Below are positions 1 through 64,000 of a stretch of 64,000 bases of DNA, piece by piece (within the stretch, counting starts at the first letter, position 1; every line of letters begins with the position of its first letter). Made by a program: the position numbers and the translations under genes. Location of the stretch: assembly GCA_009993635.1 (NCBI GenBank), contig JAACTC010000011.1:60089-124088 (forward strand). Direction: 5' to 3'. Below the pieces are notes generated by a model that worked only from the letters and a program-made list of their open reading frames with translations, made no database searches and was not told the DNA's origin. This DNA comes from Erythrobacter sp. GTDB lineage: Bacteria; Pseudomonadota; Alphaproteobacteria; Sphingomonadales; Sphingomonadaceae.

Positions 1-322
<322 letters not shown>

Positions 323-472
323 TGGCGCGCCCCTGAGCGGCACCGCTCAGGTCGCGATCGATCAGGGCCCTCGGCAGCGATGCCGGGGGCCTTTTCACAT
401 ACCGCAAGGCCGGAACTGGACCACGGCCCGCGCGCTGTCACAGGGTAACCCTGTAAAGAAAGCCCCCGCGCC

Positions 473-1993
473 ATGGCCAAGACCGTTCCCCCCACCACCA
501 CCGATGCCGGTATCCGCGTCCAGAGCGACGAACATTCGCTGACCGTCAGCCCCGACGGCCCCATCGTGCTCAACGATCACTACCTGATCGAGCAGATGGC
601 CAACTTCAATCGCGAGCGCATCCCGGAACGCCAGCCGCACGCCAAGGGATCGGGCGCGTTCGGCACGTGGAAGACCACGGCGGACGTTTCGAAATACACC
701 AAGGCCAAGATCTTCCAGCCGGGCGCCGAGTGCGAAACCGCGATGCGATTTTCCACCGTGGCGGGTGAGCGTGGCAGCCCCGATACGTGGCGCGATCCGC
801 GCGGGTTCTCGGTCAAGTTCTACACCGAGGATGGCAATTTCGACATGGTCGGTAACAACACGCCGATCTTCTTCATCCGCGATCCGCTCAAGTTCCAGCA
901 CTTCATCCGCAGCCAGAAGCGCCGCGCCGATAACGGCCTGCGTGATCACGACATGATGTGGGATTTCTGGACGCTCAGCCCCGAAAGCGCGCACCAGGTC
1001 ACCTACCTGATGGGCGACCGCGGCGTGCCGAAGAACTGGCGCGAGATGAACGGCTATTCGAGCCACACCTACATGTTGATCAACGAGGACGGCGAGAAGT
1101 TCTGGGTCAAGTTCCACTTCCACACCAATGTCGGTGACGAGAGCGGCAACGCCCACCTGACGCAGGACGAGGCGGTGAAGATAGCGGGCGAGGATAGCGA
1201 TTATCACCGCCGCGACCTGTTCGACGCGATTGCCGAGGGCAATTTCCCGAGCTGGACGCTCAAATGGCAGATCATGCCGTTCGAGGATGCCAAGACCTAT
1301 CGCATCAACCCGTTCGACCTGACCAAGACCTGGCCGCACGAGGATTATCCGCTTATCGAGGTCGGCACGCTGACGCTCAACGAAAACCCGGTCGACTGGG
1401 ATACGCAGATCGAACAGCTGGCGTTCGAGCCGAACAACATGGTGCCGGGCATCGGCCTCAGCCCTGACAAGATGCTGCTCGCACGCGGTTTCTCCTATTC
1501 CGATGCGCACCGCGCGCGTCTGGGCGTCAATTACAAGCAAATCCCGGTCAACGCGCCCAAGAATGCCGATGTGCATTCATACAGCCGCGCCGGGCACATG
1601 CGCACGCAGAACGCGGTCGATCCGGTCTACGCGCCCAATTCCTACGGCGGCCCCGCCGCGCAGCCGCAGGTTGGCGGCGAAGCGACCTGGTATTCGGACG
1701 GCGACATGGTCCGCGAGGCCTATACCTTGCGCGAAGATGACGACGACTGGAGCCAGGCCGGTGCGCTGGTGCGCGAGGTGATGGACGACGCCCAGCGCGA
1801 TCGCTTCGTCTCCAACGTCGCCGGTCACCTTGCCGACGGAGTCAGCGAAAAGGTGCTGGTGCGTGCGTTCGACTACTGGAAGAACGTCGACCAGAAGATC
1901 GGCGAGCGGATCGAGAAGGAGGTCCGCGACATGATCGGCGGCAAATCCAACGCACCGGGAATGGCCAGCGCGGAATCGATCAAGCAGGGCTAG
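473..1993 (+). CDS. monofunctional heme catalase (small-subunit type, 506 aa)
   Basis: Contains typical catalase core motifs: [47 protein letters not shown] and [10 protein letters not shown]-like [13 protein letters not shown]. Confidence 0.92.
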
Positions 1994-2105
1994 GGCCGAA
2001 CGTCAGGCCTCTCTCCTCCATGTCGATGGGCGAACCGCAACTCGCCCATCGACATGTCGCCTCAACCTGTTAATGCGAACCCTTCGCAGAAAAGGAACCA
2101 CGATC

Positions 2106-2624
2106 ATGCGCAAACTGACATTCCTCGTCCCCGTCGCCGCCACCGCACTGGCCCTCGCCGCGTGCTCGGAAGCGCCGGATGCCACCACCGACGAAACCGC
2201 CGCGACCGACGAAGCGACGGCCGATCCCGATGCCGTGGACGCCGTGGACAGCGAATCGACCGTGCTGAACGCGAACGCCGCCACCGAAGACGAGCTCGCC
2301 GCCGTCGACGGCATTTCGCCAGAGCTCGCCGCGGAAATCGTCGCCGGGCAGCCCTATGCCAATGTCGTCGCCTTCAACGACAAGCTGACGGAAACGCTGA
2401 GCGAAGACGAAGCCAAGGCCGTGCTCGTGAACGTGTTCGTGCCGATCAACCTCAACACCGCCAGCGAAGAGGAAATCCGCCTCGTCCCCGGCATGACCGA
2501 CAAGATGGTCCACGAGTTCGAGGAATACCGCCCCTATGCAGACATGGGCGTGTTCGATCGCGAGATCGGCAAATATGTCGATGAAGCGGAAGTCGCGCGC
2601 TTCCGCCAGTACGTCACGCTCTAA
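2106..2624 (+). CDS. ComEA-like helix-hairpin-helix lipoprotein
   Basis: The internal ATG at 2106 gives the lipoprotein signal MRKLTFLVPVAATALALAAC. There are two HhH-like repeats (ATEDELAAVDGISPELAAEIV and ASEEEIRLVPGMTDKMVHEF). An AAGGAA sits upstream of the ATG. Confidence 0.6.
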   Translation: MRKLTFLVPVAATALALAACSEAPDATTDETAATDEATADPDAVDAVDSESTVLNANAATEDELAAVDGISPELAAEIVAGQPYANVVAFNDKLTETLSEDEAKAVLVNVFVPINLNTASEEEIRLVPGMTDKMVHEFEEYRPYADMGVFDREIGKYVDEAEVARFRQYVTL

Positions 2625-3204
2625 CGGACCTGCGCTGCCGCCATTGCAGCAGCACCCTGACGATCTCGATCGCCGCCAATATCGCGATGTTGATATAGGC
2701 GGTGGTCGGGTCGAAGGCCGATAGTGCCCAGTGCACGAACACCAGCACCGCCGCCGGATAGACCAGCTGGTGCAGCCGCTTCCAGCCCCTCTTGAGCATC
2801 CGCATCGACGCGTCGTTCGATGTGATCGCCAGCGGCACGAACAGCGCAAAGGCGATCCACCCGGCAAGGACGTAGGGCGTCGATGCCTCGTCCCAGATGA
2901 TCGCCGGATCGGCCTTGCGCCACAGGTAGATGATCGTGTGCCCGGCGGCATAGGCGAAGCTCGCCACGCCGATATCGCGCCGTTTGCGCATCAGGTATTG
3001 GGCAAGCGAATTGCGGCGGAAGGCGAGCCTGATCGGTGTCACCGCCAGAGTCGCCATCAGCAACCACGCCGCCCAGTCGCCGCTGTCGCCGATGATGTGG
3101 CCGTAGCCGTAGGCGTCGGGCGTCAACCACCAGCGTCCCAGCATCCACGCGCCCGGCAGCGCGAGCACCAGCCACAGAAACGGGCGTGAGCGCAGCAGCG
3201 CCAT
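2614..3204 (-). CDS. ferric-reductase-like transmembrane protein (MsrQ/YedZ family)
   Basis: 196-aa polytopic membrane protein with conserved His residues in TM helices (AAGHTIIY, VFVHWAL), as in YedZ/MsrQ. No msrP gene is adjacent. Confidence 0.55.
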   Translation of the reverse strand: MALLRSRPFLWLVLALPGAWMLGRWWLTPDAYGYGHIIGDSGDWAAWLLMATLAVTPIRLAFRRNSLAQYLMRKRRDIGVASFAYAAGHTIIYLWRKADPAIIWDEASTPYVLAGWIAFALFVPLAITSNDASMRMLKRGWKRLHQLVYPAAVLVFVHWALSAFDPTTAYINIAILAAIEIVRVLLQWRQRRSVRA

Positions 3205-3794
3205 CAGCGGTTCCTCTTCAGCACGATATACAGCGCGCCCTCGCCCCCGTGGCGCTGGTGCGCCTTGCGCACGGCGGCGATCGACCCGCCGTGTTCGCTC
3301 GCGGCGAGCCAGTCGAGAATCTTCGCGCGGATCGCGCCCCGGCGCTCACCCCGGTCAGCGGCAGCGCCGCCGCGCGGCTTGCCCGTCACCACCAGCACGG
3401 TGCGCGCGCCCATGCTGCTCGCCTGCGCCATGCCATCCATCAGCCGCGTATAGGCCCGGTCGAGCCCGTGGCCGTGCAGGTCGAGGCTGAGTTCGGGCGC
3501 GATCTCGCCTGCCTTTAGCCGCCGGTCCCAGTGCGAGTCCAATCCTCCACCCCCTCGAGGGGGAGGTCGGGTCGGAGTGGTTGGCGCTCGCTGCGGAGGC
3601 CGTGCACCCACCCCCGGCCCCTCCCTCAAGGGAGGGGAGGATGCGGCGCGAGGCTGGGAGGAAGAAGAACCGGACGTACGCGTAGCAAGCTTCGGGGCGG
3701 CTGCGATCTCGGGGTTCAAAGGTTTCACGCTGGCGGCCAGCGCCGCCCAGGCCGCAGCCTCTTCCTCCGACAATCCGCGCGGGGCGCGTTTCAT
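3204..3794 (-). CDS. Smr/MutS2-type small nuclease domain protein
   Basis: The C-terminal Smr domain reads LDLHGHGLDRAYTRLMDGM...VLVVTGKP...AKILDWL. The start ATG at 3794 overlaps the mltA stop (ATGA). The longer track ORF 3204..4508 is an upstream extension over mltA. Confidence 0.75.
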   Translation of the reverse strand: MKRAPRGLSEEEAAAWAALAASVKPLNPEIAAAPKLATRTSGSSSSQPRAASSPPLREGPGVGARPPQRAPTTPTRPPPRGGGGLDSHWDRRLKAGEIAPELSLDLHGHGLDRAYTRLMDGMAQASSMGARTVLVVTGKPRGGAAADRGERRGAIRAKILDWLAASEHGGSIAAVRKAHQRHGGEGALYIVLKRNR

Positions 3795-4978
3795 CGCCCT
3801 GTGAGGCGCGCGACGCTTCCCTTCGGCAGCAGTATCAGTGCAGTCCCGCGCGCGCTCATCCCGCCGGCAATCTCGCGTGCATCGCCGCCATTGCCCCAGA
3901 AGGTGTCGAACCGGTTCGCGCCCTTGATCGCGCCGCCGGTGTCCTGCGCCACCCACAGGCCGTCTGCCACGTCGCGGTCCATATCGAGCACCACTGGCGC
4001 GCCGTAAGGCACGAAGCGAGGATCGACCGCCACGCTGTTTTCGCGGGTCACGGGCACGCCGAGCGAGCCGAGCGGCCCGCTGGTGTTCAGTTCGCGGAAG
4101 AAGATCCAGCTCTCGTTCTCCCGCATCAGCGCCCTGCCAGCCACCGGGTTCTCGTTGAGATATTGCACGATGCCCTGCATCGATCCCGGGTACTGGCCCG
4201 GCCCATCGCCCAGCAGCCCGCGTTCGCGCATCAGCCCGCCAATGGCGGTGTAGCCATGCCCGTTCTGCCCGGCGTAGCCGATGCGCATGCGGCTGCCGTC
4301 GGGCAGGCGCAGCAGGCCCGATCCCTGGATCTGGAGGAAGAACATCTCCACCGGGTCCGCGGCCCAGGCGATCTCCAGCCCGCGCCCGGCAAGCGCGCCA
4401 TCCTCTATCTCGGCGCGGGTGTAGTATTCCACGAAATTGCCCACATCGTCGTATCGGCCCAGCGGCGGACGCCCCTCGCGCTCGCTTTCGGGCATGTCGG
4501 CGGGCCATGCGCGCACCAGATCGTCGGGCATGCGGTAGACGGGCACGTCATAACCGGGCCTGCGGGTGCGGCTGCCCAGTATCTCGGGTTCGAAATAGCC
4601 GGTGGCGAAGGCCGCTCCATCGCCGATCCGCGCGGTTTCGAAATAGGTTTCGAAGAAGGTCAGCGCATCGCCCTCCCACCGCAGCGCGGCGGTGCAAGCC
4701 CCCAGCCAGTCTTCGGGTCGGGTCAACCCGCTGGCATCGACCTTTTCGGACGGCCAGTTGCAGCTCGCCCTGAACGCGGTGAGCGCCGCGGCGGCATCGT
4801 CCGCCCCGAGGCGGAGCGAACGCAAGGATGGCCCAGCCACCACACCTGCGGCGGCGGCATTCTCCAGCACGGGTTCGGGCGGGCGCTCGATCGGCGGATA
4901 AGGCGGGCGATCACCGCCGGGGCCGACGCAGCTGGCAAGCGAGGTGAGTGCCGCGAGCGGCCAGATCCACTTGAACAT
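3791..4978 (-). CDS. mltA: murein transglycosylase A (MltA plus 3D domain) lipoprotein
   Basis: The start MFKWIWPLAALTSLASC gives a lipobox signal. MltA-type motifs are present (GYFEPE, FFLQIQGSG). The 3D domain reads DTGGAIKGANRFDTFWG. Confidence 0.8.
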   Translation of the reverse strand: MFKWIWPLAALTSLASCVGPGGDRPPYPPIERPPEPVLENAAAAGVVAGPSLRSLRLGADDAAAALTAFRASCNWPSEKVDASGLTRPEDWLGACTAALRWEGDALTFFETYFETARIGDGAAFATGYFEPEILGSRTRRPGYDVPVYRMPDDLVRAWPADMPESEREGRPPLGRYDDVGNFVEYYTRAEIEDGALAGRGLEIAWAADPVEMFFLQIQGSGLLRLPDGSRMRIGYAGQNGHGYTAIGGLMRERGLLGDGPGQYPGSMQGIVQYLNENPVAGRALMRENESWIFFRELNTSGPLGSLGVPVTRENSVAVDPRFVPYGAPVVLDMDRDVADGLWVAQDTGGAIKGANRFDTFWGNGGDAREIAGGMSARGTALILLPKGSVARLTGR

Positions 4979-5039
4979 CGCGCTTCCCCTCAGTCCGATC
5001 CGGCCCTTCGGACCCAAGGCCGGTTTAACCCACGACCTT

Positions 5040-5747
5040 CTAGCCTTCGTCGGTTTCGACCAGCTGCCAGTCGGGCGTGCGCGAATCGACGCGGCGCGCG
5101 AAGGTCCAGATGTCGCGGCTTTCGATCGCATCGTCGAGCGATCCAGCCACCACATTGCCTTCGCCATCGCGCGTGACCGCTGCGATATCGGCGACGAAGC
5201 GCACGGTGATCCGGGCCTCCTTGCGCTCCAGCTCGGCATCGCGAATCGTCGCGTCCTCGATCCGGATCAGGCGGTTGTCGACCGTTTCGCCCGCTTCCGC
5301 GCGCGCGTCGATCGCCTGGGCGAAACCTTCATAGACCGAATCATCGCACAGCTCGCGCAGGCTCTCCTTGTCGCCGTTCCAGAAGGCTTCGAGGATCATG
5401 CCGTAGGCACCCTTCGCCCCTTCGAGGAACGAGACGATATCGAACCCGCGATCCGCCGCGATGATCGACTGCACGCCGCGTTCGACCTGCGGCAGCACGT
5501 CGGCCTTGGCTTCCTGTTCGCTCACCACGCGGGCGGGGGCTTCCGGCGCCTGCTCCACAGGCGCCTTGCCCGGGCCAGGGAAGCGATCGACATAGGGTGC
5601 CTTGGGCTCTTCTTCATGTTCGGCACGGCGGCCGAGCACGGAATACAGCCGCAGCCCGAGAAAGACTGCAATCATGGCGAGAATGACGATTTCGGTGATC
5701 ACTGGTAATCGCACCTGACTGGTCGGCGGGTGTAAGGACACAGGCAA
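5040..5747 (-). CDS. Tim44-like domain protein (start codon uncertain, possibly GTG at 5702)
   Basis: An N-terminal TM segment (IVILAMIAVFLGLRLYSVLGRR) is followed by a Tim44-like C-terminal domain (FLEGAKGAYGMILEAFWNGD...IWTFAR). Confidence 0.7.
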   Translation of the reverse strand: MPVSLHPPTSQVRLPVITEIVILAMIAVFLGLRLYSVLGRRAEHEEEPKAPYVDRFPGPGKAPVEQAPEAPARVVSEQEAKADVLPQVERGVQSIIAADRGFDIVSFLEGAKGAYGMILEAFWNGDKESLRELCDDSVYEGFAQAIDARAEAGETVDNRLIRIEDATIRDAELERKEARITVRFVADIAAVTRDGEGNVVAGSLDDAIESRDIWTFARRVDSRTPDWQLVETDEG

Positions 5748-5953
5748 ACCGTGCCCTGCGCACCCAAAGTGTTACATTCATTCCCACAGATAGGGGACGA
5801 TATCAAATGCACAACGGCCTTCGAAGTGTCCCAACGGGTCGATTCGTGCCCGTTGCGGGGCGGGAACGCCCCTGCTAGGCGGCAATCCATCGCAGCGGGT
5901 GCCCGGCATTCGGGCCTCCCCGCCCCCGCAACATGACAAGCAGAGTGATATTC

Positions 5954-6490
5954 ATGGCCGACGAAGGCGACGTTCTGACCGATCTCAACAGCCAGCCCAA
6001 TGCCAATGGCGCGGATAATCGCCCCACCGCCGGCTTCATCACGCAGTATATCAAGGATCTCTCGGTCGAGAATCCGAACGCGCCCGGCAGCTTCCAGTGG
6101 CAGGACGCGCCGAACATCGATCTGCAGTTCAACATCGCGGTCAACCCGGTGAACGACGAGATCAGCGAAGTCGAACTGAAGATCAACGCCGAAGCCCAGT
6201 GCGAAGGCGGCGCGATGTACGTGATCGAGCTGCTGTATGCAGGCCTCGTCGGCATCCGCAATCTGCCCGAGGATCAGGCGCACATGTTCCTGTTCGCCGA
6301 AGCACCGCGTATCCTGTTCCCCTTCGCGCGCCGCGTGATTGCCGATGCGACCCGCGATCTTGGCTTCCAGCCGCTGATGGTCGACCCGATCGATTTCAAC
6401 GGCCTGTACATCCAGCGCATGCAGGAACGGCAGCAGGAAGAAGGCACCGCCGCCGGTGGTGCGGGCAACATGCCGGGCGGCAACGCCTGA
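5954..6490 (+). CDS. secB: protein-export chaperone SecB
   Basis: ITQYIKDLSVENPNAP...LLYAGLVGIRN...LFAEAPRILFPFARRVIADATRDLGFQPLMVDPIDF is typical SecB. The ATG at 5954 is preferred over 5933. Confidence 0.88.
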   Translation: MADEGDVLTDLNSQPNANGADNRPTAGFITQYIKDLSVENPNAPGSFQWQDAPNIDLQFNIAVNPVNDEISEVELKINAEAQCEGGAMYVIELLYAGLVGIRNLPEDQAHMFLFAEAPRILFPFARRVIADATRDLGFQPLMVDPIDFNGLYIQRMQERQQEEGTAAGGAGNMPGGNA

Positions 6491-6517
6491 TAGCGGCCCG
6501 ATAGGGGAGGCGGGCGG

Positions 6518-8137
6518 ATGAGCCTGCTCAAGAATGTCGGCACGATCGGCGGACTGACGCTGGTCAGCCGCTTTGCCGGGTTAGCGCGGGAGATGATCTT
6601 CTCCCGCGTGCTCGGCGCGAATGCCGTCACCGATGCCTGGTTTCAGGCGTTCATCATCCCCAACGTCTTCCGCCGCCTGTTCGCGGAAGGTGCCTTTTCC
6701 GCCGCCTTCGTGCCGATGTTCTCCAAGCGGTTGCACGGCACGAGCGACGCGGAGGGCGGGCTGGAAGAGGCCCGCAGCTTCTCCAACGACGTGTTGAGCG
6801 TGTTCCTGCCGGTGCTGATCGCACTGTGCGCGCTGATGATGCTGGCGATGCCGCTGGTGATCCGCCTGCTGGGCGATGGCGATTCGGCGCCCGCGAACTT
6901 CGCGATGGAGGTCGACTTCGCGCGGATCATGTTCCCCTATATCGCGCTGGTCAGCCTGGTGACGCTGTTCACCGGGATGCTCAACTCGGTCAGCCGGTTC
7001 GCGCCGGGGGCGAGCTTTCCGATCATCCTGAACGTGATCCTGATCGCGGCGCTGCTTTTCGGCGACTACGCGATGGACGAATGGGGCTGGACCGAGCGGA
7101 TGGTCGGCTACAGCCAGGCGTGGGCGGTGACGCTGGGCGGGACGATCCAGCTCGCCTGGCTCTATTACTGGACGCGGGTGGAAGGTTTCCGGCCCAGGCT
7201 TTTGTGGCCGCGAATCACACCCGAAGTGAAGCGGCTGAGCATCATCGCGCTCCCCGCCGCGATCGGTGGCGGCGCGTACCAGATCAACACGCTGGTGCAG
7301 CTCTACTTCCTCAACCAGCTCGACAGCGGGTCGATCAGCTACATGAATTATGCCGACCGGCTGAACCAGCTGCCGCTGGGGATCATCGGCATCGCGCTGT
7401 CGACCGCGATCCTGCCGACGCTGTCCAAATTCGTCGCGTCGAAAAACCGGGAGGGGACGGACCGCATCCAGTCCGACGCGATCGAACTCTCCATGCTGCT
7501 GACGATCCCCGCCGCCGTGGCGCTGGCGATCTGCGCGGTGCCGTTCGTCACCATGATCTTCCAAGGCGGGCGCTTCAGCGTGGAGCAGGCGGCGCTGACG
7601 GGCGACGTGCTGGGGATGCTGGTGCTAGGCCTGCCCGCCTATGTGCTGGTGAAGGTGCTGGTGCCCAATTTCTACGCCCGGTCGGACACGCGCACGCCGG
7701 TCTATGCCGCCTTCATCTCGCTGGTGGTGTTCACGGCGATGAACTTTGCACTGGTTGCCGAGTGGGGCGTGGTTGGCGTCGCCTTTGCCAGCGTGATCGG
7801 CGCGTGGATCAACGTCATCTATCTGTATGCCGTGCTGGTCAGGCGCGACTATTACGCGATCCCGCTCAAGCTGGTGGGCCGCATCGCGCGCCAGCTGGTC
7901 GCGGCGGCGGCGATGGGCGCGGCGCTGTGGTTTGCGCGCGACCTGCTGACCGGATGGTACGATGCGGGCCTGTTCGAACGGGCGGGCGCACTCATCGCGC
8001 TCGTGATCTGTGCGGGCGCGGTCTATTTCGGTGTCGCCTTCGCCATCGGCGCGATCGACAGGCAGCGCATCGTCACGCTGACCCGCAAGAGCCCCGTTCC
8101 CGAAGAAGGCGGCAGGCCGGGCGATCTTGCCGAATAG
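6518..8137 (+). CDS. murJ: lipid II flippase MurJ
   Basis: 539-aa polytopic protein starting MSLLKNVGTIGGLTLVSRFAGLAREMIFSRVLGA...FFQAFIIPNVFRRLFAEGAFSAAFVP, the MurJ/MviN signature. Confidence 0.92.
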   Translation: MSLLKNVGTIGGLTLVSRFAGLAREMIFSRVLGANAVTDAWFQAFIIPNVFRRLFAEGAFSAAFVPMFSKRLHGTSDAEGGLEEARSFSNDVLSVFLPVLIALCALMMLAMPLVIRLLGDGDSAPANFAMEVDFARIMFPYIALVSLVTLFTGMLNSVSRFAPGASFPIILNVILIAALLFGDYAMDEWGWTERMVGYSQAWAVTLGGTIQLAWLYYWTRVEGFRPRLLWPRITPEVKRLSIIALPAAIGGGAYQINTLVQLYFLNQLDSGSISYMNYADRLNQLPLGIIGIALSTAILPTLSKFVASKNREGTDRIQSDAIELSMLLTIPAAVALAICAVPFVTMIFQGGRFSVEQAALTGDVLGMLVLGLPAYVLVKVLVPNFYARSDTRTPVYAAFISLVVFTAMNFALVAEWGVVGVAFASVIGAWINVIYLYAVLVRRDYYAIPLKLVGRIARQLVAAAAMGAALWFARDLLTGWYDAGLFERAGALIALVICAGAVYFGVAFAIGAIDRQRIVTLTRKSPVPEEGGRPGDLAE

Positions 8138-8331
8138 GCTGCGTGTGATAGTGCTCGCGGCTATGAACCGGATTGCCCAGCCAGCTGACATTGCACCGCG
8201 TCGCCCTGCGACGCCCAGTCGGGCGGCCTGGACCTGTCCAGCATGGCGATGGCCGGGTCGGCTTTAATCCGACCGTCGGGGCACCCCGGCACCACGCCCC
8301 CATCCGTTCGATTTTCGAAAGAGCTACCACC

Positions 8332-9360
8332 ATGCGCGTCGTTTCCGGCATCCAGCCCACCGGCAATCTTCACCTCGGCAATTACCTGGGCGCGATCCGC
8401 AACTGGGTAAGGATGCAGGACGAACTGCCCGAAGGCAGCGAGTGCCTGTTCTTCCTCGCCGATATGCACGCGATTTCCATGCCGCACGATCCTGCGACGC
8501 TGCGCAGGGGCACGCTGGAAATGGCTGCGGCGCTGATCGCCTGCGGCATCGATCCGCAACGCTCTATCCTGTTCAACCAGGCGCAGGTCCCCCAGCACGC
8601 AGAGCTGCAATGGCTGCTGACCGGCACCGCCCGCATGGGCTGGCTGAACCGGATGACCCAATGGAAGGACAAGGCGGGCAAGAACCGCGAAGGCGCCTCG
8701 GTCGCGCTGTTCGCCTATCCGGTGCTGCAGGCCGCCGACGTGCTGCTGTATCAGGCCACCCACGTGCCCGTGGGCGACGACCAGAAACAGCATCTGGAGC
8801 TGGCGCGCGACATCGCGCAGAAGTTCAACAATGATTTCTGTGCCGAGGATGCGCCGGTGTTCACCCTGCCCGATCCCTACATCCCGCCGCAGGCCGCGCG
8901 CATTATGAGCCTGCGCGACGGATCGAAGAAGATGAGCAAGTCCGACCCTTCGGAAATGAGCCGAATCGAACTGGCGGACGATGCCGATACGATCATGAAG
9001 AAGATCAAGAAGGCCAAGTCCGATCCCGATCCCCTGCCCTCAGAGGTTGCGGGGCTGGAGGGGCGGCCCGAGGCGCTCAATCTGGTGACGATCTACGCCG
9101 CGATGGCCGGCCAGTCCGCAGACGAGGTGCTGGCGACCTATGGCGGGCAGGGGTTCGGGGCGCTCAAGCCCGCGCTGGGCGAAGTGCTGGTCGAAACGCT
9201 GGCCCCGATTTCCAGCCGCTTCCGCGAACTGCTGGAAGATCGCGAAGCACTCGACGCGATCCTCGCACGCGGCGCTGCGATGGCCCGTGACGAGGCCGCG
9301 CCAACGCTTGCGGCGACATACGATGCGCTCGGCCTGGTTCGCGGCCTGTCGCGAGGCTGA
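8332..9360 (+). CDS. trpS: tryptophan--tRNA ligase
   Basis: MRVVSGIQPTGNLHLGNYLGA carries the class I HIGH-like motif. KMSKSDPS is the KMSKS motif. The upstream part of track ORF 8173.. is an extension. Confidence 0.92.
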   Translation: MRVVSGIQPTGNLHLGNYLGAIRNWVRMQDELPEGSECLFFLADMHAISMPHDPATLRRGTLEMAAALIACGIDPQRSILFNQAQVPQHAELQWLLTGTARMGWLNRMTQWKDKAGKNREGASVALFAYPVLQAADVLLYQATHVPVGDDQKQHLELARDIAQKFNNDFCAEDAPVFTLPDPYIPPQAARIMSLRDGSKKMSKSDPSEMSRIELADDADTIMKKIKKAKSDPDPLPSEVAGLEGRPEALNLVTIYAAMAGQSADEVLATYGGQGFGALKPALGEVLVETLAPISSRFRELLEDREALDAILARGAAMARDEAAPTLAATYDALGLVRGLSRG

Positions 9361-9475
9361 GGGGGAAACCGATTGGTGATCAATAGGTTAAAGGAGCGTT
9401 CAGGCGGAAAAGCGTAATCCATCAACCACTATTGACGGACTTTCGCCTGAAAGGCCGGCAGCAAGGGGCGAACAC

Positions 9476-10141
9476 ATGAAGACACGCAAAATCCTCGCAG
9501 CATTCTGCGCACTGGGCCTGGCCGGGACCGGCCTGGTCGCCTGCACCACCGGCTTCCAGGCCGATGTTTCGCGCTTCCAGTCGAAGCTTCCGGCGCCGCA
9601 GGGCCAGACCTTCGCGGTTGTGGCCGACGATCCGGCGCTCGCCGGCGGGCTTGAGTTCAGCCAGTATGCGGGCCTCGTCAGCCAGAAGATGGCCACGCTC
9701 GGCTACACTCCCGGGACGCCCGAGAACGCCGACCTGCTCGTCCGGTTCGATTATGGCGTCGATAACGGGCGCGAACGGATCGTCGATTCGGGCCTGCGCG
9801 ATCCCTTCTTCGATCCCTGGTACCGCTATCGCCCGCGCTATTTCCGCACGCGCGACGGCCGCGTCTTCGTGGTCCGCGACCGCTCGTGGGGTTATGGTTT
9901 CTACGATCCGTGGTTCCGCGACAATGACCTGCGCAGCTACACCGTCTATACCAGCGACATAGAGCTGGAGATCGACGACCGCGCCACCGGCGAACGCCTG
10001 TTCGAAGGCACCGCCCAGGCCATGTCGCGCAGCGATCGGCTGCAGTACCTGGTGCCGAACCTGGTCGAAGCAATGTTTACCGATTTCCCCGGCAATTCGG
10101 GCGAAACCGTGCGCATCTCGATCAAGCCGGAAGACCGGTAA
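9476..10141 (+). CDS. DUF4136-like outer-membrane lipoprotein
   Basis: Signal plus lipobox MKTRKILAAFCALGLAGTGLVAC. It ends in FTDFPGNSGETVRISIKPE, which resembles the C-terminus of the paralogue at 57941..58552 ([18 protein letters not shown]). Confidence 0.55.
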   Translation: MKTRKILAAFCALGLAGTGLVACTTGFQADVSRFQSKLPAPQGQTFAVVADDPALAGGLEFSQYAGLVSQKMATLGYTPGTPENADLLVRFDYGVDNGRERIVDSGLRDPFFDPWYRYRPRYFRTRDGRVFVVRDRSWGYGFYDPWFRDNDLRSYTVYTSDIELEIDDRATGERLFEGTAQAMSRSDRLQYLVPNLVEAMFTDFPGNSGETVRISIKPEDR

Positions 10142-10198
10142 GCGCGGCGAGACTTCACGAACCGATGAAGGCGGGCCGCAGGGTCCGCCTTTTTCGTA

Positions 10199-10657
10199 TC
10201 AGAGCGTCGCGTGCCCGCCGGTCGATCCGAAGCCGCCGCTGCCGCGCGCGGTTTCGTCCAGATCCTCGACCTCCTGAAAACGGGCGCGCGTGACCGGTGC
10301 CAGCACCAGCTGCGCCACGCGGTCGCCGCGATGGATGGCGAAAGTCTCGCTGCCGTGGTTGATCAGCAGCACCTTCAGCTCTCCGCGATAATCGGAATCG
10401 ATCGTGCCCGGCGTGTTGGGCACAGTAACCCCGTGCTTGAAAGCGAGGCCCGATCGCGGGCGCACCTGGATTTCGTAGCCTTCGGGAATAGCAACCGCGA
10501 AACCGGTGGCCACCGCGTGGCGCGCGCCCGCTGCCAGCTCGACGTCTTCCGCCGCATGCACATCCATCCCCGCCGCGCCCGCCGTCGCGTAAACCGGCAG
10601 GTCGAGGCCCTGCCCGTGCTCCAGCCGCTTGATCCGTACGGCCACAGTGTCAGTCAT
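10199..10657 (-). CDS. dut: dUTP diphosphatase
   Basis: Contains the dUTPase motifs [27 protein letters not shown] and [10 protein letters not shown]. Confidence 0.92.
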
Positions 10658-12068
10658 CGATATTCTCCAGCGCCCCAGCGATCCGTTCGACCAGTTTCAC
10701 CGCGACCTCTTCCTTGGGCATCTCGGGCCAATTCTCGACCCCGCTCTGCGTGACGAGATGGATCGTGTTGGATGCCCCGCCCATCACGCTCTGGCCGATA
10801 CCACCCGATACGTCATTGGCGACGATCCAGTCCGCGCGCTTGCGCGTACGCTTGCCGCGCGCGTTCTCGACCACGTCCTGCGTCTCGGCAGCGAAGCCGA
10901 TCAGCAGGCCGGGCCGCGCATCCGACGTGCCCAAGGTAGCCAGAATATCGGGGTTTTCCTCCAGCATCAGCGCAGGCGGTGCGGAGCTGCGCTTCTTGAG
11001 CTTCTGGTCCATCGCATCGCGCGTGCGCCAGTCCGCCACGGCGGCGGCCATCACCGCGACATCTGCGGGTAATGCGGTGCGCACCGCCGCGAGCATCTCG
11101 CGCGCGGTCTGTACGTCGATCCGCGTCACGCCCGGCGGCGTGTCGAGCGTGACCGGCCCGGCGACCAGCGTTACCCGCGCACCCGCCGCAGCCGCCGCGG
11201 CGGCAATGGCGAACCCCTGCTTCCCGCTGGACCGGTTGGCGATGTAGCGCACCGGGTCGATCGGCTCGTGCGTCGGCCCTGCGGTGACCAGCACATGCCG
11301 CCCGGCGAGCGGCGCACCATCGAAGGCGTCGCCAAAGCCGGTTGCGGTCGCGCGCGGGCCAAGATCGTCGGGCGAGATCCGGGCCGAGCCCTTGTCTGCC
11401 AGCAAGGCGTCCTGCGCCGCCGCGCGGGTCTTCGTGCCACGCGGAATCAGCGAGGCGATCAATCCACCAAGACCGCCCTGCTCTTCTTTCGGAGCAGCCT
11501 CACCCGCGGAGCCCGCGCCGCTTCCGGTCCAGCGCGCAATCGCCGCCCAGATCGCGTCGGGTTCGGGAAGGCGGCCCGCGCCATATTCGCCGCATGCCAT
11601 CGTACCTTCGTCGGGCTGCAGCACCATCACGCCCGCATCGCGCAGGGTCGCGACATTGGCCTGCGTCGCGGCGTGGCCCCACATCCGCACGTTCATCGCG
11701 GGCACCGCCATCACCGGCTTGTCCGTTGCCAGCAGCAGCGTGGTCGCCAGATCGTCTGCAATGCCGGCAGCCATCTTGGCGAGCATGTTGGCGGTTGCCG
11801 GGCACACCACGATCAGGTCCGCCTCCCGGCTGAGCTGGATATGCCCCATCTCGACCTCGTTCTTCAGATCCCACAAAGTGGTGTGAACGGAGTTTTCGGA
11901 GAGCGCCGCCAGCGTCATCGGGGTGACGAACTGCGCGCCGCCATCGGTCAGCACGCAGGTCACCTCGCCGCCGTTCCGGCGGATCAGGCGGATCAGCTCG
12001 CAGGATTTGTACGCGGCGATGCCGCCGCCGATGATCAGCAGGATGCGCAGGGCCTTGCCCTCATCCAT
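10650..12068 (-). CDS. coaBC: bifunctional phosphopantothenoylcysteine decarboxylase / phosphopantothenate--cysteine ligase
   Basis: The N-terminal flavoprotein domain reads [19 protein letters not shown]...PAMN. The C-terminal CoaB domain reads [27 protein letters not shown]. It overlaps dut by 8 nt. Confidence 0.92.
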
Positions 12069-12210
12069 GGTCCGCCTCTTTCTGGTTCAGGTTTCGTTGC
12101 GCGACGGTAACGAGGCGGCGCACGCCGCGCTAGCCCGCGCGCCGTGCGATGCGCTAGGGTGCAGGTCAGGGCGCGGCTGTTGCCAGGTGCCGAAGGGGGA
12201 GAATCGGACC

Positions 12211-12597
12211 ATGGCCATGATCTTGCGTTTCGTCTTGCTGCTGGGCGGCCTCTTCTATGCCGTTATGGGTGCACGCTTCCTGATCGATCCGACTGGAGCC
12301 GCGGAAGGCTTCGCGCTCACCGCCAGTGGGCCGCATGGCTGGTCGACCATTCGCGGCGACATGGCCGCCTTTTTCCTGGTCGGCGCGCTGGGGCTGGTCT
12401 GGGGCGGCGCGCGGCGCGCGGCCACGCCGCTGATATTCACCGCCGCGCTGTTCGGCATCGCGCTGACCGGGCGGGCGATCCATCTGGTGCAAGCAGGCGG
12501 TCACGAAGGCTGGTGGACGCCGATGGCAATCGAAGCGGCAACCACGATCATCAGTTTGGTCGCGGCAGGCGTGTTTGCCCGCGCCGCGCGCGACTAG
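12211..12597 (+). CDS. small integral membrane protein, function unknown
   Basis: The internal ATG gives MAMILRFVLLLGGLFYAVMGARFL and four hydrophobic segments. The upstream part of track ORF 11923.. overlaps coaBC antisense. Confidence 0.45.
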   Translation: MAMILRFVLLLGGLFYAVMGARFLIDPTGAAEGFALTASGPHGWSTIRGDMAAFFLVGALGLVWGGARRAATPLIFTAALFGIALTGRAIHLVQAGGHEGWWTPMAIEAATTIISLVAAGVFARAARD

Positions 12598-14153
12598 CCC
12601 AGCACGCCGAACCCGAACAGCGCGGCCATCGCGCCCGCGCCTGCCAGCAGCAGCGCCGCCTGCCCCAGCCAGCCGGGACCGGGCTTGCGCTCCTTGCGGT
12701 CCCACATCAGCTCGATCTCCGGCACGGGCGGCGGATCGGGCGCACCGCCGCGCGGCGGGTATTTCTCTTCCAGCCTGCGGATCAGCGCGGGGATGCGCTG
12801 GATCGTATCGGCATCTTCGCGCAAGCGGTTGGCGATGGCGGCTTCGGGGCCAAGCTCGTCGCGGATCCAGCTGCGCACGAAGGGTGCGGACACATCCCAC
12901 ATGTTGATCTTGGGGTTGAGCTGGGTCGCGATGCCTTCGACCATCACCATCGTCTTTTGCAGCAGCAGCAGGTGCGGCTGGGTCTGCATGTCGAAATCGC
13001 GCGTGATCGCGAACAGCCCGTCGAGCATCTGGCCGACCGACAGCTCGCTTACCGGCTTACCACGCATCGGCTCCCCCACGGCGCGCAGCGCGGTCGCGAA
13101 TTCGCCGACCGAGTGATAGCTCGGCACATATTGCGCCTCGAAATGGATTTCCGCGACCCGGCGGTAATTGCCGGTGGTCAGCCCGTAGAGGATTTCGGCC
13201 AGCCACTGGCGTGCACGCCGGTCGATCCGGCCCATGATGCCGAAGTCGATCGCCGCGATCGTGCCGTCGGGCTCCACGAACAGATTCCCCTGGTGCATGT
13301 CGGCGTGGAAATAGCCGCCGCTGATCGCCTGGGTGAGGAAGGCGAGCACCAGCCGTTCGGCCAGCTGTTCCAGATCGTGCCCGGCTTCCAGCAGCGCCTT
13401 GCGGTCGCTCATCTTGATCCCGTCGATCCACTCGATGGTCAGCACGCGGCCATTGGTGCGGTCCCAGTCGACCGCCGGGATGCGATATCCCGCAAAGCCC
13501 TTCATCGCTTCGGCCAGCTCGCTCGCCGCGGCCGCTTCGCGCCGCAGGTCCAGCTCCGAATTGGTCCACCGCTTGAAGTTGGCGATGGTCAGCGACGGGC
13601 GCAGGCGCGCAGCCTCGCCGCCCATCGCCTCGACATGGGCGGCGGCCCATTCGTAGGTTGCGATGTCGCGCGCGAACTGTTCGCGAATGCCGGGGCGCAG
13701 CATCTTGACCGCGACCTGCCGCCCGTCGCTGGTGATCGCGCGGTGGACTTGGGCAATCGACGCCGCGCCGACCGGCTTGGGGTCGATTTCCCGAAACAGC
13801 TGCTCGATCGGCTGCGCGAAGGTCGATTCGATGACCGGGCGCAGCGTATCGAACGGCACGGGGGGCAGGTTATCCTGCAGGCTGAGCAGATTGAGCGCCG
13901 CCTCGTCACCGACCAGATCGGGCCGCGTGGCGAGCGACTGGCCCAGCTTGATCGCGGCGGGTCCGATGGCGCGAAACGCACCGGCATAGTCCGGCGTCAC
14001 CGGCTGGCGCGTACCGAAGCGCGCGATGCGGATCAGCTGCTTGACCGGAGTGGGCGCGTTGGGATCGTTCTCGATCCCGCGCAAGGCGCCGTGCCGCGCA
14101 GCGGTGCGCCCCCATTTGAGCAGACGCCAGATGTGGCGTGACGGACGGGTCAT
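12594..14153 (-). CDS. ubiB: ubiquinone biosynthesis ABC1/UbiB-family kinase-like protein
   Basis: GPAAIKLGQSLATRPDLVG, ASIAQVHRA, VAVKMLRPGI and FHADMHQGNLFV are UbiB/ABC1 motifs. There are C-terminal TM helices. Confidence 0.92.
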   Translation of the reverse strand: MTRPSRHIWRLLKWGRTAARHGALRGIENDPNAPTPVKQLIRIARFGTRQPVTPDYAGAFRAIGPAAIKLGQSLATRPDLVGDEAALNLLSLQDNLPPVPFDTLRPVIESTFAQPIEQLFREIDPKPVGAASIAQVHRAITSDGRQVAVKMLRPGIREQFARDIATYEWAAAHVEAMGGEAARLRPSLTIANFKRWTNSELDLRREAAAASELAEAMKGFAGYRIPAVDWDRTNGRVLTIEWIDGIKMSDRKALLEAGHDLEQLAERLVLAFLTQAISGGYFHADMHQGNLFVEPDGTIAAIDFGIMGRIDRRARQWLAEILYGLTTGNYRRVAEIHFEAQYVPSYHSVGEFATALRAVGEPMRGKPVSELSVGQMLDGLFAITRDFDMQTQPHLLLLQKTMVMVEGIATQLNPKINMWDVSAPFVRSWIRDELGPEAAIANRLREDADTIQRIPALIRRLEEKYPPRGGAPDPPPVPEIELMWDRKERKPGPGWLGQAALLLAGAGAMAALFGFGVLG

Positions 14154-14166
14154 GTGCTGCCCATAG

Positions 14167-14330
14167 CCCTCTCCCCGTGGGGGGAGAGGATAGCGAAGGT
14201 CGCTCCGCAGGAACTACCGCAGCTTGGAGAGGGGAGTGCCCGGCCTGCGAAAACGGACGTCCCTCTCCAACTCCGGCTAGCCGGCTTCGCCGCCAAGCCT
14301 GCGTATCCTCTCCCCGAACGGGGAGAGGGC
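14167..14330. repeat. cluster of three REP-like GC-rich hairpins sharing CCTCTCCCC / GGGGAGAGG arms
   Basis: The three hairpins are CCTCTCCCCGTGGGGGGAGAGG (14168..14189), TTGGAGAGGGGA...TCCCTCTCCAA (14224..14270) and CCTCTCCCCGAACGGGGAGAGG (14308..14329). They lie in the ubiE-ubiB spacer. Confidence 0.7.
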
Positions 14331-14349
14331 CATGACAGACGGGATGCCA

Positions 14350-15080
14350 CTAAATCTTCCAGCCCGAATGGATCGCGACGAGGCCGCCCATGATCGGCTC
14401 TACCTTCGTCTGGCTGAAGCCAGCCGCGCGGATCATGCCTTCGAACTCGGCCATCGGCGGGAAGCGGCGAATCGATTCGACGAGGTAGCGGTACGAATCC
14501 TCGTCCTGCGCGATGGCCTTGCCCAGTTGCGGCACGACGCGTTCGGAATAGAGATCGTAGGCATCCTTGAAGCCCGGCCATTCAACCGTGCTGAATTCCA
14601 GGCAATAGAACCGCCCGCCGTGCTTCAGCACGCGGTGCGCCTCTGCCAGCGCCTTGTCGATATAGGTGACGTTCCGGATGCCGAAAGCGATGGTGTAGGC
14701 ATCGAACATGCGCGAGGCGTAGGGCAGTTCCTCGGCGTTCTGGCAGCTCCACGACAGGCCTTCGATCCCGCGTTCCATCGCGCGTTCGATGCCACAATCG
14801 AGCATGTCCTGGTTGATGTCGGCCACGGTCACTTCCGCGCCTGCGGCCGCCATGCGGAAGGCGATGTCACCCGTCCCGCCCGCCATGTCGAGAATGGCCT
14901 CGCCCGCCTGCGGTTTCACCCGGCGCACGAAACGGTCTTTCCAGAGCCGGTGCATCCCGCCCGACATCGCATCGTTCATCACGTCGTACTTGGCGGCGAC
15001 ATTGGAAAAGACGCCGCCGACGCGCGCGGTCTTCTCATCGGGGCTGACGTTTTCGTAGCCGAAAGAAACGGTTTCGCTCA
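14350..15080 (-). CDS. ubiE: demethylmenaquinone/ubiquinone C-methyltransferase
   Basis: MSETVSFGYENVSPDEKTARVGGVFSNVAAKYDVMND...ILDMAGGTGDIAF is typical UbiE. The start at 15080 is preferred over the track start at 15243. Confidence 0.92.
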
Positions 15081-15214
15081 TGGCCGTGGGCCTTAGTGGC
15101 AAACTGGTTGGGCGTCTATTCGGAGCTTTGTTCGAAACCGTGCCAGCCCTCTGGCACCGCTGGCGGCGACTCTCCATATGCAGCATCGAGACCCTGCAAA
15201 CCGCCGGAACGAAA

Positions 15215-16030
15215 ATGCCCGAACTGCCAGAGGTCGAGACCACCGTGCGCGGCCTCGCCCTTCATCTCGAAAACCGAATCATCGAGGCGGCTCGCGCCAC
15301 CCGGCCCGATATGCGCCGCCCCTTCCCCGCCGGCCTGGGGCAGGCGCTGGTCGGTGCACGCGTGACCGGGCTGGGCCGGCGCGCGAAGTTCGGCCTGATT
15401 CACACCGACCGCGACCAGACGCTGATCTTTCATCTGGGCATGAGCGGCCGCTGGCGGATCGACCCCGACAGGCTTGAGAAGCACGACCACTTCCTGATCG
15501 AGACCGAAGCGAATCGATTCGCGCTCAACGATCCGCGCCGGTTCGGCTGGGTCGATCTGGTCGATACGCCCATGCTCGATCAATGGCCCAGCTTCGCCGG
15601 CATGGGACCGGAACCCCTCGGCCCGGATCTGACCGCCGCCTATCTGAAGCGCGCGCTCGCGGGCCGGAAGCAGGCGATCAAGCTGATGCTGCTCGACCAG
15701 CGAATCGTCGCCGGGCTCGGCAATATCTATGTCTGCGAGGCGCTGTGGCGGGCGCGAATCGGCCCGCGGCGCGCGGCGGCACGCATCTCGCTCGCCGCGC
15801 TGGAACGGCTGGTGACCGAGATTCGCGCGGTGCTGGAACAGTCGATTCGCGATGGCGGCTCCAGCCTGCGGGACTTTGCCCGGCCCGACGGCGAGCTGGG
15901 CTATTTCTCCACCCGATTCGACGTCTACGGGCGGACGGGGGAGCCATGCCGGCGCGATGATGGTGGGCACATCGTGCGAATCGTGCAAGGAGGGCGCAGC
16001 ACGTGGTACTGCCCGCGCTGTCAGCGATAA
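15215..16030 (+). CDS. mutM: formamidopyrimidine-DNA glycosylase
   Basis: The [15 protein letters not shown]-terminus is characteristic. The C-terminal zinc finger reads [26 protein letters not shown]. Confidence 0.92.
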
Positions 16031-16175
16031 GGCCGGAGACAGGTTTGCCCCCAATTTCCTTGACGCGCTGCGCCATCGGCCCTATGTGCCGCGCCTTCCG
16101 GCGAGCAATCGCCGTTCCCAGGATTTGACATTAGACAGCAGGCCGCGCGCTTCGCGGCTCGAAACAAGGACGACC

Positions 16176-16436
16176 ATGGCCAATACGCCGCAAGCCCGCA
16201 AACGCATTCGTCGCAACGCGCGCCGCGCCGAAATCAACGGTTCGCGCATGAGCCGCATCCGCACCTTCGTGAAGAAGGTCGAAGCGGCGATCGAAGGTGG
16301 CGACAAGGAAGCCGCGCAGAACGCGCTCCGCGCCGCACAGCCCGAACTGGCCCGTGGCGTTGCCCGCGGCGTGCTGCACAAGAACACCGCCTCGCGGAAG
16401 ATGAGCCGCCTTTCCAAGCGGGTCTCGGCGCTCTAA
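16176..16436 (+). CDS. rpsT: 30S ribosomal protein S20
   Basis: [36 protein letters not shown]..., 86 aa. Confidence 0.92.
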
Positions 16437-16469
16437 CTTCACGTAAGGCCTTGCAATTGGACCTCGAAA

Positions 16470-16502
16470 GGGGGTCGTCGCAGCGTGCGGCGGCCCCTTT
16501 TT
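16470..16502 (+). terminator. rho-independent terminator after rpsT
   Basis: GGGGGTCGTCGCA-GCG-TGCGGCGGCCCC forms a stem with two G-U pairs and is followed by TTTTT. Confidence 0.6.
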
Positions 16503-16885
16503 CGATTCCGTCTTCAAGCTGTCATATTCACTTTCCGATTCGAGCTAGGATTTCTGCGCCTTACAGCAGTGTGGAAAGGTGAAAAAACAGCCTTTACAGA
16601 TAGTTAAACGGCCTTCTGCGGTTCTTGGCGTGTCAATTTCTTTATTTCAATTCGACGACTATTTCCCGCTTGCCGTGCCACCCACAGACCTGCTTTATAA
16701 ACCCCATCGCCGGGTTGGGGACACTCCCGGCGCCTAAATCGAAGATGGCCAATTGGGTGGCTTCTCAGCCTGCACGCGATCCACGCGACTGCGGCTACGG
16801 AACCGCTTTGCCCATCGAAATTCGGACTGGTTTTCTAGTCTGGTGGCGATCCGCGCTGCCGGAAGCGGAGGTGAATTAGCATATC
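16503..16885 (+). promoter_or_regulatory. relatively AT-rich dnaA leader/promoter region with weak DnaA-box-like sites
   Basis: G+C is locally low. TGTGGAAAG (16570..16578) matches TGTGGATAA at 7 of 9 positions. CGATCCACG (about 16778) resembles TGATCCACA. No perfect boxes were seen. Confidence 0.3.
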
Positions 16886-18343
16886 ATGGCACGTATTCCC
16901 GACACGAACGGCGCGGCGCGCAAGCGTACCAAGGGCGACGGCGAAGACGACATGGAGCGCGTCGCGCTCACCGCAGACTGGGACGATATTACTGCGGGTC
17001 TGCGCAAGGATCTGGGCCATCAGTTGCACAGCCAGTGGATCAAGCCGATCCAGCTGGGCGAATTCGATGCCGAAACCGGCACTCTGGCGCTCTATCTGCC
17101 GTCCGAATTCGCCGCCGAGTGGGTGCGCAAGCATTTCGCCGACCGTCTTTCGCTCGCGTGGAAGATCATGCGGTCCGAAATCAAGACCGTCGCGATCGAA
17201 GTGCATCCGAGCCGCAAGCGCATGGCCGACATCTCGCTGGGCGATTCGCGCATTCCGGCCAATGACCGGCCCGATCTGCGTGTCGTTTCCGATGGCGGCT
17301 TCGGCGATCCCGGCTTCAGCTCGGTCGGGCTCGATGCCTCGCTGACCTTTGCCGCCTTCGTTACCGGCGATGCCAACGTGCTGGCCCGCAATGCCGCGCA
17401 GCGCATGGCCGCCAGCGAGAAGCCGCAGTTCTCGCCGCTCTACATCAAGGCTGCGACAGGCCAGGGCAAGACGCACCTGCTGCATGCCATCGGCCACCAG
17501 TTCCTCAGCCAGCATCCGCGCGCACGCATCTTCTACTGCAGTGCAGAGCGTTTCATGGTGGAATTCGTCCAGGCGCTGAAACAGAACCGGATGATCGAAT
17601 TCAAGACGCGCCTGCGCGGGTTCGACCTGCTGCTGGTCGACGACCTGCAGTTTATCATCGGCAAGGCGAGCGCGCAGGAAGAGCTGCTGTACACGATCGA
17701 TCACCTGCTGTCCGAAGGCAAGCGACTGGTCTTCGCCGCCGACCGGGCACCGCAGGCACTCGATTCTGTCGAACCGCGTCTGCTCAGCCGCCTGTCGATG
17801 GGCCTGGTCGCGGATATCCAGCCCGCCGATCTGGAGCTGCGCCGCATGATCCTCGAATCGAAGCTGACCCGGTTCGCGCCGCTCAGCGTGCCCGACGATG
17901 TGGTCGACTTCCTCGCCCGCACGATCACTCGCAACGTGCGCGAACTGGTCGGCGGCCTCAACAAGCTGATCGCCTATGCCCAGCTGACCGGCCAGCCCGT
18001 ATCGCTGCAGCTGGCCGAGGAACAGCTGACCGATATCCTCTCGGCCAACCGCCGCCGGATCACGATCGACGAGATCCAGCGCACCGTGTGCCAGTTCTAC
18101 CGCATCGACCGCTCCGAGATGAGCAGCAAGCGCCGCACCCGCGCGGTGGTCCGCCCCCGGCAGGTCGCGATGTACCTCTCCAAGGTGCTGACCCCGCGCA
18201 GCTACCCCGAAATCGGGCGCAAATTCGGCGGGCGCGACCACTCAACCGTGATCCACGCGGTCAAGCTGATCGAAGACCTGCGCACCCGCGATGCCGATAT
18301 GGACGGCGACGTCCGCAGCCTGCTGCGCCAGCTCGAGAGCTGA
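16886..18343 (+). CDS. dnaA: chromosomal replication initiator protein DnaA
   Basis: AAA+ motifs are present: PLYIKAATGQGKTHLLHAIG and LLLVDDLQFI. The C-terminal DNA-binding domain reads RPRQVAMYLSKVLTPRSYPEIGRKFGGRDHSTVIHA. Confidence 0.96.
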   Translation: MARIPDTNGAARKRTKGDGEDDMERVALTADWDDITAGLRKDLGHQLHSQWIKPIQLGEFDAETGTLALYLPSEFAAEWVRKHFADRLSLAWKIMRSEIKTVAIEVHPSRKRMADISLGDSRIPANDRPDLRVVSDGGFGDPGFSSVGLDASLTFAAFVTGDANVLARNAAQRMAASEKPQFSPLYIKAATGQGKTHLLHAIGHQFLSQHPRARIFYCSAERFMVEFVQALKQNRMIEFKTRLRGFDLLLVDDLQFIIGKASAQEELLYTIDHLLSEGKRLVFAADRAPQALDSVEPRLLSRLSMGLVADIQPADLELRRMILESKLTRFAPLSVPDDVVDFLARTITRNVRELVGGLNKLIAYAQLTGQPVSLQLAEEQLTDILSANRRRITIDEIQRTVCQFYRIDRSEMSSKRRTRAVVRPRQVAMYLSKVLTPRSYPEIGRKFGGRDHSTVIHAVKLIEDLRTRDADMDGDVRSLLRQLES

Positions 18344-18442
18344 TCTCACTCACAGTCGCCCCGCATCCCGTGAACCGTTTGTCGGCAGACCGATCCACAG
18401 GTCTGTCGACAGGCAGCGCACAGGCTGCCAACAGCTACGTCC

Positions 18443-18868
18443 ATGGCCGATCCCCAGACCTATCCCGCGCGAGTCGATTTGCCCGGCACGCTCGGCGCGG
18501 CGCTGCTGCGCGCGCTTCGCGGGCAATGTCCGCGTTGCGGCGAGGCGCGGCTGTTCCGCAAATGGCTCAAGCCGGTCGACCGGTGCCCGCAATGCGCGCA
18601 GGACTGGTCGGCGCAACAGGCTGACGATTTTCCCGCCTATATCGGCATCTTCGTTGTCGGCCACCTGCTCGCCCCGGTCGTGATCGCGATGATCGGCAGC
18701 TACGGCATGTCGGCATGGCTGACGCTGGCGATCATCCTGCCGGTCGCGGTGGCGATGCTGCTGGCCATGCTCCAGCCGGTGAAGGGGGGCGTAATCGCTT
18801 TCCTGTGGTGGTTCGGGATCGGGGGTTTCGTGCAGGAGCGGCGTGCAGAGGATATCAACAAGCCGTGA
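18443..18868 (+). CDS. DUF983-like zinc-ribbon membrane protein
   Basis: A CPRCGEARLF...CPQC zinc ribbon is followed by two TM helices. Confidence 0.6.
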   Translation: MADPQTYPARVDLPGTLGAALLRALRGQCPRCGEARLFRKWLKPVDRCPQCAQDWSAQQADDFPAYIGIFVVGHLLAPVVIAMIGSYGMSAWLTLAIILPVAVAMLLAMLQPVKGGVIAFLWWFGIGGFVQERRAEDINKP

Positions 18869-19635
18869 GCCTCGCCCCCGAAAGGCTTGAGCGGTTCGCG
18901 CGCCATATCGTGCTGCCCGAAGTGGGCGGCGCGGGGCAGGCGGCGCTGGCGGGCAGACATGTCGCGCTGATCGGCCTTGGCGGGATCGGCAGCCCCGCGC
19001 TGCAATATCTGGCCGGAGCGGGCGTGGGCCGGTTCACGCTGGTCGATTCTGGCGATGTCGAGCTTTCCAACCTCCAGCGCCAGACGATCTACACCACGCG
19101 CGATATCGGCCATGCAAAGGCGGTCGCCGCGCGCCGCTGGCTGGCCAATTTCGATGGCGCGATTCCTGCCGAGGTGCGCGACGACCGGATCGATTCGCAC
19201 AACGCAGGCGCGCTCATCGCAAATGCGGACCTCGTGCTCGACGGGACGGACAATTTCGCCACCCGGCTGGCGGTATCCGATGCCTGCGTCGCGGCGGGCA
19301 CCCCGCTGCTCTCCGCTGCCGTGGGGCGCTTTCAGGGGCAGGTCGGCGCCTTCGCGGGCCACCTGCCCGATCAGGCCTGCTACCGCTGCTATGTTGGCGA
19401 CGCCTTCGACGCCGAGGATTGCGACACCTGCGCGGAAGATGGCGTGCTGGGCGCGATGGTCGGCTGGGTCGGCAGCTTCGCCGCCATGCAGGCGATCCGC
19501 GTGCTGCTGGCCGGCGCGAGCAGCTTCGGCGATCCGCAATGGGGCACGCTGCACCTGATGGACGGCCTGACGCCGGACATGCGCAGCTTCCGGATTGCGA
19601 AAGACCCGGCGTGCAGCGGGTGCGATGGCCGCTAG
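18865..19635 (+). CDS. HesA/MoeB/ThiF-family adenylyltransferase
   Basis: The GTG start overlaps the upstream stop (GTGA). RFARHIVLPEVGGAGQ..., GLGGIGSPALQYLAGAGVG and DxVELSNLQRQ are E1-like motifs. Confidence 0.75.
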   Translation: MSLAPERLERFARHIVLPEVGGAGQAALAGRHVALIGLGGIGSPALQYLAGAGVGRFTLVDSGDVELSNLQRQTIYTTRDIGHAKAVAARRWLANFDGAIPAEVRDDRIDSHNAGALIANADLVLDGTDNFATRLAVSDACVAAGTPLLSAAVGRFQGQVGAFAGHLPDQACYRCYVGDAFDAEDCDTCAEDGVLGAMVGWVGSFAAMQAIRVLLAGASSFGDPQWGTLHLMDGLTPDMRSFRIAKDPACSGCDGR

Positions 19636-19970
19636 AAACTGGCGCCGTCAACGAATGTCTTCGGCAGGTTCTCCCACAGTTTGGCATCGAACATGCGCAG
19701 GTTCACACCCATGCGGTCGTATAGCGGATCGACCGCCGTCCAGTGGGTCGTGCAGGCGCAGGTGCCGCAGTGCCACAGCGTGATCATGCGATCGCCCTGC
19801 TGATAGCCGGTCGCTTCACCCTCGATCGTCACTTGGCGCGGTGAGCAATAATGCCACAGCCCTGCGGTCCGGCGACAGATCGAGCAATTGCACTCGCTGA
19901 CCTCGGTCGGCTCGTCGCGCAGCGTGAGCTGGATCGCCCCGCAATGACAGCTTCCGTCGTGTTCGCTCAT
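19632..19970 (-). CDS. GFA (glutathione-dependent formaldehyde-activating / CENP-V) family protein
   Basis: The Cys pattern CHCGAI...CNCSIC...CGTC fits the family. Its start overlaps the cobB stop (ATGA). Confidence 0.7.
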   Translation of the reverse strand: MSEHDGSCHCGAIQLTLRDEPTEVSECNCSICRRTAGLWHYCSPRQVTIEGEATGYQQGDRMITLWHCGTCACTTHWTAVDPLYDRMGVNLRMFDAKLWENLPKTFVDGASF

Positions 19971-20677
19971 CCCAGCACCTCGTTCACCCACGCGGGCACC
20001 AGCTCGCCCGCCCTGCCCTGGCGCGATTCGTCGAACCAGTGCGAGCCTTCGCTCCGCTCCAAATTGAGCTCCAGCGTGCGCGCGCCATAGGCGGCGGCCT
20101 CCTGTACGAAGCCCGCAGCGGGGTAGACCGCGCCGCTTGTGCCGATCGAGACGAACAGATCCGCCTTGGCCAGCGCGGCGTAGATCCGCTCCATTTCATA
20201 GGGCATCTCGCCGAACCAGACGATGTCGGGCCGCAGCGCGGGTGCGCCGCAGGCCTCGCAGGGGGGAGCATCGGTCAGCGGTCCGTGCCACTGCGCCCGG
20301 GTTCCGCAAGCCGCGCACAACGCGCTGCGCAGCCGCCCATGCATGTGCAGCACCCGGCGGGCGCCCGCACGCTCGTGCAGATCGTCGACATTCTGCGTCA
20401 CGATCAGCAGGCTGTGCGTTTCGTCGTCGGGCCACCGGGCGTCGAGCCGCGCCAGCGCATCGTGCGCCGCGTTGGGCTCGACCGAATCCAGCGCCGCACG
20501 GCGGGCGTCGTAGAACCCCTGCACCAGCGAGGGATTGCGGGCGAACGCCTCTGGCGTGGCGACATCCTCTATCCGGTGTTTCTCCCACAATCCGCCCGCA
20601 TCGCGAAACGTATCGATCCCGCTTTCGGCGGAAATCCCTGCTCCTGTCAGGATGACGATATTGCCGGTCTGCTTCAT
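19967..20677 (-). CDS. cobB: NAD-dependent protein deacylase (Sir2 family)
   Basis: Contains ILTGAGISAESGIDTFR, QNVDDLHERAG and the zinc motif CxxC...CxxC. Confidence 0.88.
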   Translation of the reverse strand: MKQTGNIVILTGAGISAESGIDTFRDAGGLWEKHRIEDVATPEAFARNPSLVQGFYDARRAALDSVEPNAAHDALARLDARWPDDETHSLLIVTQNVDDLHERAGARRVLHMHGRLRSALCAACGTRAQWHGPLTDAPPCEACGAPALRPDIVWFGEMPYEMERIYAALAKADLFVSIGTSGAVYPAAGFVQEAAAYGARTLELNLERSEGSHWFDESRQGRAGELVPAWVNEVLG

Positions 20678-20745
20678 ACGGCACGCTCTAGCCCGCATGG
20701 GGCCTGCGTGATACCGCCCGAGCCTGGAAAATATGCCGGAGGATA

Positions 20746-21807
20746 GTGGGCGACATGGGCATGAGAAAAAGCTGGATCGCTGGGGCGCTGGCCATGATGC
20801 TGGGCAGTGCGGGAACCGCTCTGGCCGCGCAGGAAGCCGCGCCTGCGCCAGCCATGCCGCTGGCGGATTATCTCGACAATTCGGGCCGCGCCGATGCCTG
20901 GGCGGGCGGCGAGCAACTGGTGCCGATCACCACGCCGGACGGGCCGCACAATGTCTGGCTCAAACGGATCGGCAACAATCCGGACATGAAGCTGCTGCTG
21001 CTCCACGGCGGGCCGGGCGGGACGAGCGACTATTTCGCCGCCTTCGACAGTTTCATCCCGGCGACCGGCGTCGAATATTACCACTACGACCAGCTCGGCG
21101 CGGGCCGCAGCGACCGGCCGGATAACGACGCGCTGTGGACCATCCCGCGCTTCGTGGACGAGGTCGATCAGGTGCGGCAGGCGATCGGCGGCGATGGATC
21201 GAACTTCTGCCTCCTCGGCCATAGCTGGGGTGGCATCCTCGCCATCGAATACGCGTTGGCCCACCCGGATCGGGTGAAGTGCGTCATCATCTCGAACATG
21301 ATGGCCTCGATCCCCGCCTACAACGCCTATGCCGACACGGTGCTGAAACCGCAGATGGACCCGGCAAAGCTGGCCCGCGTGGAAGCACTGGAGGCGAGCG
21401 GGCAGACCGACGACCCCGATTACATGGGCATTTTGGTGCCCGAATTTTATGAAAAGCACATCCTGCGCCGTCCCGCGTCGGAATGGCCGGTGCCGGTCAA
21501 TCGCGGTTTCGAGGGCCTCAATCCGCACGTCTATGTGCTGATGCAGGGGCCGAGCGAACTGGGCGCGAGCGGTCGGCTGGAAAACTGGGACCGGTTCGAA
21601 GACCTCGCTGAAATCACCGTGCCCACGCTGGTGATTTCGGGCCGGCACGACACGATGGACCCGGCCTATATGGCGCAGATGGCGCAGCAGCTTCCCAACG
21701 GTCAGCTTCTGGCTACCGAGGGCAGCCACATGGCCATGTACGACGACCAGCAGGCCTATTTCGACGGGCTGACCGCCTTCCTCCTCGATCAGGCGACAAA
21801 GGACTGA
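20746..21807 (+). CDS. proline iminopeptidase-family alpha/beta hydrolase, secreted (exact start uncertain)
   Basis: Signal-like N-terminus. LLLLHGGPGGTSDY is present, and GHSWGG is the nucleophile elbow. Confidence 0.72.
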   Translation: MGDMGMRKSWIAGALAMMLGSAGTALAAQEAAPAPAMPLADYLDNSGRADAWAGGEQLVPITTPDGPHNVWLKRIGNNPDMKLLLLHGGPGGTSDYFAAFDSFIPATGVEYYHYDQLGAGRSDRPDNDALWTIPRFVDEVDQVRQAIGGDGSNFCLLGHSWGGILAIEYALAHPDRVKCVIISNMMASIPAYNAYADTVLKPQMDPAKLARVEALEASGQTDDPDYMGILVPEFYEKHILRRPASEWPVPVNRGFEGLNPHVYVLMQGPSELGASGRLENWDRFEDLAEITVPTLVISGRHDTMDPAYMAQMAQQLPNGQLLATEGSHMAMYDDQQAYFDGLTAFLLDQATKD

Positions 21808-21809
21808 GC

Positions 21810-22538
21810 ATGGCAGCCATCGGGATCATCGGGCGCGACGGGCGCATGGGGCAGGCCATCGCCGCGGCGATAGAGCGCGGCGAGCACACGCTGGCAGGCG
21901 GCGCGGACAAGGGCGAGGATGTCGCCGGGCTTGCCGATCGCAGCGACGTACTGATCGACTTTTCCGCGCCCGGCGCGCTGGAAGCCAATCTTCACGCCGC
22001 GATCGGGGCGGGCATTCCGCTGCTGATCGGCACCACCGGGCTGGACGCATCGCACCACCGCGCGATCGACGAGGCCGCGCGCGCGGTGCCCGTGCTGCAA
22101 ACCGGCAACACCTCGCTCGGCGTGACCATGCTGGCGCGGCTGGTTCGCGAGGCAGCGGCGGCGCTGGGCGATGGCTGGGACGTCGAGATCCTGGAAATGC
22201 ACCACCGCAACAAGGTGGACGCGCCATCGGGCACCGCGCTGCTGCTGGGCGAAGCAGCCGCCTCAGGGCGCGGGATCGCGCTTGCCGAAAATAGCGAGCG
22301 CGGGCGCGACGGCCATACCGGCGCGCGCGGCGAGGGCGCCATCGGTTTTGCATCCCTGCGCGGCGGCACCGTGGCGGGCGAGCACAGCGTGATTCTTGCA
22401 GGCGAGGACGAACGGATCGTGCTCAGCCACGTCGCCGAAGACCGCACCCTGTTCGCACGCTGCGCGCTGACCGGCGCAGCATGGCTGATCGGGAGGGAGC
22501 CCGGCCGCTACACGATGGAAGATGTGCTGGGGATCTAG
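21810..22538 (+). CDS. dapB: 4-hydroxy-tetrahydrodipicolinate reductase
   Basis: GRDGRMG, VLIDFSAP, GTTGL and EILEMHHRNKVDAPSGTAL are DapB motifs. Confidence 0.9.
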   Translation: MAAIGIIGRDGRMGQAIAAAIERGEHTLAGGADKGEDVAGLADRSDVLIDFSAPGALEANLHAAIGAGIPLLIGTTGLDASHHRAIDEAARAVPVLQTGNTSLGVTMLARLVREAAAALGDGWDVEILEMHHRNKVDAPSGTALLLGEAAASGRGIALAENSERGRDGHTGARGEGAIGFASLRGGTVAGEHSVILAGEDERIVLSHVAEDRTLFARCALTGAAWLIGREPGRYTMEDVLGI

Positions 22539-22549
22539 GAGAGTGGTGG

Positions 22550-23076
22550 CGTTTTCGTACGACGCTGGTGCCTACGGGTTTGCCCAAGGCCTGAAATCGC
22601 TGTCACTCATGTACCAAGCAGCCAAAAACGCGCTCGAGGAACAGCATAGCCATTTCGAAGAACTGATCGACAAATACCGGAAGGATATCGGTTCTGGTGC
22701 GCCCCAGGTGGGAGAATGGGATGAAGACGGCCACGGTCATCGCCATCTATCACCATTGGGAACGCCATGTTCCGGCAGGGGCACCAGCAGACAGACGTCG
22801 CCATCGCGACTTGAAGGCTGACGCCACAGGTCACTCAATCGAAGTGCATCGCGATATCGATGCGCTTCGGTTCTGCGCGAACTATTTCAAACACGGGAAC
22901 GACGAATGGCGCCGAAAGCTATGCGATATCTGGCCGGAGCGATTTCGAAGCACCTCGGTACACAAGCCAGCTCCGGCTTGGCATCGTACGCTAAAGCTCG
23001 ACGATGATGTGATCGATTGGTTTCTCGAAATCGCAAGAACATCCGAACGACCTATATTCAGCTCCTCACAGACACC
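22550..23076 (+). pseudogene. lower-G+C spacer with two frame-shifted ORF pieces (possible decayed accessory gene)
   Basis: Frame 1 reads ...YQAAKNALEEQHSHFEELIDKYRKDIGSGAPQVGEWDEDG. Protein-like sequence then continues in another frame (TATVIAIYHHWERHV...DALRFCANYFKHGNDEWRRKLCDIWPERF...). No family was recognised. Confidence 0.25.
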
Positions 23077-23757
23077 ATGACCAACGACCAGATCTTCGAA
23101 TTCTTCCGCCGGCTTGCAGAAGGCAACCCATCGCCCGAGACGGAGCTGGAATATGGCAATCCCTATCAGCTGCTGGTGGCGGTAACGCTGAGCGCGCAGG
23201 CGACCGATGTCGGCGTCAACAAGGCGACGCGCGCGCTGTTCGCCGATGTGAAGACGCCTCAAGCGATGCTCGATCTGGGCGAAGACGGGCTCAAGGCACA
23301 CATCAAGACCATCGGCCTGTTCAACTCCAAGGCGAAGAACGTGATCGCGATGGCGCGCCTGCTGGTGGACGAGCATGGCGGCGAGGTGCCGCAGACGCGC
23401 GAGCAGCTGGTCACGCTGCCCGGCGTGGGCCGCAAGACGGCCAATGTCGTGCTCAACTGCGCCTTCGGGCAGGAAACCTTCGCGGTCGACACGCATATCT
23501 TCCGCGTCGGCAACCGTACCGGCCTTGCCAAGGGCAAGACGCCCGAGGCGGTCGAGGCGAAGCTGGAGAAGCGCGTCCCCGGCTCCTTCCGCCTGCACGC
23601 GCATCATTGGCTGATCCTGCACGGCCGCTACGTTTGCAAGGCGCGCACGCCCGAATGCTGGCGCTGCGAGGTCGCCGACCTGTGCAGCTTCCGCAAGAAG
23701 GTGCTAGAACCGCCAAGATCGCAGCGCGCCAAAGCGCGGCTGAAGGAGGATGGATGA
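23077..23757 (+). CDS. nth: endonuclease III
   Basis: LLVAVTLSAQATD, the HhH-GPD segment LPGVGRKTANVVL and the FeS cluster CxxxxxxCxxCxxxxxC (CKARTPECWRCEVADLC) are present. Confidence 0.92.
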   Translation: MTNDQIFEFFRRLAEGNPSPETELEYGNPYQLLVAVTLSAQATDVGVNKATRALFADVKTPQAMLDLGEDGLKAHIKTIGLFNSKAKNVIAMARLLVDEHGGEVPQTREQLVTLPGVGRKTANVVLNCAFGQETFAVDTHIFRVGNRTGLAKGKTPEAVEAKLEKRVPGSFRLHAHHWLILHGRYVCKARTPECWRCEVADLCSFRKKVLEPPRSQRAKARLKEDG

Positions 23758-24179
23758 TGAAATATGCGGCACCACTTGCAGGCGTGATCGTACTTGCGGC
23801 GTGCGCTCCGGTCGTTGAACCGCGGACGCCCGTGGCCGCGGTGGAACCCGCCGTAGAGATCGCGGGCGAGTCACGGACCTGCGTCAACGCATCGAGCATC
23901 CGCAGCACCAGCGTGCGCGGCGACGGGGTGATCGATTTCACGCTCACCGGTGGCGACGTGTATCGCAACGCTCTTGGCGGGGGGTGCCCCGCGCTTCGGC
24001 GGAACGACGCGATTTCCTACGACGTGCGCGGCGGCAGCCTGTGCCAGGGCGAGATCGTGTATCGCCTGGATACCTACGGCAATCGCCTGTCGCGCGGCGC
24101 GGGGTGCGGTCTGGGAGAATTCGTGCCGGTCGAATATGTCGATCAGGTCAGCGATGGCCCGACGATCATGGGCGAGTGA
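23754..24179 (+). CDS. lipoprotein of unknown function
   Basis: MMKYAAPLAGVIVLAAC is a lipobox. The mature part contains Cys residues. Confidence 0.5.
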   Translation: MMKYAAPLAGVIVLAACAPVVEPRTPVAAVEPAVEIAGESRTCVNASSIRSTSVRGDGVIDFTLTGGDVYRNALGGGCPALRRNDAISYDVRGGSLCQGEIVYRLDTYGNRLSRGAGCGLGEFVPVEYVDQVSDGPTIMGE

Positions 24180-24182
24180 GGG

Positions 24183-24497
24183 CTAGAGACAACCGCCGCA
24201 ACAGTGACACGCCCAGATCAGGGTGAAGATGAAGATGCTTCCCAAGCCCAAGGGAACATAGCAGGCGGTCAGCACCGCCTTGGTCCATCGTCCGACGGGC
24301 AGAAGGTGAATACCGGCGATCCCCGCTGCCAGGAATCCTCCTGGAACCAGCCACCAGCCGTGATCGTCGAGCCACCCTCGAATCGCTCCTTGCGGCGAAG
24401 CAGGTTTTGAGAAGTCCGGTGGCGCGGAGAAAATGGTGATTGTGGCGACGGGCAAAGCCACGACCAGAAGGAGGCAAAGCGCGATGCGCCATGCCAT
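24183..24497 (-). CDS. small membrane protein with Cys-rich C-terminus (hypothetical)
   Basis: Begins MAWRIALCLLLVVALPVATITIF, has two further hydrophobic segments and ends in WACHCCGGCL. Start uncertain. Confidence 0.3.
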   Translation of the reverse strand: MAWRIALCLLLVVALPVATITIFSAPPDFSKPASPQGAIRGWLDDHGWWLVPGGFLAAGIAGIHLLPVGRWTKAVLTACYVPLGLGSIFIFTLIWACHCCGGCL

Positions 24498-24525
24498 CTC
24501 GCCTGCCGAAAAGCTCCGCTCCCCC

Positions 24526-25806
24526 TCAGACGTCATCCGCGCTGGCGAGCTCTGTCTTGTCGATCTCGCCCAGCATGGTCGCGGTTGCAACGGTTACCGT
24601 CGCATCGCCGGTGACGTTGGTGGCGGTGCGCATCATGTCCATTATCCGGTCCACGCCCGCCACGAAGGCGATGGTTTCCAGCGGAACGCCGACTGCGGTG
24701 AAGATCGCGCCCATCATCACCAGCCCGCCGCCGGGAATGCCCGCGGCGCCGATCGAGCCGACCGTCGCCAGCAGCGCGATCATGCCATAGTCCGCCCAGC
24801 TCAGGTCCACCCCGAAGATCTGCGCACCGAACAGCGTCGCCAGCCCCAGATACATTGCGGTGCCATCCATGTTGATGGTCGAGCCCAGCGAGACGATGAA
24901 GCTGGAGGTCGGGCGGCTGACGCCCAGATTGCGCTGTGTGCAGCGCAGCGTCACGGGCAGGGTCGCGCTGGAGCTGGCGGTCGAATAGGCGACCGCAATC
25001 GCGTCGATCATCCCGCGGAAGAAGCCGGTGACCGACACCCGCGACAGCAGCAGGATCGCGACATACATGATCGCGATGATCAGCACGCAGCCGCCGTAAT
25101 TGAGCGCGACCAGCTTGCCCAGCGCGGTCACCGCATCGAGGCCGAGCGTGCCGACCACCCAGGCGATCAGCGCGAAGACGCCGAAGGGCGTTAGCTCCAT
25201 GATGACCATGGTCACCTTCTGGAAGATGACGGCCCCGGCATCGAACGCCCGCGCCACGGCCGCCACGGCGCCCCGAGTCGCACCCGGCGTGTCCGCGTTC
25301 TCGGTGTCCTCGTCCCGCCGGGCGAGCAGGATGCCCACGCCCACCAGCAGGGAGAACACGATCAGCGGCAGCACGTTGACGTCCGCCATAACCTTCACCG
25401 GGCTGACGGGGATCATCGAGCGGAGCATTTCGCGCCAGTCGAAGGGTGCGGGCTCGGGCACCACGCCCATCTCGATCCCGCTGGTGTCGAGGCCGATGCC
25501 CGGCGCGAAGAACGTGCCCAGCCCCAGCCCCAGCCACACCGCGATCTGGCCGGTGATGACGAACAGGAGGATCGCGCGCCAGCCGACGCTGCCCAGTTTG
25601 CCCAGATCGCCGATCGCGGTCACGCCGGACACCAGGCTGAAGAAGATCAGCGGGACGATCAGCATCTTGATGAAGTCGATGAAGATGTCGCCGACGATCT
25701 TGATGCTCGCGGCACCTTCGCCCCAGAAATACCCCACGATCGCGCCAAGGATCAGCGCGAGCAGCACGCGCGCCCACAGCGGAGTGGCGAACCAGGCCTT
25801 GAACAT
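24526..25806 (-). CDS. dicarboxylate/amino acid:cation symporter (DAACS family)
   Basis: 426-aa polytopic protein. SSSATLPVTL, INMDGTA and AGIPGGGLV are DAACS signatures. Confidence 0.87.
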   Translation of the reverse strand: MFKAWFATPLWARVLLALILGAIVGYFWGEGAASIKIVGDIFIDFIKMLIVPLIFFSLVSGVTAIGDLGKLGSVGWRAILLFVITGQIAVWLGLGLGTFFAPGIGLDTSGIEMGVVPEPAPFDWREMLRSMIPVSPVKVMADVNVLPLIVFSLLVGVGILLARRDEDTENADTPGATRGAVAAVARAFDAGAVIFQKVTMVIMELTPFGVFALIAWVVGTLGLDAVTALGKLVALNYGGCVLIIAIMYVAILLLSRVSVTGFFRGMIDAIAVAYSTASSSATLPVTLRCTQRNLGVSRPTSSFIVSLGSTINMDGTAMYLGLATLFGAQIFGVDLSWADYGMIALLATVGSIGAAGIPGGGLVMMGAIFTAVGVPLETIAFVAGVDRIMDMMRTATNVTGDATVTVATATMLGEIDKTELASADDV

Positions 25807-25873
25807 CGAAATCCCCCTAGAAGTCCTGCTGCACTAGTGCCGGTGCACGAGGGGGACGGCAAGCCTTACCCGA

Positions 25874-27007
25874 TCAGCTCTCCAGCGCGGCGCGCGCAAT
25901 CCGGGCATAGATCCGCGCCAGAACCGCAAGATCGGCCACCGCGACCGCTTCGTCGCGCTTGTGCATGGTCGCGTTGATCAGGCCGAATTCGATCACCGGG
26001 CAGACTGCGCGCAGGAAACGCGCGTCCGACGTGCCGCCCGTGGTCGATGGTTCTGGCGTTACGCCGGTCTCCGCCTCCACCGCATCGCTGACCATTTGCG
26101 AGAATGCGCCGGGCGGGGTCAGGAAAGGCTCGCCCGAGATCACGGGCCGCACGTCCACCTGATGCCTTGCGCAGATTGCGGTCACCTGCTCGCTCAGCGA
26201 AACGCCCGAATGCAGATCGTTGAAGCGAATGGAGAGCCGCGCGCGTGCCTCGCCGGGGATCACGTTGTGCGCCGGATTGCCGACCTCGATATCGGTGATC
26301 TCCAGATTGCTCGGCTGGAACCAGTCCGTACCCTCATCCAGCTCCAGCGCATTCAGCTCCGCCATCGCCGCGACGAGGCGCGGGATCGGATTGTCGGCCA
26401 GATGCGGATAGGCGACATGGCCCTGCGTGCCCTTCGCGCTGAGCCACATATTCACCGATCCGCGCCGGCCGATCTTCATCATGTCGCCCAGCCGGTTGAC
26501 GCTGGTCGGCTCGCCGACAAGGCACAGGTCGGGCGCGTGGCCCTCGCTGCGCATGAAATCGATCAGCGCGCGGGTGCCGTGCAGCGCGGGCCCTTCCTCG
26601 TCGCCGGTGATGATGAAGCTGATCGTCCCGGCATCGGCAGGCACATCGGCCACCGCGGCGACCATGCAGGCGATCGCGCCCTTCATGTCGACCGCGCCGC
26701 GCCCGTAGAGAAGGTCGCCCCTGATTTCGGGCTCGAACGCCCCGCTCGCCCAGCCCTCGCCCGGCGGCACCACGTCGAGGTGCCCGGCAAAGGCGAGGTG
26801 CTTTGGCCCTGCGCCCTTGCGGATGGCGAACAGGTTTTCGACCGGGGCTTCGTCGCTGCCTGCGGCCCCATCGCCACGCGTGAAGCGGTGGACGGTGAAA
26901 CCCAGCGGCTCCAGCATCGCCTGCATTGCATCGAACACCGCGCCGGTGGCGGGGGTAACGCTGGGCGCGGCAATCAGCCGCTTGGCGAGTTCGAGAACAT
27001 CAGTCAT
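25874..27007 (-). CDS. dapE: succinyl-diaminopimelate desuccinylase
   Basis: MTDVLELAKRLIAAPSVTP, AFAGHLDVVPPG and ITGDEEG are M20 family/DapE motifs. Confidence 0.87.
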   Translation of the reverse strand: MTDVLELAKRLIAAPSVTPATGAVFDAMQAMLEPLGFTVHRFTRGDGAAGSDEAPVENLFAIRKGAGPKHLAFAGHLDVVPPGEGWASGAFEPEIRGDLLYGRGAVDMKGAIACMVAAVADVPADAGTISFIITGDEEGPALHGTRALIDFMRSEGHAPDLCLVGEPTSVNRLGDMMKIGRRGSVNMWLSAKGTQGHVAYPHLADNPIPRLVAAMAELNALELDEGTDWFQPSNLEITDIEVGNPAHNVIPGEARARLSIRFNDLHSGVSLSEQVTAICARHQVDVRPVISGEPFLTPPGAFSQMVSDAVEAETGVTPEPSTTGGTSDARFLRAVCPVIEFGLINATMHKRDEAVAVADLAVLARIYARIARAALES

Positions 27008-27036
27008 GCCTCGTGCGCTAGCAGGAGACTTCGCCG

Positions 27037-27504
27037 ATGCCCAAGCTCGATCTCGATGCAATCCCGCAGACCAATGCGACCGGCTACCCCGCGCCGTACG
27101 ATACCGAGGTGGAGGGGCGCTGGTATCGCCGCCTCGCGCCGGTCGCCGGGCTGACGCGCATGGGGGCGAGCCATGTGACGTTGAAGCCCGGTGCCTGGTC
27201 GAGCCAACGGCACTGGCACCGCGAGGAAGACGAGCTGGTGGTGATGCTGGCGGGGGAGGCCGTGCTGGTGGAGGATGGCGGCGAAACCATCATCCGCCCC
27301 GGCGATGTGGTCGCATGGGCAGCCGGCGATGATAACGGCCACCACCTCCAGAACCGCAGCAATTCCGACTGCGTGTTCGTGGCGATCGGCGCGGGGCCAA
27401 AGGATCGCGACTCGGGCGAATATCCCGATATCGACATGGTGTTCGACGCCGATGGCTACTCGCACAAGGACGGCACGCGCTATGCCGCAAAGCGCACCCC
27501 CTGA
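27037..27504 (+). CDS. cupin domain protein
   Basis: The cupin core reads HWHREEDELVVMLAGEAVLVEDGGETIIRPGDVVAWAAG. Confidence 0.6.
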   Translation: MPKLDLDAIPQTNATGYPAPYDTEVEGRWYRRLAPVAGLTRMGASHVTLKPGAWSSQRHWHREEDELVVMLAGEAVLVEDGGETIIRPGDVVAWAAGDDNGHHLQNRSNSDCVFVAIGAGPKDRDSGEYPDIDMVFDADGYSHKDGTRYAAKRTP

Positions 27505-27515
27505 GAGGAACCCGA

Positions 27516-28403
27516 CTAGTCGCGGGTCGGTTCGGGCAGCGGACCGGGCTCCATCGCGCGGTCGAGCAGTTCGGCAATCCGCAGCCCCGCCTGCGTAACG
27601 CGGCGCTGCGAAACGGGGATCGCCGCCTCGATAGCCTGCTGCGTCAGCACGGTCTCATCGGCCAACGGCCCGTCCGTCGGGCTACGCCCGAAGGCGTTGG
27701 GGTAGACAAAATCGCGCGCGGTCTCCCAGCTCTCGCGGCCCCAGTCGGCGGGGCCGCCGCCCGCCAGTTCGGCGCGCTCGGCGGCGGAGTAGCGGCGCAC
27801 CAGCGATGGCTGCGCGGACGTGATCGCACGTTCGGCCAGCGCCCCGTCCCATATCGAGTGGAGGTTCAGCCCCGGCGCAATGCCATAGGCGGCCTCGCGA
27901 TCGTTGCCGCCCCGGTCGTCCAGATCGCCCGAATGCAGCGGCATGTGGATGTCGCCTGCGAAGTGAACGACGAAGGCCAGTGCTTGCAGCCGGACATTGT
28001 CCGGCAGGCTTTCATCCGCGAGGATGCGCAAATTGCGCTCGATCTGGGCGCTGACGCAATTGCCGCCGGAGCAGTTCTTGCGCGCGTCGTACTCCTCGGT
28101 CACCGGCTCGGTCTGGTAGTGCCACGGCGCGGTATAGCCCCAGCGCCAGCCCTCGCGCCGGACGCAATCGGGCCAGGTTGCCGCTTCGACCAGATTGCTC
28201 AGCGCACAGTCGGGCGTGCCGATCAGCGGCTCGGCAGCGAACAGCCGGTCCAGCTTGGCGCGCGTTTCGGGCCGGACATTGGCAAGCGCGATCTCGCCAG
28301 TGATACCATGGGCGTAGAAGCCCCAGGCATTCCCGGCACTCGGCAGCAGCAGCGCGATTCCCGCCAGCGCCGCGCCGATGCGCAGCCCCAGGCCCCGGCT
28401 CAT
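27516..28403 (-). CDS. secreted S1/P1-family nuclease
   Basis: A signal peptide is followed by WGFYAHGITGEIA. HFAGDIHMPLH and GGN are S1/P1 metal-binding motifs. The start overlaps the upstream GST stop (ATGA). Confidence 0.75.
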   Translation of the reverse strand: MSRGLGLRIGAALAGIALLLPSAGNAWGFYAHGITGEIALANVRPETRAKLDRLFAAEPLIGTPDCALSNLVEAATWPDCVRREGWRWGYTAPWHYQTEPVTEEYDARKNCSGGNCVSAQIERNLRILADESLPDNVRLQALAFVVHFAGDIHMPLHSGDLDDRGGNDREAAYGIAPGLNLHSIWDGALAERAITSAQPSLVRRYSAAERAELAGGGPADWGRESWETARDFVYPNAFGRSPTDGPLADETVLTQQAIEAAIPVSQRRVTQAGLRIAELLDRAMEPGPLPEPTRD

Positions 28404-29080
28404 GTCTGTGGCACGCTTTCGTATTGCTCGATGACCCATTGTTCGTCCTCGGCGGCGGCAATCCATTGCTGGAGCCAGTCGTGCGTCCAGACCGCCTGCA
28501 TGTAGCTTTCGGCAAAGCCCGGCACGCCGAAGCCATAGGTGATGAACCGGCTGACGACGGGCGCGTAGAAAATGTCCGCCGCACCGAACGTGCCGAACAG
28601 GAACGGCCCGCCGCTGCCAAACCGCGCGCGCGCCTCGGCCCACAGGCCAAGGATGCGCACCACGTCCTGCCGCGTCGACTCGGAGATTTTCACCCCCTTG
28701 TGCCGGGTGCGGATATTCATCGGGCACTCGCGCCGCAGCGACAGGTATGAGCTGTGCATTTCCGCAACCATCGCACGCGCCATCGCCCGCGCGTTGTCCT
28801 GCTTGGGCCAGAACCGGTCGCGCCCCACCTTGTCGCCGAGGTATTCGAGGATCGCCAGGCTGTCCCACACGACGGCGCCCTCGTCGCCATCGCCATCCCA
28901 CAGGATCGGCACCTTGCCCGAAGACGGGGTCAGATCGCCATCGCCGCGCCGGATCGCATCCCAGTCCTCGCCGAACAGCGGCACCAGGATTTCCTCGAAG
29001 GAAAGCCCGGACTGCTTGCACGCAAGCCAGCCGCGCAGGCTCCAGCTGGAATAGTTCTTGTTGCCGATGATCAGTTTCAT
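28400..29080 (-). CDS. glutathione S-transferase family protein
   Basis: MKLIIGNKNYSSWSLRGWLACKQSGL..., GKVPIL and WDSLAILEYL indicate a GST N-terminal fold. Confidence 0.75.
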   Translation of the reverse strand: MKLIIGNKNYSSWSLRGWLACKQSGLSFEEILVPLFGEDWDAIRRGDGDLTPSSGKVPILWDGDGDEGAVVWDSLAILEYLGDKVGRDRFWPKQDNARAMARAMVAEMHSSYLSLRRECPMNIRTRHKGVKISESTRQDVVRILGLWAEARARFGSGGPFLFGTFGAADIFYAPVVSRFITYGFGVPGFAESYMQAVWTHDWLQQWIAAAEDEQWVIEQYESVPQT

Positions 29081-29156
29081 GTCGTCGCGGGCCGCGTCCT
29101 CGTGTCTTGGGTGGCGGTTAGAGCGCCGCTCCGGCTCTGTCGAGCATAGCGCGAGC

Positions 29157-29804
29157 CTAGGGCGTCAGCGCGTCGGCCACCACGGCCGCGCGCAGGGCGG
29201 CGATGCCCTGTCCCTTTTCGGCACTGGTGAGGTGGATCTCGGGAAAGGCCGCAGGGTGTTTCTTCGCCTCGGCGGCCACCGCTTCGGCGGTTTGCGCCAG
29301 CGCGCTGGCCTTGATCTTGTCGCTCTTGGTCAGGACGATGCGATAGCCAACCGCCGCTTCGTCCAGCATCTTCATCATCGCGCGGTCGGTGTCTTTCAGC
29401 CCATGACGGCTGTCGACCAGCACCAGCGTACGTGCCAGCACGGGCCGCCCGCGCAGGTAGGTACGCACGAGGTTCTGCCATTTCTCGACCACGCTCTTGG
29501 GTGCCTTGGCGAAACCGTAGCCCGGCATGTCGACCAGGCGGAACTGCGTGGGCGCGCCGACTTCGAAGATGTTGAGCTCCTGCGTGCGCCCCGGCGTGAC
29601 GGAGGCACGCGCGATGCCCTTGCGCATGGTCAGCGCGTTGAGCAGCGAGCTCTTGCCCACGTTGGACCGGCCCGCCAGCGCGATTTCGGGCACGGTCGGT
29701 TCGGGCAGGAACTTAAGCTGCGGGGCCGACAGCAGAAACTCCACCCGGCCCGAGACCATGCGTGCAGCGGCGATCTCTTCCTGCGTTTGCGGGCCGGTAT
29801 CCAT
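29157..29804 (-). CDS. yihA: ribosome biogenesis GTP-binding protein YihA/EngB
   Basis: GRSNVGKSSLLNAL is the G1 motif. DMPGYGFA and TKSDK are the G3 and G4 motifs. Confidence 0.87.
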   Translation of the reverse strand: MDTGPQTQEEIAAARMVSGRVEFLLSAPQLKFLPEPTVPEIALAGRSNVGKSSLLNALTMRKGIARASVTPGRTQELNIFEVGAPTQFRLVDMPGYGFAKAPKSVVEKWQNLVRTYLRGRPVLARTLVLVDSRHGLKDTDRAMMKMLDEAAVGYRIVLTKSDKIKASALAQTAEAVAAEAKKHPAAFPEIHLTSAEKGQGIAALRAAVVADALTP

Positions 29805-29809
29805 TGCGC

Positions 29810-31567
29810 TCACGTAGTGCTTTCCGGCTGGGCCCGGGCTTTTTCCGCCTTCTCCTTCTCCGCCGAGGCCTTGAGCTGCGGATGCTTGGAGTAGAGATAT
29901 TTCTGCTGCGCCAGCGTGAGCAGGTTGGAAGTGTTCCAGTAGAGCAGCAGCCCGGCGGCGAATGGAGCCATCACGAACATCAGCACCCACGGCATGATCG
30001 AGAACACCTGCTGCTGCACCGGATCCATCGCGGACGGGTTGAGGCGGAAGGTCAGCCACATCGTAAAGCCGAGCAGCAGTGCAAGCGGGCCAAGCGCCAG
30101 GAAGCCCGGCACTTCGTAGGGCAGCAGGCCGAACAGGTTCAGCACGTGCGCCGGATCGGGCGCGGACAGATCCCTGATCCACAGGATAAAGGGCTGGTGG
30201 CGCATCTCGATCGCCAGCACCAGCACCTTGTACAGCGCGAAGAACACCGGGATCTGCAGCACCATGGGCAGGCACCCGGCCACCGGGTTCACGCCCCTTT
30301 CCTTGAACAGCTTCTGCATTTCCTGCTGCTGCTTGACCTTGTCGTCCTTGTACTTCTCCTGCAGCTTTTTCATGTCCGGCTGGATCGCCTTCATGCTCGC
30401 CATACTGGCGAAGCCCTTCTGCGCGATGGGGAACATGAGGCCGCGCACGATGCAGGTCAGCAGGATGATCGCGACGCCGAAATTGCCGACGACGGAGAAG
30501 ATCTGGCGCAGCAGCCACAGGATCGGCTTTTCGAACCAGCGGAACCAGCCCCAGTCGATCGCCAAACCGAACTTTTCGATCCCGGCATCTTCGTACTGGT
30601 CGAGCACGTGGCTTTCCTTCGCGCCCGCGAACAGGCGCGAGCTGCGCGTGATCTGCCGCCCCGGGCGCAGAACGGCCGGATCGTAGATCAGATCGGTCCG
30701 GAACAGGTTGTCGCCCAGCGAACGAAAGCCCGTGTCCAGCGCAGCGCCGGGCTGCGGCACCAGCGCGCCCAGCCAGTAGACGTCGGTAAAGCCAAGCCAT
30801 GCGGGGTTCGCAGCGCCGGAAATGGCCTGATCCTCGGCCAGATCATCGTAATCGATTCCGTAATCGACCGATCCGTCGAACGCGCCGATCGGCCCCGAAT
30901 GCGAAATCCAGGTGCTCTTGCTCGACGTCAGGCTGGTGCGGGTGATCGTGGCGAAGGGCGAGACCACGACCGGCGCATTGCCCGCATTGGCCACGGTCTG
31001 CTCTGCGGTGATCATGTAATTGTCGTCGATCGACAGGCGGATGCGGAACCGCTGGCCTTCGCCATTATCCCATCGCAGGTCGACCGGATTGTCGGCCGAC
31101 AGCACATCGCTGCTGGCCGTCCACACTGTCTTCGCGTCGGGCAGTTCGGTACCTTCGCCGACAAAGCCGAATTGCGCGAAATACTGGATCGGCGTGCCTG
31201 CGGGCGCAAACAGCTGCACCGGGCCGCTATCCTTGTCCACCGTGGCGCGGTGATCCTTGAGCTCGATATCGTCGACCCGCGCGCCGACGAGGTTGATCGA
31301 CCCTTCGACCCGCGGTGCGTCGATCCGCACGCGGTTGCCCGACGCCAGCGCCTCGTCGAGATCGACCTTCTCCTGCCGTTCAACCTCGGCTGCCACGCCC
31401 GGATTTTCGGTGACGTTGGCGGCCCGCTGCTGCGCAGGCGTGGTCGGCCGGTCGCCCTGCTCCGTTTCCGGCGGCGCCGGATAGAAATAGGTCGTCGCGG
31501 CGTCGTAGCCGAGGAACAGGATGCCGCACAGCACCACGGCGAGGATAAGATTGCGCTGGTTGTCCAA
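29810..31567 (-). CDS. yidC: membrane protein insertase YidC
   Basis: 585 aa. The N-terminal TM and periplasmic domain are followed by the conserved C-terminal core NFGVAIILLTCIVRGLMFPI...GCLPMVLQIPVFFALY. Confidence 0.93.
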   Translation of the reverse strand: MDNQRNLILAVVLCGILFLGYDAATTYFYPAPPETEQGDRPTTPAQQRAANVTENPGVAAEVERQEKVDLDEALASGNRVRIDAPRVEGSINLVGARVDDIELKDHRATVDKDSGPVQLFAPAGTPIQYFAQFGFVGEGTELPDAKTVWTASSDVLSADNPVDLRWDNGEGQRFRIRLSIDDNYMITAEQTVANAGNAPVVVSPFATITRTSLTSSKSTWISHSGPIGAFDGSVDYGIDYDDLAEDQAISGAANPAWLGFTDVYWLGALVPQPGAALDTGFRSLGDNLFRTDLIYDPAVLRPGRQITRSSRLFAGAKESHVLDQYEDAGIEKFGLAIDWGWFRWFEKPILWLLRQIFSVVGNFGVAIILLTCIVRGLMFPIAQKGFASMASMKAIQPDMKKLQEKYKDDKVKQQQEMQKLFKERGVNPVAGCLPMVLQIPVFFALYKVLVLAIEMRHQPFILWIRDLSAPDPAHVLNLFGLLPYEVPGFLALGPLALLLGFTMWLTFRLNPSAMDPVQQQVFSIMPWVLMFVMAPFAAGLLLYWNTSNLLTLAQQKYLYSKHPQLKASAEKEKAEKARAQPESTT

Positions 31568-31649
31568 GGAATTGCAGTCCTGCTAGCTGTGCCGGCCCTG
31601 AGAGGTGTTCGGGCCCAGCGTGATCTTCGGGCAAAGTGGATATGGCGGG

Positions 31650-31868
31650 TCAGGGCACCGGATCGTGACCGTGCCCACCCCACGGATGGCAGCGCATTAT
31701 ACGCTTGAAGCCCAGCCATCCACCCTTGATTGCCCCATGCTTCTCTATCGCTTCGATGGCATATTGCGAACAGCTGGGCTGGAAGCGGCAGCTGGGCGGC
31801 AGGATGACACTGGGGCCAAGCTGCCAGCCGCGAATCAGGATCACCATCAGGCGCTTTGCCGGGTTCAT
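31650..31868 (-). CDS. yidD: membrane protein insertion efficiency factor YidD
   Basis: [19 protein letters not shown]...[17 protein letters not shown]. Confidence 0.88.
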
Positions 31869-32287
31869 CGGCGCCGCCTGCCCCGCGGAGGCCGCCCGCG
31901 CTGGCCTTCGCCCCTCGCGGCACGTGCCAGTGCGCTGGTCAATTCGCTGGAGAGCTTGGTGAAATCGCGCTCTATCCCGCTTTCGCGGCCGATCAGCACA
32001 TGGTCGTGATCGGGCAGGCCCTGGGTGCCGAGCTGCGCCCACAGCAATTCGCGCAGCCGCCGCTTCATCCGGTTGCGGACCACTGCGTTGCCGATCTTCT
32101 TGGTTACGGTGATGCCGTAGCGCATGCCCTGCCCTTCATTCGGGCGCACCAGGAGCACGAACCCCGGTGTGGGCACGCGCAACCCGCGATTCGCGGCGAG
32201 GAAATCCGCGCGGCGCGTGAGCACGTCGTGGCTGGTGATTCGCCGGTCGGCCGACCGGGCGTGGGCTGTTGCTTCGGCGACGCTCAT
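31865..32287 (-). CDS. rnpA: ribonuclease P protein component
   Basis: Contains [23 protein letters not shown]. It lies between rpmH and yidD. The start at 32287 is approximate. Confidence 0.8.
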
Positions 32288-32395
32288 GGTGCGAGCACTA
32301 TCGGCCGGCCATCGGCCAACTGCAAGCGCGCCCATGCACGGGCGCGCCAAGACCGAGAGAGCGATTCGCCCCCTCGGCTCACGTTGCCTGATGGC

Positions 32396-32530
32396 TTACG
32401 CGCAGAGCTTCTTGCGGCCACGCTTGCGACGCGCGGCAAGAACCTTGCGGCCACCGGTGGTCGCCTTGCGTGCGAAAAAGCCGTGGCGGCGCGCACGAAC
32501 GAGATTGCTGGGCTGGAAAGTCCGCTTCAT
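32396..32530 (-). CDS. rpmH: 50S ribosomal protein L34
   Basis: Not in the ORF track because it is only 44 aa. The reverse strand reads [44 protein letters not shown]. Confidence 0.92.
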
Positions 32531-32628
32531 AAGTCCCTCGAATGCTGGATCGGCTGGCCGCGCCCGGGCGCGTTCCGACCTGAAATGTTTCCGGCCCCGT
32601 CAAAGGGCCAGACTTCAAGCGCGCGCCA

Positions 32629-33552
32629 CTACTGGATCGCCACGGTAACGTCAAGATAGGCGATGCGCGGTTCGCGCTCCGCACCTGCGCCGATAGCCGC
32701 AGCACGCTCTCCGTTCGCAGCGTTGTCGTTCGCCGCAGATGGCAGCGTGCGCGCCAGCCAACCGCGCATGTCGCCCGCATCCAGCCAGCGGGCCTGCGCG
32801 TGCGACACCGCGTTGGTCATCGCGTAGAAATCGCGTGCGCCCGCCTCGCTCATGCCCATTTCGCGGTAATAGTCGAGGTAATAGCGATTCTCCGGCGCAT
32901 CCAGCGCGAAGTCTTTCGCCTCGCGACCGTGGTTGTCACGCCAGCTGTGGACTGCGAACTGCGCGCCATCCTCCACCTCGCGCCGCGCCCCGGCAAGGAA
33001 CAGCTCGACCGCGCCCGACCGTACCGATCCGCCGCGCGGCACCCGCGTGGTCAGGCCCGCTGCGCGAATCATCCTGCCGACTGCGAGATTGGCCCGGTCG
33101 TTCTCCGTCCCCGGCGCCTCGACCATGTCGAGCGTGGTGAGGTGCGGATAGGCGCGCAGCAGCGCCTCGAACTGCGCCGGCGTCGCCGCGTTGGTAACGC
33201 CGACCAGCACCGCGCGGGTTTCGTCGACCACGCGGAACGGCCCGAAGGCAGCGAGCGCGGTGGGCGCGTTGGCGCGGAACGACGTGATCGCGCGGCCCGC
33301 GCTTTCATAGGCGATCTGCGGAGCCGCATCGGTTTCGTATGGCGAGTAGAGATCGTCCTCGGCGTAGGCGTATTCGCTCGCAGGGTCGGCCTCGTAAAAG
33401 CGCGGATCGCTCTCGTCGATCCACTCCTCGGTGACGGTGACCTGCAGCTCCCAGCCCTCGGCCTGGGCGGGGGGGATCGCCAGGCCGAGGGACGCAATGA
33501 GCGCAGGGAGAAGGGGGGTTGTCCACCGCACCGGCAAACATTTGCCGCACAT
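32629..33552 (-). CDS. secreted protein of unknown function
   Basis: The signal-like N-terminus ends in AIPPAQA. No family was recognised. Start uncertain. Confidence 0.4.
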   Translation of the reverse strand: MCGKCLPVRWTTPLLPALIASLGLAIPPAQAEGWELQVTVTEEWIDESDPRFYEADPASEYAYAEDDLYSPYETDAAPQIAYESAGRAITSFRANAPTALAAFGPFRVVDETRAVLVGVTNAATPAQFEALLRAYPHLTTLDMVEAPGTENDRANLAVGRMIRAAGLTTRVPRGGSVRSGAVELFLAGARREVEDGAQFAVHSWRDNHGREAKDFALDAPENRYYLDYYREMGMSEAGARDFYAMTNAVSHAQARWLDAGDMRGWLARTLPSAANDNAANGERAAAIGAGAEREPRIAYLDVTVAIQ

Positions 33553-33674
33553 GCGTTACCATCTCCCCAGCGAGGATGGTTGCCGGCGAAGTAACCTTTT
33601 GCGCCATGCCACTGACGGGATGCGGGTTCTTGCGGGCTCGACAAGCCGAGGGCGAAGCGGCAAGTGTTTGCCGG

Positions 33675-34618
33675 ATGCACGGGGCCGGGGAGGGCCCGCC
33701 TTTGGTCGCAACGATCCGCACGGTCGCCTATCTCGGGCTGGAGGCGCGCAGCGTCGAGGTGCAGTGCCAGCTCGCCGCCGGCCTCCCGCGCTTTTCGGTC
33801 GTCGGCCTTCCGGACAAGGCCGTGGGCGAAAGCCGCGAACGGGTGCAGGCCGCGCTGGCATCCATGGGGCTGGCGCTGCCGCCCAAGCGGATCACGGTGA
33901 ACCTCTCACCCGCCGACCTGCCCAAGGAAGGATCGCATTACGATCTGCCGATCGCGCTCGCGCTGCTGGCCGCGATGGGCGTGGCGGACCGCGAGCAGCT
34001 GGCCGACTTCGTGGCGGTGGGCGAGCTGGCGCTGGACGGGCGCATCGTCGGTTCGCCCGGCGTGCTGCTGGCCGCGCTTCATGCGAGCGAGGCGGAGTGC
34101 GGCCTGATCTGCCCCGCCGCGCAGGGGGCAGAGGCCGCATGGGCCAGCGGCATCCCGGTGATCGCCGCGCCCGACCTCGTCAGCCTGCTGGGCCACCTCA
34201 AGGGCACACAGCAGCTGGGCGCACCCCAGGTCGGCACGGTGGAGGAGGCCCCGCCCGGCCCCGACCTCAGACAGGTCAAGGGGCAGGAGACCGCCAAGCG
34301 CGCGCTGGAGATCGCGGCGGCGGGCGGCCACAACCTGCTGATGAGCGGGCCGCCGGGTGCGGGCAAGAGCCTGCTCGCTGCCTGCCTGCCCGGCATCCTG
34401 CCCCCGCTGACCCCGGAAGAGGCGCTGGAGGTCAGCATGGTGCAGTCGGTCGCCGGGCTGCTGGAGGGCGGGCGGATCAGCCGCGCGCGGCCCTTCCGTG
34501 CGCCGCACCATTCGGCGAGCATGGCGGCGCTGACCGGCGGCGGGCTGAAGGTGCGCCCGGGCGAGGTCTCCCTCGCGCATCTGGGCGTCCTGTTCCTCGA
34601 CGAGCTGCCCGAGTTCCA
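33675..34618 (+). pseudogene. comM: comM/yifB Mg-chelatase-like ATPase, 5' fragment truncated by insertion
   Basis: VATIRTVAYLGLEARSVEVQ..., the Lon-like domain and the AAA+ Walker A motif (LLMSGPPGAGKS) are present. The Walker B motif (GVLFLDELPEF) is followed by the foreign read-through HSILAQMGPI*. Confidence 0.88.
34611..34618. repeat. left copy of the 8-bp target-site duplication GAGTTCCA
   Basis: An identical octamer lies at 49298..49305. Both are in the comM reading frame. Confidence 0.85.
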
Positions 34619-34645
34619 CAGCATTTTGGCGCAAATGGGACCAAT
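34619..34645. repeat. left terminal inverted repeat
   Basis: CAGCATTTTGGCGCAAATGGGACCAAT matches the reverse complement of 49271..49297 at 24 of 27 positions. Confidence 0.85.
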
Positions 34646-34687
34646 CTAGAAGATGATTTTCCGCTAGATTGATGGTCGAATGGGAGC

Positions 34688-35137
34688 ATGCAGAATCCCA
34701 ACACCGTGTCGGCCCTAAAGAGCAAGCGAGGCGAGATCGCCGGTCGCGTGGATGCACTCCAGGATCAGCTTCGCCAAGTCCTGATCGACCTCGATCACGT
34801 CGACTGCACGATCCTTCTTTTCGATCCCGATGCAGAGCTGGACGAAATCAAGACGAAGCCGATGCCTCCGCGCCATCATGCGTTCAAGGGGCAGGTGACC
34901 CGTTCAATCTTGACCATGTTGAGGAAGTCGTCGGCGCCGCTGGATGGTCTGACCATTACGCTGCGTTTGATGGACGAGCGCGAACTGAATCAGTCCGACA
35001 AAAAGCTGGTGAAGACCATCCAGAAGCGTGTGGGAGCAGCCTTGAGGAATATGCGAGATCGCGGGTTGGTGAAGTCGGAGAAGGGCCACAAGGGACTGCT
35101 GATTTGGGATCTGAAGGGCGCAACACCTGATGTCTGA
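34688..35137 (+). CDS. hypothetical protein (N-terminal coiled-coil, possible winged-helix C-terminus)
   Basis: 149-aa ORF with protein-like composition. It is the first gene inside the left end and overlaps the next ORF by 8 nt. Confidence 0.5.
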   Translation: MQNPNTVSALKSKRGEIAGRVDALQDQLRQVLIDLDHVDCTILLFDPDAELDEIKTKPMPPRHHAFKGQVTRSILTMLRKSSAPLDGLTITLRLMDERELNQSDKKLVKTIQKRVGAALRNMRDRGLVKSEKGHKGLLIWDLKGATPDV

Positions 35138-35537
35138 AGAGGTCATTGATCCCTGGAGCGCTCACGTTTCTCGCTTCGACATTCGCGACGCGCAACTCAC
35201 TGGCATGAGGCCAGATGGCGAAGTGTTTGTTCGGCATGACCTAAGCCTAACGGTGCAGGAAGGCCGCTTTGAACACCTGAGCGAGGACGAGCAAGGGCAG
35301 CCGACACCTTCCCGCCTATGCTATGGCTGCACCATCCGAATTTCAGGGGCGGCGTCACCTGATTATTGGAGCGGGACCGATATGCAGATCGTCGTGACGG
35401 GCACGCATCAGAACGGCTGGCGCATCACTATCGTTGGCCAAGGTGCCATCGGTTTCGATGACGCTGGATCGGTCGGGATCGAGTTCGATCAGGCGCCGAC
35501 AATGACCGTCTACGAGAAAGAAGGCGGAGATGGATAG
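35130..35537 (+). CDS. hypothetical protein
   Basis: 135-aa ORF coupled to the previous one. No family was recognised. Confidence 0.45.
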   Translation: MSEEVIDPWSAHVSRFDIRDAQLTGMRPDGEVFVRHDLSLTVQEGRFEHLSEDEQGQPTPSRLCYGCTIRISGAASPDYWSGTDMQIVVTGTHQNGWRITIVGQGAIGFDDAGSVGIEFDQAPTMTVYEKEGGDG

Positions 35538-35685
35538 GTCGGAAAGGGATGGGCCCACCGATGTCGGGAAGGGCCGTGAATCTTGTCTGATGAAGGTTGA
35601 GGCGCTTCTGCTTGGCGCCGTGATGCTTTACGGCATCTGGTCCCTTATCTCTTCATTCTTCTGATGCAACGGCGCGCGTGCTCTA

Positions 35686-36189
35686 TTACCCTTTCACCAA
35701 CGGGATGCGGGCATGGATGGTGCCAGTGATCACCAAGAACATGACGAAAGGGGCGATGCTGATCGCAGTCGCAATGATCGCGAGCTTCACTCGCTGATAT
35801 TTCTCGCACACGATACGCGAGTTGCGCCAAACCTGTCCTAGCAGGTCGTTTCGAAGCGTTGCCTCGCTACAGTCGAGAAATTCCGCGATATAGTTCGATT
35901 CCGTTCGCTTCTGGATTTCCTTGAAGAAGATCAGGCTTTTCTCTCCTCCATTATCGTCGGGAAAGTTGGCACGGAACAGGTGGTAGTAAGACACGAGTAA
36001 GCCGATGAGCATTAGCGATCCAGGGATCGTGACATACCAGAGGAGCAAGTCGCCAGCGGAAACGTTTAGAGCCGCGATTATGAGAATGAGCGTGTTCACG
36101 CCGAAAAGGGCGTTGATCCTCGCTTCGATACGCGGAAAGAACCCCAGGACCCGATCAAGTTGACGCTGAATGATATCGATGTCCTTCAT
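35686..36189 (-). CDS. PycTM / DUF5706-like (SLATT-like) membrane effector
   Basis: 167 aa with two central TM helices and one C-terminal TM helix. SLIFFKEIQ...EATLRNDLLGQVWRNSRIVCEKYQRVKLAI resembles Pycsar TM effectors. The ATGA overlap links it to the upstream gene. Confidence 0.6.
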   Translation of the reverse strand: MKDIDIIQRQLDRVLGFFPRIEARINALFGVNTLILIIAALNVSAGDLLLWYVTIPGSLMLIGLLVSYYHLFRANFPDDNGGEKSLIFFKEIQKRTESNYIAEFLDCSEATLRNDLLGQVWRNSRIVCEKYQRVKLAIIATAISIAPFVMFLVITGTIHARIPLVKG

Positions 36190-36959
36190 CCCTTTTCCTC
36201 CCCATCCATTGCGGCCTGATCTTCATGCGCAGCCAGGGGGCATCCCCGCATCGTTCTGCAGCATTTCTCGCCGCTAGCGATGACGTCCTGCCAATATTGC
36301 TTCAGCGCTTTTCGCCGGAGGTGTTCGGCATAGGCCAGATCAACCAGTATCTGCCGTTTGTCGCAATCGGCGCGGAGCGTCCTGACCATGCGTCCCCGTG
36401 CACGCCTCTTGCATTTTCGCGGACACAGAGCGCGGCCGTTGATGAGCCGCCCCTTCTTGCCGAAGACATGCAGCTTGCGGTCGGTGATCCAGCTCGGCTC
36501 GCCCAGCCGCGCCAGCTCATACTCCTCTAGTATACCGGCTTCGCGGGCGAGGGACAGCGCGCGCTCATGATGCTTCCCTGCGCTGCCGTGATCTAAGGCC
36601 TGTTTTACGGGCCAAATTCGCGTGAGCTCTGCTACGCCTTGGCATACAAGGAACTGTTCGAGCCGGGTCCACCACTGTCGAGCGACAGCCGGCGAGTGCA
36701 CCTCAAGGGTATGGAGGCCCACGCAAAACGTCATATCGCCCTGGATGTGTCGTTCTGCGCATCTAGCAGGAAGGTCTGTTCCGGGGTTCTCCTCACGCAC
36801 CCGTGGATCGCGAGGACCGGCTATGCGCAGATGTAGTCCGTCCTGTGCCCACGGCGTTTTAGGGACGCGAGCACGACCGACGATAAGCTGCCTGTTGGCT
36901 TTTTCTATGGAGAACCAGGCTGGACGGCTGTCAGCCAGGTGCAGAACGGCTGGCTTCAC
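36186..36959 (-). CDS. hypothetical protein, 257 aa, no recognisable domain
   Basis: The ORF exactly fills the space between the cyclase and the TM effector, with a 4-nt overlap at each end (GTGA and ATGA). Confidence 0.5.
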   Translation of the reverse strand: MKPAVLHLADSRPAWFSIEKANRQLIVGRARVPKTPWAQDGLHLRIAGPRDPRVREENPGTDLPARCAERHIQGDMTFCVGLHTLEVHSPAVARQWWTRLEQFLVCQGVAELTRIWPVKQALDHGSAGKHHERALSLAREAGILEEYELARLGEPSWITDRKLHVFGKKGRLINGRALCPRKCKRRARGRMVRTLRADCDKRQILVDLAYAEHLRRKALKQYWQDVIASGEKCCRTMRGCPLAAHEDQAAMDGEEKG

Positions 36960-38548
36960 CTTTTCGCATGCGCCCGCATCGGCGGAGCGGGGTCGACTTC
37001 ATGTGCCATCATTGGTTCACCATCGACACCGGTGTTGATGTAGGGCGAAGACATAACTCCGAGCATGATTTCCGCAGTGTGCGCATTGAGGTTCTGAATG
37101 ATGCGCTCGCTGCCAAAGGCCTCGCGGATGTTTGCGGGCGATTTCTGGCGTGCATTCTCGCCAATCGCTGTTTCTACACCGTTGCACCGCCGCTGCTCCG
37201 ATTCGGAAACGCAGGTCGCCCGGCTGGCAGCTGCGCGAACACTGGCATCGCCGCGTAGACCGAGCCGACAGATGGGTGTGGTGCCGTAATCGATGCCGAT
37301 GGCAAGGCCGAGGTCCTCGATTCCAGGCAGCATTTCGCGACACAGTTCGAACGAGGAGCGAAGACCGGCTGCAGCATCCACCGACTTCTTCATCGTATCC
37401 ATTGCATTCGTCTCTGCCTTGCTTCCTTCCGCGAGCAGGCCATGGACGCAATCCCCGATGTAGCGAACCTTCCTGCCGCCGAAATCGTCGCGCAAAACCG
37501 CGCCCATCTCCGCGCGAATTACGTGCAAATTCGCCACAGCTTCGGCGATTCCGCCGGTCGCGATGGCATTATCGATGTATGCCGTGAAGTTGTCGACGTC
37601 GGCGAAGATCGATGCCAGTTCCATCCGTATCGCATTGCTCGGAGGATGGTCGGCGTAGACCAGGCCCTTGAGCGGCGGCTCCTTGTGATGGAAACGGAAG
37701 ACCGCTTCGCCACTGTCTGACTTGTTGCGCGCTTCGAGACTTTCGAGGACCGCCGCATAAGCTTTTTCGAGCCTGTCGTTGGCGCTCTGCCGAACGCCTG
37801 CTGTGATTATTTCATCGCCAAGATAGCGACGTTCGATCTCTTCGTTGAGGAACACGCTCTTGGCGAGCGGTTCGGCCACTTGCCCGATCGCGGAGGCCGC
37901 TCGTGGGCTCAGATTCAGGCCTTCATCTGTTCCGTCCGCGAGCTTGGCCGCGTGATTCGCTGGGCTGCCGATGAAGAGCGGTTCGCGTTCACCGCGCCGA
38001 CCGGAATCAATGGCGACAGCGGGTCCACTGTCGATGCCGATGCAGACACCCGTCTTGAAATTCGGATGCTTGTCGCCGAGCCTCTCGACCATCTCACGAA
38101 ACGCAGCGGAGAAAGCCACGGCAACCCGAACACGCTCGCCCTCGTTCTCGGCCCCTTCAGGAGCGAGGACCACGGCATGCAGCCTCGAGCCGTGGAAATC
38201 GACCCGCTGCATTTCGAATTCGTCGATGAGTTCGTCACAGCCCTGGTAATGAGCATGGAGAAACTCCAGGGCCCGCTTATGGCTTGCCTCCGTTTCCCGT
38301 CCTGCGTCGGTCAGGACATCGTTGAAGTCGATAAGATTAGCGTAGACGTGAACGGCATCCGTGGTGATTGCCCTATTGCGCGGGATATCGACCAGTGCGG
38401 CACGGACCGATGCGTCGGCGGCCATACCCTTCTGCACCCTAGCCTCAGTGAGGAAAGTGCGAAAGTCTTCGACCTTGATGTCGCCTTCCGGCACGCTGTT
38501 CATGAAATCCCGAATTCTGTTCCGGGCACGATCCTCGTTCCACGCCAT
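36956..38548 (-). CDS. tandem class III nucleotidyl-cyclase-homology protein (degenerate N-terminal CHD plus catalytic-looking C-terminal CHD)
   Basis: CHD1 reads VHVYANLIDFNDV...VDFHGSRLHAVV...IGIDSGPAVAI...IGSPANHAAKLA and lacks the metal-binding Asp residues. CHD2 reads SIFADVDNFTAYI...VRYIGDCVHGLL...IGIDYGTTPI and keeps them. A GGGAGG RBS precedes the ATG. Confidence 0.7.
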   Translation of the reverse strand: MAWNEDRARNRIRDFMNSVPEGDIKVEDFRTFLTEARVQKGMAADASVRAALVDIPRNRAITTDAVHVYANLIDFNDVLTDAGRETEASHKRALEFLHAHYQGCDELIDEFEMQRVDFHGSRLHAVVLAPEGAENEGERVRVAVAFSAAFREMVERLGDKHPNFKTGVCIGIDSGPAVAIDSGRRGEREPLFIGSPANHAAKLADGTDEGLNLSPRAASAIGQVAEPLAKSVFLNEEIERRYLGDEIITAGVRQSANDRLEKAYAAVLESLEARNKSDSGEAVFRFHHKEPPLKGLVYADHPPSNAIRMELASIFADVDNFTAYIDNAIATGGIAEAVANLHVIRAEMGAVLRDDFGGRKVRYIGDCVHGLLAEGSKAETNAMDTMKKSVDAAAGLRSSFELCREMLPGIEDLGLAIGIDYGTTPICRLGLRGDASVRAAASRATCVSESEQRRCNGVETAIGENARQKSPANIREAFGSERIIQNLNAHTAEIMLGVMSSPYINTGVDGEPMMAHEVDPAPPMRAHAKR

Positions 38549-38692
38549 CTTCTGCAGCCTCCCAGTTGATCGCGAATCACCGAATGGCTGCGACCTATTG
38601 ACCGGTGGAACGTTAGCAGAACATTGAGGTTTTATCCAGCCTTACGCGATGTGCGATGCGAGTCCTGTGGATTTCTGACAACCAGCACGTTC

Positions 38693-39616
38693 TCAGCCGT
38701 TGAATGGGCCCAGATCTGCGATGTGGTCGCGCAGCATGTTGCAAGCCGGCGCCATAATCGCCGCGGCATCCTTCCCTGGCTCGTAGCTGTAGGGAATGGT
38801 CGTTATGCCGGTCAGATCACTCGGTAGTCTTACCTTCTCCTCGCGCGGTTCCATCAGGATGGCCCGCTTGCGTCCAAGGCGCCCCATGAAGAGCCCCAGC
38901 TCGAAGATCACGTTATCACGGGGGGCGGGCCATTTTTGGTCGCGAACCAGGGTGACATCGTCTGTGTGGGCGATCGCGATTGCGAAATCAGAATCGTCGA
39001 CCTCGGTCTCCAGGGAATCCAGCGCGTAGCTTGCCACTTTGAAGACATCGTTCGTCCAGAGGCGGACCACGAAATCGTCATGCGCAAAGGCGTTTTCGAT
39101 TATGCGCGCTACCGCCAGGGCTTCCACCGAGCAGATGATGAAGACCCGAACCTTCTCGCGGTGCTGCCCAACCTGCTTGTTTCGCTCAAGCAGGCGACGG
39201 GCCAAGGTCCTGGCTATGACCCGGTAGATGTCGGAATGCCTCGATGCGATGTCGCATATGTCTGCGTAGCTGAGCTTCGCCACCAGAGCGGCCTCTTTCG
39301 CGACGACGTCTGCCGATCGCCGCTGCGAGGGTTCGACTACGACCATCTCGCCGACATGGTCACCCCTGCCGCGTGAAGCGACTTCACGGCCGTTTATGAT
39401 GATACCGAAGTTGCCCGCCATGATCAGATAGAGATCATTGTCGTCTCCACCTTGCCTTATGATCGCTTCGCCCTCGGTAACCCCGAGCATCTCGGCCCTG
39501 TCGGCGAGTTCCTCGGCGAGTTCGCGATTTCCGCTCACAATCTGTTGCTGCAGCATGGCGTCAATCCGATTGGCGCGGCCTGCGTCGCCCTGAAAGCGTT
39601 CGGTCAATCTGCTCAC
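38693..39616 (-). CDS. cyclic-nucleotide-binding domain plus CAP12/Pycsar-type TIR-like effector
   Basis: The N-terminal CAP_ED motif reads GDDNDLYLIMAGNF...GDHVGEMVVVEPSQRRSADVVA. The C-terminal TIR-like motif reads FAIAIAHTDD...RDNVIFELGLFMGRLGRKRAILM...LPSDLTGI. Confidence 0.75.
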   Translation of the reverse strand: MSRLTERFQGDAGRANRIDAMLQQQIVSGNRELAEELADRAEMLGVTEGEAIIRQGGDDNDLYLIMAGNFGIIINGREVASRGRGDHVGEMVVVEPSQRRSADVVAKEAALVAKLSYADICDIASRHSDIYRVIARTLARRLLERNKQVGQHREKVRVFIICSVEALAVARIIENAFAHDDFVVRLWTNDVFKVASYALDSLETEVDDSDFAIAIAHTDDVTLVRDQKWPAPRDNVIFELGLFMGRLGRKRAILMEPREEKVRLPSDLTGITTIPYSYEPGKDAAAIMAPACNMLRDHIADLGPFNG

Positions 39617-40311
39617 GTGAAAGCCCTCCAGTAGGTCGAGGAATAGATTTCCTCATCGTTATGTTGGGACCATTTCCATTTGTGCCAGATGTTCTCGCCT
39701 TGGCTGCCAAGCTTTTGAGGGTCCTTGAGCCCGTCATAGACCCGCTTCGTTATCCAGGTCGCCTTGTCCGCGCTCAGTGATGTCAACTTGGCTGCGAGAT
39801 TGGCTGCGATGCCGATCCACACGAGGTCATTATCGCCCCGCACACCAGTGCGTGCAGCGCGTATTTCGGAAGTATCGATCCCGACGACGTGCCGAATCTC
39901 GGAATCGTGTTTCCAGTGCTTCTTCATCCCGGTCTTGAGGTAGTTCTTGACCGCGTAGTTGATCTCCAAAGCGCAACTGACCGCCTGGTTGCGCTGGCTG
40001 CTGGATATAAAGATTCCCATCACCCGGTCGCCGTCGTATGAGACGATCTTCCCGCCGTGCTGCCGGATCAGCCGCGATGCCGTGTAGAGGAACGTCTTGT
40101 AGACCTCGCCGGCGAATTGCCATTTCTTCGTCGCCACGAGATCCGTGGACTGGTCGAGATCCGCATATAGGATGGTGGCCTTTTCGAACCGAACCGCGTC
40201 GTTGGCTAGTTTCAGATCGCTGGCATTCGGAACCACCTGTCCGTCGCGCACGCTCCACTTGGAGCCGAAGGTGTCGGCCGCGTTCTTCTTGATATCGTCC
40301 GCAACGCTCAC
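39613..40311 (-). CDS. Pycsar-type small class III nucleotidyl cyclase (PycC-like)
   Basis: 232 aa with a single CHD: ATILYADLDQSTDL...YDGDRVMGIF...VGIDTSEIRAARTG...IGIAANLAAKL. It overlaps the downstream effector by 4 nt. Confidence 0.75.
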   Translation of the reverse strand: MSVADDIKKNAADTFGSKWSVRDGQVVPNASDLKLANDAVRFEKATILYADLDQSTDLVATKKWQFAGEVYKTFLYTASRLIRQHGGKIVSYDGDRVMGIFISSSQRNQAVSCALEINYAVKNYLKTGMKKHWKHDSEIRHVVGIDTSEIRAARTGVRGDNDLVWIGIAANLAAKLTSLSADKATWITKRVYDGLKDPQKLGSQGENIWHKWKWSQHNDEEIYSSTYWRAFT

Positions 40312-40335
40312 GCTGTTCCAATCCTTTGTCGAATT

Positions 40336-41532
40336 TTACACCTTCGGCGTTCGCTCGACGATGCCATCATCGTCGATGTCGTAACGATACAGGTGGAGCT
40401 TGCGGGTCGAGATTAGCCTAATGGCCTGCTCCACCGACGAGGGTGAGACTAGGAACCACTCCCGCGGGTCGACCTTGCGTCCGAAGCGGTCAGGTAAATG
40501 CACATCGACGCAGGCCGCTGAGAAGAACCGGTGTAGCAGCCCCTCTATTTTCTTGGGTGGGACGCCCCGAGTGTCATATTCATCGACGAGCTCCGCTTTC
40601 GACATGAGAAAGGTCGGATCGTTGTCGGCAGCGCTGAGCCTGCCTGCAGCTGATCCGGTGGTGGAACCGACCTTTACCATGTGGCTTTTCAGATCAGCCA
40701 GTGCTGGGTCTTCGGAGAGGGTTCTGGCGACATAGATGCGCCCGGTCACCGGAGCGGCCTGACCGTCGAACAGCGGGCCGGCTTGTGGTGACAGAACGCG
40801 GCGGCTGTTGTCGGCGCGGTAGAGTGCCTTACCGAAGGACCGCAGCAGATGACCGCTCTCGGTTCCGTTGTCATAGATGATGCGCAGCCTCGCGTCCTTC
40901 TGGTCACCCTTGGTTCGCGTCATCCAGGCGCCCACTTCGGCAATGTAAGCAAGCTGACCGTCGAGGATGAACATATCTCCGGCAGCGATCTGGTATGTGG
41001 AGCTGGTAGGCACGGTAGAGCGGACACCGGAGGCAATGTCCGCAATGGCCTCGTCGAAAATAGGAGCGAATTTTTCGAATTCGGCGCACGGCGTCCTTTC
41101 GGCGATCATATCCGCCTCGGCCTTCGGGACAGGAGCTGGCGTGGCCCGGAATTCGAAGATGTGATCATCGGGCGTGGCCAGAAGATCGTCATCGTCCGCG
41201 ATGAGTTCATCTAGGCTGGCCGGCACTTGATCCATTCGCCCTGCGCTTTGTTGTAGTAGCCCGTATTGATCTAGATCCCGAAGGGCGCTGACCTTATTCT
41301 CATCTTCTCGGAAGGCATTGAGCCGAACGCCTAGCCGCATTTCCTCCGGTGATCGGGACGCGGAGTCTGGAGGACGCCCATGGCGTTCTCGGAACGACAC
41401 GATCTCGAGGAACAGCCGCGCCTGATCGTCCGCCTGGGTCGCGGCCTTCTTGACCTCGGGAACGAACAGGTCATCCTTCGCGGCGATGAGCTCGTCGAGC
41501 TTCTCGTAGAACAGGTCAGCCGAGCGAGACAT
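40336..41532 (-). CDS. T5orf172 / MUG113 (GIY-YIG superfamily) domain protein with helicase-associated-like N-terminal motif
   Basis: The C-terminal part reads GRIYVARTL...MVKVGSTTGSAAGRL...IEGLLHRFF...REWFLVSPSSVEQAI. Its start overlaps the helicase stop by 1 nt. Confidence 0.7.
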   Translation of the reverse strand: MSRSADLFYEKLDELIAAKDDLFVPEVKKAATQADDQARLFLEIVSFRERHGRPPDSASRSPEEMRLGVRLNAFREDENKVSALRDLDQYGLLQQSAGRMDQVPASLDELIADDDDLLATPDDHIFEFRATPAPVPKAEADMIAERTPCAEFEKFAPIFDEAIADIASGVRSTVPTSSTYQIAAGDMFILDGQLAYIAEVGAWMTRTKGDQKDARLRIIYDNGTESGHLLRSFGKALYRADNSRRVLSPQAGPLFDGQAAPVTGRIYVARTLSEDPALADLKSHMVKVGSTTGSAAGRLSAADNDPTFLMSKAELVDEYDTRGVPPKKIEGLLHRFFSAACVDVHLPDRFGRKVDPREWFLVSPSSVEQAIRLISTRKLHLYRYDIDDDGIVERTPKV

Positions 41533-43589
41533 CAGGCTGCTTCATCCCGTTCCTTTTCCTTCTGACGCCGGATCGCAGCCGCCCTAATCCATGCCAGAGA
41601 CTCAGCCATCCGCTTCTCGATCGGATCGGGCGAATTGATGTTCGGCTCCTTTCCGTGCTGTTCCTTGAACGCACGGATGCGCGGCACTTGTGCCAGAGCT
41701 TCGGCTTCGCTGATTGTGATCTTGGTCTCGGCGAGCGTCTGGTGGATACGTCGCAAGACAGATTCGCCGAGCGACTTCGACAGTATTTCGTAGGATTGCT
41801 GGAACGGGTTCACCTGGTCGATCAGATCGATGCTGAGTTCGGGCATCGTGATGAACTTTGAAGTCAGCTTCAGAAGCTGCGCATGCGCCTTCTGGCCATC
41901 GGTCGCATCATCGTCCTCCGACGAGGCCTGGCCTGTCTCGCGGTTCGCCTGTGTGAGCTGGGCCAGAACCGCACGTCGTGCAACGACATTCTGGCGGATT
42001 GCTTCGATGTCGTCCTCGTTATCCGCGATGTCGGGATAGCGCTTGGCGATGAGGTCAGGGATCAGATGTTGATTGATCGTCTCGGCCGGGAACTCGTCGG
42101 GGATGAGGCTGGCGCGCATGACCTGATTGTCCTGCAGGACCGCGGCCATGAGATCGGTCATATCCGTCTGAATGATTTCCTCGGCACGCTTGCTGGTCGG
42201 CTCCTTCAAGCCCGTCACTTCGATGGTGGGCTCCGGCTCGAGCAGGTCGATCCGGGTAGAGGGCCGCGCGACGCCATCGAAACGATCGTCCGATGCCTTG
42301 GTCTTGAAGTTGAAATTGGGAGCGAGCACCTGCTCCATGAGTAGCGAGCAGGCGATCGCCTTGAGCATATCATTGACCGCTGTGCGCACGACCTCGTCGG
42401 CGGTATCTGGTTCCGCGATCAGATTGGTGAATTGTGCATGGCTCTTGCCCGGGGCGTCGCGTGTCGCTCGCCCAATGATCTGGACGACCTCGGTGAGCGA
42501 ACCACGATAGCCGATGGTCAGCGCATGCTCGCACCAGATCCAGTCGAAGCCCTCTTTGGCCATGCCCAGCGCGATGACAATGTCGAGGTCATCCTTTTCC
42601 TCCACGCTCCGGAGGCCGTTAAGCACCTTCTGCTGTGTGTCGGGGGTTACGAGATCGGCGATCTTGAGGATGCGACCATCGGACGTCCGAAGATGTTGGA
42701 ACCCGGTGACGGGATCGATCTCCACGACATCCCCGAGCACATCGAGGATGCTGTTCATCTCCTTGATCTTGTCGCCGAGCGCCGCTTGCGAGTTGACGTT
42801 GGGTATGTGGATGATCGTTTTCTTCGTCGGGTCCAGGACCTCGCCGATCGCGCTTAGATAGCTCCCGTGGTAGAAGTGGTAGCCAATCCCGAGCGTCTTG
42901 AGATGCTCGTAACCGGACAGCTGCTCGTAGTAGGTGTAGGTAACCCGGGTGAACTTCTCCTCGTCCTCGGGCCGGAGGACGGGAACTTGGTCGCCACGGA
43001 AGTAGGACCCGGTCATCGCCACGAGGTGGGCCGACCCTTCGCTCATCACTGAGCGGACGAGCTCACCGAGGCGATTGTCGGCGTCGGCCGAGACATGGTG
43101 GAACTCGTCCACCGCGAGCAGGCAACCGTGGAAGGCAGCGATTCCCGCATCGCTTTCCATGATCCGATCGAAGGCATGACGCAGGGTCGAATGCGTGCAG
43201 ACGATGATCTCGTCGTCGCTTTCCATGAAGCGGAGGAATGCGTTGATCTTGCCGCCTTCGCCCCCGAGCATATCGCACAGGTTGTTGCGTGGTGACACTG
43301 TCCAGTCATGGTCGAAGCCGTGCTGAGTGAGGCTGGTCGACCGGAACGAGTTGCCGATCGATTTCTCCGGCACCGCCACGATGACCTTACGGATGCCCTG
43401 ATTGTAGAGCTTGTCGAGCCCGAGGAACATGAGCGCGCGGCTCTTGCCCGAAGCCGGCGGCGACTTGATCAGAAGATACTGGGAGTTTCGAGCATCGTAG
43501 GCGCGGGCCTGCATTGCGCGCATGCCCATATCGTTCGTCGACTTGCTGGCGCCGGTGGCGCCGTATTCGACAGTGATGAAATCGGGCAT
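41532..43589 (-). CDS. SF2 DExH-box helicase (ResIII-like)
   Basis: Motif I is SPPASGKS, motif II is AVDEFHH, motif III is AMTGS and motif VI is QIIGRATR. A C-terminal extension of about 200 aa follows. Confidence 0.85.
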   Translation of the reverse strand: MPDFITVEYGATGASKSTNDMGMRAMQARAYDARNSQYLLIKSPPASGKSRALMFLGLDKLYNQGIRKVIVAVPEKSIGNSFRSTSLTQHGFDHDWTVSPRNNLCDMLGGEGGKINAFLRFMESDDEIIVCTHSTLRHAFDRIMESDAGIAAFHGCLLAVDEFHHVSADADNRLGELVRSVMSEGSAHLVAMTGSYFRGDQVPVLRPEDEEKFTRVTYTYYEQLSGYEHLKTLGIGYHFYHGSYLSAIGEVLDPTKKTIIHIPNVNSQAALGDKIKEMNSILDVLGDVVEIDPVTGFQHLRTSDGRILKIADLVTPDTQQKVLNGLRSVEEKDDLDIVIALGMAKEGFDWIWCEHALTIGYRGSLTEVVQIIGRATRDAPGKSHAQFTNLIAEPDTADEVVRTAVNDMLKAIACSLLMEQVLAPNFNFKTKASDDRFDGVARPSTRIDLLEPEPTIEVTGLKEPTSKRAEEIIQTDMTDLMAAVLQDNQVMRASLIPDEFPAETINQHLIPDLIAKRYPDIADNEDDIEAIRQNVVARRAVLAQLTQANRETGQASSEDDDATDGQKAHAQLLKLTSKFITMPELSIDLIDQVNPFQQSYEILSKSLGESVLRRIHQTLAETKITISEAEALAQVPRIRAFKEQHGKEPNINSPDPIEKRMAESLAWIRAAAIRRQKEKERDEAA

Positions 43590-43602
43590 GCTACTCTCCG
43601 GT

Positions 43603-46335
43603 TCAGGCGGCTTTTGCCGCTTTCTTGGTCATACGGGCGTAAAGCTTGAACAGGTGCTCGAGGCGCTCAGTATCGTCCTTAAATTGACGTCCGATATAGA
43701 TTGTCTCGAGATAGTCATCGAGGTTCCGGTGGGCTTGAAGAAGGTCGTCCGGCATTGTCTTAGGATTATATAGCCAACCCAAGGTTTTGCCGTCGGCTAC
43801 GTAAGGCTCTCTCGTCCGGACGATGCCAAGTGCATGTTCCTCAAGGTTCACTTTCTGCTCGTGGGAGAGTGATGGCATCGGAAAGTTGTTGTAGACCAGT
43901 GTGTTCGAATACCGATAATCGCTCTTCAGTCTTCCACCGACTGTAGCGAGCCAGACCGCATGAATTCTTGTCGACAGGACTGAAAGAAGCCACGTTGGCG
44001 GATCGTAAATTGCCAAAGCCGCATCATTGATAATGACTGTCTCCGAAAGAAAGCCGCAAGGCAGGTAAAGCCTATTTTCAGAAGAGACACGAGGGACGAT
44101 TATCGCAGGCTTTCCGTAATCTTGGATCTGAATGAAGCGATGCGCAGTGTCAGCCTTAGCCCGCGTGGTGGGAGCTTTAGCCTGCAGACGAAAAGCACGA
44201 CTCGCAGCTACTCGCTCTGCGATTAAAGGAATTGATAAAGCTTCGTCGAAGTCAGCATCTTCAATCCACAGACAGTATCTTTCCTTGCTCTGGAGGTAAT
44301 CCTTGGAGCCATAATACCGTTTTATAAACTTGGAGGAATCTGGATTCCTATCTCGCATTTCACGAGCCTCGTCGGGTGTCAGTATCAGACCCCCTCCATC
44401 AGATGCCATATTGCCTTTTTCCATCCGAGGCAGGCCGCTAAGATTTAAGGATGAACGACCCACCCAGACGGTGTCCATCTCAATAAGATACGGACCGATG
44501 TTTCTTACTTGTCTGGAGCTATCGTGAGATATGACGCGCCTATTGATATTCGATCTTGGGGAGATCGCAACGATTACACATATTACAGCGGCATTCTTAG
44601 CCGCATTGTTTCGCCATTTGAACGCTTCATGAGCGAATAGAACCTGGCTACCATGGTCAAAGACTGCCGGCCATAACAAGGCGACCTGTTCACCTTGCGC
44701 GATGCTGTTGGTTGCGACGAACGCTGACTCTGCGCCAGACCTTTCGCCATATTCTGCTGCTTTTAGGAACCATCCAGCTACATAGTCTAAATTTTTATAG
44801 TTGACCTTGTAGGGGGTAAAAACCGCTCGCAGATCGCTTTTTTGCTCGGGCGTCTGCATGCTGCTGCCAAGATAGGGTGGATTTCCAACGACGTAAATTT
44901 CAGCCTCTTTCTCTCGAGGACACACCTCTGACCAGTCGACGCGCAGAGCATTACCAACAACGATGCTGCCTGCATCCGTAAGCGGCAGTGCCGGCGTCGG
45001 CGCCGAGCAGATCTCGTCCAGCTTGCGGTTCATCTGATATTGCGAAATCCACAGCGACAGCTTGGCGGTCTCGCAGGCGAAATCAACCGGGTCGATGCCA
45101 TAGAAGTTGCTGATCTTGATGCCGGTCTGGTAATCGGCCAGTTGCAACTGACCCTTGCGTTTTACGTCACGCATGCGCCGGAAAGCCTCGGTCTCGATCA
45201 GCCGCAGCTCCCGATAGGCGATGATCAGGAAATTGCCCGATCCGCATGCGGGGTCGAACACGCGGATGCGCGAAATGCGCTCGACCAGCTTCTCGAGCGC
45301 CTTCACGTTGTCGCCGGCGGCAGTGAGCTGTTCACGAAGGGAGCCAAGGAACAACGGCTCCAGAACCTTCATGATGTTGGGCACGGAGGTGTAGTGCATG
45401 CCGAAGTCGGCGCGCATATCGGTCTGCACGATGGCCTGGATCATCGAGCCGAAGATATCGGCATGGATCTGGTCCCAGTGCAGCTCTGCCGCCTCGAGCA
45501 GCAGTCGCCGGGCTTTCCGGTTGAATTCGGGTATCTCGGTGTGATCGCGGAAAAGCCCGCCATTCACATAGGGGAAGTCGGCTGCGATACGCTGCGAGCG
45601 GACTCCTTGATCGGCCCGGGCGTCCTTGTCGGCCAAGTCGAGGGCAAGGAACACATCCTCGATGACGCGCTTGGTGTCCGATCCATCGACCTTCATCGCT
45701 TCGCGACGGAGGGTGTTGAGGAACAGCTTGTCGGTGAAGATGCCTGTGTCTTCTGCGAACATGCAGAACAGTAGCCGTGTCATGAACAGGTTGAGGTCGT
45801 GGACCTTGTCTGCGCCCCAGGTCGGATTGGCATCACGGATGGCGTCGTGGAACTTGGCCATGTGCCTCGCGGCCTTGACGTCGGCGGCAGTCTCAGGGGC
45901 AGGCTTGAACCGCTCCACGCCGAACATCGGAAGCAGGAAGTCGTAGTTGACCGGGAGCTCGGCCAGCTTATCGAAGCTGGGGGTCTCGTCGTTCTTGAGA
46001 TCGACGGCGAGAAATTCGTCACCGTCCGTGCTCATCACGAACCGAGGCGCATTCTTCGCAGAGCGCCCCTTCTTACCGACCAGCGAAGCCTTCAACGAAG
46101 TGACTGTATCCTGGACTTCGCCCTTCTGCGCCGCGCGGTAGAGGAGCTTTTTGGGCCAAAGAATGTCGGCGTCCACGAGCCCTTCGGGATGCTTCATCCT
46201 CAGCTTGTTGACCTCGTTCCTGGAAGCCTCGTAGGCCTCCATCAGCCTGAAGGGAAACTCGTGCAGCGAGCAGTTTTCCGCCGACACGTCGGCAACCAGC
46301 AGATCCAGCTGCTTCTCGATTTCGATTGTGTTCAT
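43603..46335 (-). CDS. MmeI/PglX-like gamma-class N6-adenine DNA methyltransferase (911 aa; N-terminal nuclease motif apparently degenerate)
   Basis: Motif I is VFDPACGSGNFLI and motif IV is VVGNPPYLG. The N-terminal region is MmeI-like and there is a large C-terminal TRD-like region. The start at MNTIEIE (46335) overlaps the upstream stop (ATGA). The track start at 46455 is an extension. Confidence 0.85.
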   Translation of the reverse strand: MNTIEIEKQLDLLVADVSAENCSLHEFPFRLMEAYEASRNEVNKLRMKHPEGLVDADILWPKKLLYRAAQKGEVQDTVTSLKASLVGKKGRSAKNAPRFVMSTDGDEFLAVDLKNDETPSFDKLAELPVNYDFLLPMFGVERFKPAPETAADVKAARHMAKFHDAIRDANPTWGADKVHDLNLFMTRLLFCMFAEDTGIFTDKLFLNTLRREAMKVDGSDTKRVIEDVFLALDLADKDARADQGVRSQRIAADFPYVNGGLFRDHTEIPEFNRKARRLLLEAAELHWDQIHADIFGSMIQAIVQTDMRADFGMHYTSVPNIMKVLEPLFLGSLREQLTAAGDNVKALEKLVERISRIRVFDPACGSGNFLIIAYRELRLIETEAFRRMRDVKRKGQLQLADYQTGIKISNFYGIDPVDFACETAKLSLWISQYQMNRKLDEICSAPTPALPLTDAGSIVVGNALRVDWSEVCPREKEAEIYVVGNPPYLGSSMQTPEQKSDLRAVFTPYKVNYKNLDYVAGWFLKAAEYGERSGAESAFVATNSIAQGEQVALLWPAVFDHGSQVLFAHEAFKWRNNAAKNAAVICVIVAISPRSNINRRVISHDSSRQVRNIGPYLIEMDTVWVGRSSLNLSGLPRMEKGNMASDGGGLILTPDEAREMRDRNPDSSKFIKRYYGSKDYLQSKERYCLWIEDADFDEALSIPLIAERVAASRAFRLQAKAPTTRAKADTAHRFIQIQDYGKPAIIVPRVSSENRLYLPCGFLSETVIINDAALAIYDPPTWLLSVLSTRIHAVWLATVGGRLKSDYRYSNTLVYNNFPMPSLSHEQKVNLEEHALGIVRTREPYVADGKTLGWLYNPKTMPDDLLQAHRNLDDYLETIYIGRQFKDDTERLEHLFKLYARMTKKAAKAA

Positions 46336-46652
46336 GATTCGCGCGCGCGGGTCCGTTTGGCCAAGGTCTGAGCGCCGTGAGCGTCGGCAGCTATTTGCGA
46401 TACTTCGTCTGCCTTCGGGATTGGCAGCAGGTCGGTGCCAATGGCGACCATACACTGCGCAAAGAAAGAGGCGGTGAACCGCCCACGGGCCACCTTGTTA
46501 CGCAGATTGGCTACGTTGTCGCTCACCCCGATGGCAGCGAGCTTATCGACCAGAACTTCGTAAGAGACCCCCTTACGCATCATTTCAGCGCGCAGGAGGT
46601 TCTTCACCAATTGGTCCCACGCGGCTTCGTCTATCTGTTCGATTTCCTTCAT
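46332..46652 (-). CDS. small DUF6471-like HTH protein
   Basis: MKEIEQIDEAAWDQLVKNLLRAEMMRKGVSYEVLVDKLAAIGVSDNVANLRNKVARGRFTASFFAQCMVAIG. It is translationally coupled to the methyltransferase. Confidence 0.6.
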   Translation of the reverse strand: MKEIEQIDEAAWDQLVKNLLRAEMMRKGVSYEVLVDKLAAIGVSDNVANLRNKVARGRFTASFFAQCMVAIGTDLLPIPKADEVSQIAADAHGAQTLAKRTRARES

Positions 46653-46719
46653 ATGGCCGTTATAGGACGCACAAGTTCCAAACGGCAAGCGTCGGCAGTT
46701 ATGTGCACCACCACAGACG

Positions 46720-48039
46720 ATGATATTGCTGGTTGACAGGCCACGTGGCACCATCGTATATGGTGGTGTAGGCAACGTCAAACGGTGGTCCTTGGGTCAA
46801 CACTTTCTCCTCTCAGCGCGCTACCGCGATCTCCCGATCGCAAAGATCGCGCGCCTGAGCGAGGCAGAGGCCTACGATATCTTCCTGCATGCTCGATGGA
46901 TGGATGGGGTGCCGAAGTGTCCCGAATGCGATTCAGGGGCATGGACGCTGGGCGATCACTCCTGTCCCGGCGACAAGCGCCAGTTCCGCTGCAAGAGCAA
47001 TCCGTGCAGGAAGAAATTCTCTGTCACGAGCGGAACGCTGCTTCACAGCCGGAAGAAGGACTTCGTGACGATCCTGGTTGCCATCAGGTTGTTCATTTCG
47101 GGCGCGAAGGGGATCTCGTCGATTCAGCTGGGCGCTGATGGCGACATGGCTATCAAGACCGCATGGGTCCTCGCTCACAAGATGCGCGAGGCGCAGATCA
47201 AGAACCAACTGGGCCGGCAGCTTTCGGGCATAGTAGAGATCGATGGCTCTACCTATGGTGGCTACTATCACCAGGTGAACGAGAAGTCGGAGCGCATCGA
47301 CCGGCGTAAACTCGGGAACATCACCGGCAAGGAGATGTCGGTGGTCGTGGCGCGCGAACGTAGCACGAAGGATCGGGTTGGTCTGAGTGTTTGCACCGTC
47401 GTGCCGCACGAGGCAGATTCACGTCCCTTCATCGTGGACAGCGTCGACCGCTTCGCCAAGGTCTATGCGGACGATGGCAGCCATTGGGATGCGCTGGCGG
47501 CGGCTTTCGACATAGATCAGGTCAACCATTCCCAGCGCTATTATGACAAGGGCATCTGCACGAACCAGGCGGAGAGCTACTTTTCGCGCGTCGATCGGAT
47601 GGAGATGGGAACGCACCATCATATCGCCGGGGATTACCTGTGGGGCTACGCCTGCGATGCGGTGTGGCGCGAGGACAAGCGCAGGGACACCCAGAGGGAG
47701 CGGTTCCAGTCGATCCTGATCGGTCTGCTCGGCAATCCCGTTTCCCGCACGATGAAGGGATACTGGCAACGCCATCTGGAAGTGGCTTCGGAAGAGCCCA
47801 ACCTCGAAGCAGAGCTGCTGGTCGAGGATGAGAACCTTGCCGATGATGAGGCCGAAGGCATGAGCCAGAAGGACATCATCGCGTTGTTCGGCCGGGACGC
47901 TCTGCCTGCTCAGCGCAGGCAGCCGGGTGGAAGGCAATGGAAGGCGCGGAAGCCGTTCGTCCCGAAGAAGCCGGATATCAGGCCCAAACCGTGGTCGGAG
48001 TTCCAGCAGCCGCGAGGCCTGCCTTCGTTCATTCCGTAG
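46720..48039 (+). CDS. IS1595-family DDE transposase (with C-terminal extension)
   Basis: The N-terminal zinc ribbon reads RWMDGVPKCPECDS...FRCKSNPCRKKFSVTSGT. It is followed by an ISXO2-like DDE domain (IVEIDGSTYGG...VYADDGSHWD...NQAESYFSR). Confidence 0.8.
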   Translation: MILLVDRPRGTIVYGGVGNVKRWSLGQHFLLSARYRDLPIAKIARLSEAEAYDIFLHARWMDGVPKCPECDSGAWTLGDHSCPGDKRQFRCKSNPCRKKFSVTSGTLLHSRKKDFVTILVAIRLFISGAKGISSIQLGADGDMAIKTAWVLAHKMREAQIKNQLGRQLSGIVEIDGSTYGGYYHQVNEKSERIDRRKLGNITGKEMSVVVARERSTKDRVGLSVCTVVPHEADSRPFIVDSVDRFAKVYADDGSHWDALAAAFDIDQVNHSQRYYDKGICTNQAESYFSRVDRMEMGTHHHIAGDYLWGYACDAVWREDKRRDTQRERFQSILIGLLGNPVSRTMKGYWQRHLEVASEEPNLEAELLVEDENLADDEAEGMSQKDIIALFGRDALPAQRRQPGGRQWKARKPFVPKKPDIRPKPWSEFQQPRGLPSFIP

Positions 48040-48110
48040 CCTTGTGCTGAATGCCGGCCGAGTGTCAGCATTAACGCGATGATGACCATGCGGATGCCAT
48101 CTGTCGCCGC

Positions 48111-49040
48111 ATGAACTTGATTCGACTATTTCTGGCGGCGTTTCTTCTGGTTGCCTGCGTGTCCTCACCCGCACACGCTGTAACTACGCAGTCTGACGCC
48201 GCTCCTTCAGAGAATGCCGTAAGTAGCAGAAGCCCAGACGTAGGTGACGGAGCCCAGCCAGCTTCCAAGGCCGACGACGGCGAGGACGACAAAAACCCAA
48301 GCCGCCGGACCGTCAACGGCCAAAGATTTATCGATACAGACCTTGAATGGCCGATACAGAGGCCATGCCGCGAGGGTGAGGAAGATCGCTACAGTGATCT
48401 GTGTGCTCAGTGGCACGCCGCTAAAGGCTCCCAAAAATCGGCGTTCTACGCGTTTTGGGGTGTATTGATCGGAATTGCTAGCACTGTGATCTTGGTTGTC
48501 ACGCTCATATTCGTGAAGCGTGGCACCGATGCTGCGGTGAATGCTGTCGCCGTTGCTACCGATGCCCAGAAACTTCAGCGCGCCGAATTCCAGCAACGAA
48601 TGCGCCCTCGATGTGCGGTAATCGGAATCAGCCTGGTCGAAGACTGGGCGGCGAGCGTGAAAGCTGGCAGTCCTATCCCTATGCGGATACAGCTCGAGAA
48701 TCTCGGCAGCACCACTGGTCGCCATCTCTCTCTGCTTCTCGATGGCATTGCGTTTCTCGCCCTTGATGGCACCGAAGTCTGGAGCGAAAAGCGCATAATT
48801 CCCCTCGCTCCTTTGCGTGCTGGACAACAACGTGAGGAGCTCATGCTGATTGAGCATACCGCGGCTGGATCCGAGATTCATGGGGTCGAGGTAAGGGGTC
48901 GCATTGGATCCATTTCCGACAAGGTCGGCGAGGAGCCGGGGCTTTCCTTCATTGAGTATTTCGTATGGCGTGAGAACTCGCTCCATCGTGGCAGCCCTGA
49001 CTTGGTCGAGCGGCCACATGAGAAAGACCCCGAGCATTGA
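48111..49040 (+). CDS. hypothetical lipoprotein/membrane protein (strand ambiguous, see findings)
   Basis: The lipobox signal is MNLIRLFLAAFLLVAC, with one internal TM helix. A 20-codon sample shows purine-rich position 1 and higher GC3 than the antisense frame. No RBS was seen. Confidence 0.4.
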   Translation: MNLIRLFLAAFLLVACVSSPAHAVTTQSDAAPSENAVSSRSPDVGDGAQPASKADDGEDDKNPSRRTVNGQRFIDTDLEWPIQRPCREGEEDRYSDLCAQWHAAKGSQKSAFYAFWGVLIGIASTVILVVTLIFVKRGTDAAVNAVAVATDAQKLQRAEFQQRMRPRCAVIGISLVEDWAASVKAGSPIPMRIQLENLGSTTGRHLSLLLDGIAFLALDGTEVWSEKRIIPLAPLRAGQQREELMLIEHTAAGSEIHGVEVRGRIGSISDKVGEEPGLSFIEYFVWRENSLHRGSPDLVERPHEKDPEH

Positions 49041-49211
49041 TACGATCACGACCGTGATCTGAAGCTTCCGAGCTCTTGGTGTAGAAATTTCCTTTTCCAT
49101 ATTCCGTCTCCTTCGAAGACGGCAACACGGGTCGGGCTGTAGGCTCGCGATTATCGCGCGCCGTCAAAAATCGCGTAAGTTTCGCTAAGGGGCGATGGCG
49201 GATGTCCGAAA

Positions 49212-49245
49212 TTTTCTAGGGGTAGGCTCGCCTACCCCTAGAAAA
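49212..49245. repeat. perfect 16-bp-stem palindrome near the right end of the element
   Basis: TTTTCTAGGGGTAGGC-TC-GCCTACCCCTAGAAAA. Confidence 0.9.
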
Positions 49246-49270
49246 CCCCTCCTCATGAGAAAGAGGTCCT

Positions 49271-49297
49271 ATTGGTCCCCTCTGCGCTAAAATGCTG
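49271..49297. repeat. right terminal inverted repeat
   Basis: The reverse complement is CAGCATTTTAGCGCAGAGGGGACCAAT. Confidence 0.85.
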
Positions 49298-49305
49298 GAG
49301 TTCCA
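49298..49305. repeat. right copy of the 8-bp target-site duplication GAGTTCCA
   Basis: Identical to 34611..34618. Confidence 0.85.
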
Positions 49306-49897
49306 GCGCCCGGTGCTCGATTCGCTGCGCCAGCCGCTGGAGACGGGCAAGGTCGACGTCGCGCGCGCCAACGCGCATGTCAGCTTCCCCGCGCGCGTCC
49401 AGCTGATCGCGGCGATGAACCCGTGCCGCTGCGGCCACCTGGGCGATCCCTCGCTCGCCTGCAGCCGCGCGCCCAAATGCGCTGCCGATTACCAGAGCAA
49501 GGTCAGCGGGCCGATGCTCGACCGGATCGACCTGCATGTCGAGGTCGAGCCTGTCAGCGCAGCCGACCTCGCGCTGCCGCCGCCCGCAGAAGGCAGCGCG
49601 CAGGTCGCCGCGCGGGTCGCCGCGGCGCGCGAAGTGCAGGGCGCACGCGGGGCAGAGGCAGGCGTGCGCACCAATGCCGAGCTGGACGGCGAGATGCTGG
49701 AACGCTTCGCCACGCCCGACGAGGCGGGGCGCGCGCTGCTGATGCAGGCGGCGGAGCGAATGCGGCTTTCGGCGCGCAGCTACGTCCGGATGCTGCGGGT
49801 CGCGCGCACGATCGCGGACCTCGCCGGCGCGGAGCAGATCGGCCGCGTCCACGTGGCCGAGGCGCTGAGCTACCGGCGGCAGGCACCGCGGGCCTGA
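49298..49897 (+). pseudogene. comM: comM/yifB Mg-chelatase-like ATPase, 3' fragment
   Basis: EFQRPVLDSLRQPLETGKVDVARANAHVSFPARVQLIAAMNPCRCG... continues the AAA+ domain in frame with the 5' fragment once the element is removed. Confidence 0.88.
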
Positions 49898-50188
49898 CAC
49901 ACCTGACACAGTGTCCAAGGGGTAAAAACCTGCGAGGCCGAGAGCGCGGACTTGGCCGAGAGGTCAGGGGGGCGGATCGACGGTTTGAAAGAGCGGCGTG
50001 CGGGTTAGCGTGGTGGGCGTGAGTAGGACAGCGGCGATGTAGCCGCACCGATACCGCAGACGCTCATAAGAGTTCTCGGTGTATCCGATGTCCAGAGGAG
50101 CGGAGTTTTCCGACCGGTCGAAGTTGGTAGGAACACGCTCCACATATTTGTTCGCAGGAAGAATGCGCTGAGGGACCAGCGGCTCCCC

Positions 50189-50674
50189 CTACACCAGCTC
50201 ATCCAGAAACAGAGCCATCAGCATCGCCTGGCTGGTCACCCCGGCCTTGGCGTAGACTTGGCTGAGCTGCGAGCGCACGGTGCCTTCCTTCGCGTCGCGC
50301 AGGCGGGCGATTTCGGCAATGTTGCAGCCCTTCAGTGCGAAAGTCGCGATGTCGGCTTCCGATGGAGTCAGGCGCCATTGTGCGAAGCGTGCCTTGAGCA
50401 GATCGGACAGGGCTCCGCGTGCAATGCCCAGCGCCTGCTCCTGCCGGGCCGAACGCTGCAGGGTCTTGCGCAGGACGTAGCCCCCCAGCCCGACCGCAAG
50501 AAACAGGGCGACCGCGACCAGGCATTCCAGCAGCACCTCGCCCAGCGAACCTTTGCCTGCCAGTTCCAGCCAGTCGGCCACCCCGTCGATCACGAAATAA
50601 AGCGCGGCGGCGAGCTGGATCGCCACGATGGCGAGCGGGGCGACAGCCTCTTTCGGCAGGGCTTGGCTGGTCAT
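50189..50674 (-). CDS. membrane-anchored LuxR-family (HTH) transcriptional regulator
   Basis: Two N-terminal TM helices precede a C-terminal LuxR HTH (LTPSEADIATFALKGCNIAEIARLRDAKEGTVRSQLSQVYAKAGV). Confidence 0.7.
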   Translation of the reverse strand: MTSQALPKEAVAPLAIVAIQLAAALYFVIDGVADWLELAGKGSLGEVLLECLVAVALFLAVGLGGYVLRKTLQRSARQEQALGIARGALSDLLKARFAQWRLTPSEADIATFALKGCNIAEIARLRDAKEGTVRSQLSQVYAKAGVTSQAMLMALFLDELV

Positions 50675-50780
50675 TCTGGACGGTGCGCTTTCGCTTGATC
50701 GGGTGGCTGTAAGCGCCTGCTTATGGCCGCTGGGTGCGCCCCACACTAGCTCGCGCTCAACACGCAGCAAGAGAAACGCC

Positions 50781-51599
50781 ATGACCAACGAACACGATCT
50801 CACGCGGGAGACACTGTCGAAAGTGCCCGCCGTCACTCTGGGCTTCTGGATCATCAAGATCCTTGCGACCACGCTGGGGGAGACCGGGGGCGATACCCTC
50901 TCGATGACATTCAATCTCGGCTACCTGCTCAGCACGGCGATCTTCGTGGTGCCGCTGGTCGCCCTGATCATCTGGCAGGTGCGCGCGCGCGCTTTCCACC
51001 CCGCGCTGTACTGGGCAACGATCATCGCTTCGACCACCGCAGGAACTACCATGGCCGACTTCGCCACCCGATCCATCGGTATCGGCTATCCCGGCGGTGC
51101 CAGCCTGCTGTTCGCGCTGGTTCTGGCCAGCCTGCTGGTCTGGCACCGCACGATTGGCACGGTTTCGGTCAACCGCATCGCTAGCCCGCGCGCGGAAACG
51201 TTCTACTGGATCACCATCACCTTCTCGCAGACGCTGGGCACCGCGCTGGGCGACTGGGCGGCAGACACGGGCGGGCTGGGGTATCTGGGCGGGGCGGCGC
51301 TGTTCGGTGGCGCGCTGCTGGTGCTGGCGGTGCTGTACCTGACGACCAACGCCAATCGCGTGGCGTTGTTCTGGGCGGCCTTTGTGCTGACCCGACCGCT
51401 GGGGGCGACCGTGGGCGACTTCCTCGACAAGCCGTTGGCAGATGGCGGACTGGCACTGAGTCGCCCGATCGCTTCGCTGGTGCTGCTGGCAGCCGTAGCC
51501 GTGCTGGTCTGGCTGATCCCGCAGCGTGCGGGATCGCATCCGGGCGACGATCCGCAAGCCGGAAGCGAGAAACATGGGCGAGCAATCAGGCCCCAATAG
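50781..51599 (+). CDS. polytopic membrane protein of unknown function (internally repeated)
   Basis: Begins MTNEHDL...LGFWIIKILATTLGETGGD. A second similar unit reads FYWITITFSQTLGTALGDW. Confidence 0.6.
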   Translation: MTNEHDLTRETLSKVPAVTLGFWIIKILATTLGETGGDTLSMTFNLGYLLSTAIFVVPLVALIIWQVRARAFHPALYWATIIASTTAGTTMADFATRSIGIGYPGGASLLFALVLASLLVWHRTIGTVSVNRIASPRAETFYWITITFSQTLGTALGDWAADTGGLGYLGGAALFGGALLVLAVLYLTTNANRVALFWAAFVLTRPLGATVGDFLDKPLADGGLALSRPIASLVLLAAVAVLVWLIPQRAGSHPGDDPQAGSEKHGRAIRPQ

Positions 51600-51682
51600 C
51601 CTCTGGCCACCCCCGGCAACTCCCTGCCATGCGCAGCGACCTGCGTATCCGGCAAGTCGTCTGTCTCGAACGCCCCCCTTCG

Positions 51683-52663
51683 TCAAATCAGCCCCGCCGT
51701 AAACGCCAGATACACCGCATAGACCAGCACCAGGCACAGGCCCTCCACCCGCGATAGGCGTGCGCCGGTGAAGGCCAGCACCATCGCCAGCAGCGAGACG
51801 CCGACCAGCACTGGCAGATCCAGCCGCGCGATGGTGTCCGGCACCGGCGTGGGCGAAATGATCCCCGTGACGCCGCCGATGAAGAACACGTTGTAGATGT
51901 TCGAGCCGAGCACATTGCCCAGCGCCACCTCCGACTGCTTGCGGATCGCCGCGACGGCTGACGTCACCAGCTCGGGCAGCGAGGTACCGATCGCCACGAT
52001 GGTCAGGCCGACCAGCGTTTCCGACATCCCGAACTCGATCGCCAGATCGACCGCCGCATCGACCAGCAGCGTGCCCCCGCCGACGATGCAGCCCAGCCCC
52101 GCCAGCAGGAAGGCGAGCGACACGGCCCAGCCCGTGCCCCGCTCGGCCTCCGCGCTCAGCGCCGGGTCGATATTCTCCAGCGCCACCGCCTTGTCGAACG
52201 CCGCACTGTGCTGGGCTGCGGCGCGGCGCTCCTGCCGGTAAGCCAGCACGAGATAGCAGATCATCATGGCGACCAGCGCGATCCCCGCGATGCGGCCCAG
52301 CCCGGTGGTCCACGCGATCGCCAGCAGCGCACATGCCGCCAGCACGCCGACCCCGCCGTCGCGCCACAAGGTGCCGCGCGCGACTGCAATCGGCGCGAGC
52401 AGAGCCGCCACGCCCAGGATCAGCAACGTGTTGGCGATGTTCGAACCCACGATATTGCCCAGCGCGATCCCCGGCGACCCGGCCAGCGCGGCCTGCAGGC
52501 TGGCGGCAAGCTCTGGCATGGAGGTGCCCATGCCGACGATGGTAAGGCCGATCATCAGCGGCGAGACGCCCAGCTTGCCGGCAATGGCAACGGCGCCGCG
52601 CACCAGCAGCTCACCCCCGATGACGAGCAGGACGAGGCCACCCAAAAGAAGAAGTACGGTCAT
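51683..52663 (-). CDS. calcium/sodium:cation antiporter (CaCA family)
   Basis: Two alpha-repeats are present: GNIVGSNIANTLLILG and GNVLGSNIYNVFFIGG. Confidence 0.87.
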   Translation of the reverse strand: MTVLLLLGGLVLLVIGGELLVRGAVAIAGKLGVSPLMIGLTIVGMGTSMPELAASLQAALAGSPGIALGNIVGSNIANTLLILGVAALLAPIAVARGTLWRDGGVGVLAACALLAIAWTTGLGRIAGIALVAMMICYLVLAYRQERRAAAQHSAAFDKAVALENIDPALSAEAERGTGWAVSLAFLLAGLGCIVGGGTLLVDAAVDLAIEFGMSETLVGLTIVAIGTSLPELVTSAVAAIRKQSEVALGNVLGSNIYNVFFIGGVTGIISPTPVPDTIARLDLPVLVGVSLLAMVLAFTGARLSRVEGLCLVLVYAVYLAFTAGLI

Positions 52664-52914
52664 GGCAGGAAATCCAGCAGAATGCGCAAGGCCCCGAGCA
52701 GGGCAGCGGCGGCGGTTGCCTTGGCTGCCCGCGCATTGAGGATCTGCGCGCGGTTGAGGGCGACCACGAGGCGGTTAATATCCGCGTAGTCGAAGGTTTC
52801 GTGTTTGCTGACCCGGCGCACCTGCTTGCCGCTGGCGCGCAGCCAGAACCATGCGGAAAGCGTCGCCGCGACGACGACCATCAGATCGAGCAGATAGATC
52901 GCGAGCTGGAGCAT
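52660..52914 (-). CDS. small membrane protein, unknown function
   Basis: MLQLAIYLLDLMVVVAATLSAWFWL. ATGA coupling links it to the downstream antiporter gene. Confidence 0.4.
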   Translation of the reverse strand: MLQLAIYLLDLMVVVAATLSAWFWLRASGKQVRRVSKHETFDYADINRLVVALNRAQILNARAAKATAAAALLGALRILLDFLP

Positions 52915-53184
52915 CCTACGCCCCCGCCTGCATGATACGGGGCCGTCCGGCAGCATTGGGCCTGGTGGGGGGTACTGGCAGGAGAAAAGGCATGGAGGTC
53001 GACCGGGCTGTTGGAGCACTGCGTTCCGACATCGCGAGTGTGCCATGCACATTCGCCAGAGGGGCCCGGTAACGGCTGAAAAATACATCGCCCGCCTGCC
53101 TGGTGCAACGGCTATTTGCGCAGGGCCATTCCCATGGTCGGGTAATACTTGACCTCAACGCCCGCACGCGGGACCACGCACGGC

Positions 53185-54291
53185 ATGACCCAGCCCGTTA
53201 CCCTGTGGGGCCTTCCCCATTCGCTCTATACCGGCCGTGCGCGTGCGTACCTGCGCACACAGCGCATCGCCTATGTCGAGCGCCCGCCGACCGACCCCGA
53301 TTTCGCTGCGCGGATCGTGCCGGCCATCGGTCGCGCGATCATTCCGGTGGTCGAACTTGCGGACGGCACGATCATTCAGGACACGGTCGATATCATCGAC
53401 CATTTCGAGGGCGAGGATACGCCGCCGGTGCCCTACCCCGCCTACCCCGGCGACGCGCGGCTGCTGGCGCTGGCCCATCTGTTCGAGATCTACGCCGTCG
53501 TGGGGCTGACGCGCCATGCGATGCATTACCGCTGGAGCTATCTGGCCGAGCAGGAGCATTTCCTGCGCGACGCCTTTGCCACCGGCGGCGATGCAACCCG
53601 CGCCGAGGCGACGATGGGCCGGATGCATTCCTACCTGCCGATGCTGGGCGTGGATGCCCCGACCATCCCCGTGATCGAGGCAAGTTATCACGAACTGCTC
53701 GGCGCGTTGGACGCGCACTTTGCGGATTATCCATTCCTACTGGGCTCGACGCCAAGCATCGCCGACTATGCGATGTTCGGGCCGCTCTTCGCGCATCTGG
53801 GGCGCGATCCGGTGCCGCTGGGGATCATGCAGCGCGAGGCGCCGCGCGTGTTCCGCTGGGTCGAGCGGATGCACGCGCCCGATCTGGACAGTGTGGATTT
53901 TGCCGCGCCCGCGCCCGATTTTCCCGACGGCGAGCTGCCTGCAACGATGGTGCCGCTGCTCGCCCAGATCGCGCAGGAATTGGTGCCCGACCTGACCGAC
54001 CGGCTCGCCTTCCTGCGCGACTACGTGGCCGAGCATCAGCCGCAGGCGGGCGAGCCCGTCACCGACAGGCCGCATCGCCGGGTGATCGGCACGGTCGAAA
54101 CCGCGTTTCGCGGGGTCGGCTATACCGGAGGGGTGCAGCCATATACGGTCTTCCTGTGGGAAAGACTGATCGCAGCCGGACGCCATCCGGCGGCAAGGGC
54201 GCTGTTCGACGATCACGGCCTGGCGCCTCTGATCGACGTGGACCTACCGATCCGCGTCGCCCGGCGGGACAATATCGAAGTGTGGGCCTGA
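53185..54291 (+). CDS. GST-N-like domain protein (glutathione S-transferase family, long form)
   Basis: The N-terminal thioredoxin-like fold reads LWGLPHSLYTGRARAYL...IPVVELADGTIIQDTVDII. Confidence 0.6.
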   Translation: MTQPVTLWGLPHSLYTGRARAYLRTQRIAYVERPPTDPDFAARIVPAIGRAIIPVVELADGTIIQDTVDIIDHFEGEDTPPVPYPAYPGDARLLALAHLFEIYAVVGLTRHAMHYRWSYLAEQEHFLRDAFATGGDATRAEATMGRMHSYLPMLGVDAPTIPVIEASYHELLGALDAHFADYPFLLGSTPSIADYAMFGPLFAHLGRDPVPLGIMQREAPRVFRWVERMHAPDLDSVDFAAPAPDFPDGELPATMVPLLAQIAQELVPDLTDRLAFLRDYVAEHQPQAGEPVTDRPHRRVIGTVETAFRGVGYTGGVQPYTVFLWERLIAAGRHPAARALFDDHGLAPLIDVDLPIRVARRDNIEVWA

Positions 54292-54404
54292 ACCGCTTTT
54301 GCGCGGGCAGAGTACACCCCGCGCAATCCTGACAGGTTTTGTAACTGGCGTCCCCGCGCGCTCCGGCTAGGTCTTGCACCGATCTGACACCCGGAGTTTC
54401 CCGC

Positions 54405-54926
54405 ATGAGCATCACCCTCGCCATCGGCCTTGCCCTTTCGCCCGCCCTCTCGCTTCAGGCGATCACGTTTTATGATGGGCCTGACATCGGCGAGAATGGC
54501 CTGGCCGTCGATTATGGCAGCGGCGTGTGCCGCGTGTCCGTGAAGGGCAAGGATGCAGATGGGGAGCGTATCGTCGCCGAATTCTCCCGCCGCCTGCGCG
54601 ACGGCAATCTTGGCGTCGCACTCGAAGGCCCCTTCATGCAGAAGTTCAGCGATGCGGACCCGAATGCGAACCATCCGGTCACCGTCCACTTCGATACCGG
54701 CAGCAGCGCGCCCTCGCGCTCCGGCGGGTACGACGTCGGCGGCTTTCGCGAGTCCGCGTGGGGCGGCTGGGGTCCGGGCGAAGCGTCGGACGCGACCTAT
54801 GCTGCGATGAAGGAGGCCAGTTCCTTCTCGGTCGAAATGGATGGCAACACCTACGGCCCGTTCACCTGGGCCGGGACGGGCGCGGTGTGGGCCGCGCTGG
54901 ATAATTGCGAAACCGAAAATAGCTGA
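54405..54926 (+). CDS. secreted hypothetical protein
   Basis: Signal-like N-terminus. No family was recognised. Confidence 0.45.
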   Translation: MSITLAIGLALSPALSLQAITFYDGPDIGENGLAVDYGSGVCRVSVKGKDADGERIVAEFSRRLRDGNLGVALEGPFMQKFSDADPNANHPVTVHFDTGSSAPSRSGGYDVGGFRESAWGGWGPGEASDATYAAMKEASSFSVEMDGNTYGPFTWAGTGAVWAALDNCETENS

Positions 54927-55837
54927 TGCTCGCCCGGCTGACGTCCGCGGGGCTGGCCCTGCTGCTTGCGATCTTCGCTGTGCCCGCCGCCGCACAGGGC
55001 GATGGGGGCGAGGCCAAGGCACGGTGGTGGGCCAGCCTTGAGGCCTGCAGCGAAACGAATCGCGCCGCATGCGACACGGCGGTGGAACTCGCCGCGCAGC
55101 TGTTCGAGCGCACCGATCGCGATGTCGCGACCACCTGGATGAAAGTCTGCATGGCCGGGGACCAGGATCGGTGCGAGATCGGCTATCGGCGGTTCAAGGA
55201 CACCAGCTTCGAAGGCGACGAGCACCCGATATCGCACATGTTCGCGCGGATATCGTGCTTTTCCGGCATGTATGACCTGTGCCGCCCGTGGGACGATTTC
55301 GACACCACGGACCGCGCGAAACGCGCAATGGTGATGGCCGACGTCTGCATGCAGGGTGCTTCGCCCAACACCTGCTATCAGGCGCTGGCCTTCTTCAAGA
55401 ACGAGAAGGGCTTCTTCAACGCGATCACCTACGATCTGTCTGCCACCTTATGCGAACGCTATGGCTCGGGCAGCGCGTGCCGTGTCTGGGCGCAGGCTCT
55501 GGAAGCAAACTGGGACCCGGTTCGGGCCTATGGCTACCACCGCAGGGCGTGCAACGCGGGCTTGCAGGAAAGCTGCCCCGATGCCGCGCGGCTGAAGAAG
55601 CGGGTGGATTACGAGAACGAAAAACGCTGGGCCGCGGAGAAGTCGCGCATGGAGCGCGAAGCCGCAGCCCAGCAAGCCGAAACCTGGCGCTCGCAGGCCT
55701 ATAATGCCGGCTACACCTCGCCCGGCCGGGTGCGACAGCCGACCACGCCCTTTGGCAGCTCGTCGCGCGATATCGCGAACTGGAGACGGTATGAAAAAAA
55801 CCTGTGCCTCGGCAACCCGGTCAACAAGTACTGCTGA
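54926..55837 (+). CDS. secreted Cys-rich repeat protein (Sel1/Hcp-like repeat pattern)
   Basis: Signal peptide ending in AVPAAAQ, with recurrent paired-Cys repeats (for example C..TA.ELA, CMAGDQDRC and CMQGASPNTC). Confidence 0.5.
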   Translation: MLARLTSAGLALLLAIFAVPAAAQGDGGEAKARWWASLEACSETNRAACDTAVELAAQLFERTDRDVATTWMKVCMAGDQDRCEIGYRRFKDTSFEGDEHPISHMFARISCFSGMYDLCRPWDDFDTTDRAKRAMVMADVCMQGASPNTCYQALAFFKNEKGFFNAITYDLSATLCERYGSGSACRVWAQALEANWDPVRAYGYHRRACNAGLQESCPDAARLKKRVDYENEKRWAAEKSRMEREAAAQQAETWRSQAYNAGYTSPGRVRQPTTPFGSSSRDIANWRRYEKNLCLGNPVNKYC

Positions 55838-55841
55838 GCGT

Positions 55842-56330
55842 GTGGCTTCGGCGGTGAAGGCGCGCTTCGTCCTGCTGGCGGCCTGCGCGGTCGCGCTTGG
55901 CGCGCCTTCTGGCGCGGCCGCACGCAATCTCTCGTCGGCCGATCCCTATGACGCGCGGGTAATTGCCGCCCATCGCTGCAACCAGGCCGCAGACAAGGGC
56001 GACTATGCGGAACGCCTGCTGGCCCAGTGCCGGACGGTGTACGAGGCGACGGTGAATTTCGAACGGTCGGTCCAGCAGCCAACGCGCGCGCAACGCAACA
56101 CGCTTGCCATTGCGAAGGGGCTGTCGATGATGACCCTCGCCGGGGGTTATGCGAAGATCGACGGCAAGATGACCGCGCGCGCGTGTCAGGCAATGGCGAC
56201 GCTCGACCAGGCATTGGCTGGGTACGATCCCGCGACGCCGACCGGAATCGAAATGCTCTACACCATGCTCGCGAAGACGCGCGACGTGGCCGTCCCGAAA
56301 TGCCGCGCAGGCGGGCATTGGCGCGGCTGA
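55842..56330 (+). CDS. secreted hypothetical protein (GTG start, uncertain)
   Basis: The signal-like segment is VKARFVLLAACAVALGAPSGAAA. Confidence 0.4.
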   Translation: MASAVKARFVLLAACAVALGAPSGAAARNLSSADPYDARVIAAHRCNQAADKGDYAERLLAQCRTVYEATVNFERSVQQPTRAQRNTLAIAKGLSMMTLAGGYAKIDGKMTARACQAMATLDQALAGYDPATPTGIEMLYTMLAKTRDVAVPKCRAGGHWRG

Positions 56331-56351
56331 TCGGTTAGCGCGGGGGAGCGG

Positions 56352-56894
56352 CTATTCTGCCGCTTCGCGCGGTTGCTCGGTCGCCCGGTCGGCATCGCCG
56401 GGCGTGCCTTCGCGCCGGTCCCGCCCTGCCTCGGGCAGGTTCTTGCGGGCGCACATATTGAGATCGGCGGGGCCCAGAATGCGTCCGTCATGCGCCAGGA
56501 TTGCGACCGGGCCGATCGGCATCCGGTCCCGATCGTCGACGATCACCGGGTCCATCCCCACCCCCTCGGTTCCGTATTTGAGGCCCCAGTGGCGCAGCGA
56601 AACCATCGCCGGCAGCAGATCGAAGCCCTTTTCGGTCAAGTGATATTCGACCCGGCGGCGATCCTGCGGGTCCTGGTGACGATCCAGAATACCGTGTTCG
56701 ACCAGCTTGCTAAGCCGGTTCGAAAGGATGTTGCGGGCAATACCCAGCTCGCTCAGGAATTCCTCGAAGTGGTGCACCCCGTTGAAGCTGGCGCGCAGGA
56801 TCATGAAGCTCCAGCGTTCGCCCATCACCTCCAGCGCAGCAGGCAGCCCGCAGGCGCTCAGCTCCTTCAGCGGTTCGCGAACGTCTGTACCCAT
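56352..56894 (-). CDS. HxlR-family winged-helix transcriptional regulator
   Basis: GERWSFMILRASFNGVHHFEEFLSELGIARNILSNRLSKLVEHGIL...YHLTEKG. Confidence 0.8.
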   Translation of the reverse strand: MGTDVREPLKELSACGLPAALEVMGERWSFMILRASFNGVHHFEEFLSELGIARNILSNRLSKLVEHGILDRHQDPQDRRRVEYHLTEKGFDLLPAMVSLRHWGLKYGTEGVGMDPVIVDDRDRMPIGPVAILAHDGRILGPADLNMCARKNLPEAGRDRREGTPGDADRATEQPREAAE

Positions 56895-57069
56895 GAAAAA
56901 CCTCTCCAGGCCCAGCAGCCTACTCCAATTGCCCAGCGTCACAAAATTGAAACTGAGTTTTTAGTTGCAACTTACAACCTAGTTAGATAGGTGGTGATTC
57001 GCAACCTAAACTCGATTCCCGATTTCGGGCCGAAGGTTGCCGCGACTGAAAGACCGCTAGGAGACCGCA

Positions 57070-57417
57070 ATGACCCTCTTCAAATCCTCGCTTCGCCAGG
57101 CCGCCATCGTCGGCGTTGCCGTGCTGACCAGCGCGCTGACCATCGGCACCGTAGCCAGCCCCACCCCCGCCTTCGCACAGTCGACCGTCTATTACCGCGC
57201 CACACTGGAAGCGCCGGTCGAGAAGCGCACCGAGGTAATCCGCGGCGGCACCTTCATCTGTGCGGACACCGTGTGTGTTGGCACCCGTGCAAAATCGCGC
57301 GGCGAACTCGTGTGCCAGCACCTGGCCCGTGAATTCGGAACCGTGACCGCGTTTTCGATCGACGGGAAAAAACTGGATGCTGACGCGCTCGCCACCTGCC
57401 GCGGCGACGACGCCTGA
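57070..57417 (+). CDS. small secreted protein, unknown function
   Basis: Signal peptide ending in PAFAQ. The mature domain has four Cys residues. Confidence 0.5.
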   Translation: MTLFKSSLRQAAIVGVAVLTSALTIGTVASPTPAFAQSTVYYRATLEAPVEKRTEVIRGGTFICADTVCVGTRAKSRGELVCQHLAREFGTVTAFSIDGKKLDADALATCRGDDA

Positions 57418-57466
57418 GCATTTACCGGGGCCATGCCCCGTTTCGGCCTCCCCCGGGCTGACATGC

Positions 57467-57505
57467 AAAAAGCCCTCCGCACGCTATGGTGCGGAGGGCT
57501 TTTTC
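57467..57505. terminator. bidirectional rho-independent terminator
   Basis: AAAAAGCCCTCCGCAC-GCTATG-GTGCGGAGGGCTTTTT lies between convergent genes. Confidence 0.75.
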
Positions 57506-57598
57506 ATATTCGTAGCGCACGCAACGAAGGGAGCGCAGGGCCACTGGCCCGCGCTCCTCAGGTCGTATCAGCGTGCGATGGTCGCAATCACAGGGCGA

Positions 57599-57724
57599 TC
57601 AGCCCTGGCGCGCCTTCATCCGCTTGTTGGTCTTGTTGATCACATAGGTCCGACCGCGACGGCGAATCACGCGGTTGTCGCGGTGACGGTTCTTGAGCGA
57701 CTTGAGGCTGTTGCGAATCTTCAT
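57599..57724 (-). CDS. rpmJ: 50S ribosomal protein L36
   Basis: [41 protein letters not shown] (41 aa). It lies inside the longer track ORF 57599..57811. Confidence 0.9.
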
Positions 57725-57940
57725 GGTATTTTTCCTGAGAAAACCTGATGCTTGCAAAATAAATCGGCACCGGAAGGCGAGCCTCCGATGCCGGTAGCAT
57801 TGCAGGGTCATTTATGTTGCACGGGCGAAAAGTCAAGCTGTTCGCGCGGCTTCGGGGCACGGAACCGCACCCTCGCGCGTTCCTTACAGCAACACGCCTC
57901 CCGCACGCAGACGAACCGCACCAGCAGAAAGACTTCCCCC

Positions 57941-58552
57941 ATGAAGGCCCGCGCCCGTTTCGCCCTCATTGCCCTCCCCCTCGCGATTGCCGCGTGCAGC
58001 ACCGTGCGCCCGGCGGGGCCCATTGAGGTCACGCGATTCCTCGCGCCCGACGCACGCGCACAGCTGGGCGACAGGCAGCTAATGGTGGAAACCGCGCCCG
58101 GTTCGCCCGAGCAGGGGCTGGCGCTGGCACCCTACAAACAAGCCGTGGCCCAGGCTCTTGCGTCCTATGGCTACAGCGAGAACGCGCGGTCCACCGCACA
58201 GCAGATCGCCAGCGTCCGGGTAGAACGCAGCCAGCTAGAAGCGGACAGGCGCCGTAGCCCGGTCAGCGTCGGCGCAGGCGGATCGACCGGCCGCTATGGC
58301 AGCGGGCTGGGGGTCGGCGTGGGATTGAATCTGGGCGGCGGATCGGACAAGCGCGTGGTCACGCAAATGTCCGTCTCGCTGCGCGACAAGACCAGCGGCG
58401 AGGTTCTGTGGGAAGGCCGCGCACGGCTCGACGCGCCGACAAAATCGCCGCTGGCGCAGAACGGGCCGGCGGCCCAGGCGCTGGCAGACGCGCTGTTCAC
58501 CGGCTTTCCCGGGAATAATGGAGAAACAATCGAAGTGGAGGTCAATCCTTGA
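57941..58552 (+). CDS. DUF4136-like lipoprotein (paralogue of 9476..10141)
   Basis: [19 protein letters not shown] is a lipobox. The C-terminus reads [18 protein letters not shown]. Confidence 0.55.
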
Positions 58553-59688
58553 GCAACATCATCATCGACAGCCGATTCGACAGCGGCAGCATCGACGTGA
58601 TGACCGTCCATCAGGCCAGCGCGATGCTGCGACTGAAGAACGACAAAGACAGCGAATTCAAGCAGTGGTTCCATTTCCGCGTCGCAAATTGCGGCGGGCG
58701 CGAACTGGTGCTGAAAATCGTCGGCCTGAACGACAGCGCCTATCCCGCCGGCTGGCCGGACTATAACGCCTGCGTTTCGGAAGACCGTGATTTCTGGGGC
58801 CGCGCCGAATCGACCTTCGACAAGGACGAGGAAGGCGGCACGCTGACCATCCGTTACACGCCCGCGGGCGATCTGGTGTGGTTCGCCTATTTCGCCCCGT
58901 TCTCGATCGATCGGCATCACGATCTGATCGCCGAATGCGCCAGCGCCGAAGGCGTGTCGCACCGCCGGCTGGGCGAAACCTTCGACGGCCAGCCGCTCGA
59001 TTGCCTCGCCATGGGCGAAGGCGAGACGCAGGTTTGGCTCTATGCCCGCCAGCATCCCGGCGAAAGCATGGCCGAATGGTGGATGGAAGGCGCGCTGCAG
59101 GTGCTGTGCGATCCTTCGGACACGCTGGGCCGCGCGCTGCGCCAGAAATGCCGGTTCCATATCGTGCCCAATTGCAACCCCGATGGCAGCGCGCGCGGCC
59201 ACCTGCGCACCAATGCCAAGGGCGTCAATCTCAACCGCGAATGGGCCGAACCCAGCGCCGAACGTTCGCCCGAAGTGCTCGCCATCCGCAACGCGATGGA
59301 CGAAACCGGCGTGCATTTCGCGATGGACGTACACGGCGACGAGGCGATCGACGCGGTGTTCCTGGCAGGCTTCGAAGGCATTCCAAGCTGGAGCGACGAG
59401 CATGGCGATCGGTTCTATCGCTACCAGCGCATCCTCGAACGCCGCAGCCCCGATTTCCAGACCGCCAGGGGCTATCCCAAGTCCGCACCCGGCAAGGCCA
59501 ATCTGGCGATCAGCACAAATCAGGTGGCAGAACGCTACGCCGCCACCGCGATGACGCTGGAAATGCCGTTCAAGGACAATGCGGACTATCCCGACGACCT
59601 GCAGGGCTGGAGCCCCGACCGGTCCAAGATGCTGGCGCGCGAGTGCCTTGGCGCACTGCTCGAATGGCTGGACAGCGACGAGGGGTAA
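58549..59688 (+). CDS. M14-family zinc carboxypeptidase-like protein (cytosolic type)
   Basis: [15 protein letters not shown] carries the HxxE zinc motif. NPDG and DVHGDE are also present. Confidence 0.75.
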
Positions 59689-59698
59689 GACCGACTTT

Positions 59699-59725
59699 CT
59701 CCTCCCCCTTTTCGGGGGGGAGGAG
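59699..59725 (+). terminator. GC-rich hairpin after the carboxypeptidase gene (same CTCCCC/GGGGAG arm type as the REP-like elements)
   Basis: CTCCTCCCCC-TTTTC-GGGGGGGAGGAG. Confidence 0.5.
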
Positions 59726-59727
59726 CC

Positions 59728-60144
59728 TTAATCCAGGTGCGCCGGGCCGAAACCGTGCGGCAGCAGCTCGGACAGGCGCAATTCCAGCACCTCGTTTGCG
59801 CCCACGCACAGCACCAGCGGATCGGTCCCGCCCAGCTGCGCGATCTCGTTCAGCGTCTGGCGACAGCGGCCGCAAGGGGTGATCGGCGCATCGCCGCCCT
59901 TGCCCTTCGGCCCGACCACCGCGATCCGCTCCAGCCCGCCGCGCCGCCCCTCGGCCAACGCCTTCGAGACCGCGAGCGTTTCCGCGCACAGCGACAGGCC
60001 GTAGCTCGCATTCTCGATATTGGTGCCGGTGACGATGGCGCCGTCGGCAAAGCGCAGCGCCGCGCCCACCGGATAATCCGAATAGGGGGCGTAGGCATTG
60101 GCCGCGGCGTCGCGTGCCGCGGCAATCAGTTCTTCATCGCTCAT
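59728..60144 (-). CDS. cdd: cytidine deaminase
   Basis: CAETLAV is the CAE motif and PCGRCRQ is the PCGxCRQ motif. 138 aa. Confidence 0.87.
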   Translation of the reverse strand: MSDEELIAAARDAAANAYAPYSDYPVGAALRFADGAIVTGTNIENASYGLSLCAETLAVSKALAEGRRGGLERIAVVGPKGKGGDAPITPCGRCRQTLNEIAQLGGTDPLVLCVGANEVLELRLSELLPHGFGPAHLD

Positions 60145-60842
60145 GGTCTCACCACCACCCAGCCCAGCGCCATATCGCTGCCCGGTCCCCGATAGGATTC
60201 GTTTGCGGTCCATAGCAGCCACGGCCGGCCGCCATATTCCGGCTCCAGCCGCGTGCGGACCAGCCACAGGTTGCGCTCGATCCGCGCGGCGACGCCATGC
60301 ACGGCCTCGAAGTCGCGTGATTCCTTGAGGATCGCAGGCTTGCCCGCGTGCGCCTCGATCTGGTTGGCGAGGATCGTCAATTCGCTGCGCACCTGCCCGC
60401 TGGTGACCTTTTCCAGGCAATCCTCCCCCGAATCGACCAGCGCGATGGCCGGGGGCAGCAGCGTGCCGTCGCGCGGCACCATGGTGACGAAATTGGCCGA
60501 CTGGCCATCGGCGGGCACGCAGGGGTCGAACCGGTGGATCGCGCCCACCTCCAGCCCGGCCGCGCGCGCCTCTGCCAGATGCTGCGTGAAATCGCCCGCC
60601 TGCTCGCTTTCCCCGGCCGTCGCGGGAAGGTAGACGAAATCGGCCCCATCGCCCTTCAGCACGGTGAAATTGACCCGGCCTTCCACGCCCGTCAGGTCGA
60701 CGCCCTGTTCGGGAAACTCGCTTTCTGCCGGACGCCACGATTGCAGATCGAGATACAGCCAGAGCGCGGCGCCCAGCGGGGCCACGATCAGCACGGCGAG
60801 CAGCGCCTTGAGCCACAGCGGGCGGGGTGATCTTTTCGCCAT
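60141..60842 (-). CDS. glycoside hydrolase family 25-like (lysozyme) membrane-anchored protein
   Basis: An N-terminal TM helix is followed by GVDLTGVEGRVNFTVLKGDGADFVYLPATAGE...GLEVGAIHRF, the GH25 pattern. Confidence 0.6.
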   Translation of the reverse strand: MAKRSPRPLWLKALLAVLIVAPLGAALWLYLDLQSWRPAESEFPEQGVDLTGVEGRVNFTVLKGDGADFVYLPATAGESEQAGDFTQHLAEARAAGLEVGAIHRFDPCVPADGQSANFVTMVPRDGTLLPPAIALVDSGEDCLEKVTSGQVRSELTILANQIEAHAGKPAILKESRDFEAVHGVAARIERNLWLVRTRLEPEYGGRPWLLWTANESYRGPGSDMALGWVVVRP

Positions 60843-60844
60843 GC

Positions 60845-61327
60845 TCAGCCCCGGATGTGCAGGACGCAGATCAGCGTGAACAGCCGCCGCGCGGTGGCGA
60901 AATCGGTTTCGACCTTACCCTCCAGCCGCTCCACCAGCAGCTCGGCGGCGCGGTTGTGCACGCCCCTGCGGGCCATATCGATGGTTTCGATTTCCTGCGG
61001 CGTCGCCTTGCGGATCGCCTGGTAATAGCTGTCGCAGATGGCGAAATAGTCGCGGATCGACCGCCGGAAGCGCGCCAGCCCCAGCAGGATCGTTTCCAGC
61101 TGCGTGCCATCCGCGTCCGCAATATCGAGTGCCAGCCGGTCGTCGCGCACCGAAAGGCCCAGCGCGTACGGCCCGGTCGCGCCTTTTTCCGCGGAGCGGA
61201 CCGGCTTGAATGTGTTTTCCTCGATCAGGTCGAAGATCGCCACCCGCCGTTCCTGCTCCACATCGGCATTGCGCCAGAGGATCGTCGAATCGTCCAGATC
61301 GATTTTCGAGATGCGGTGGTCGGCCAT
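60845..61327 (-). CDS. UPF0262 family protein
   Basis: EQERRVAIFDLIEENTF...DYFAICDSYYQAI...IETIDMARRGVHN. Confidence 0.7.
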   Translation of the reverse strand: MADHRISKIDLDDSTILWRNADVEQERRVAIFDLIEENTFKPVRSAEKGATGPYALGLSVRDDRLALDIADADGTQLETILLGLARFRRSIRDYFAICDSYYQAIRKATPQEIETIDMARRGVHNRAAELLVERLEGKVETDFATARRLFTLICVLHIRG

Positions 61328-61482
61328 GTGTCCCGTGTTGCCTTCGCAGAAATTGGATGGCCCGGGCAAGGGCTCTGTGCAGCGGATGCGTCCGGCTTGT
61401 GCTCGCTATTCACAGGCCGGGGGCAAGACTCAAGGCGCGCGACCGCTTGCGGTAAGGCAGCGGTTCGCACATTGATCCCCCC

Positions 61483-63015
61483 ATGTCCGAAGACACTCTC
61501 TTGCTCAATCCGACCGTAACGAACACCGATTCCGGATCATCCGCTGAAGGCGGCCGCGCGCTGCCTTCCAATGTCGAGGCGGAGGCGGCGTTTCTGGGCG
61601 CGGTGCTGATCGACAATTCGGTGTACGAAGAACTGCCCAACCCGCTGCGGCCGGAGCATTTCTTCGTCCCCGCGCACCGCCTGATCATGGAACGCGTGCT
61701 GACCATGATGGAACGCGGAGCCACCGCCAGCCCGGTGACGCTCAAGCCCTATTTCGAAGGCAACGAGCATCTCGAACAACTGGGCGGGACCACCTATCTC
61801 GCGCGGCTGACGTCGGACGGGCACGGCCTGCTCGCCACCCGCCAGCTGGCCGAGCAGATTTACGACCTCGCGCTGCTGCGCGAACTGGTGACGGTGGGCC
61901 GCACGCTGGTGAGCGACGCGCTCGACACGTCCGAAACGGTCGAACCGCTCAAGCAGATCGAAACCGCCGAAAAGGCGCTGTTCGACATTGCCGAGGGCAC
62001 GAATGTCGGCAACGCGGCCAAATCCTTCGGCATGGCGGCCAAGGAGGCGCTGAAGCAGGCGCAGAGGGCGATGAATTCGGGGCGCGGCCTGTCGGGGCGC
62101 ACGACCGGGCTGCCGACGATCGACGAGAAGACCGCAGGCCTGCACGATTCGGACCTGATCATCCTCGCCGGGCGTCCGGGCATGGGCAAGACCTCGCTGG
62201 TCACCAACATCGCGTTCAACACCGCCTACGAACATCTGAAGCAGCAGCGCGATGGCGGGCCCGATTCGGGAGGCGCGCCGGTCGCCTTCTTCAGCCTGGA
62301 AATGAGCGCCGACCAGCTGGCCACCCGTATCCTCTCCGAACAGGCGGAGATTTCGTCGGAAGACTTGCGCTCGGGCGATATCGGCGGGGCCGCCGGTTTC
62401 CAGCGCCTGTCCGAGGCGAGCCAGCGGCTCGCCGATCTGCCGCTGTACATCGACGATACGCCCGCTCTGACCATCGACGGGCTGCTGATGCGCGCACGGC
62501 GCCTGAAGCGCAAAAAGGACATCGGGCTGGTCATCGTCGACTATCTGCAGCTGCTGCAGGGTTCGGCGCGCAGCAAGGACAACCGCGTCAACGAGATTTC
62601 CGAGATCAGCCGAGGGCTGAAGACGCTGGCAAAGGATCTCGGCGTTCCGGTGATCGCGCTGTCGCAGCTGAGCCGCGCGGTGGAGCAGCGCGAAGACAAG
62701 AAACCGCAATTGTCCGACCTGCGCGAATCGGGATCGATCGAACAGGACGCCGACATGGTGTGGTTCATCTATCGCGGCGAATATTACCACAACCAGGTCA
62801 AGCCGGAGACTCCGGACGATACCAGCACCGAGGATGCGAAGCTCAAGTACCAGCAATGGCAGGAAAAGCAGCTGGAGCTGGCGGGCAAGGCCACGCTGAT
62901 CGTCGCCAAGCAGCGCCACGGCTCCACCGGCAATGTGCGGCTGCACTTCCAGGGCGAGTACACCAAGTTCACCAGCCCCGCGTATCGCGACTACTCGGAC
63001 TACGGCGAAGACTAG
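61483..63015 (+). CDS. dnaB: replicative DNA helicase DnaB
   Basis: LPSNVEAEAAFLGAVLIDN is the DnaB N-terminal signature. Walker A is GRPGMGKTS. The motifs IVDYLQLL, LSQLSR and KQRHG are also present. Confidence 0.96.
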   Translation: MSEDTLLLNPTVTNTDSGSSAEGGRALPSNVEAEAAFLGAVLIDNSVYEELPNPLRPEHFFVPAHRLIMERVLTMMERGATASPVTLKPYFEGNEHLEQLGGTTYLARLTSDGHGLLATRQLAEQIYDLALLRELVTVGRTLVSDALDTSETVEPLKQIETAEKALFDIAEGTNVGNAAKSFGMAAKEALKQAQRAMNSGRGLSGRTTGLPTIDEKTAGLHDSDLIILAGRPGMGKTSLVTNIAFNTAYEHLKQQRDGGPDSGGAPVAFFSLEMSADQLATRILSEQAEISSEDLRSGDIGGAAGFQRLSEASQRLADLPLYIDDTPALTIDGLLMRARRLKRKKDIGLVIVDYLQLLQGSARSKDNRVNEISEISRGLKTLAKDLGVPVIALSQLSRAVEQREDKKPQLSDLRESGSIEQDADMVWFIYRGEYYHNQVKPETPDDTSTEDAKLKYQQWQEKQLELAGKATLIVAKQRHGSTGNVRLHFQGEYTKFTSPAYRDYSDYGED

Positions 63016-63118
63016 GCGGGCGCGCCTGCGGGCGCGGTTTATGTTGAAAAATGGCGCAGGCTCGCCTATACGGGGTGTCTGATCCCGAAATTACAGCCTG
63101 TATGGAGTGCCCTCAGCT

Positions 63119-63463
63119 ATGGCGCGCGTTACCGTTGAAGATTGCGTCGACAAGGTTCCCAACCGTTTCGATCTCGTGTTGCTGGCAGCCGAACGCGCCC
63201 GCGAGATCTCCGGCGGTGCCGAAATCACGCTGGATCGCGACCGCGACAAGAACCCGGTCGTCGCGCTGCGCGAAATTGCCGAGCAGACGGTGAAGCCCAA
63301 GGAACTCCACGAAAGCATGGTCACCAACCTGCAGAAGATCCTGCCGGACGATGATGACGAAGTGGATGAAATCGGCTCGCTCAGCCAGTCGGCCGAAGCC
63401 CTGCGGGTGACCGCTGCGACGCCGACCCGCTCGACCTCGGTCGGCGGCGATTACGACGGCTGA
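63119..63463 (+). CDS. rpoZ: DNA-directed RNA polymerase subunit omega
   Basis: [30 protein letters not shown]. Confidence 0.92.
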
Positions 63464-63507
63464 TCTATCGCGGCTGATCGCGGACACGCGATCTCCAGTG
63501 AATACCG

Positions 63508-63546
63508 AAACGGGGCGGGCCTTCATAAGGCGCCGCCCCGTTTCCT
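63508..63546. terminator. hairpin terminator between the convergent rpoZ and DUF3072 genes
   Basis: AAACGGGGCGGGCC...GGCGCCGCCCCGTTTCC. Confidence 0.6.
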
Positions 63547-63588
63547 GTTTCTGGCTCCACTACGCAGCGGGCACTGCCCGCAGCGCGG

Positions 63589-63819
63589 TCAAGCGGCCCC
63601 GCGGCCCGTCTTTTCCTGCAAAGCGTCGATTCGAAGCGAGGCATCCGCCTTGGTCAACTCGGGATCGAAGGCTTCGGGCGTGCCCGCCTCCTCCGCCAGC
63701 GTCTTGAGATAGCTCGCCTGCGCGCCGGTCATCGCTTCGTCGCCCGTCGTCCAGTTCTCGGGGTCTTTCTCCGCATTCGATGTCGGCTCTGCCTTGGGGT
63801 GCTCGGTAATCTGGTCCAT
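63589..63819 (-). CDS. DUF3072-like small protein
   Basis: NWTTGDEAMTGAQASYLKTLAEEAG...LTKADASLRIDALQ. Confidence 0.6.
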   Translation of the reverse strand: MDQITEHPKAEPTSNAEKDPENWTTGDEAMTGAQASYLKTLAEEAGTPEAFDPELTKADASLRIDALQEKTGRGAA

Positions 63820-64000
63820 CGAAAGTCTCCTTTCTCCATCAACGCCTTATGTTCGCGATGTGTTCCAAGATGGGCACTGGCCATCGGCGGTTGCTGCGGT
63901 ATGGAATGGTGCAATGGCCGATCCCGACCCGTCCTCCCCCGCTCCGCCGGCTGCGCCCCCGCCAGCGCGCTGGAGCATGCCAGCCGCCTCGTTTGCCGAT

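Follow-up and report, generated by a model that had tools for sequence, protein, structure and literature searches.

The window analysed here, a stretch of 64,000 nucleotides from Erythrobacter sp., contains an island of 14.7 kb in which the only mobility gene is that of an IS-type transposase. The locus raises the question of whether a single transposase of this kind could have moved the entire island, defence genes included, and of what directed the island to the position that it occupies. The features that delimit it are as follows.

33675-34618, + strand: 5' part of comM/yifB, broken after the Walker-B codons (...VLFLDELPEF)
34611-34618, no strand: left copy of the 8-bp target-site duplication, GAGTTCCA
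34619-34645, + strand: left terminal inverted repeat, CAGCATTTTGGCGCAAATGGGACCAAT
49212-49245, no strand: 16-bp perfect palindrome, TTTTCTAGGGGTAGGC / GCCTACCCCTAGAAAA, just inside the right end
49271-49297, - strand: right terminal inverted repeat, reading inward CAGCATTTTAGCGCAGAGGGGACCAAT
49298-49305, no strand: right copy of the 8-bp target-site duplication, GAGTTCCA
49306-49897, + strand: 3' part of comM/yifB (Pfam Mg_chelatase and Mg_chelatase_C)

Nucleotides 34619-49297 make up one element of 14,679 bp, edged by imperfect inverted repeats of 27 bp, outside which lies a duplication of 8 bp. The two repeats, complementary at 24 of 27 positions, were the only end matches in the 64-kb window, where none would be expected by chance. 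The 5' frame of comM ends at a stop inside the left end, at 34649. When the element was excised in silico, so that 33675-34618 was joined to 49306-49897, a full-length YifB/ComM protein of 511 aa was obtained, which gave a single uninterrupted match to TIGR00368 (YifB family), covering 3-499 of its 499 positions (526 bits). The G+C content of the island is 57-60%, versus 63-69% for its flanks. The 8-bp duplication, which the earlier note had given as the size reported for the IS1595 family, was found as described, with GAGTTCCA on both sides; 8-bp duplications and short terminal repeats are likewise present in 10 other complete elements. The element is very probably a unit transposon from a branch of IS1595 that resembles ISNha5, moved by a single transposase. 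From what is known of the family, one DDE transposase would bind both 27-bp repeats and move all of the DNA between them, and the GAGTTCCA duplication would result from staggered cuts made 8 bp apart in the target. The palindrome at 49212-49245 may serve as a terminator or as a binding site. CTAG motifs clustered near both ends were considered as accessory binding sites and rejected, as other elements show no such conservation. The copy in the window is single, with no identical second copy to show recent movement of 34619-49297, and its ends are imperfect.

The transposase gene and its distinctive C-terminal part are located as follows.

46792-48039, + strand: IS1595-family DDE transposase, 415 aa (Pfam, NCBIfam and alignment of homologues)
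47746-48036, + strand: C-terminal extension of the transposase, residues ~319-415, in which an acidic linker and a conserved terminal motif are present

That the ORF at 46720-48039 encodes a DDE transposase of the IS1595/ISXO2 type had been proposed in the earlier note, and Pfam and NCBIfam agree in this assignment. Matches were obtained to Zn_ribbon_IS1595 (PF12760; 8e-07, 29.3 bits against a cut-off of 25.4), to DDE_Tnp_IS1595 (PF12762, ISXO2-like; 1.6e-29, with 153 of 153 profile positions covered) and to the NCBIfam 'IS1595 family transposase' (NF033547; 111 bits against a cut-off of 75). Residues D151, D227 and E261 (415-aa numbering) are invariant in 32 homologues, the zinc ribbon has four invariant cysteines, and the core of the predicted structure is similar to RNase-H-fold transposases and integrases. 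Within IS1595, the N-terminal zinc ribbon is absent only from the IS1016 group. The maximal ORF (46720-48039, + strand) opens with ATG at 46720; the true start is probably the TTG at 46792, because homologues open at 'xQHxLLSA' and GGTGG lies upstream.

The existence of an extra C-terminal tail had been noted as well, with a length of about 100 aa. The tail is indeed present and conserved in its clade, being kept in 22 of the 23 long-clade proteins; its length is ~95 aa, as measured against relatives of 317-322 aa that are without it. Tail-bearing homologues are 396-466 aa long, and the tail closes with the motif ...WKxRKPFxPK...RPxPWSELxxPxGLPSFxP. It is predicted to be disordered, since the model has a pLDDT below 50 in this region, and a folded domain was ruled out on the basis of that model. 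The consensus for a beta-clamp-type motif is QL[SD]LF; GLPSF, judged by eye, fits it poorly, and this candidate was also rejected. A disordered tail with a conserved terminal motif would, as a guess, act as a docking peptide for a partner protein.

The earlier note had further described a large passenger DNA with three defence-like modules, dependent on one IS-type transposase. This description was upheld: 12 kb of cargo was found, and no other recombinase. The cargo genes are listed below.

35686-38548, - strand: module 1, Pycsar type (Pfam, PADLOC)
36956-38548, - strand: module 1 cyclase (PADLOC PycC, 8.7e-186)
36186-36959, - strand: module 1 E2-like protein (PADLOC E2, 2.9e-92)
35686-36189, - strand: module 1 2TM effector PycTM (PADLOC 2TM effector, 5.5e-71)
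38693-40311, - strand: module 2, Pycsar (Pfam, PADLOC)
39613-40311, - strand: module 2 Pycsar cyclase (PADLOC PycC, 6.1e-100)
38693-39616, - strand: module 2 cNMP-binding TIR effector (PADLOC TIR effector, 1.9e-133)
40336-43589, - strand: helicase/T5orf172 pair (Pfam)
41532-43589, - strand: superfamily-2 helicase (Pfam)
40336-41532, - strand: T5orf172/MUG113-domain protein (Pfam)
43603-46455, - strand: module 3, MmeI-like type IIG restriction-modification enzyme (five MmeI Pfam domains)

PADLOC gave no confident system for the pair at 40336-43589. It matched the MmeI-like enzyme to REase_MTase_IIG (3.1e-274), beginning at residue 45; the true start of this gene is probably near 46335, and the ORF as listed therefore overlaps the neighbouring DUF6471 gene. 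No tyrosine or serine recombinase was found in 34619-49297, and Pfam, NCBIfam and PADLOC revealed no TnsA/TnsB/TnsC, TnsD/TniQ or TnsF among the ORFs of the element. The absence of tyrosine and serine recombinases and of Tn7, conjugation and phage genes, which had been claimed from the sequence, held for every element ORF tested. Nor was a second IS copy, as in a composite transposon, found in the element or the window, which has one transposase gene.

In addition to the transposase and the cargo listed above, the element carries the following genes, of which OrfL and DUF6471 are conserved, do not belong to the cargo and had not been singled out in the earlier note.

34688-35137, + strand: OrfL, a conserved accessory gene, 149 aa (predicted long N-terminal helix and C-terminal winged helix)
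35130-35537, + strand: ORF of 135 aa with no family match, 73.5% identical to 11536-11898 of L038, the Pacificimonas flava element
46332-46652, - strand: DUF6471 gene, 106 aa (Pfam DUF6471, 5.8e-27)
48111-49040, + strand: OrfR, 309 aa, of a variable family, the last gene before the right end

It was of interest to determine whether the transposase belongs with the outer ends at all. It might instead be that of an independent small IS lying within the island towards its right end, in which case the 27-bp repeats would be unrelated to it and the island would have been assembled or moved by other means. The gene does lie close to one end, its stop being 1,258 bp away with the single ORF 48111-49040 after it (as the earlier note had it, at about 1.26 kb), and the 12 kb of cargo consists of unrelated genes. 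No IS-like ends surround the transposase, however: no second IS-type end pair is present at 46.3-49.4 kb, the two matches in 64 kb being the outer ones, and no other recombinase is available in the element. Further data come from a comparison with about 25 related loci. The ends CAGCATTnTGGnGCAnnnGGGACC accompany the long-transposase clade in at least 12 other loci in which the cargo is entirely different, so that both the search for elements with the same ends but other cargo and the check for ends derived from a different family came out in favour of the single unit. All related loci pair the outer ends with the transposase clade irrespective of the cargo between them, and the distal end always bears the conserved OrfL. 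With the same ends, transposase and accessory genes around different cargo, the element is not a nested small IS; that alternative is scarcely credible. The first 24 bases of the left end are identical in L004 and near-identical in L007, L012 and L023, and those of the right end are identical in L001, L005 and L006. A sister clade with short transposases has homologous ends, CGGCATTATGTAGCAAACGCACC.

The related loci likewise have defence cargo. The transposase and the ends recur around PLD-SNF2 and an Eco57I/MmeI-type methylase in L001, DUF5131 and an N6 methylase in L004, type I restriction-modification in L022 and L026, HSP70 and AAA proteins in L023, an MmeI-like enzyme in L025, and BREX in the P. 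flava element. Apart from a weak MmeI similarity, none of the cargo proteins of the window recurs in the related loci. The architecture is that of a small conserved backbone with freely exchangeable cargo between the ends, the backbone comprising OrfL at one end and the divergent DUF6471-transposase pair with a membrane ORF at the other. A serine recombinase in L001 is not shared with the window. A scan of metagenomes gave mostly short contigs, and a scan of viral contigs with the long-clade end gave no matches.

Complete elements range from 3.1 to 24.5 kb. Those of the long clade with matching 8-bp duplications measure 9,003, 10,119, 10,362, 10,445, 14,679 and 24,498 bp, and their short-clade counterparts about 3.1-3.9 kb. 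Since relatives of 3.1-3.9 kb occur at the same site as the element in the window, an element of ~3 kb might have entered comM and grown there, spreading only by homologous recombination at comM, with the 14.7-kb element as a fossil. The cargo, different at every locus as in defence hotspots, the flanking comM sequences (79-84% DNA identity), conserved enough to serve as homology arms, and the imperfect ends of the window copy would all be in keeping with such a history. It is nonetheless improbable. The 24.5-kb BREX-bearing member in P. flava is not in comM but in a helicase gene, with a perfect 8-bp duplication of its own and a restorable target frame, which shows that large units are mobile. 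Both orientations are found among the long-clade elements, the duplications being inverted accordingly, a pattern that homologous recombination cannot produce. The window copy retains an intact transposase, with its catalytic residues, and two intact ends, and the long clade is distinguished by an end variant and a transposase tail of its own, which points to a transposing lineage and not to separate expansions in situ. Transposition of the whole unit is accordingly the preferred reading.

Passenger-carrying IS1595 elements, termed 'transporter IS' (tIS), were reportedly described by Siguier, Gagnevin and Chandler in 2009, in the ISNha5 and ISNwi1+ subgroups. Described members are a few kb in size, up to about 8 kb, and the end consensus of ISNha5 is CGGnnTT. 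The ends of the window clade start with CAGCATT, and those of the sister clade and of a related IS from Rhodovastum with CGGCATT or CGGTATT; the sister-clade CGGCATT fits the consensus, although the likeness to ISNha5 is one of description only. IS1595 elements are characterized by a transposase with a zinc ribbon and DDE_Tnp_IS1595, short terminal inverted repeats and an 8-bp duplication (PMC8101967). The element in the window has the DDE_Tnp_IS1595 domain, the N-terminal zinc ribbon, the short repeats and the 8-bp duplication, and, as in tIS, one transposase moves extra genes, here 12 kb of cargo together with OrfL (a winged helix) and DUF6471. The passengers of ISNha5 are given as 'transcription regulator' genes (PMC11891212, citing Siguier 2009), a description that OrfL and DUF6471 would fit. 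Differences from described tIS are the length, 14.7 kb for the present element with a family maximum of 24.5 kb, the strict specificity for a site in comM, the defence-system cargo, the conserved disordered tail and the CAGCATT with which the ends of this clade start. The earlier statement that the element is unusually large is therefore valid against published passenger-carrying IS1595 elements but not within its own family. No description of the family was found in the literature on IS1595 together with comM or with defence cargo, on DUF6471, or on comM in Sphingomonas; the 2009 IS1595 paper and ISfinder lay outside this search. The element is assigned to a previously undescribed Sphingomonadales family, a variant of the passenger-carrying, ISNha5-like IS1595 elements. 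A one-gene IS-type transposase can, on this assignment, mobilize defence islands of 10-25 kb, which blurs the line between IS and transposon beyond the described tIS.

The second part of the question concerns the target. In fifteen distinct loci the insertion lies in comM at one and the same 8-bp target, within the Walker-B codons (LFLDELP|EFQ). They come from several Sphingomonadales genera, represented by named genomes (Qipengyuania, Sphingomonas, Aurantiacibacter and Croceicoccus) and by MAGs (Allosphingosinicella and Stakelama). The target is GARTTYNN, the codons E-F-Q/A, and the duplications mirror the local comM sequence (GAGTTCCA, GAATTCCA, GAGTTTGC and GAATTTCA). The transposase gene is in the same direction as comM in 11 loci and in the opposite direction in four. 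At the DNA level, the identity of the transposase genes is 89-96%, as against only 79-84% for the comM sequence that flanks them, and the transposase genes of L008 and L011 are 96% identical although they lie in opposite orientations in comM. From these comparisons, the comM insertions are independent of one another, and the family is specific for one exact Walker-B position in either orientation, a specificity that had not been recognized in the earlier note. Insertion inactivates the natural-transformation gene comM, with a sequence conserved among hosts as the landing pad. The sequence CTCGATTCG is conserved just downstream of this target.

Two other transposon classes are known at this position. 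Tn6022/AbaR-type Tn7-like elements and Tsy transposons enter comM at the Walker-B motif by means of TnsF and carry variable cargo, Tn6022 with TnsA/B/C and Tsy with a tyrosine recombinase (PMC10293859). Faure et al. (2023) proposed that the motif is a cross-species anchor, insertion into which disables ComM-dependent transformation (PMC10293859). The site and the variable cargo are shared with the present family, which differs in having one IS1595 DDE transposase without TnsF, TnsABC or a tyrosine recombinase; set beside those elements, it shows an 8-bp duplication, both orientations and Sphingomonadales hosts. The target duplication of Tn7-like elements is 5 bp, as against 8 bp here. The IS1595-type family is thus a third, mechanistically unrelated route to the comM Walker-B site, and the arrival of three unrelated transposon classes there argues for strong convergent selection on the site, which is conserved across hosts and whose loss blocks the transformation-mediated curing of mobile elements. 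In the Sphingomonadales, comM is a dedicated landing pad for exchangeable anti-phage cargo. Should OrfL select the target, as considered below, homing to comM Walker-B would have been invented independently a third time, with up to 24.5 kb of defence genes and a single transposase.

OrfL is a candidate for the selection of this target, or for regulation. It is 80-93% identical and in the same position at the end in six of six long-clade elements with a visible left end (the window, L004, L007, L012, L023 and L038), and 361 homologues were found. No family was found for it in Pfam or NCBIfam, its homologues giving only sub-threshold winged-helix hints, and a PDB sequence search with OrfL and DUF6471 gave only noise. 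The AlphaFold model (pLDDT 83) has as its top PDB matches the MarR/Fur/ArsR/PadR winged helices, and a coiled-coil and winged-helix protein is predicted.

The target site follows the type of OrfL and not that of the transposase or the ends, which makes OrfL a candidate target selector. In the short clade, elements with a type-A OrfL (L031, L040 and L041) are at the Walker-B site, and those with type B (L028 and L030) are ~60 codons upstream in comM, at P-E-E|A-L-E, with the target duplication GARGCGCT. The two OrfL types are 30-36% identical, versus 78-88% for the transposases concerned, the ends of which are near-identical. Conversely, transposases only 45-52% identical, with different ends, share the 8-bp site when OrfL is of type A. 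In L035, OrfL is reduced to its N-terminal helix and the element lies outside comM. An OrfL-like gene also adjoins the matching transposase gene in those plasmid records that were checked (Rhodovastum, Paracoccus, Limimaricola and Skermanella rosea), and all eight plasmid records with an OrfL-like match, among them a two-gene IS of 1.6 kb, also carry one of the closest transposase relatives. The correlation comes from few, phylogenetically related cases, three versus two in the short clade.

In the scheme favoured here, the winged-helix OrfL would bind near the comM target and recruit a transpososome with two-fold symmetry, which would explain a fixed position with free orientation; DUF6471 would be a regulator and the tail a docking element. 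This scheme is held tentatively, with confidence just short of even. Also rather less likely than not is the proposal that OrfL could be a small swappable winged-helix selector that guides the IS-type DDE transposase to precise points among conserved codons for ATPase motifs in comM, type A directing insertion to comM Walker B and type B to the site ~60 codons upstream. Two placements do not follow the pattern: the P. flava element, with a type-A OrfL (93% identical), is in a helicase gene, and L037, with a type-B-like OrfL, has a non-comM flank. Where a protein guides the insertion, as TnsD and TnsF do, the orientation is normally fixed, and the free orientation seen here speaks against a role of that kind for OrfL.

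Alternatively, the specificity for comM might be intrinsic to the DNA-binding domains of the transposase, or result from selection for comM knock-out, with OrfL a transcriptional regulator only. Free orientation is typical of transposases that choose the target themselves, and the off-target P. flava element with its type-A OrfL would be accounted for. OrfL-like genes are also present in a two-gene, 1.6-kb IS on plasmids of Rhodovastum atsumiense, which is multicopy, at several plasmid sites, and has similar copies in Skermanella, Paracoccus and Limimaricola; OrfL may for that reason be a general regulator and not a selector. The ends of that IS are homologous (CGGCATTATGGAGC...), its transposase is 38-43% identical and its OrfL-like gene, which is convergent, ~30% identical, but it has neither DUF6471 nor cargo and is not in comM. 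The naming of ISNha5 passengers as 'transcription regulators' (PMC11891212, citing Siguier 2009) also favours a regulatory role. On the other hand, two exact comM sites, which co-vary with OrfL type, are used by transposases that are 78-88% identical and have the same ends; transposases only 45-52% identical, whose ends differ, enter the same 8 bp if both come with a type-A OrfL; and knock-out selection alone cannot yield single-base precision at 15 loci. This alternative as a whole is rather less likely than not.

Tn7 inserts by means of TnsD downstream of the gene that it recognizes, glmS, in one orientation, and needs the TnsC ATPase. It is a conceptual parallel only, in that a DNA-binding accessory protein sends a DDE transposon to a conserved coding sequence; Tn7 inserts outside the recognized gene, whereas the present element is inside comM, and OrfL (149 aa, with a winged helix), the protein proposed for such a role here, is unrelated to TnsD/TniQ. 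Should OrfL prove to be the selector, the system would be a very compact one for protein-guided, site-specific insertion (149 aa and 415 aa), with a specificity apparently exchangeable through one small gene, and it would be the first case in a classical IS family of site-specific insertion guided by an accessory protein.

DUF6471 adjoins the transposase in every related locus, is divergent from it and heads the leftward cargo operon; restriction-modification or helicase genes directly follow it in L001, L004, L022, L025 and L026. It is a probable small DNA-binding regulator and would, as a guess, act on the divergent transposase and cargo promoters. OrfR and the ORF at 35130-35537 gave no family in Pfam, NCBIfam or PADLOC. 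A minus-strand ORF at 48207-49100 was considered as the gene following the transposase and was rejected, as the overlapping plus-strand ORF is better conserved. The N-terminus of OrfR is signal-like, a transmembrane helix lies at the centre of the protein and the motif SDLCAQW is present; its identity is 70% in L001 and 33-41% in L008, L011 and L012.

The island boundaries proposed in the earlier note were located as 27-bp inverted repeats flanked by an 8-bp direct repeat, and the ORF which it had taken for an IS1595-type transposase matched that family in both Pfam and NCBIfam. The 27-bp repeat had only these two matches within the window, against 0 expected. The G+C content was 57–60% inside the 14,679-bp element and 63–69% in the flanks. 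Among the tested ORFs of the element none matched a recombinase, Tn7, conjugation or phage family, in agreement with the claim that other mobility genes are absent.

Features of the element and its target duplication
34611–34618 and 49298–49305: 8-bp direct repeat, GAGTTCCA
34619–34645 and 49271–49297: 27-bp inverted repeats, 24 of 27 positions complementary
34688–35137: OrfL, 149 aa, starting 43 bp inside the left end
35686–38548: cargo, Pycsar cyclase with E2 and 2TM effector
38693–40311: cargo, Pycsar cyclase with cNMP-TIR effector
40336–43589: cargo, helicase and T5orf172 protein
43603–46455: cargo, MmeI-like type IIG restriction-modification enzyme
46332–46652, minus strand: DUF6471 gene, in all loci divergently oriented relative to the transposase
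46720–48039, plus strand: transposase ORF (Pfam Zn_ribbon_IS1595 and DDE_Tnp_IS1595; NCBIfam 'IS1595 family transposase')
48111–49040: OrfR, membrane protein; SDLCAQW motif ahead of a transmembrane helix

Its sequence and the comparison with related loci show the element to be a unit transposon with IS1595-type ends, a duplication of 8 bp and a single DDE transposase, and the overall reading of a 14.7-kb unit moved by an IS1595-type transposase was right. Since the transposase homologues start at 'xQHxLLSA', and the matching TTG (46792) has GGTGG upstream of it, the true product is probably 415 aa long, from that codon. The tetranucleotide CTAG is strongly depleted in the window (43 observed versus about 213 expected by base composition), yet each end of the element has a pair of copies no more than 80 bp away (34646–34667 and 49216–49241), the right-end pair within a perfect 16-bp palindrome; this end-clustered pattern was not conserved among the other elements.

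A protein search returned approximately 35 long transposases (338–466 aa, 53–94% identical) with a common C-terminal extension, as well as many sphingomonad transposases of 317–322 aa (the short clade), about 48% identical, that lack it. The DNA around these homologues, from genomes and metagenomes, was compared. In every long-clade locus an end sequence (CAGCATTnTGGnGCAnnnGGGACC, or the right-end variant CAGCTTCCGGTAGCAACGGGGACC) was found 1.1–2.6 kb downstream of the transposase and, where the contig extends far enough, the far end has the same sequence, adjoining the conserved 149-aa gene OrfL.

Sizes of the complete long-clade elements (8-bp duplications matching in each)
L004: 9,003 bp
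L023: 10,119 bp
L007: 10,362 bp
L012: 10,445 bp
Window: 14,679 bp
Pacificimonas flava (L038 and L005): 24,498 bp

Long-clade cargoes differ, comprising a PLD-SNF2 helicase with a methylase, type I restriction-modification, MmeI-like enzymes, HSP70 with AAA proteins, and BREX. Apart from a weak MmeI similarity, the other elements share no cargo with the window. The comparison suggested earlier, for the same ends around different cargo, was positive across the long-clade elements, and the cargo is evidently exchangeable between them. Two alternatives had been raised: that the transposase belongs to a small nested IS with its own ends, and that the 27-bp ends derive from another family. Both are excluded, because the ends accompany the transposase in all long-clade loci and no IS-type ends closely flank the transposase gene. 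In the related locus L001, whose element is 94% related to that of the window and whose left end lies beyond the reach of the sequence, a large serine recombinase gene (1–1186; Resolvase and Recombinase domains) precedes the transposase by less than 10 kb, perhaps as cargo or as a nested element.

The element divides the competence gene yifB/comM between ...VLFLDELPEF and QRPV, directly past the Walker-B motif. When 33675–34618 was joined to 49306–49897, a 511-aa protein resulted which matched TIGR00368 in one stretch (positions 3–499 of 499; 526 bits, cut-off 362). It is apparent from the sequence that comM has been inactivated by the insertion. The identical 8-bp position is occupied in 15 distinct loci: the window, L001, L004 (its copy L009 is from an Allosphingosinicella MAG), L023, L025, L026, those from named genomes (Qipengyuania L006 and L031, Sphingomonas L007 and L011, Aurantiacibacter L040, Croceicoccus L041) and those from other MAGs (Stakelama L012, Sphingomonas L008 and L010); some of the loci are metagenome contigs. 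The duplication, GARTTYNN (codons E-F-Q/A), tracks the local host sequence as GAGTTCCA, GAATTCCA, GAGTTTGC or GAATTTCA. The transposase gene has the same direction as comM in 11 loci and the opposite in four, in which both flanking copies of the duplication are exactly reverse-complemented. Insertion is exact at the Walker-B codons and free in orientation. Between hosts, transposase genes are 89–96% identical in DNA, versus 79–84% for the neighbouring conserved comM, and L008 and L011, with transposase genes 96% identical, are inserted in opposite orientations. The insertions are therefore repeated independent events rather than a single inherited one. A 14-bp sequence, CTCGATTCGCTGCG, whose start is 10 bp downstream from the duplication, shows almost no variation as DNA across all 13 loci with a visible flank (49306–49329 in the window and 12 others). 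Among its codons are GAT and TCG, which are unusual in genomes so rich in GC, and it may be the recognition sequence.

Copies were also found outside comM. The P. flava element (24.5 kb, L038 9932 to L005 11524), with a BREX system as cargo, lies within a DUF3320/AAA_11-12 helicase gene whose interrupted reading frame can be restored; its duplication is GATCTTGT, and the transposase encoded by it shares 99% protein identity with that of the comM-inserted copy in Qipengyuania citrea. The flank of L015 is not comM, and exact short-clade ends occur in IMG/VR contigs classed as viral (L032–L037), none in comM. In two of these, L036 and L037, a homologous membrane-protein gene precedes the end by a few hundred bp to about 1 kb; its product might, as a guess, be phage-lysis-like. 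Such off-target copies show that real transposition away from comM occurs.

Short-clade transposases are 78–88% identical to one another, and their elements (ends CGGCATTATGTAGCAAACGCACC; 3.1–3.9 kb) are also found in comM. Three of them, L031 (Qipengyuania marisflavi), L040 (Aurantiacibacter hainanensis) and L041 (Croceicoccus ponticola), carry a type-A OrfL, 62–67% identical to that of the window, and are inserted at the 8-bp Walker-B position used by the long clade. Two, L028 (1745–5266) and L030 (8690–12591; Sphingomonas canadensis), carry a type-B OrfL, 30–36% identical to type A, and occupy a second exact comM site between P-E-E and A-L-E (duplication GARGCGCT), approximately 60 codons upstream, in both orientations. 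In L035 OrfL is reduced to its N-terminal helix, and the element lies outside comM. In this small and related sample, therefore, the target site follows OrfL type rather than transposase or end type; exceptions are the P. flava element, which is off target with type A, and L037, where a type-B-like OrfL goes with a non-comM flank.

OrfL is 80–93% identical among long-clade elements, in which the transposases are only 67–92% identical. Its 361 homologues are all without annotation, and no family was matched in Pfam or NCBIfam. The AlphaFold model (pLDDT 83) has an N-terminal helix of 42 residues and, at the C terminus, a winged helix; the PDB structures nearest to it are DNA-binding domains of the MarR, Fur, ArsR and PadR types, for which the E values are weak (~3e-3) but the fold is consistent. 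In the Rhodovastum, Paracoccus, Limimaricola and Skermanella rosea plasmid records that were checked, an OrfL-like gene (~30% identical) adjoins the transposase match; each of the eight plasmid records with an OrfL-like match likewise contains one of the closest transposase relatives, and among them is a 1.6-kb two-gene IS with homologous ends. OrfL is accordingly part of the IS core of this IS1595 branch. It is a candidate for a new type of target selector, with the caveat that the Rhodovastum IS is multicopy.

IS1595-family DDE transposases bind the inverted repeats and cut the target with an 8-bp stagger. OrfL, probably dimeric via its long helix, may bind beside the target and recruit a symmetric transpososome, which would fix the position of insertion and leave its orientation free.

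Passenger-carrying IS1595 elements reach about 8 kb, and the ends of ISNha5 are CGGnnTT, which the CGGCATT of the short clade presumably fits. Passenger genes are mentioned (tIS; ISNha5 with 'transcription regulators') where PMC11891212 cites Siguier et al. (2009), and family features are given in PMC8101967. The present element is best filed with this passenger-carrying kind, ISNha5 being compared by description only, but is larger, defence-loaded and site-specific for comM. The comM Walker-B site is also targeted by Tn6022 (Tn7-like) and Tsy (tyrosine recombinase), both via TnsF (PMC10293859), whereas the IS1595-type family has none of their proteins. In the literature searched, no paper connected comM or defence cargo with IS1595 elements, and DUF6471 was mentioned in none, although such absence is not proof.

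Besides the transposase, three genes recur: OrfL, DUF6471 and OrfR. DUF6471 heads the cargo operon, usually with restriction-modification genes directly next. In most elements it either adjoins or overlaps the beginning of the first of these (46332–46455 in the window; also L004, L022, L025 and L026), a placement like that of the controller protein of a restriction-modification operon. DUF6471 would be a small regulator, controlling the divergent promoters. On the transposase side, the gene nearest the end is always OrfR; its diverged versions (window 48111–49040; L004 11425–12282; L023 11657–12313; L025 12064–13068; L040 10326–11258) have an SDLCAQW or DLxAQxxMAxW-like motif just before a transmembrane helix and no family match.

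The core of the transposase model resembles RNase-H-fold transposases and integrases (HIV integrase, ISCth4, Mos1), with weak scores. The extra C-terminal tail noted earlier is indeed present, common to the long clade and absent from the 317–322-aa relatives. Residues ~319 to 415 are predicted to be disordered (pLDDT <50), and an acidic linker precedes a strongly conserved end motif, WKxRKPFxPK...RPxPWSELxxPxGLPSFxP, a pattern typical of a short docking motif; the tail may dock a partner. It is found in the clade of 9–24.5-kb elements and is missing from the 3-kb clade, but the link to cargo size is loose, because L022 combines a shortened tail with a cargo of 10 kb or more. In L004 (11259–11345, equivalent to L009 10503–10589) the tail motif occurs a second time, outside the gene and just downstream of the transposase stop codon; this copy shares 59% identity with window residues 408–436.
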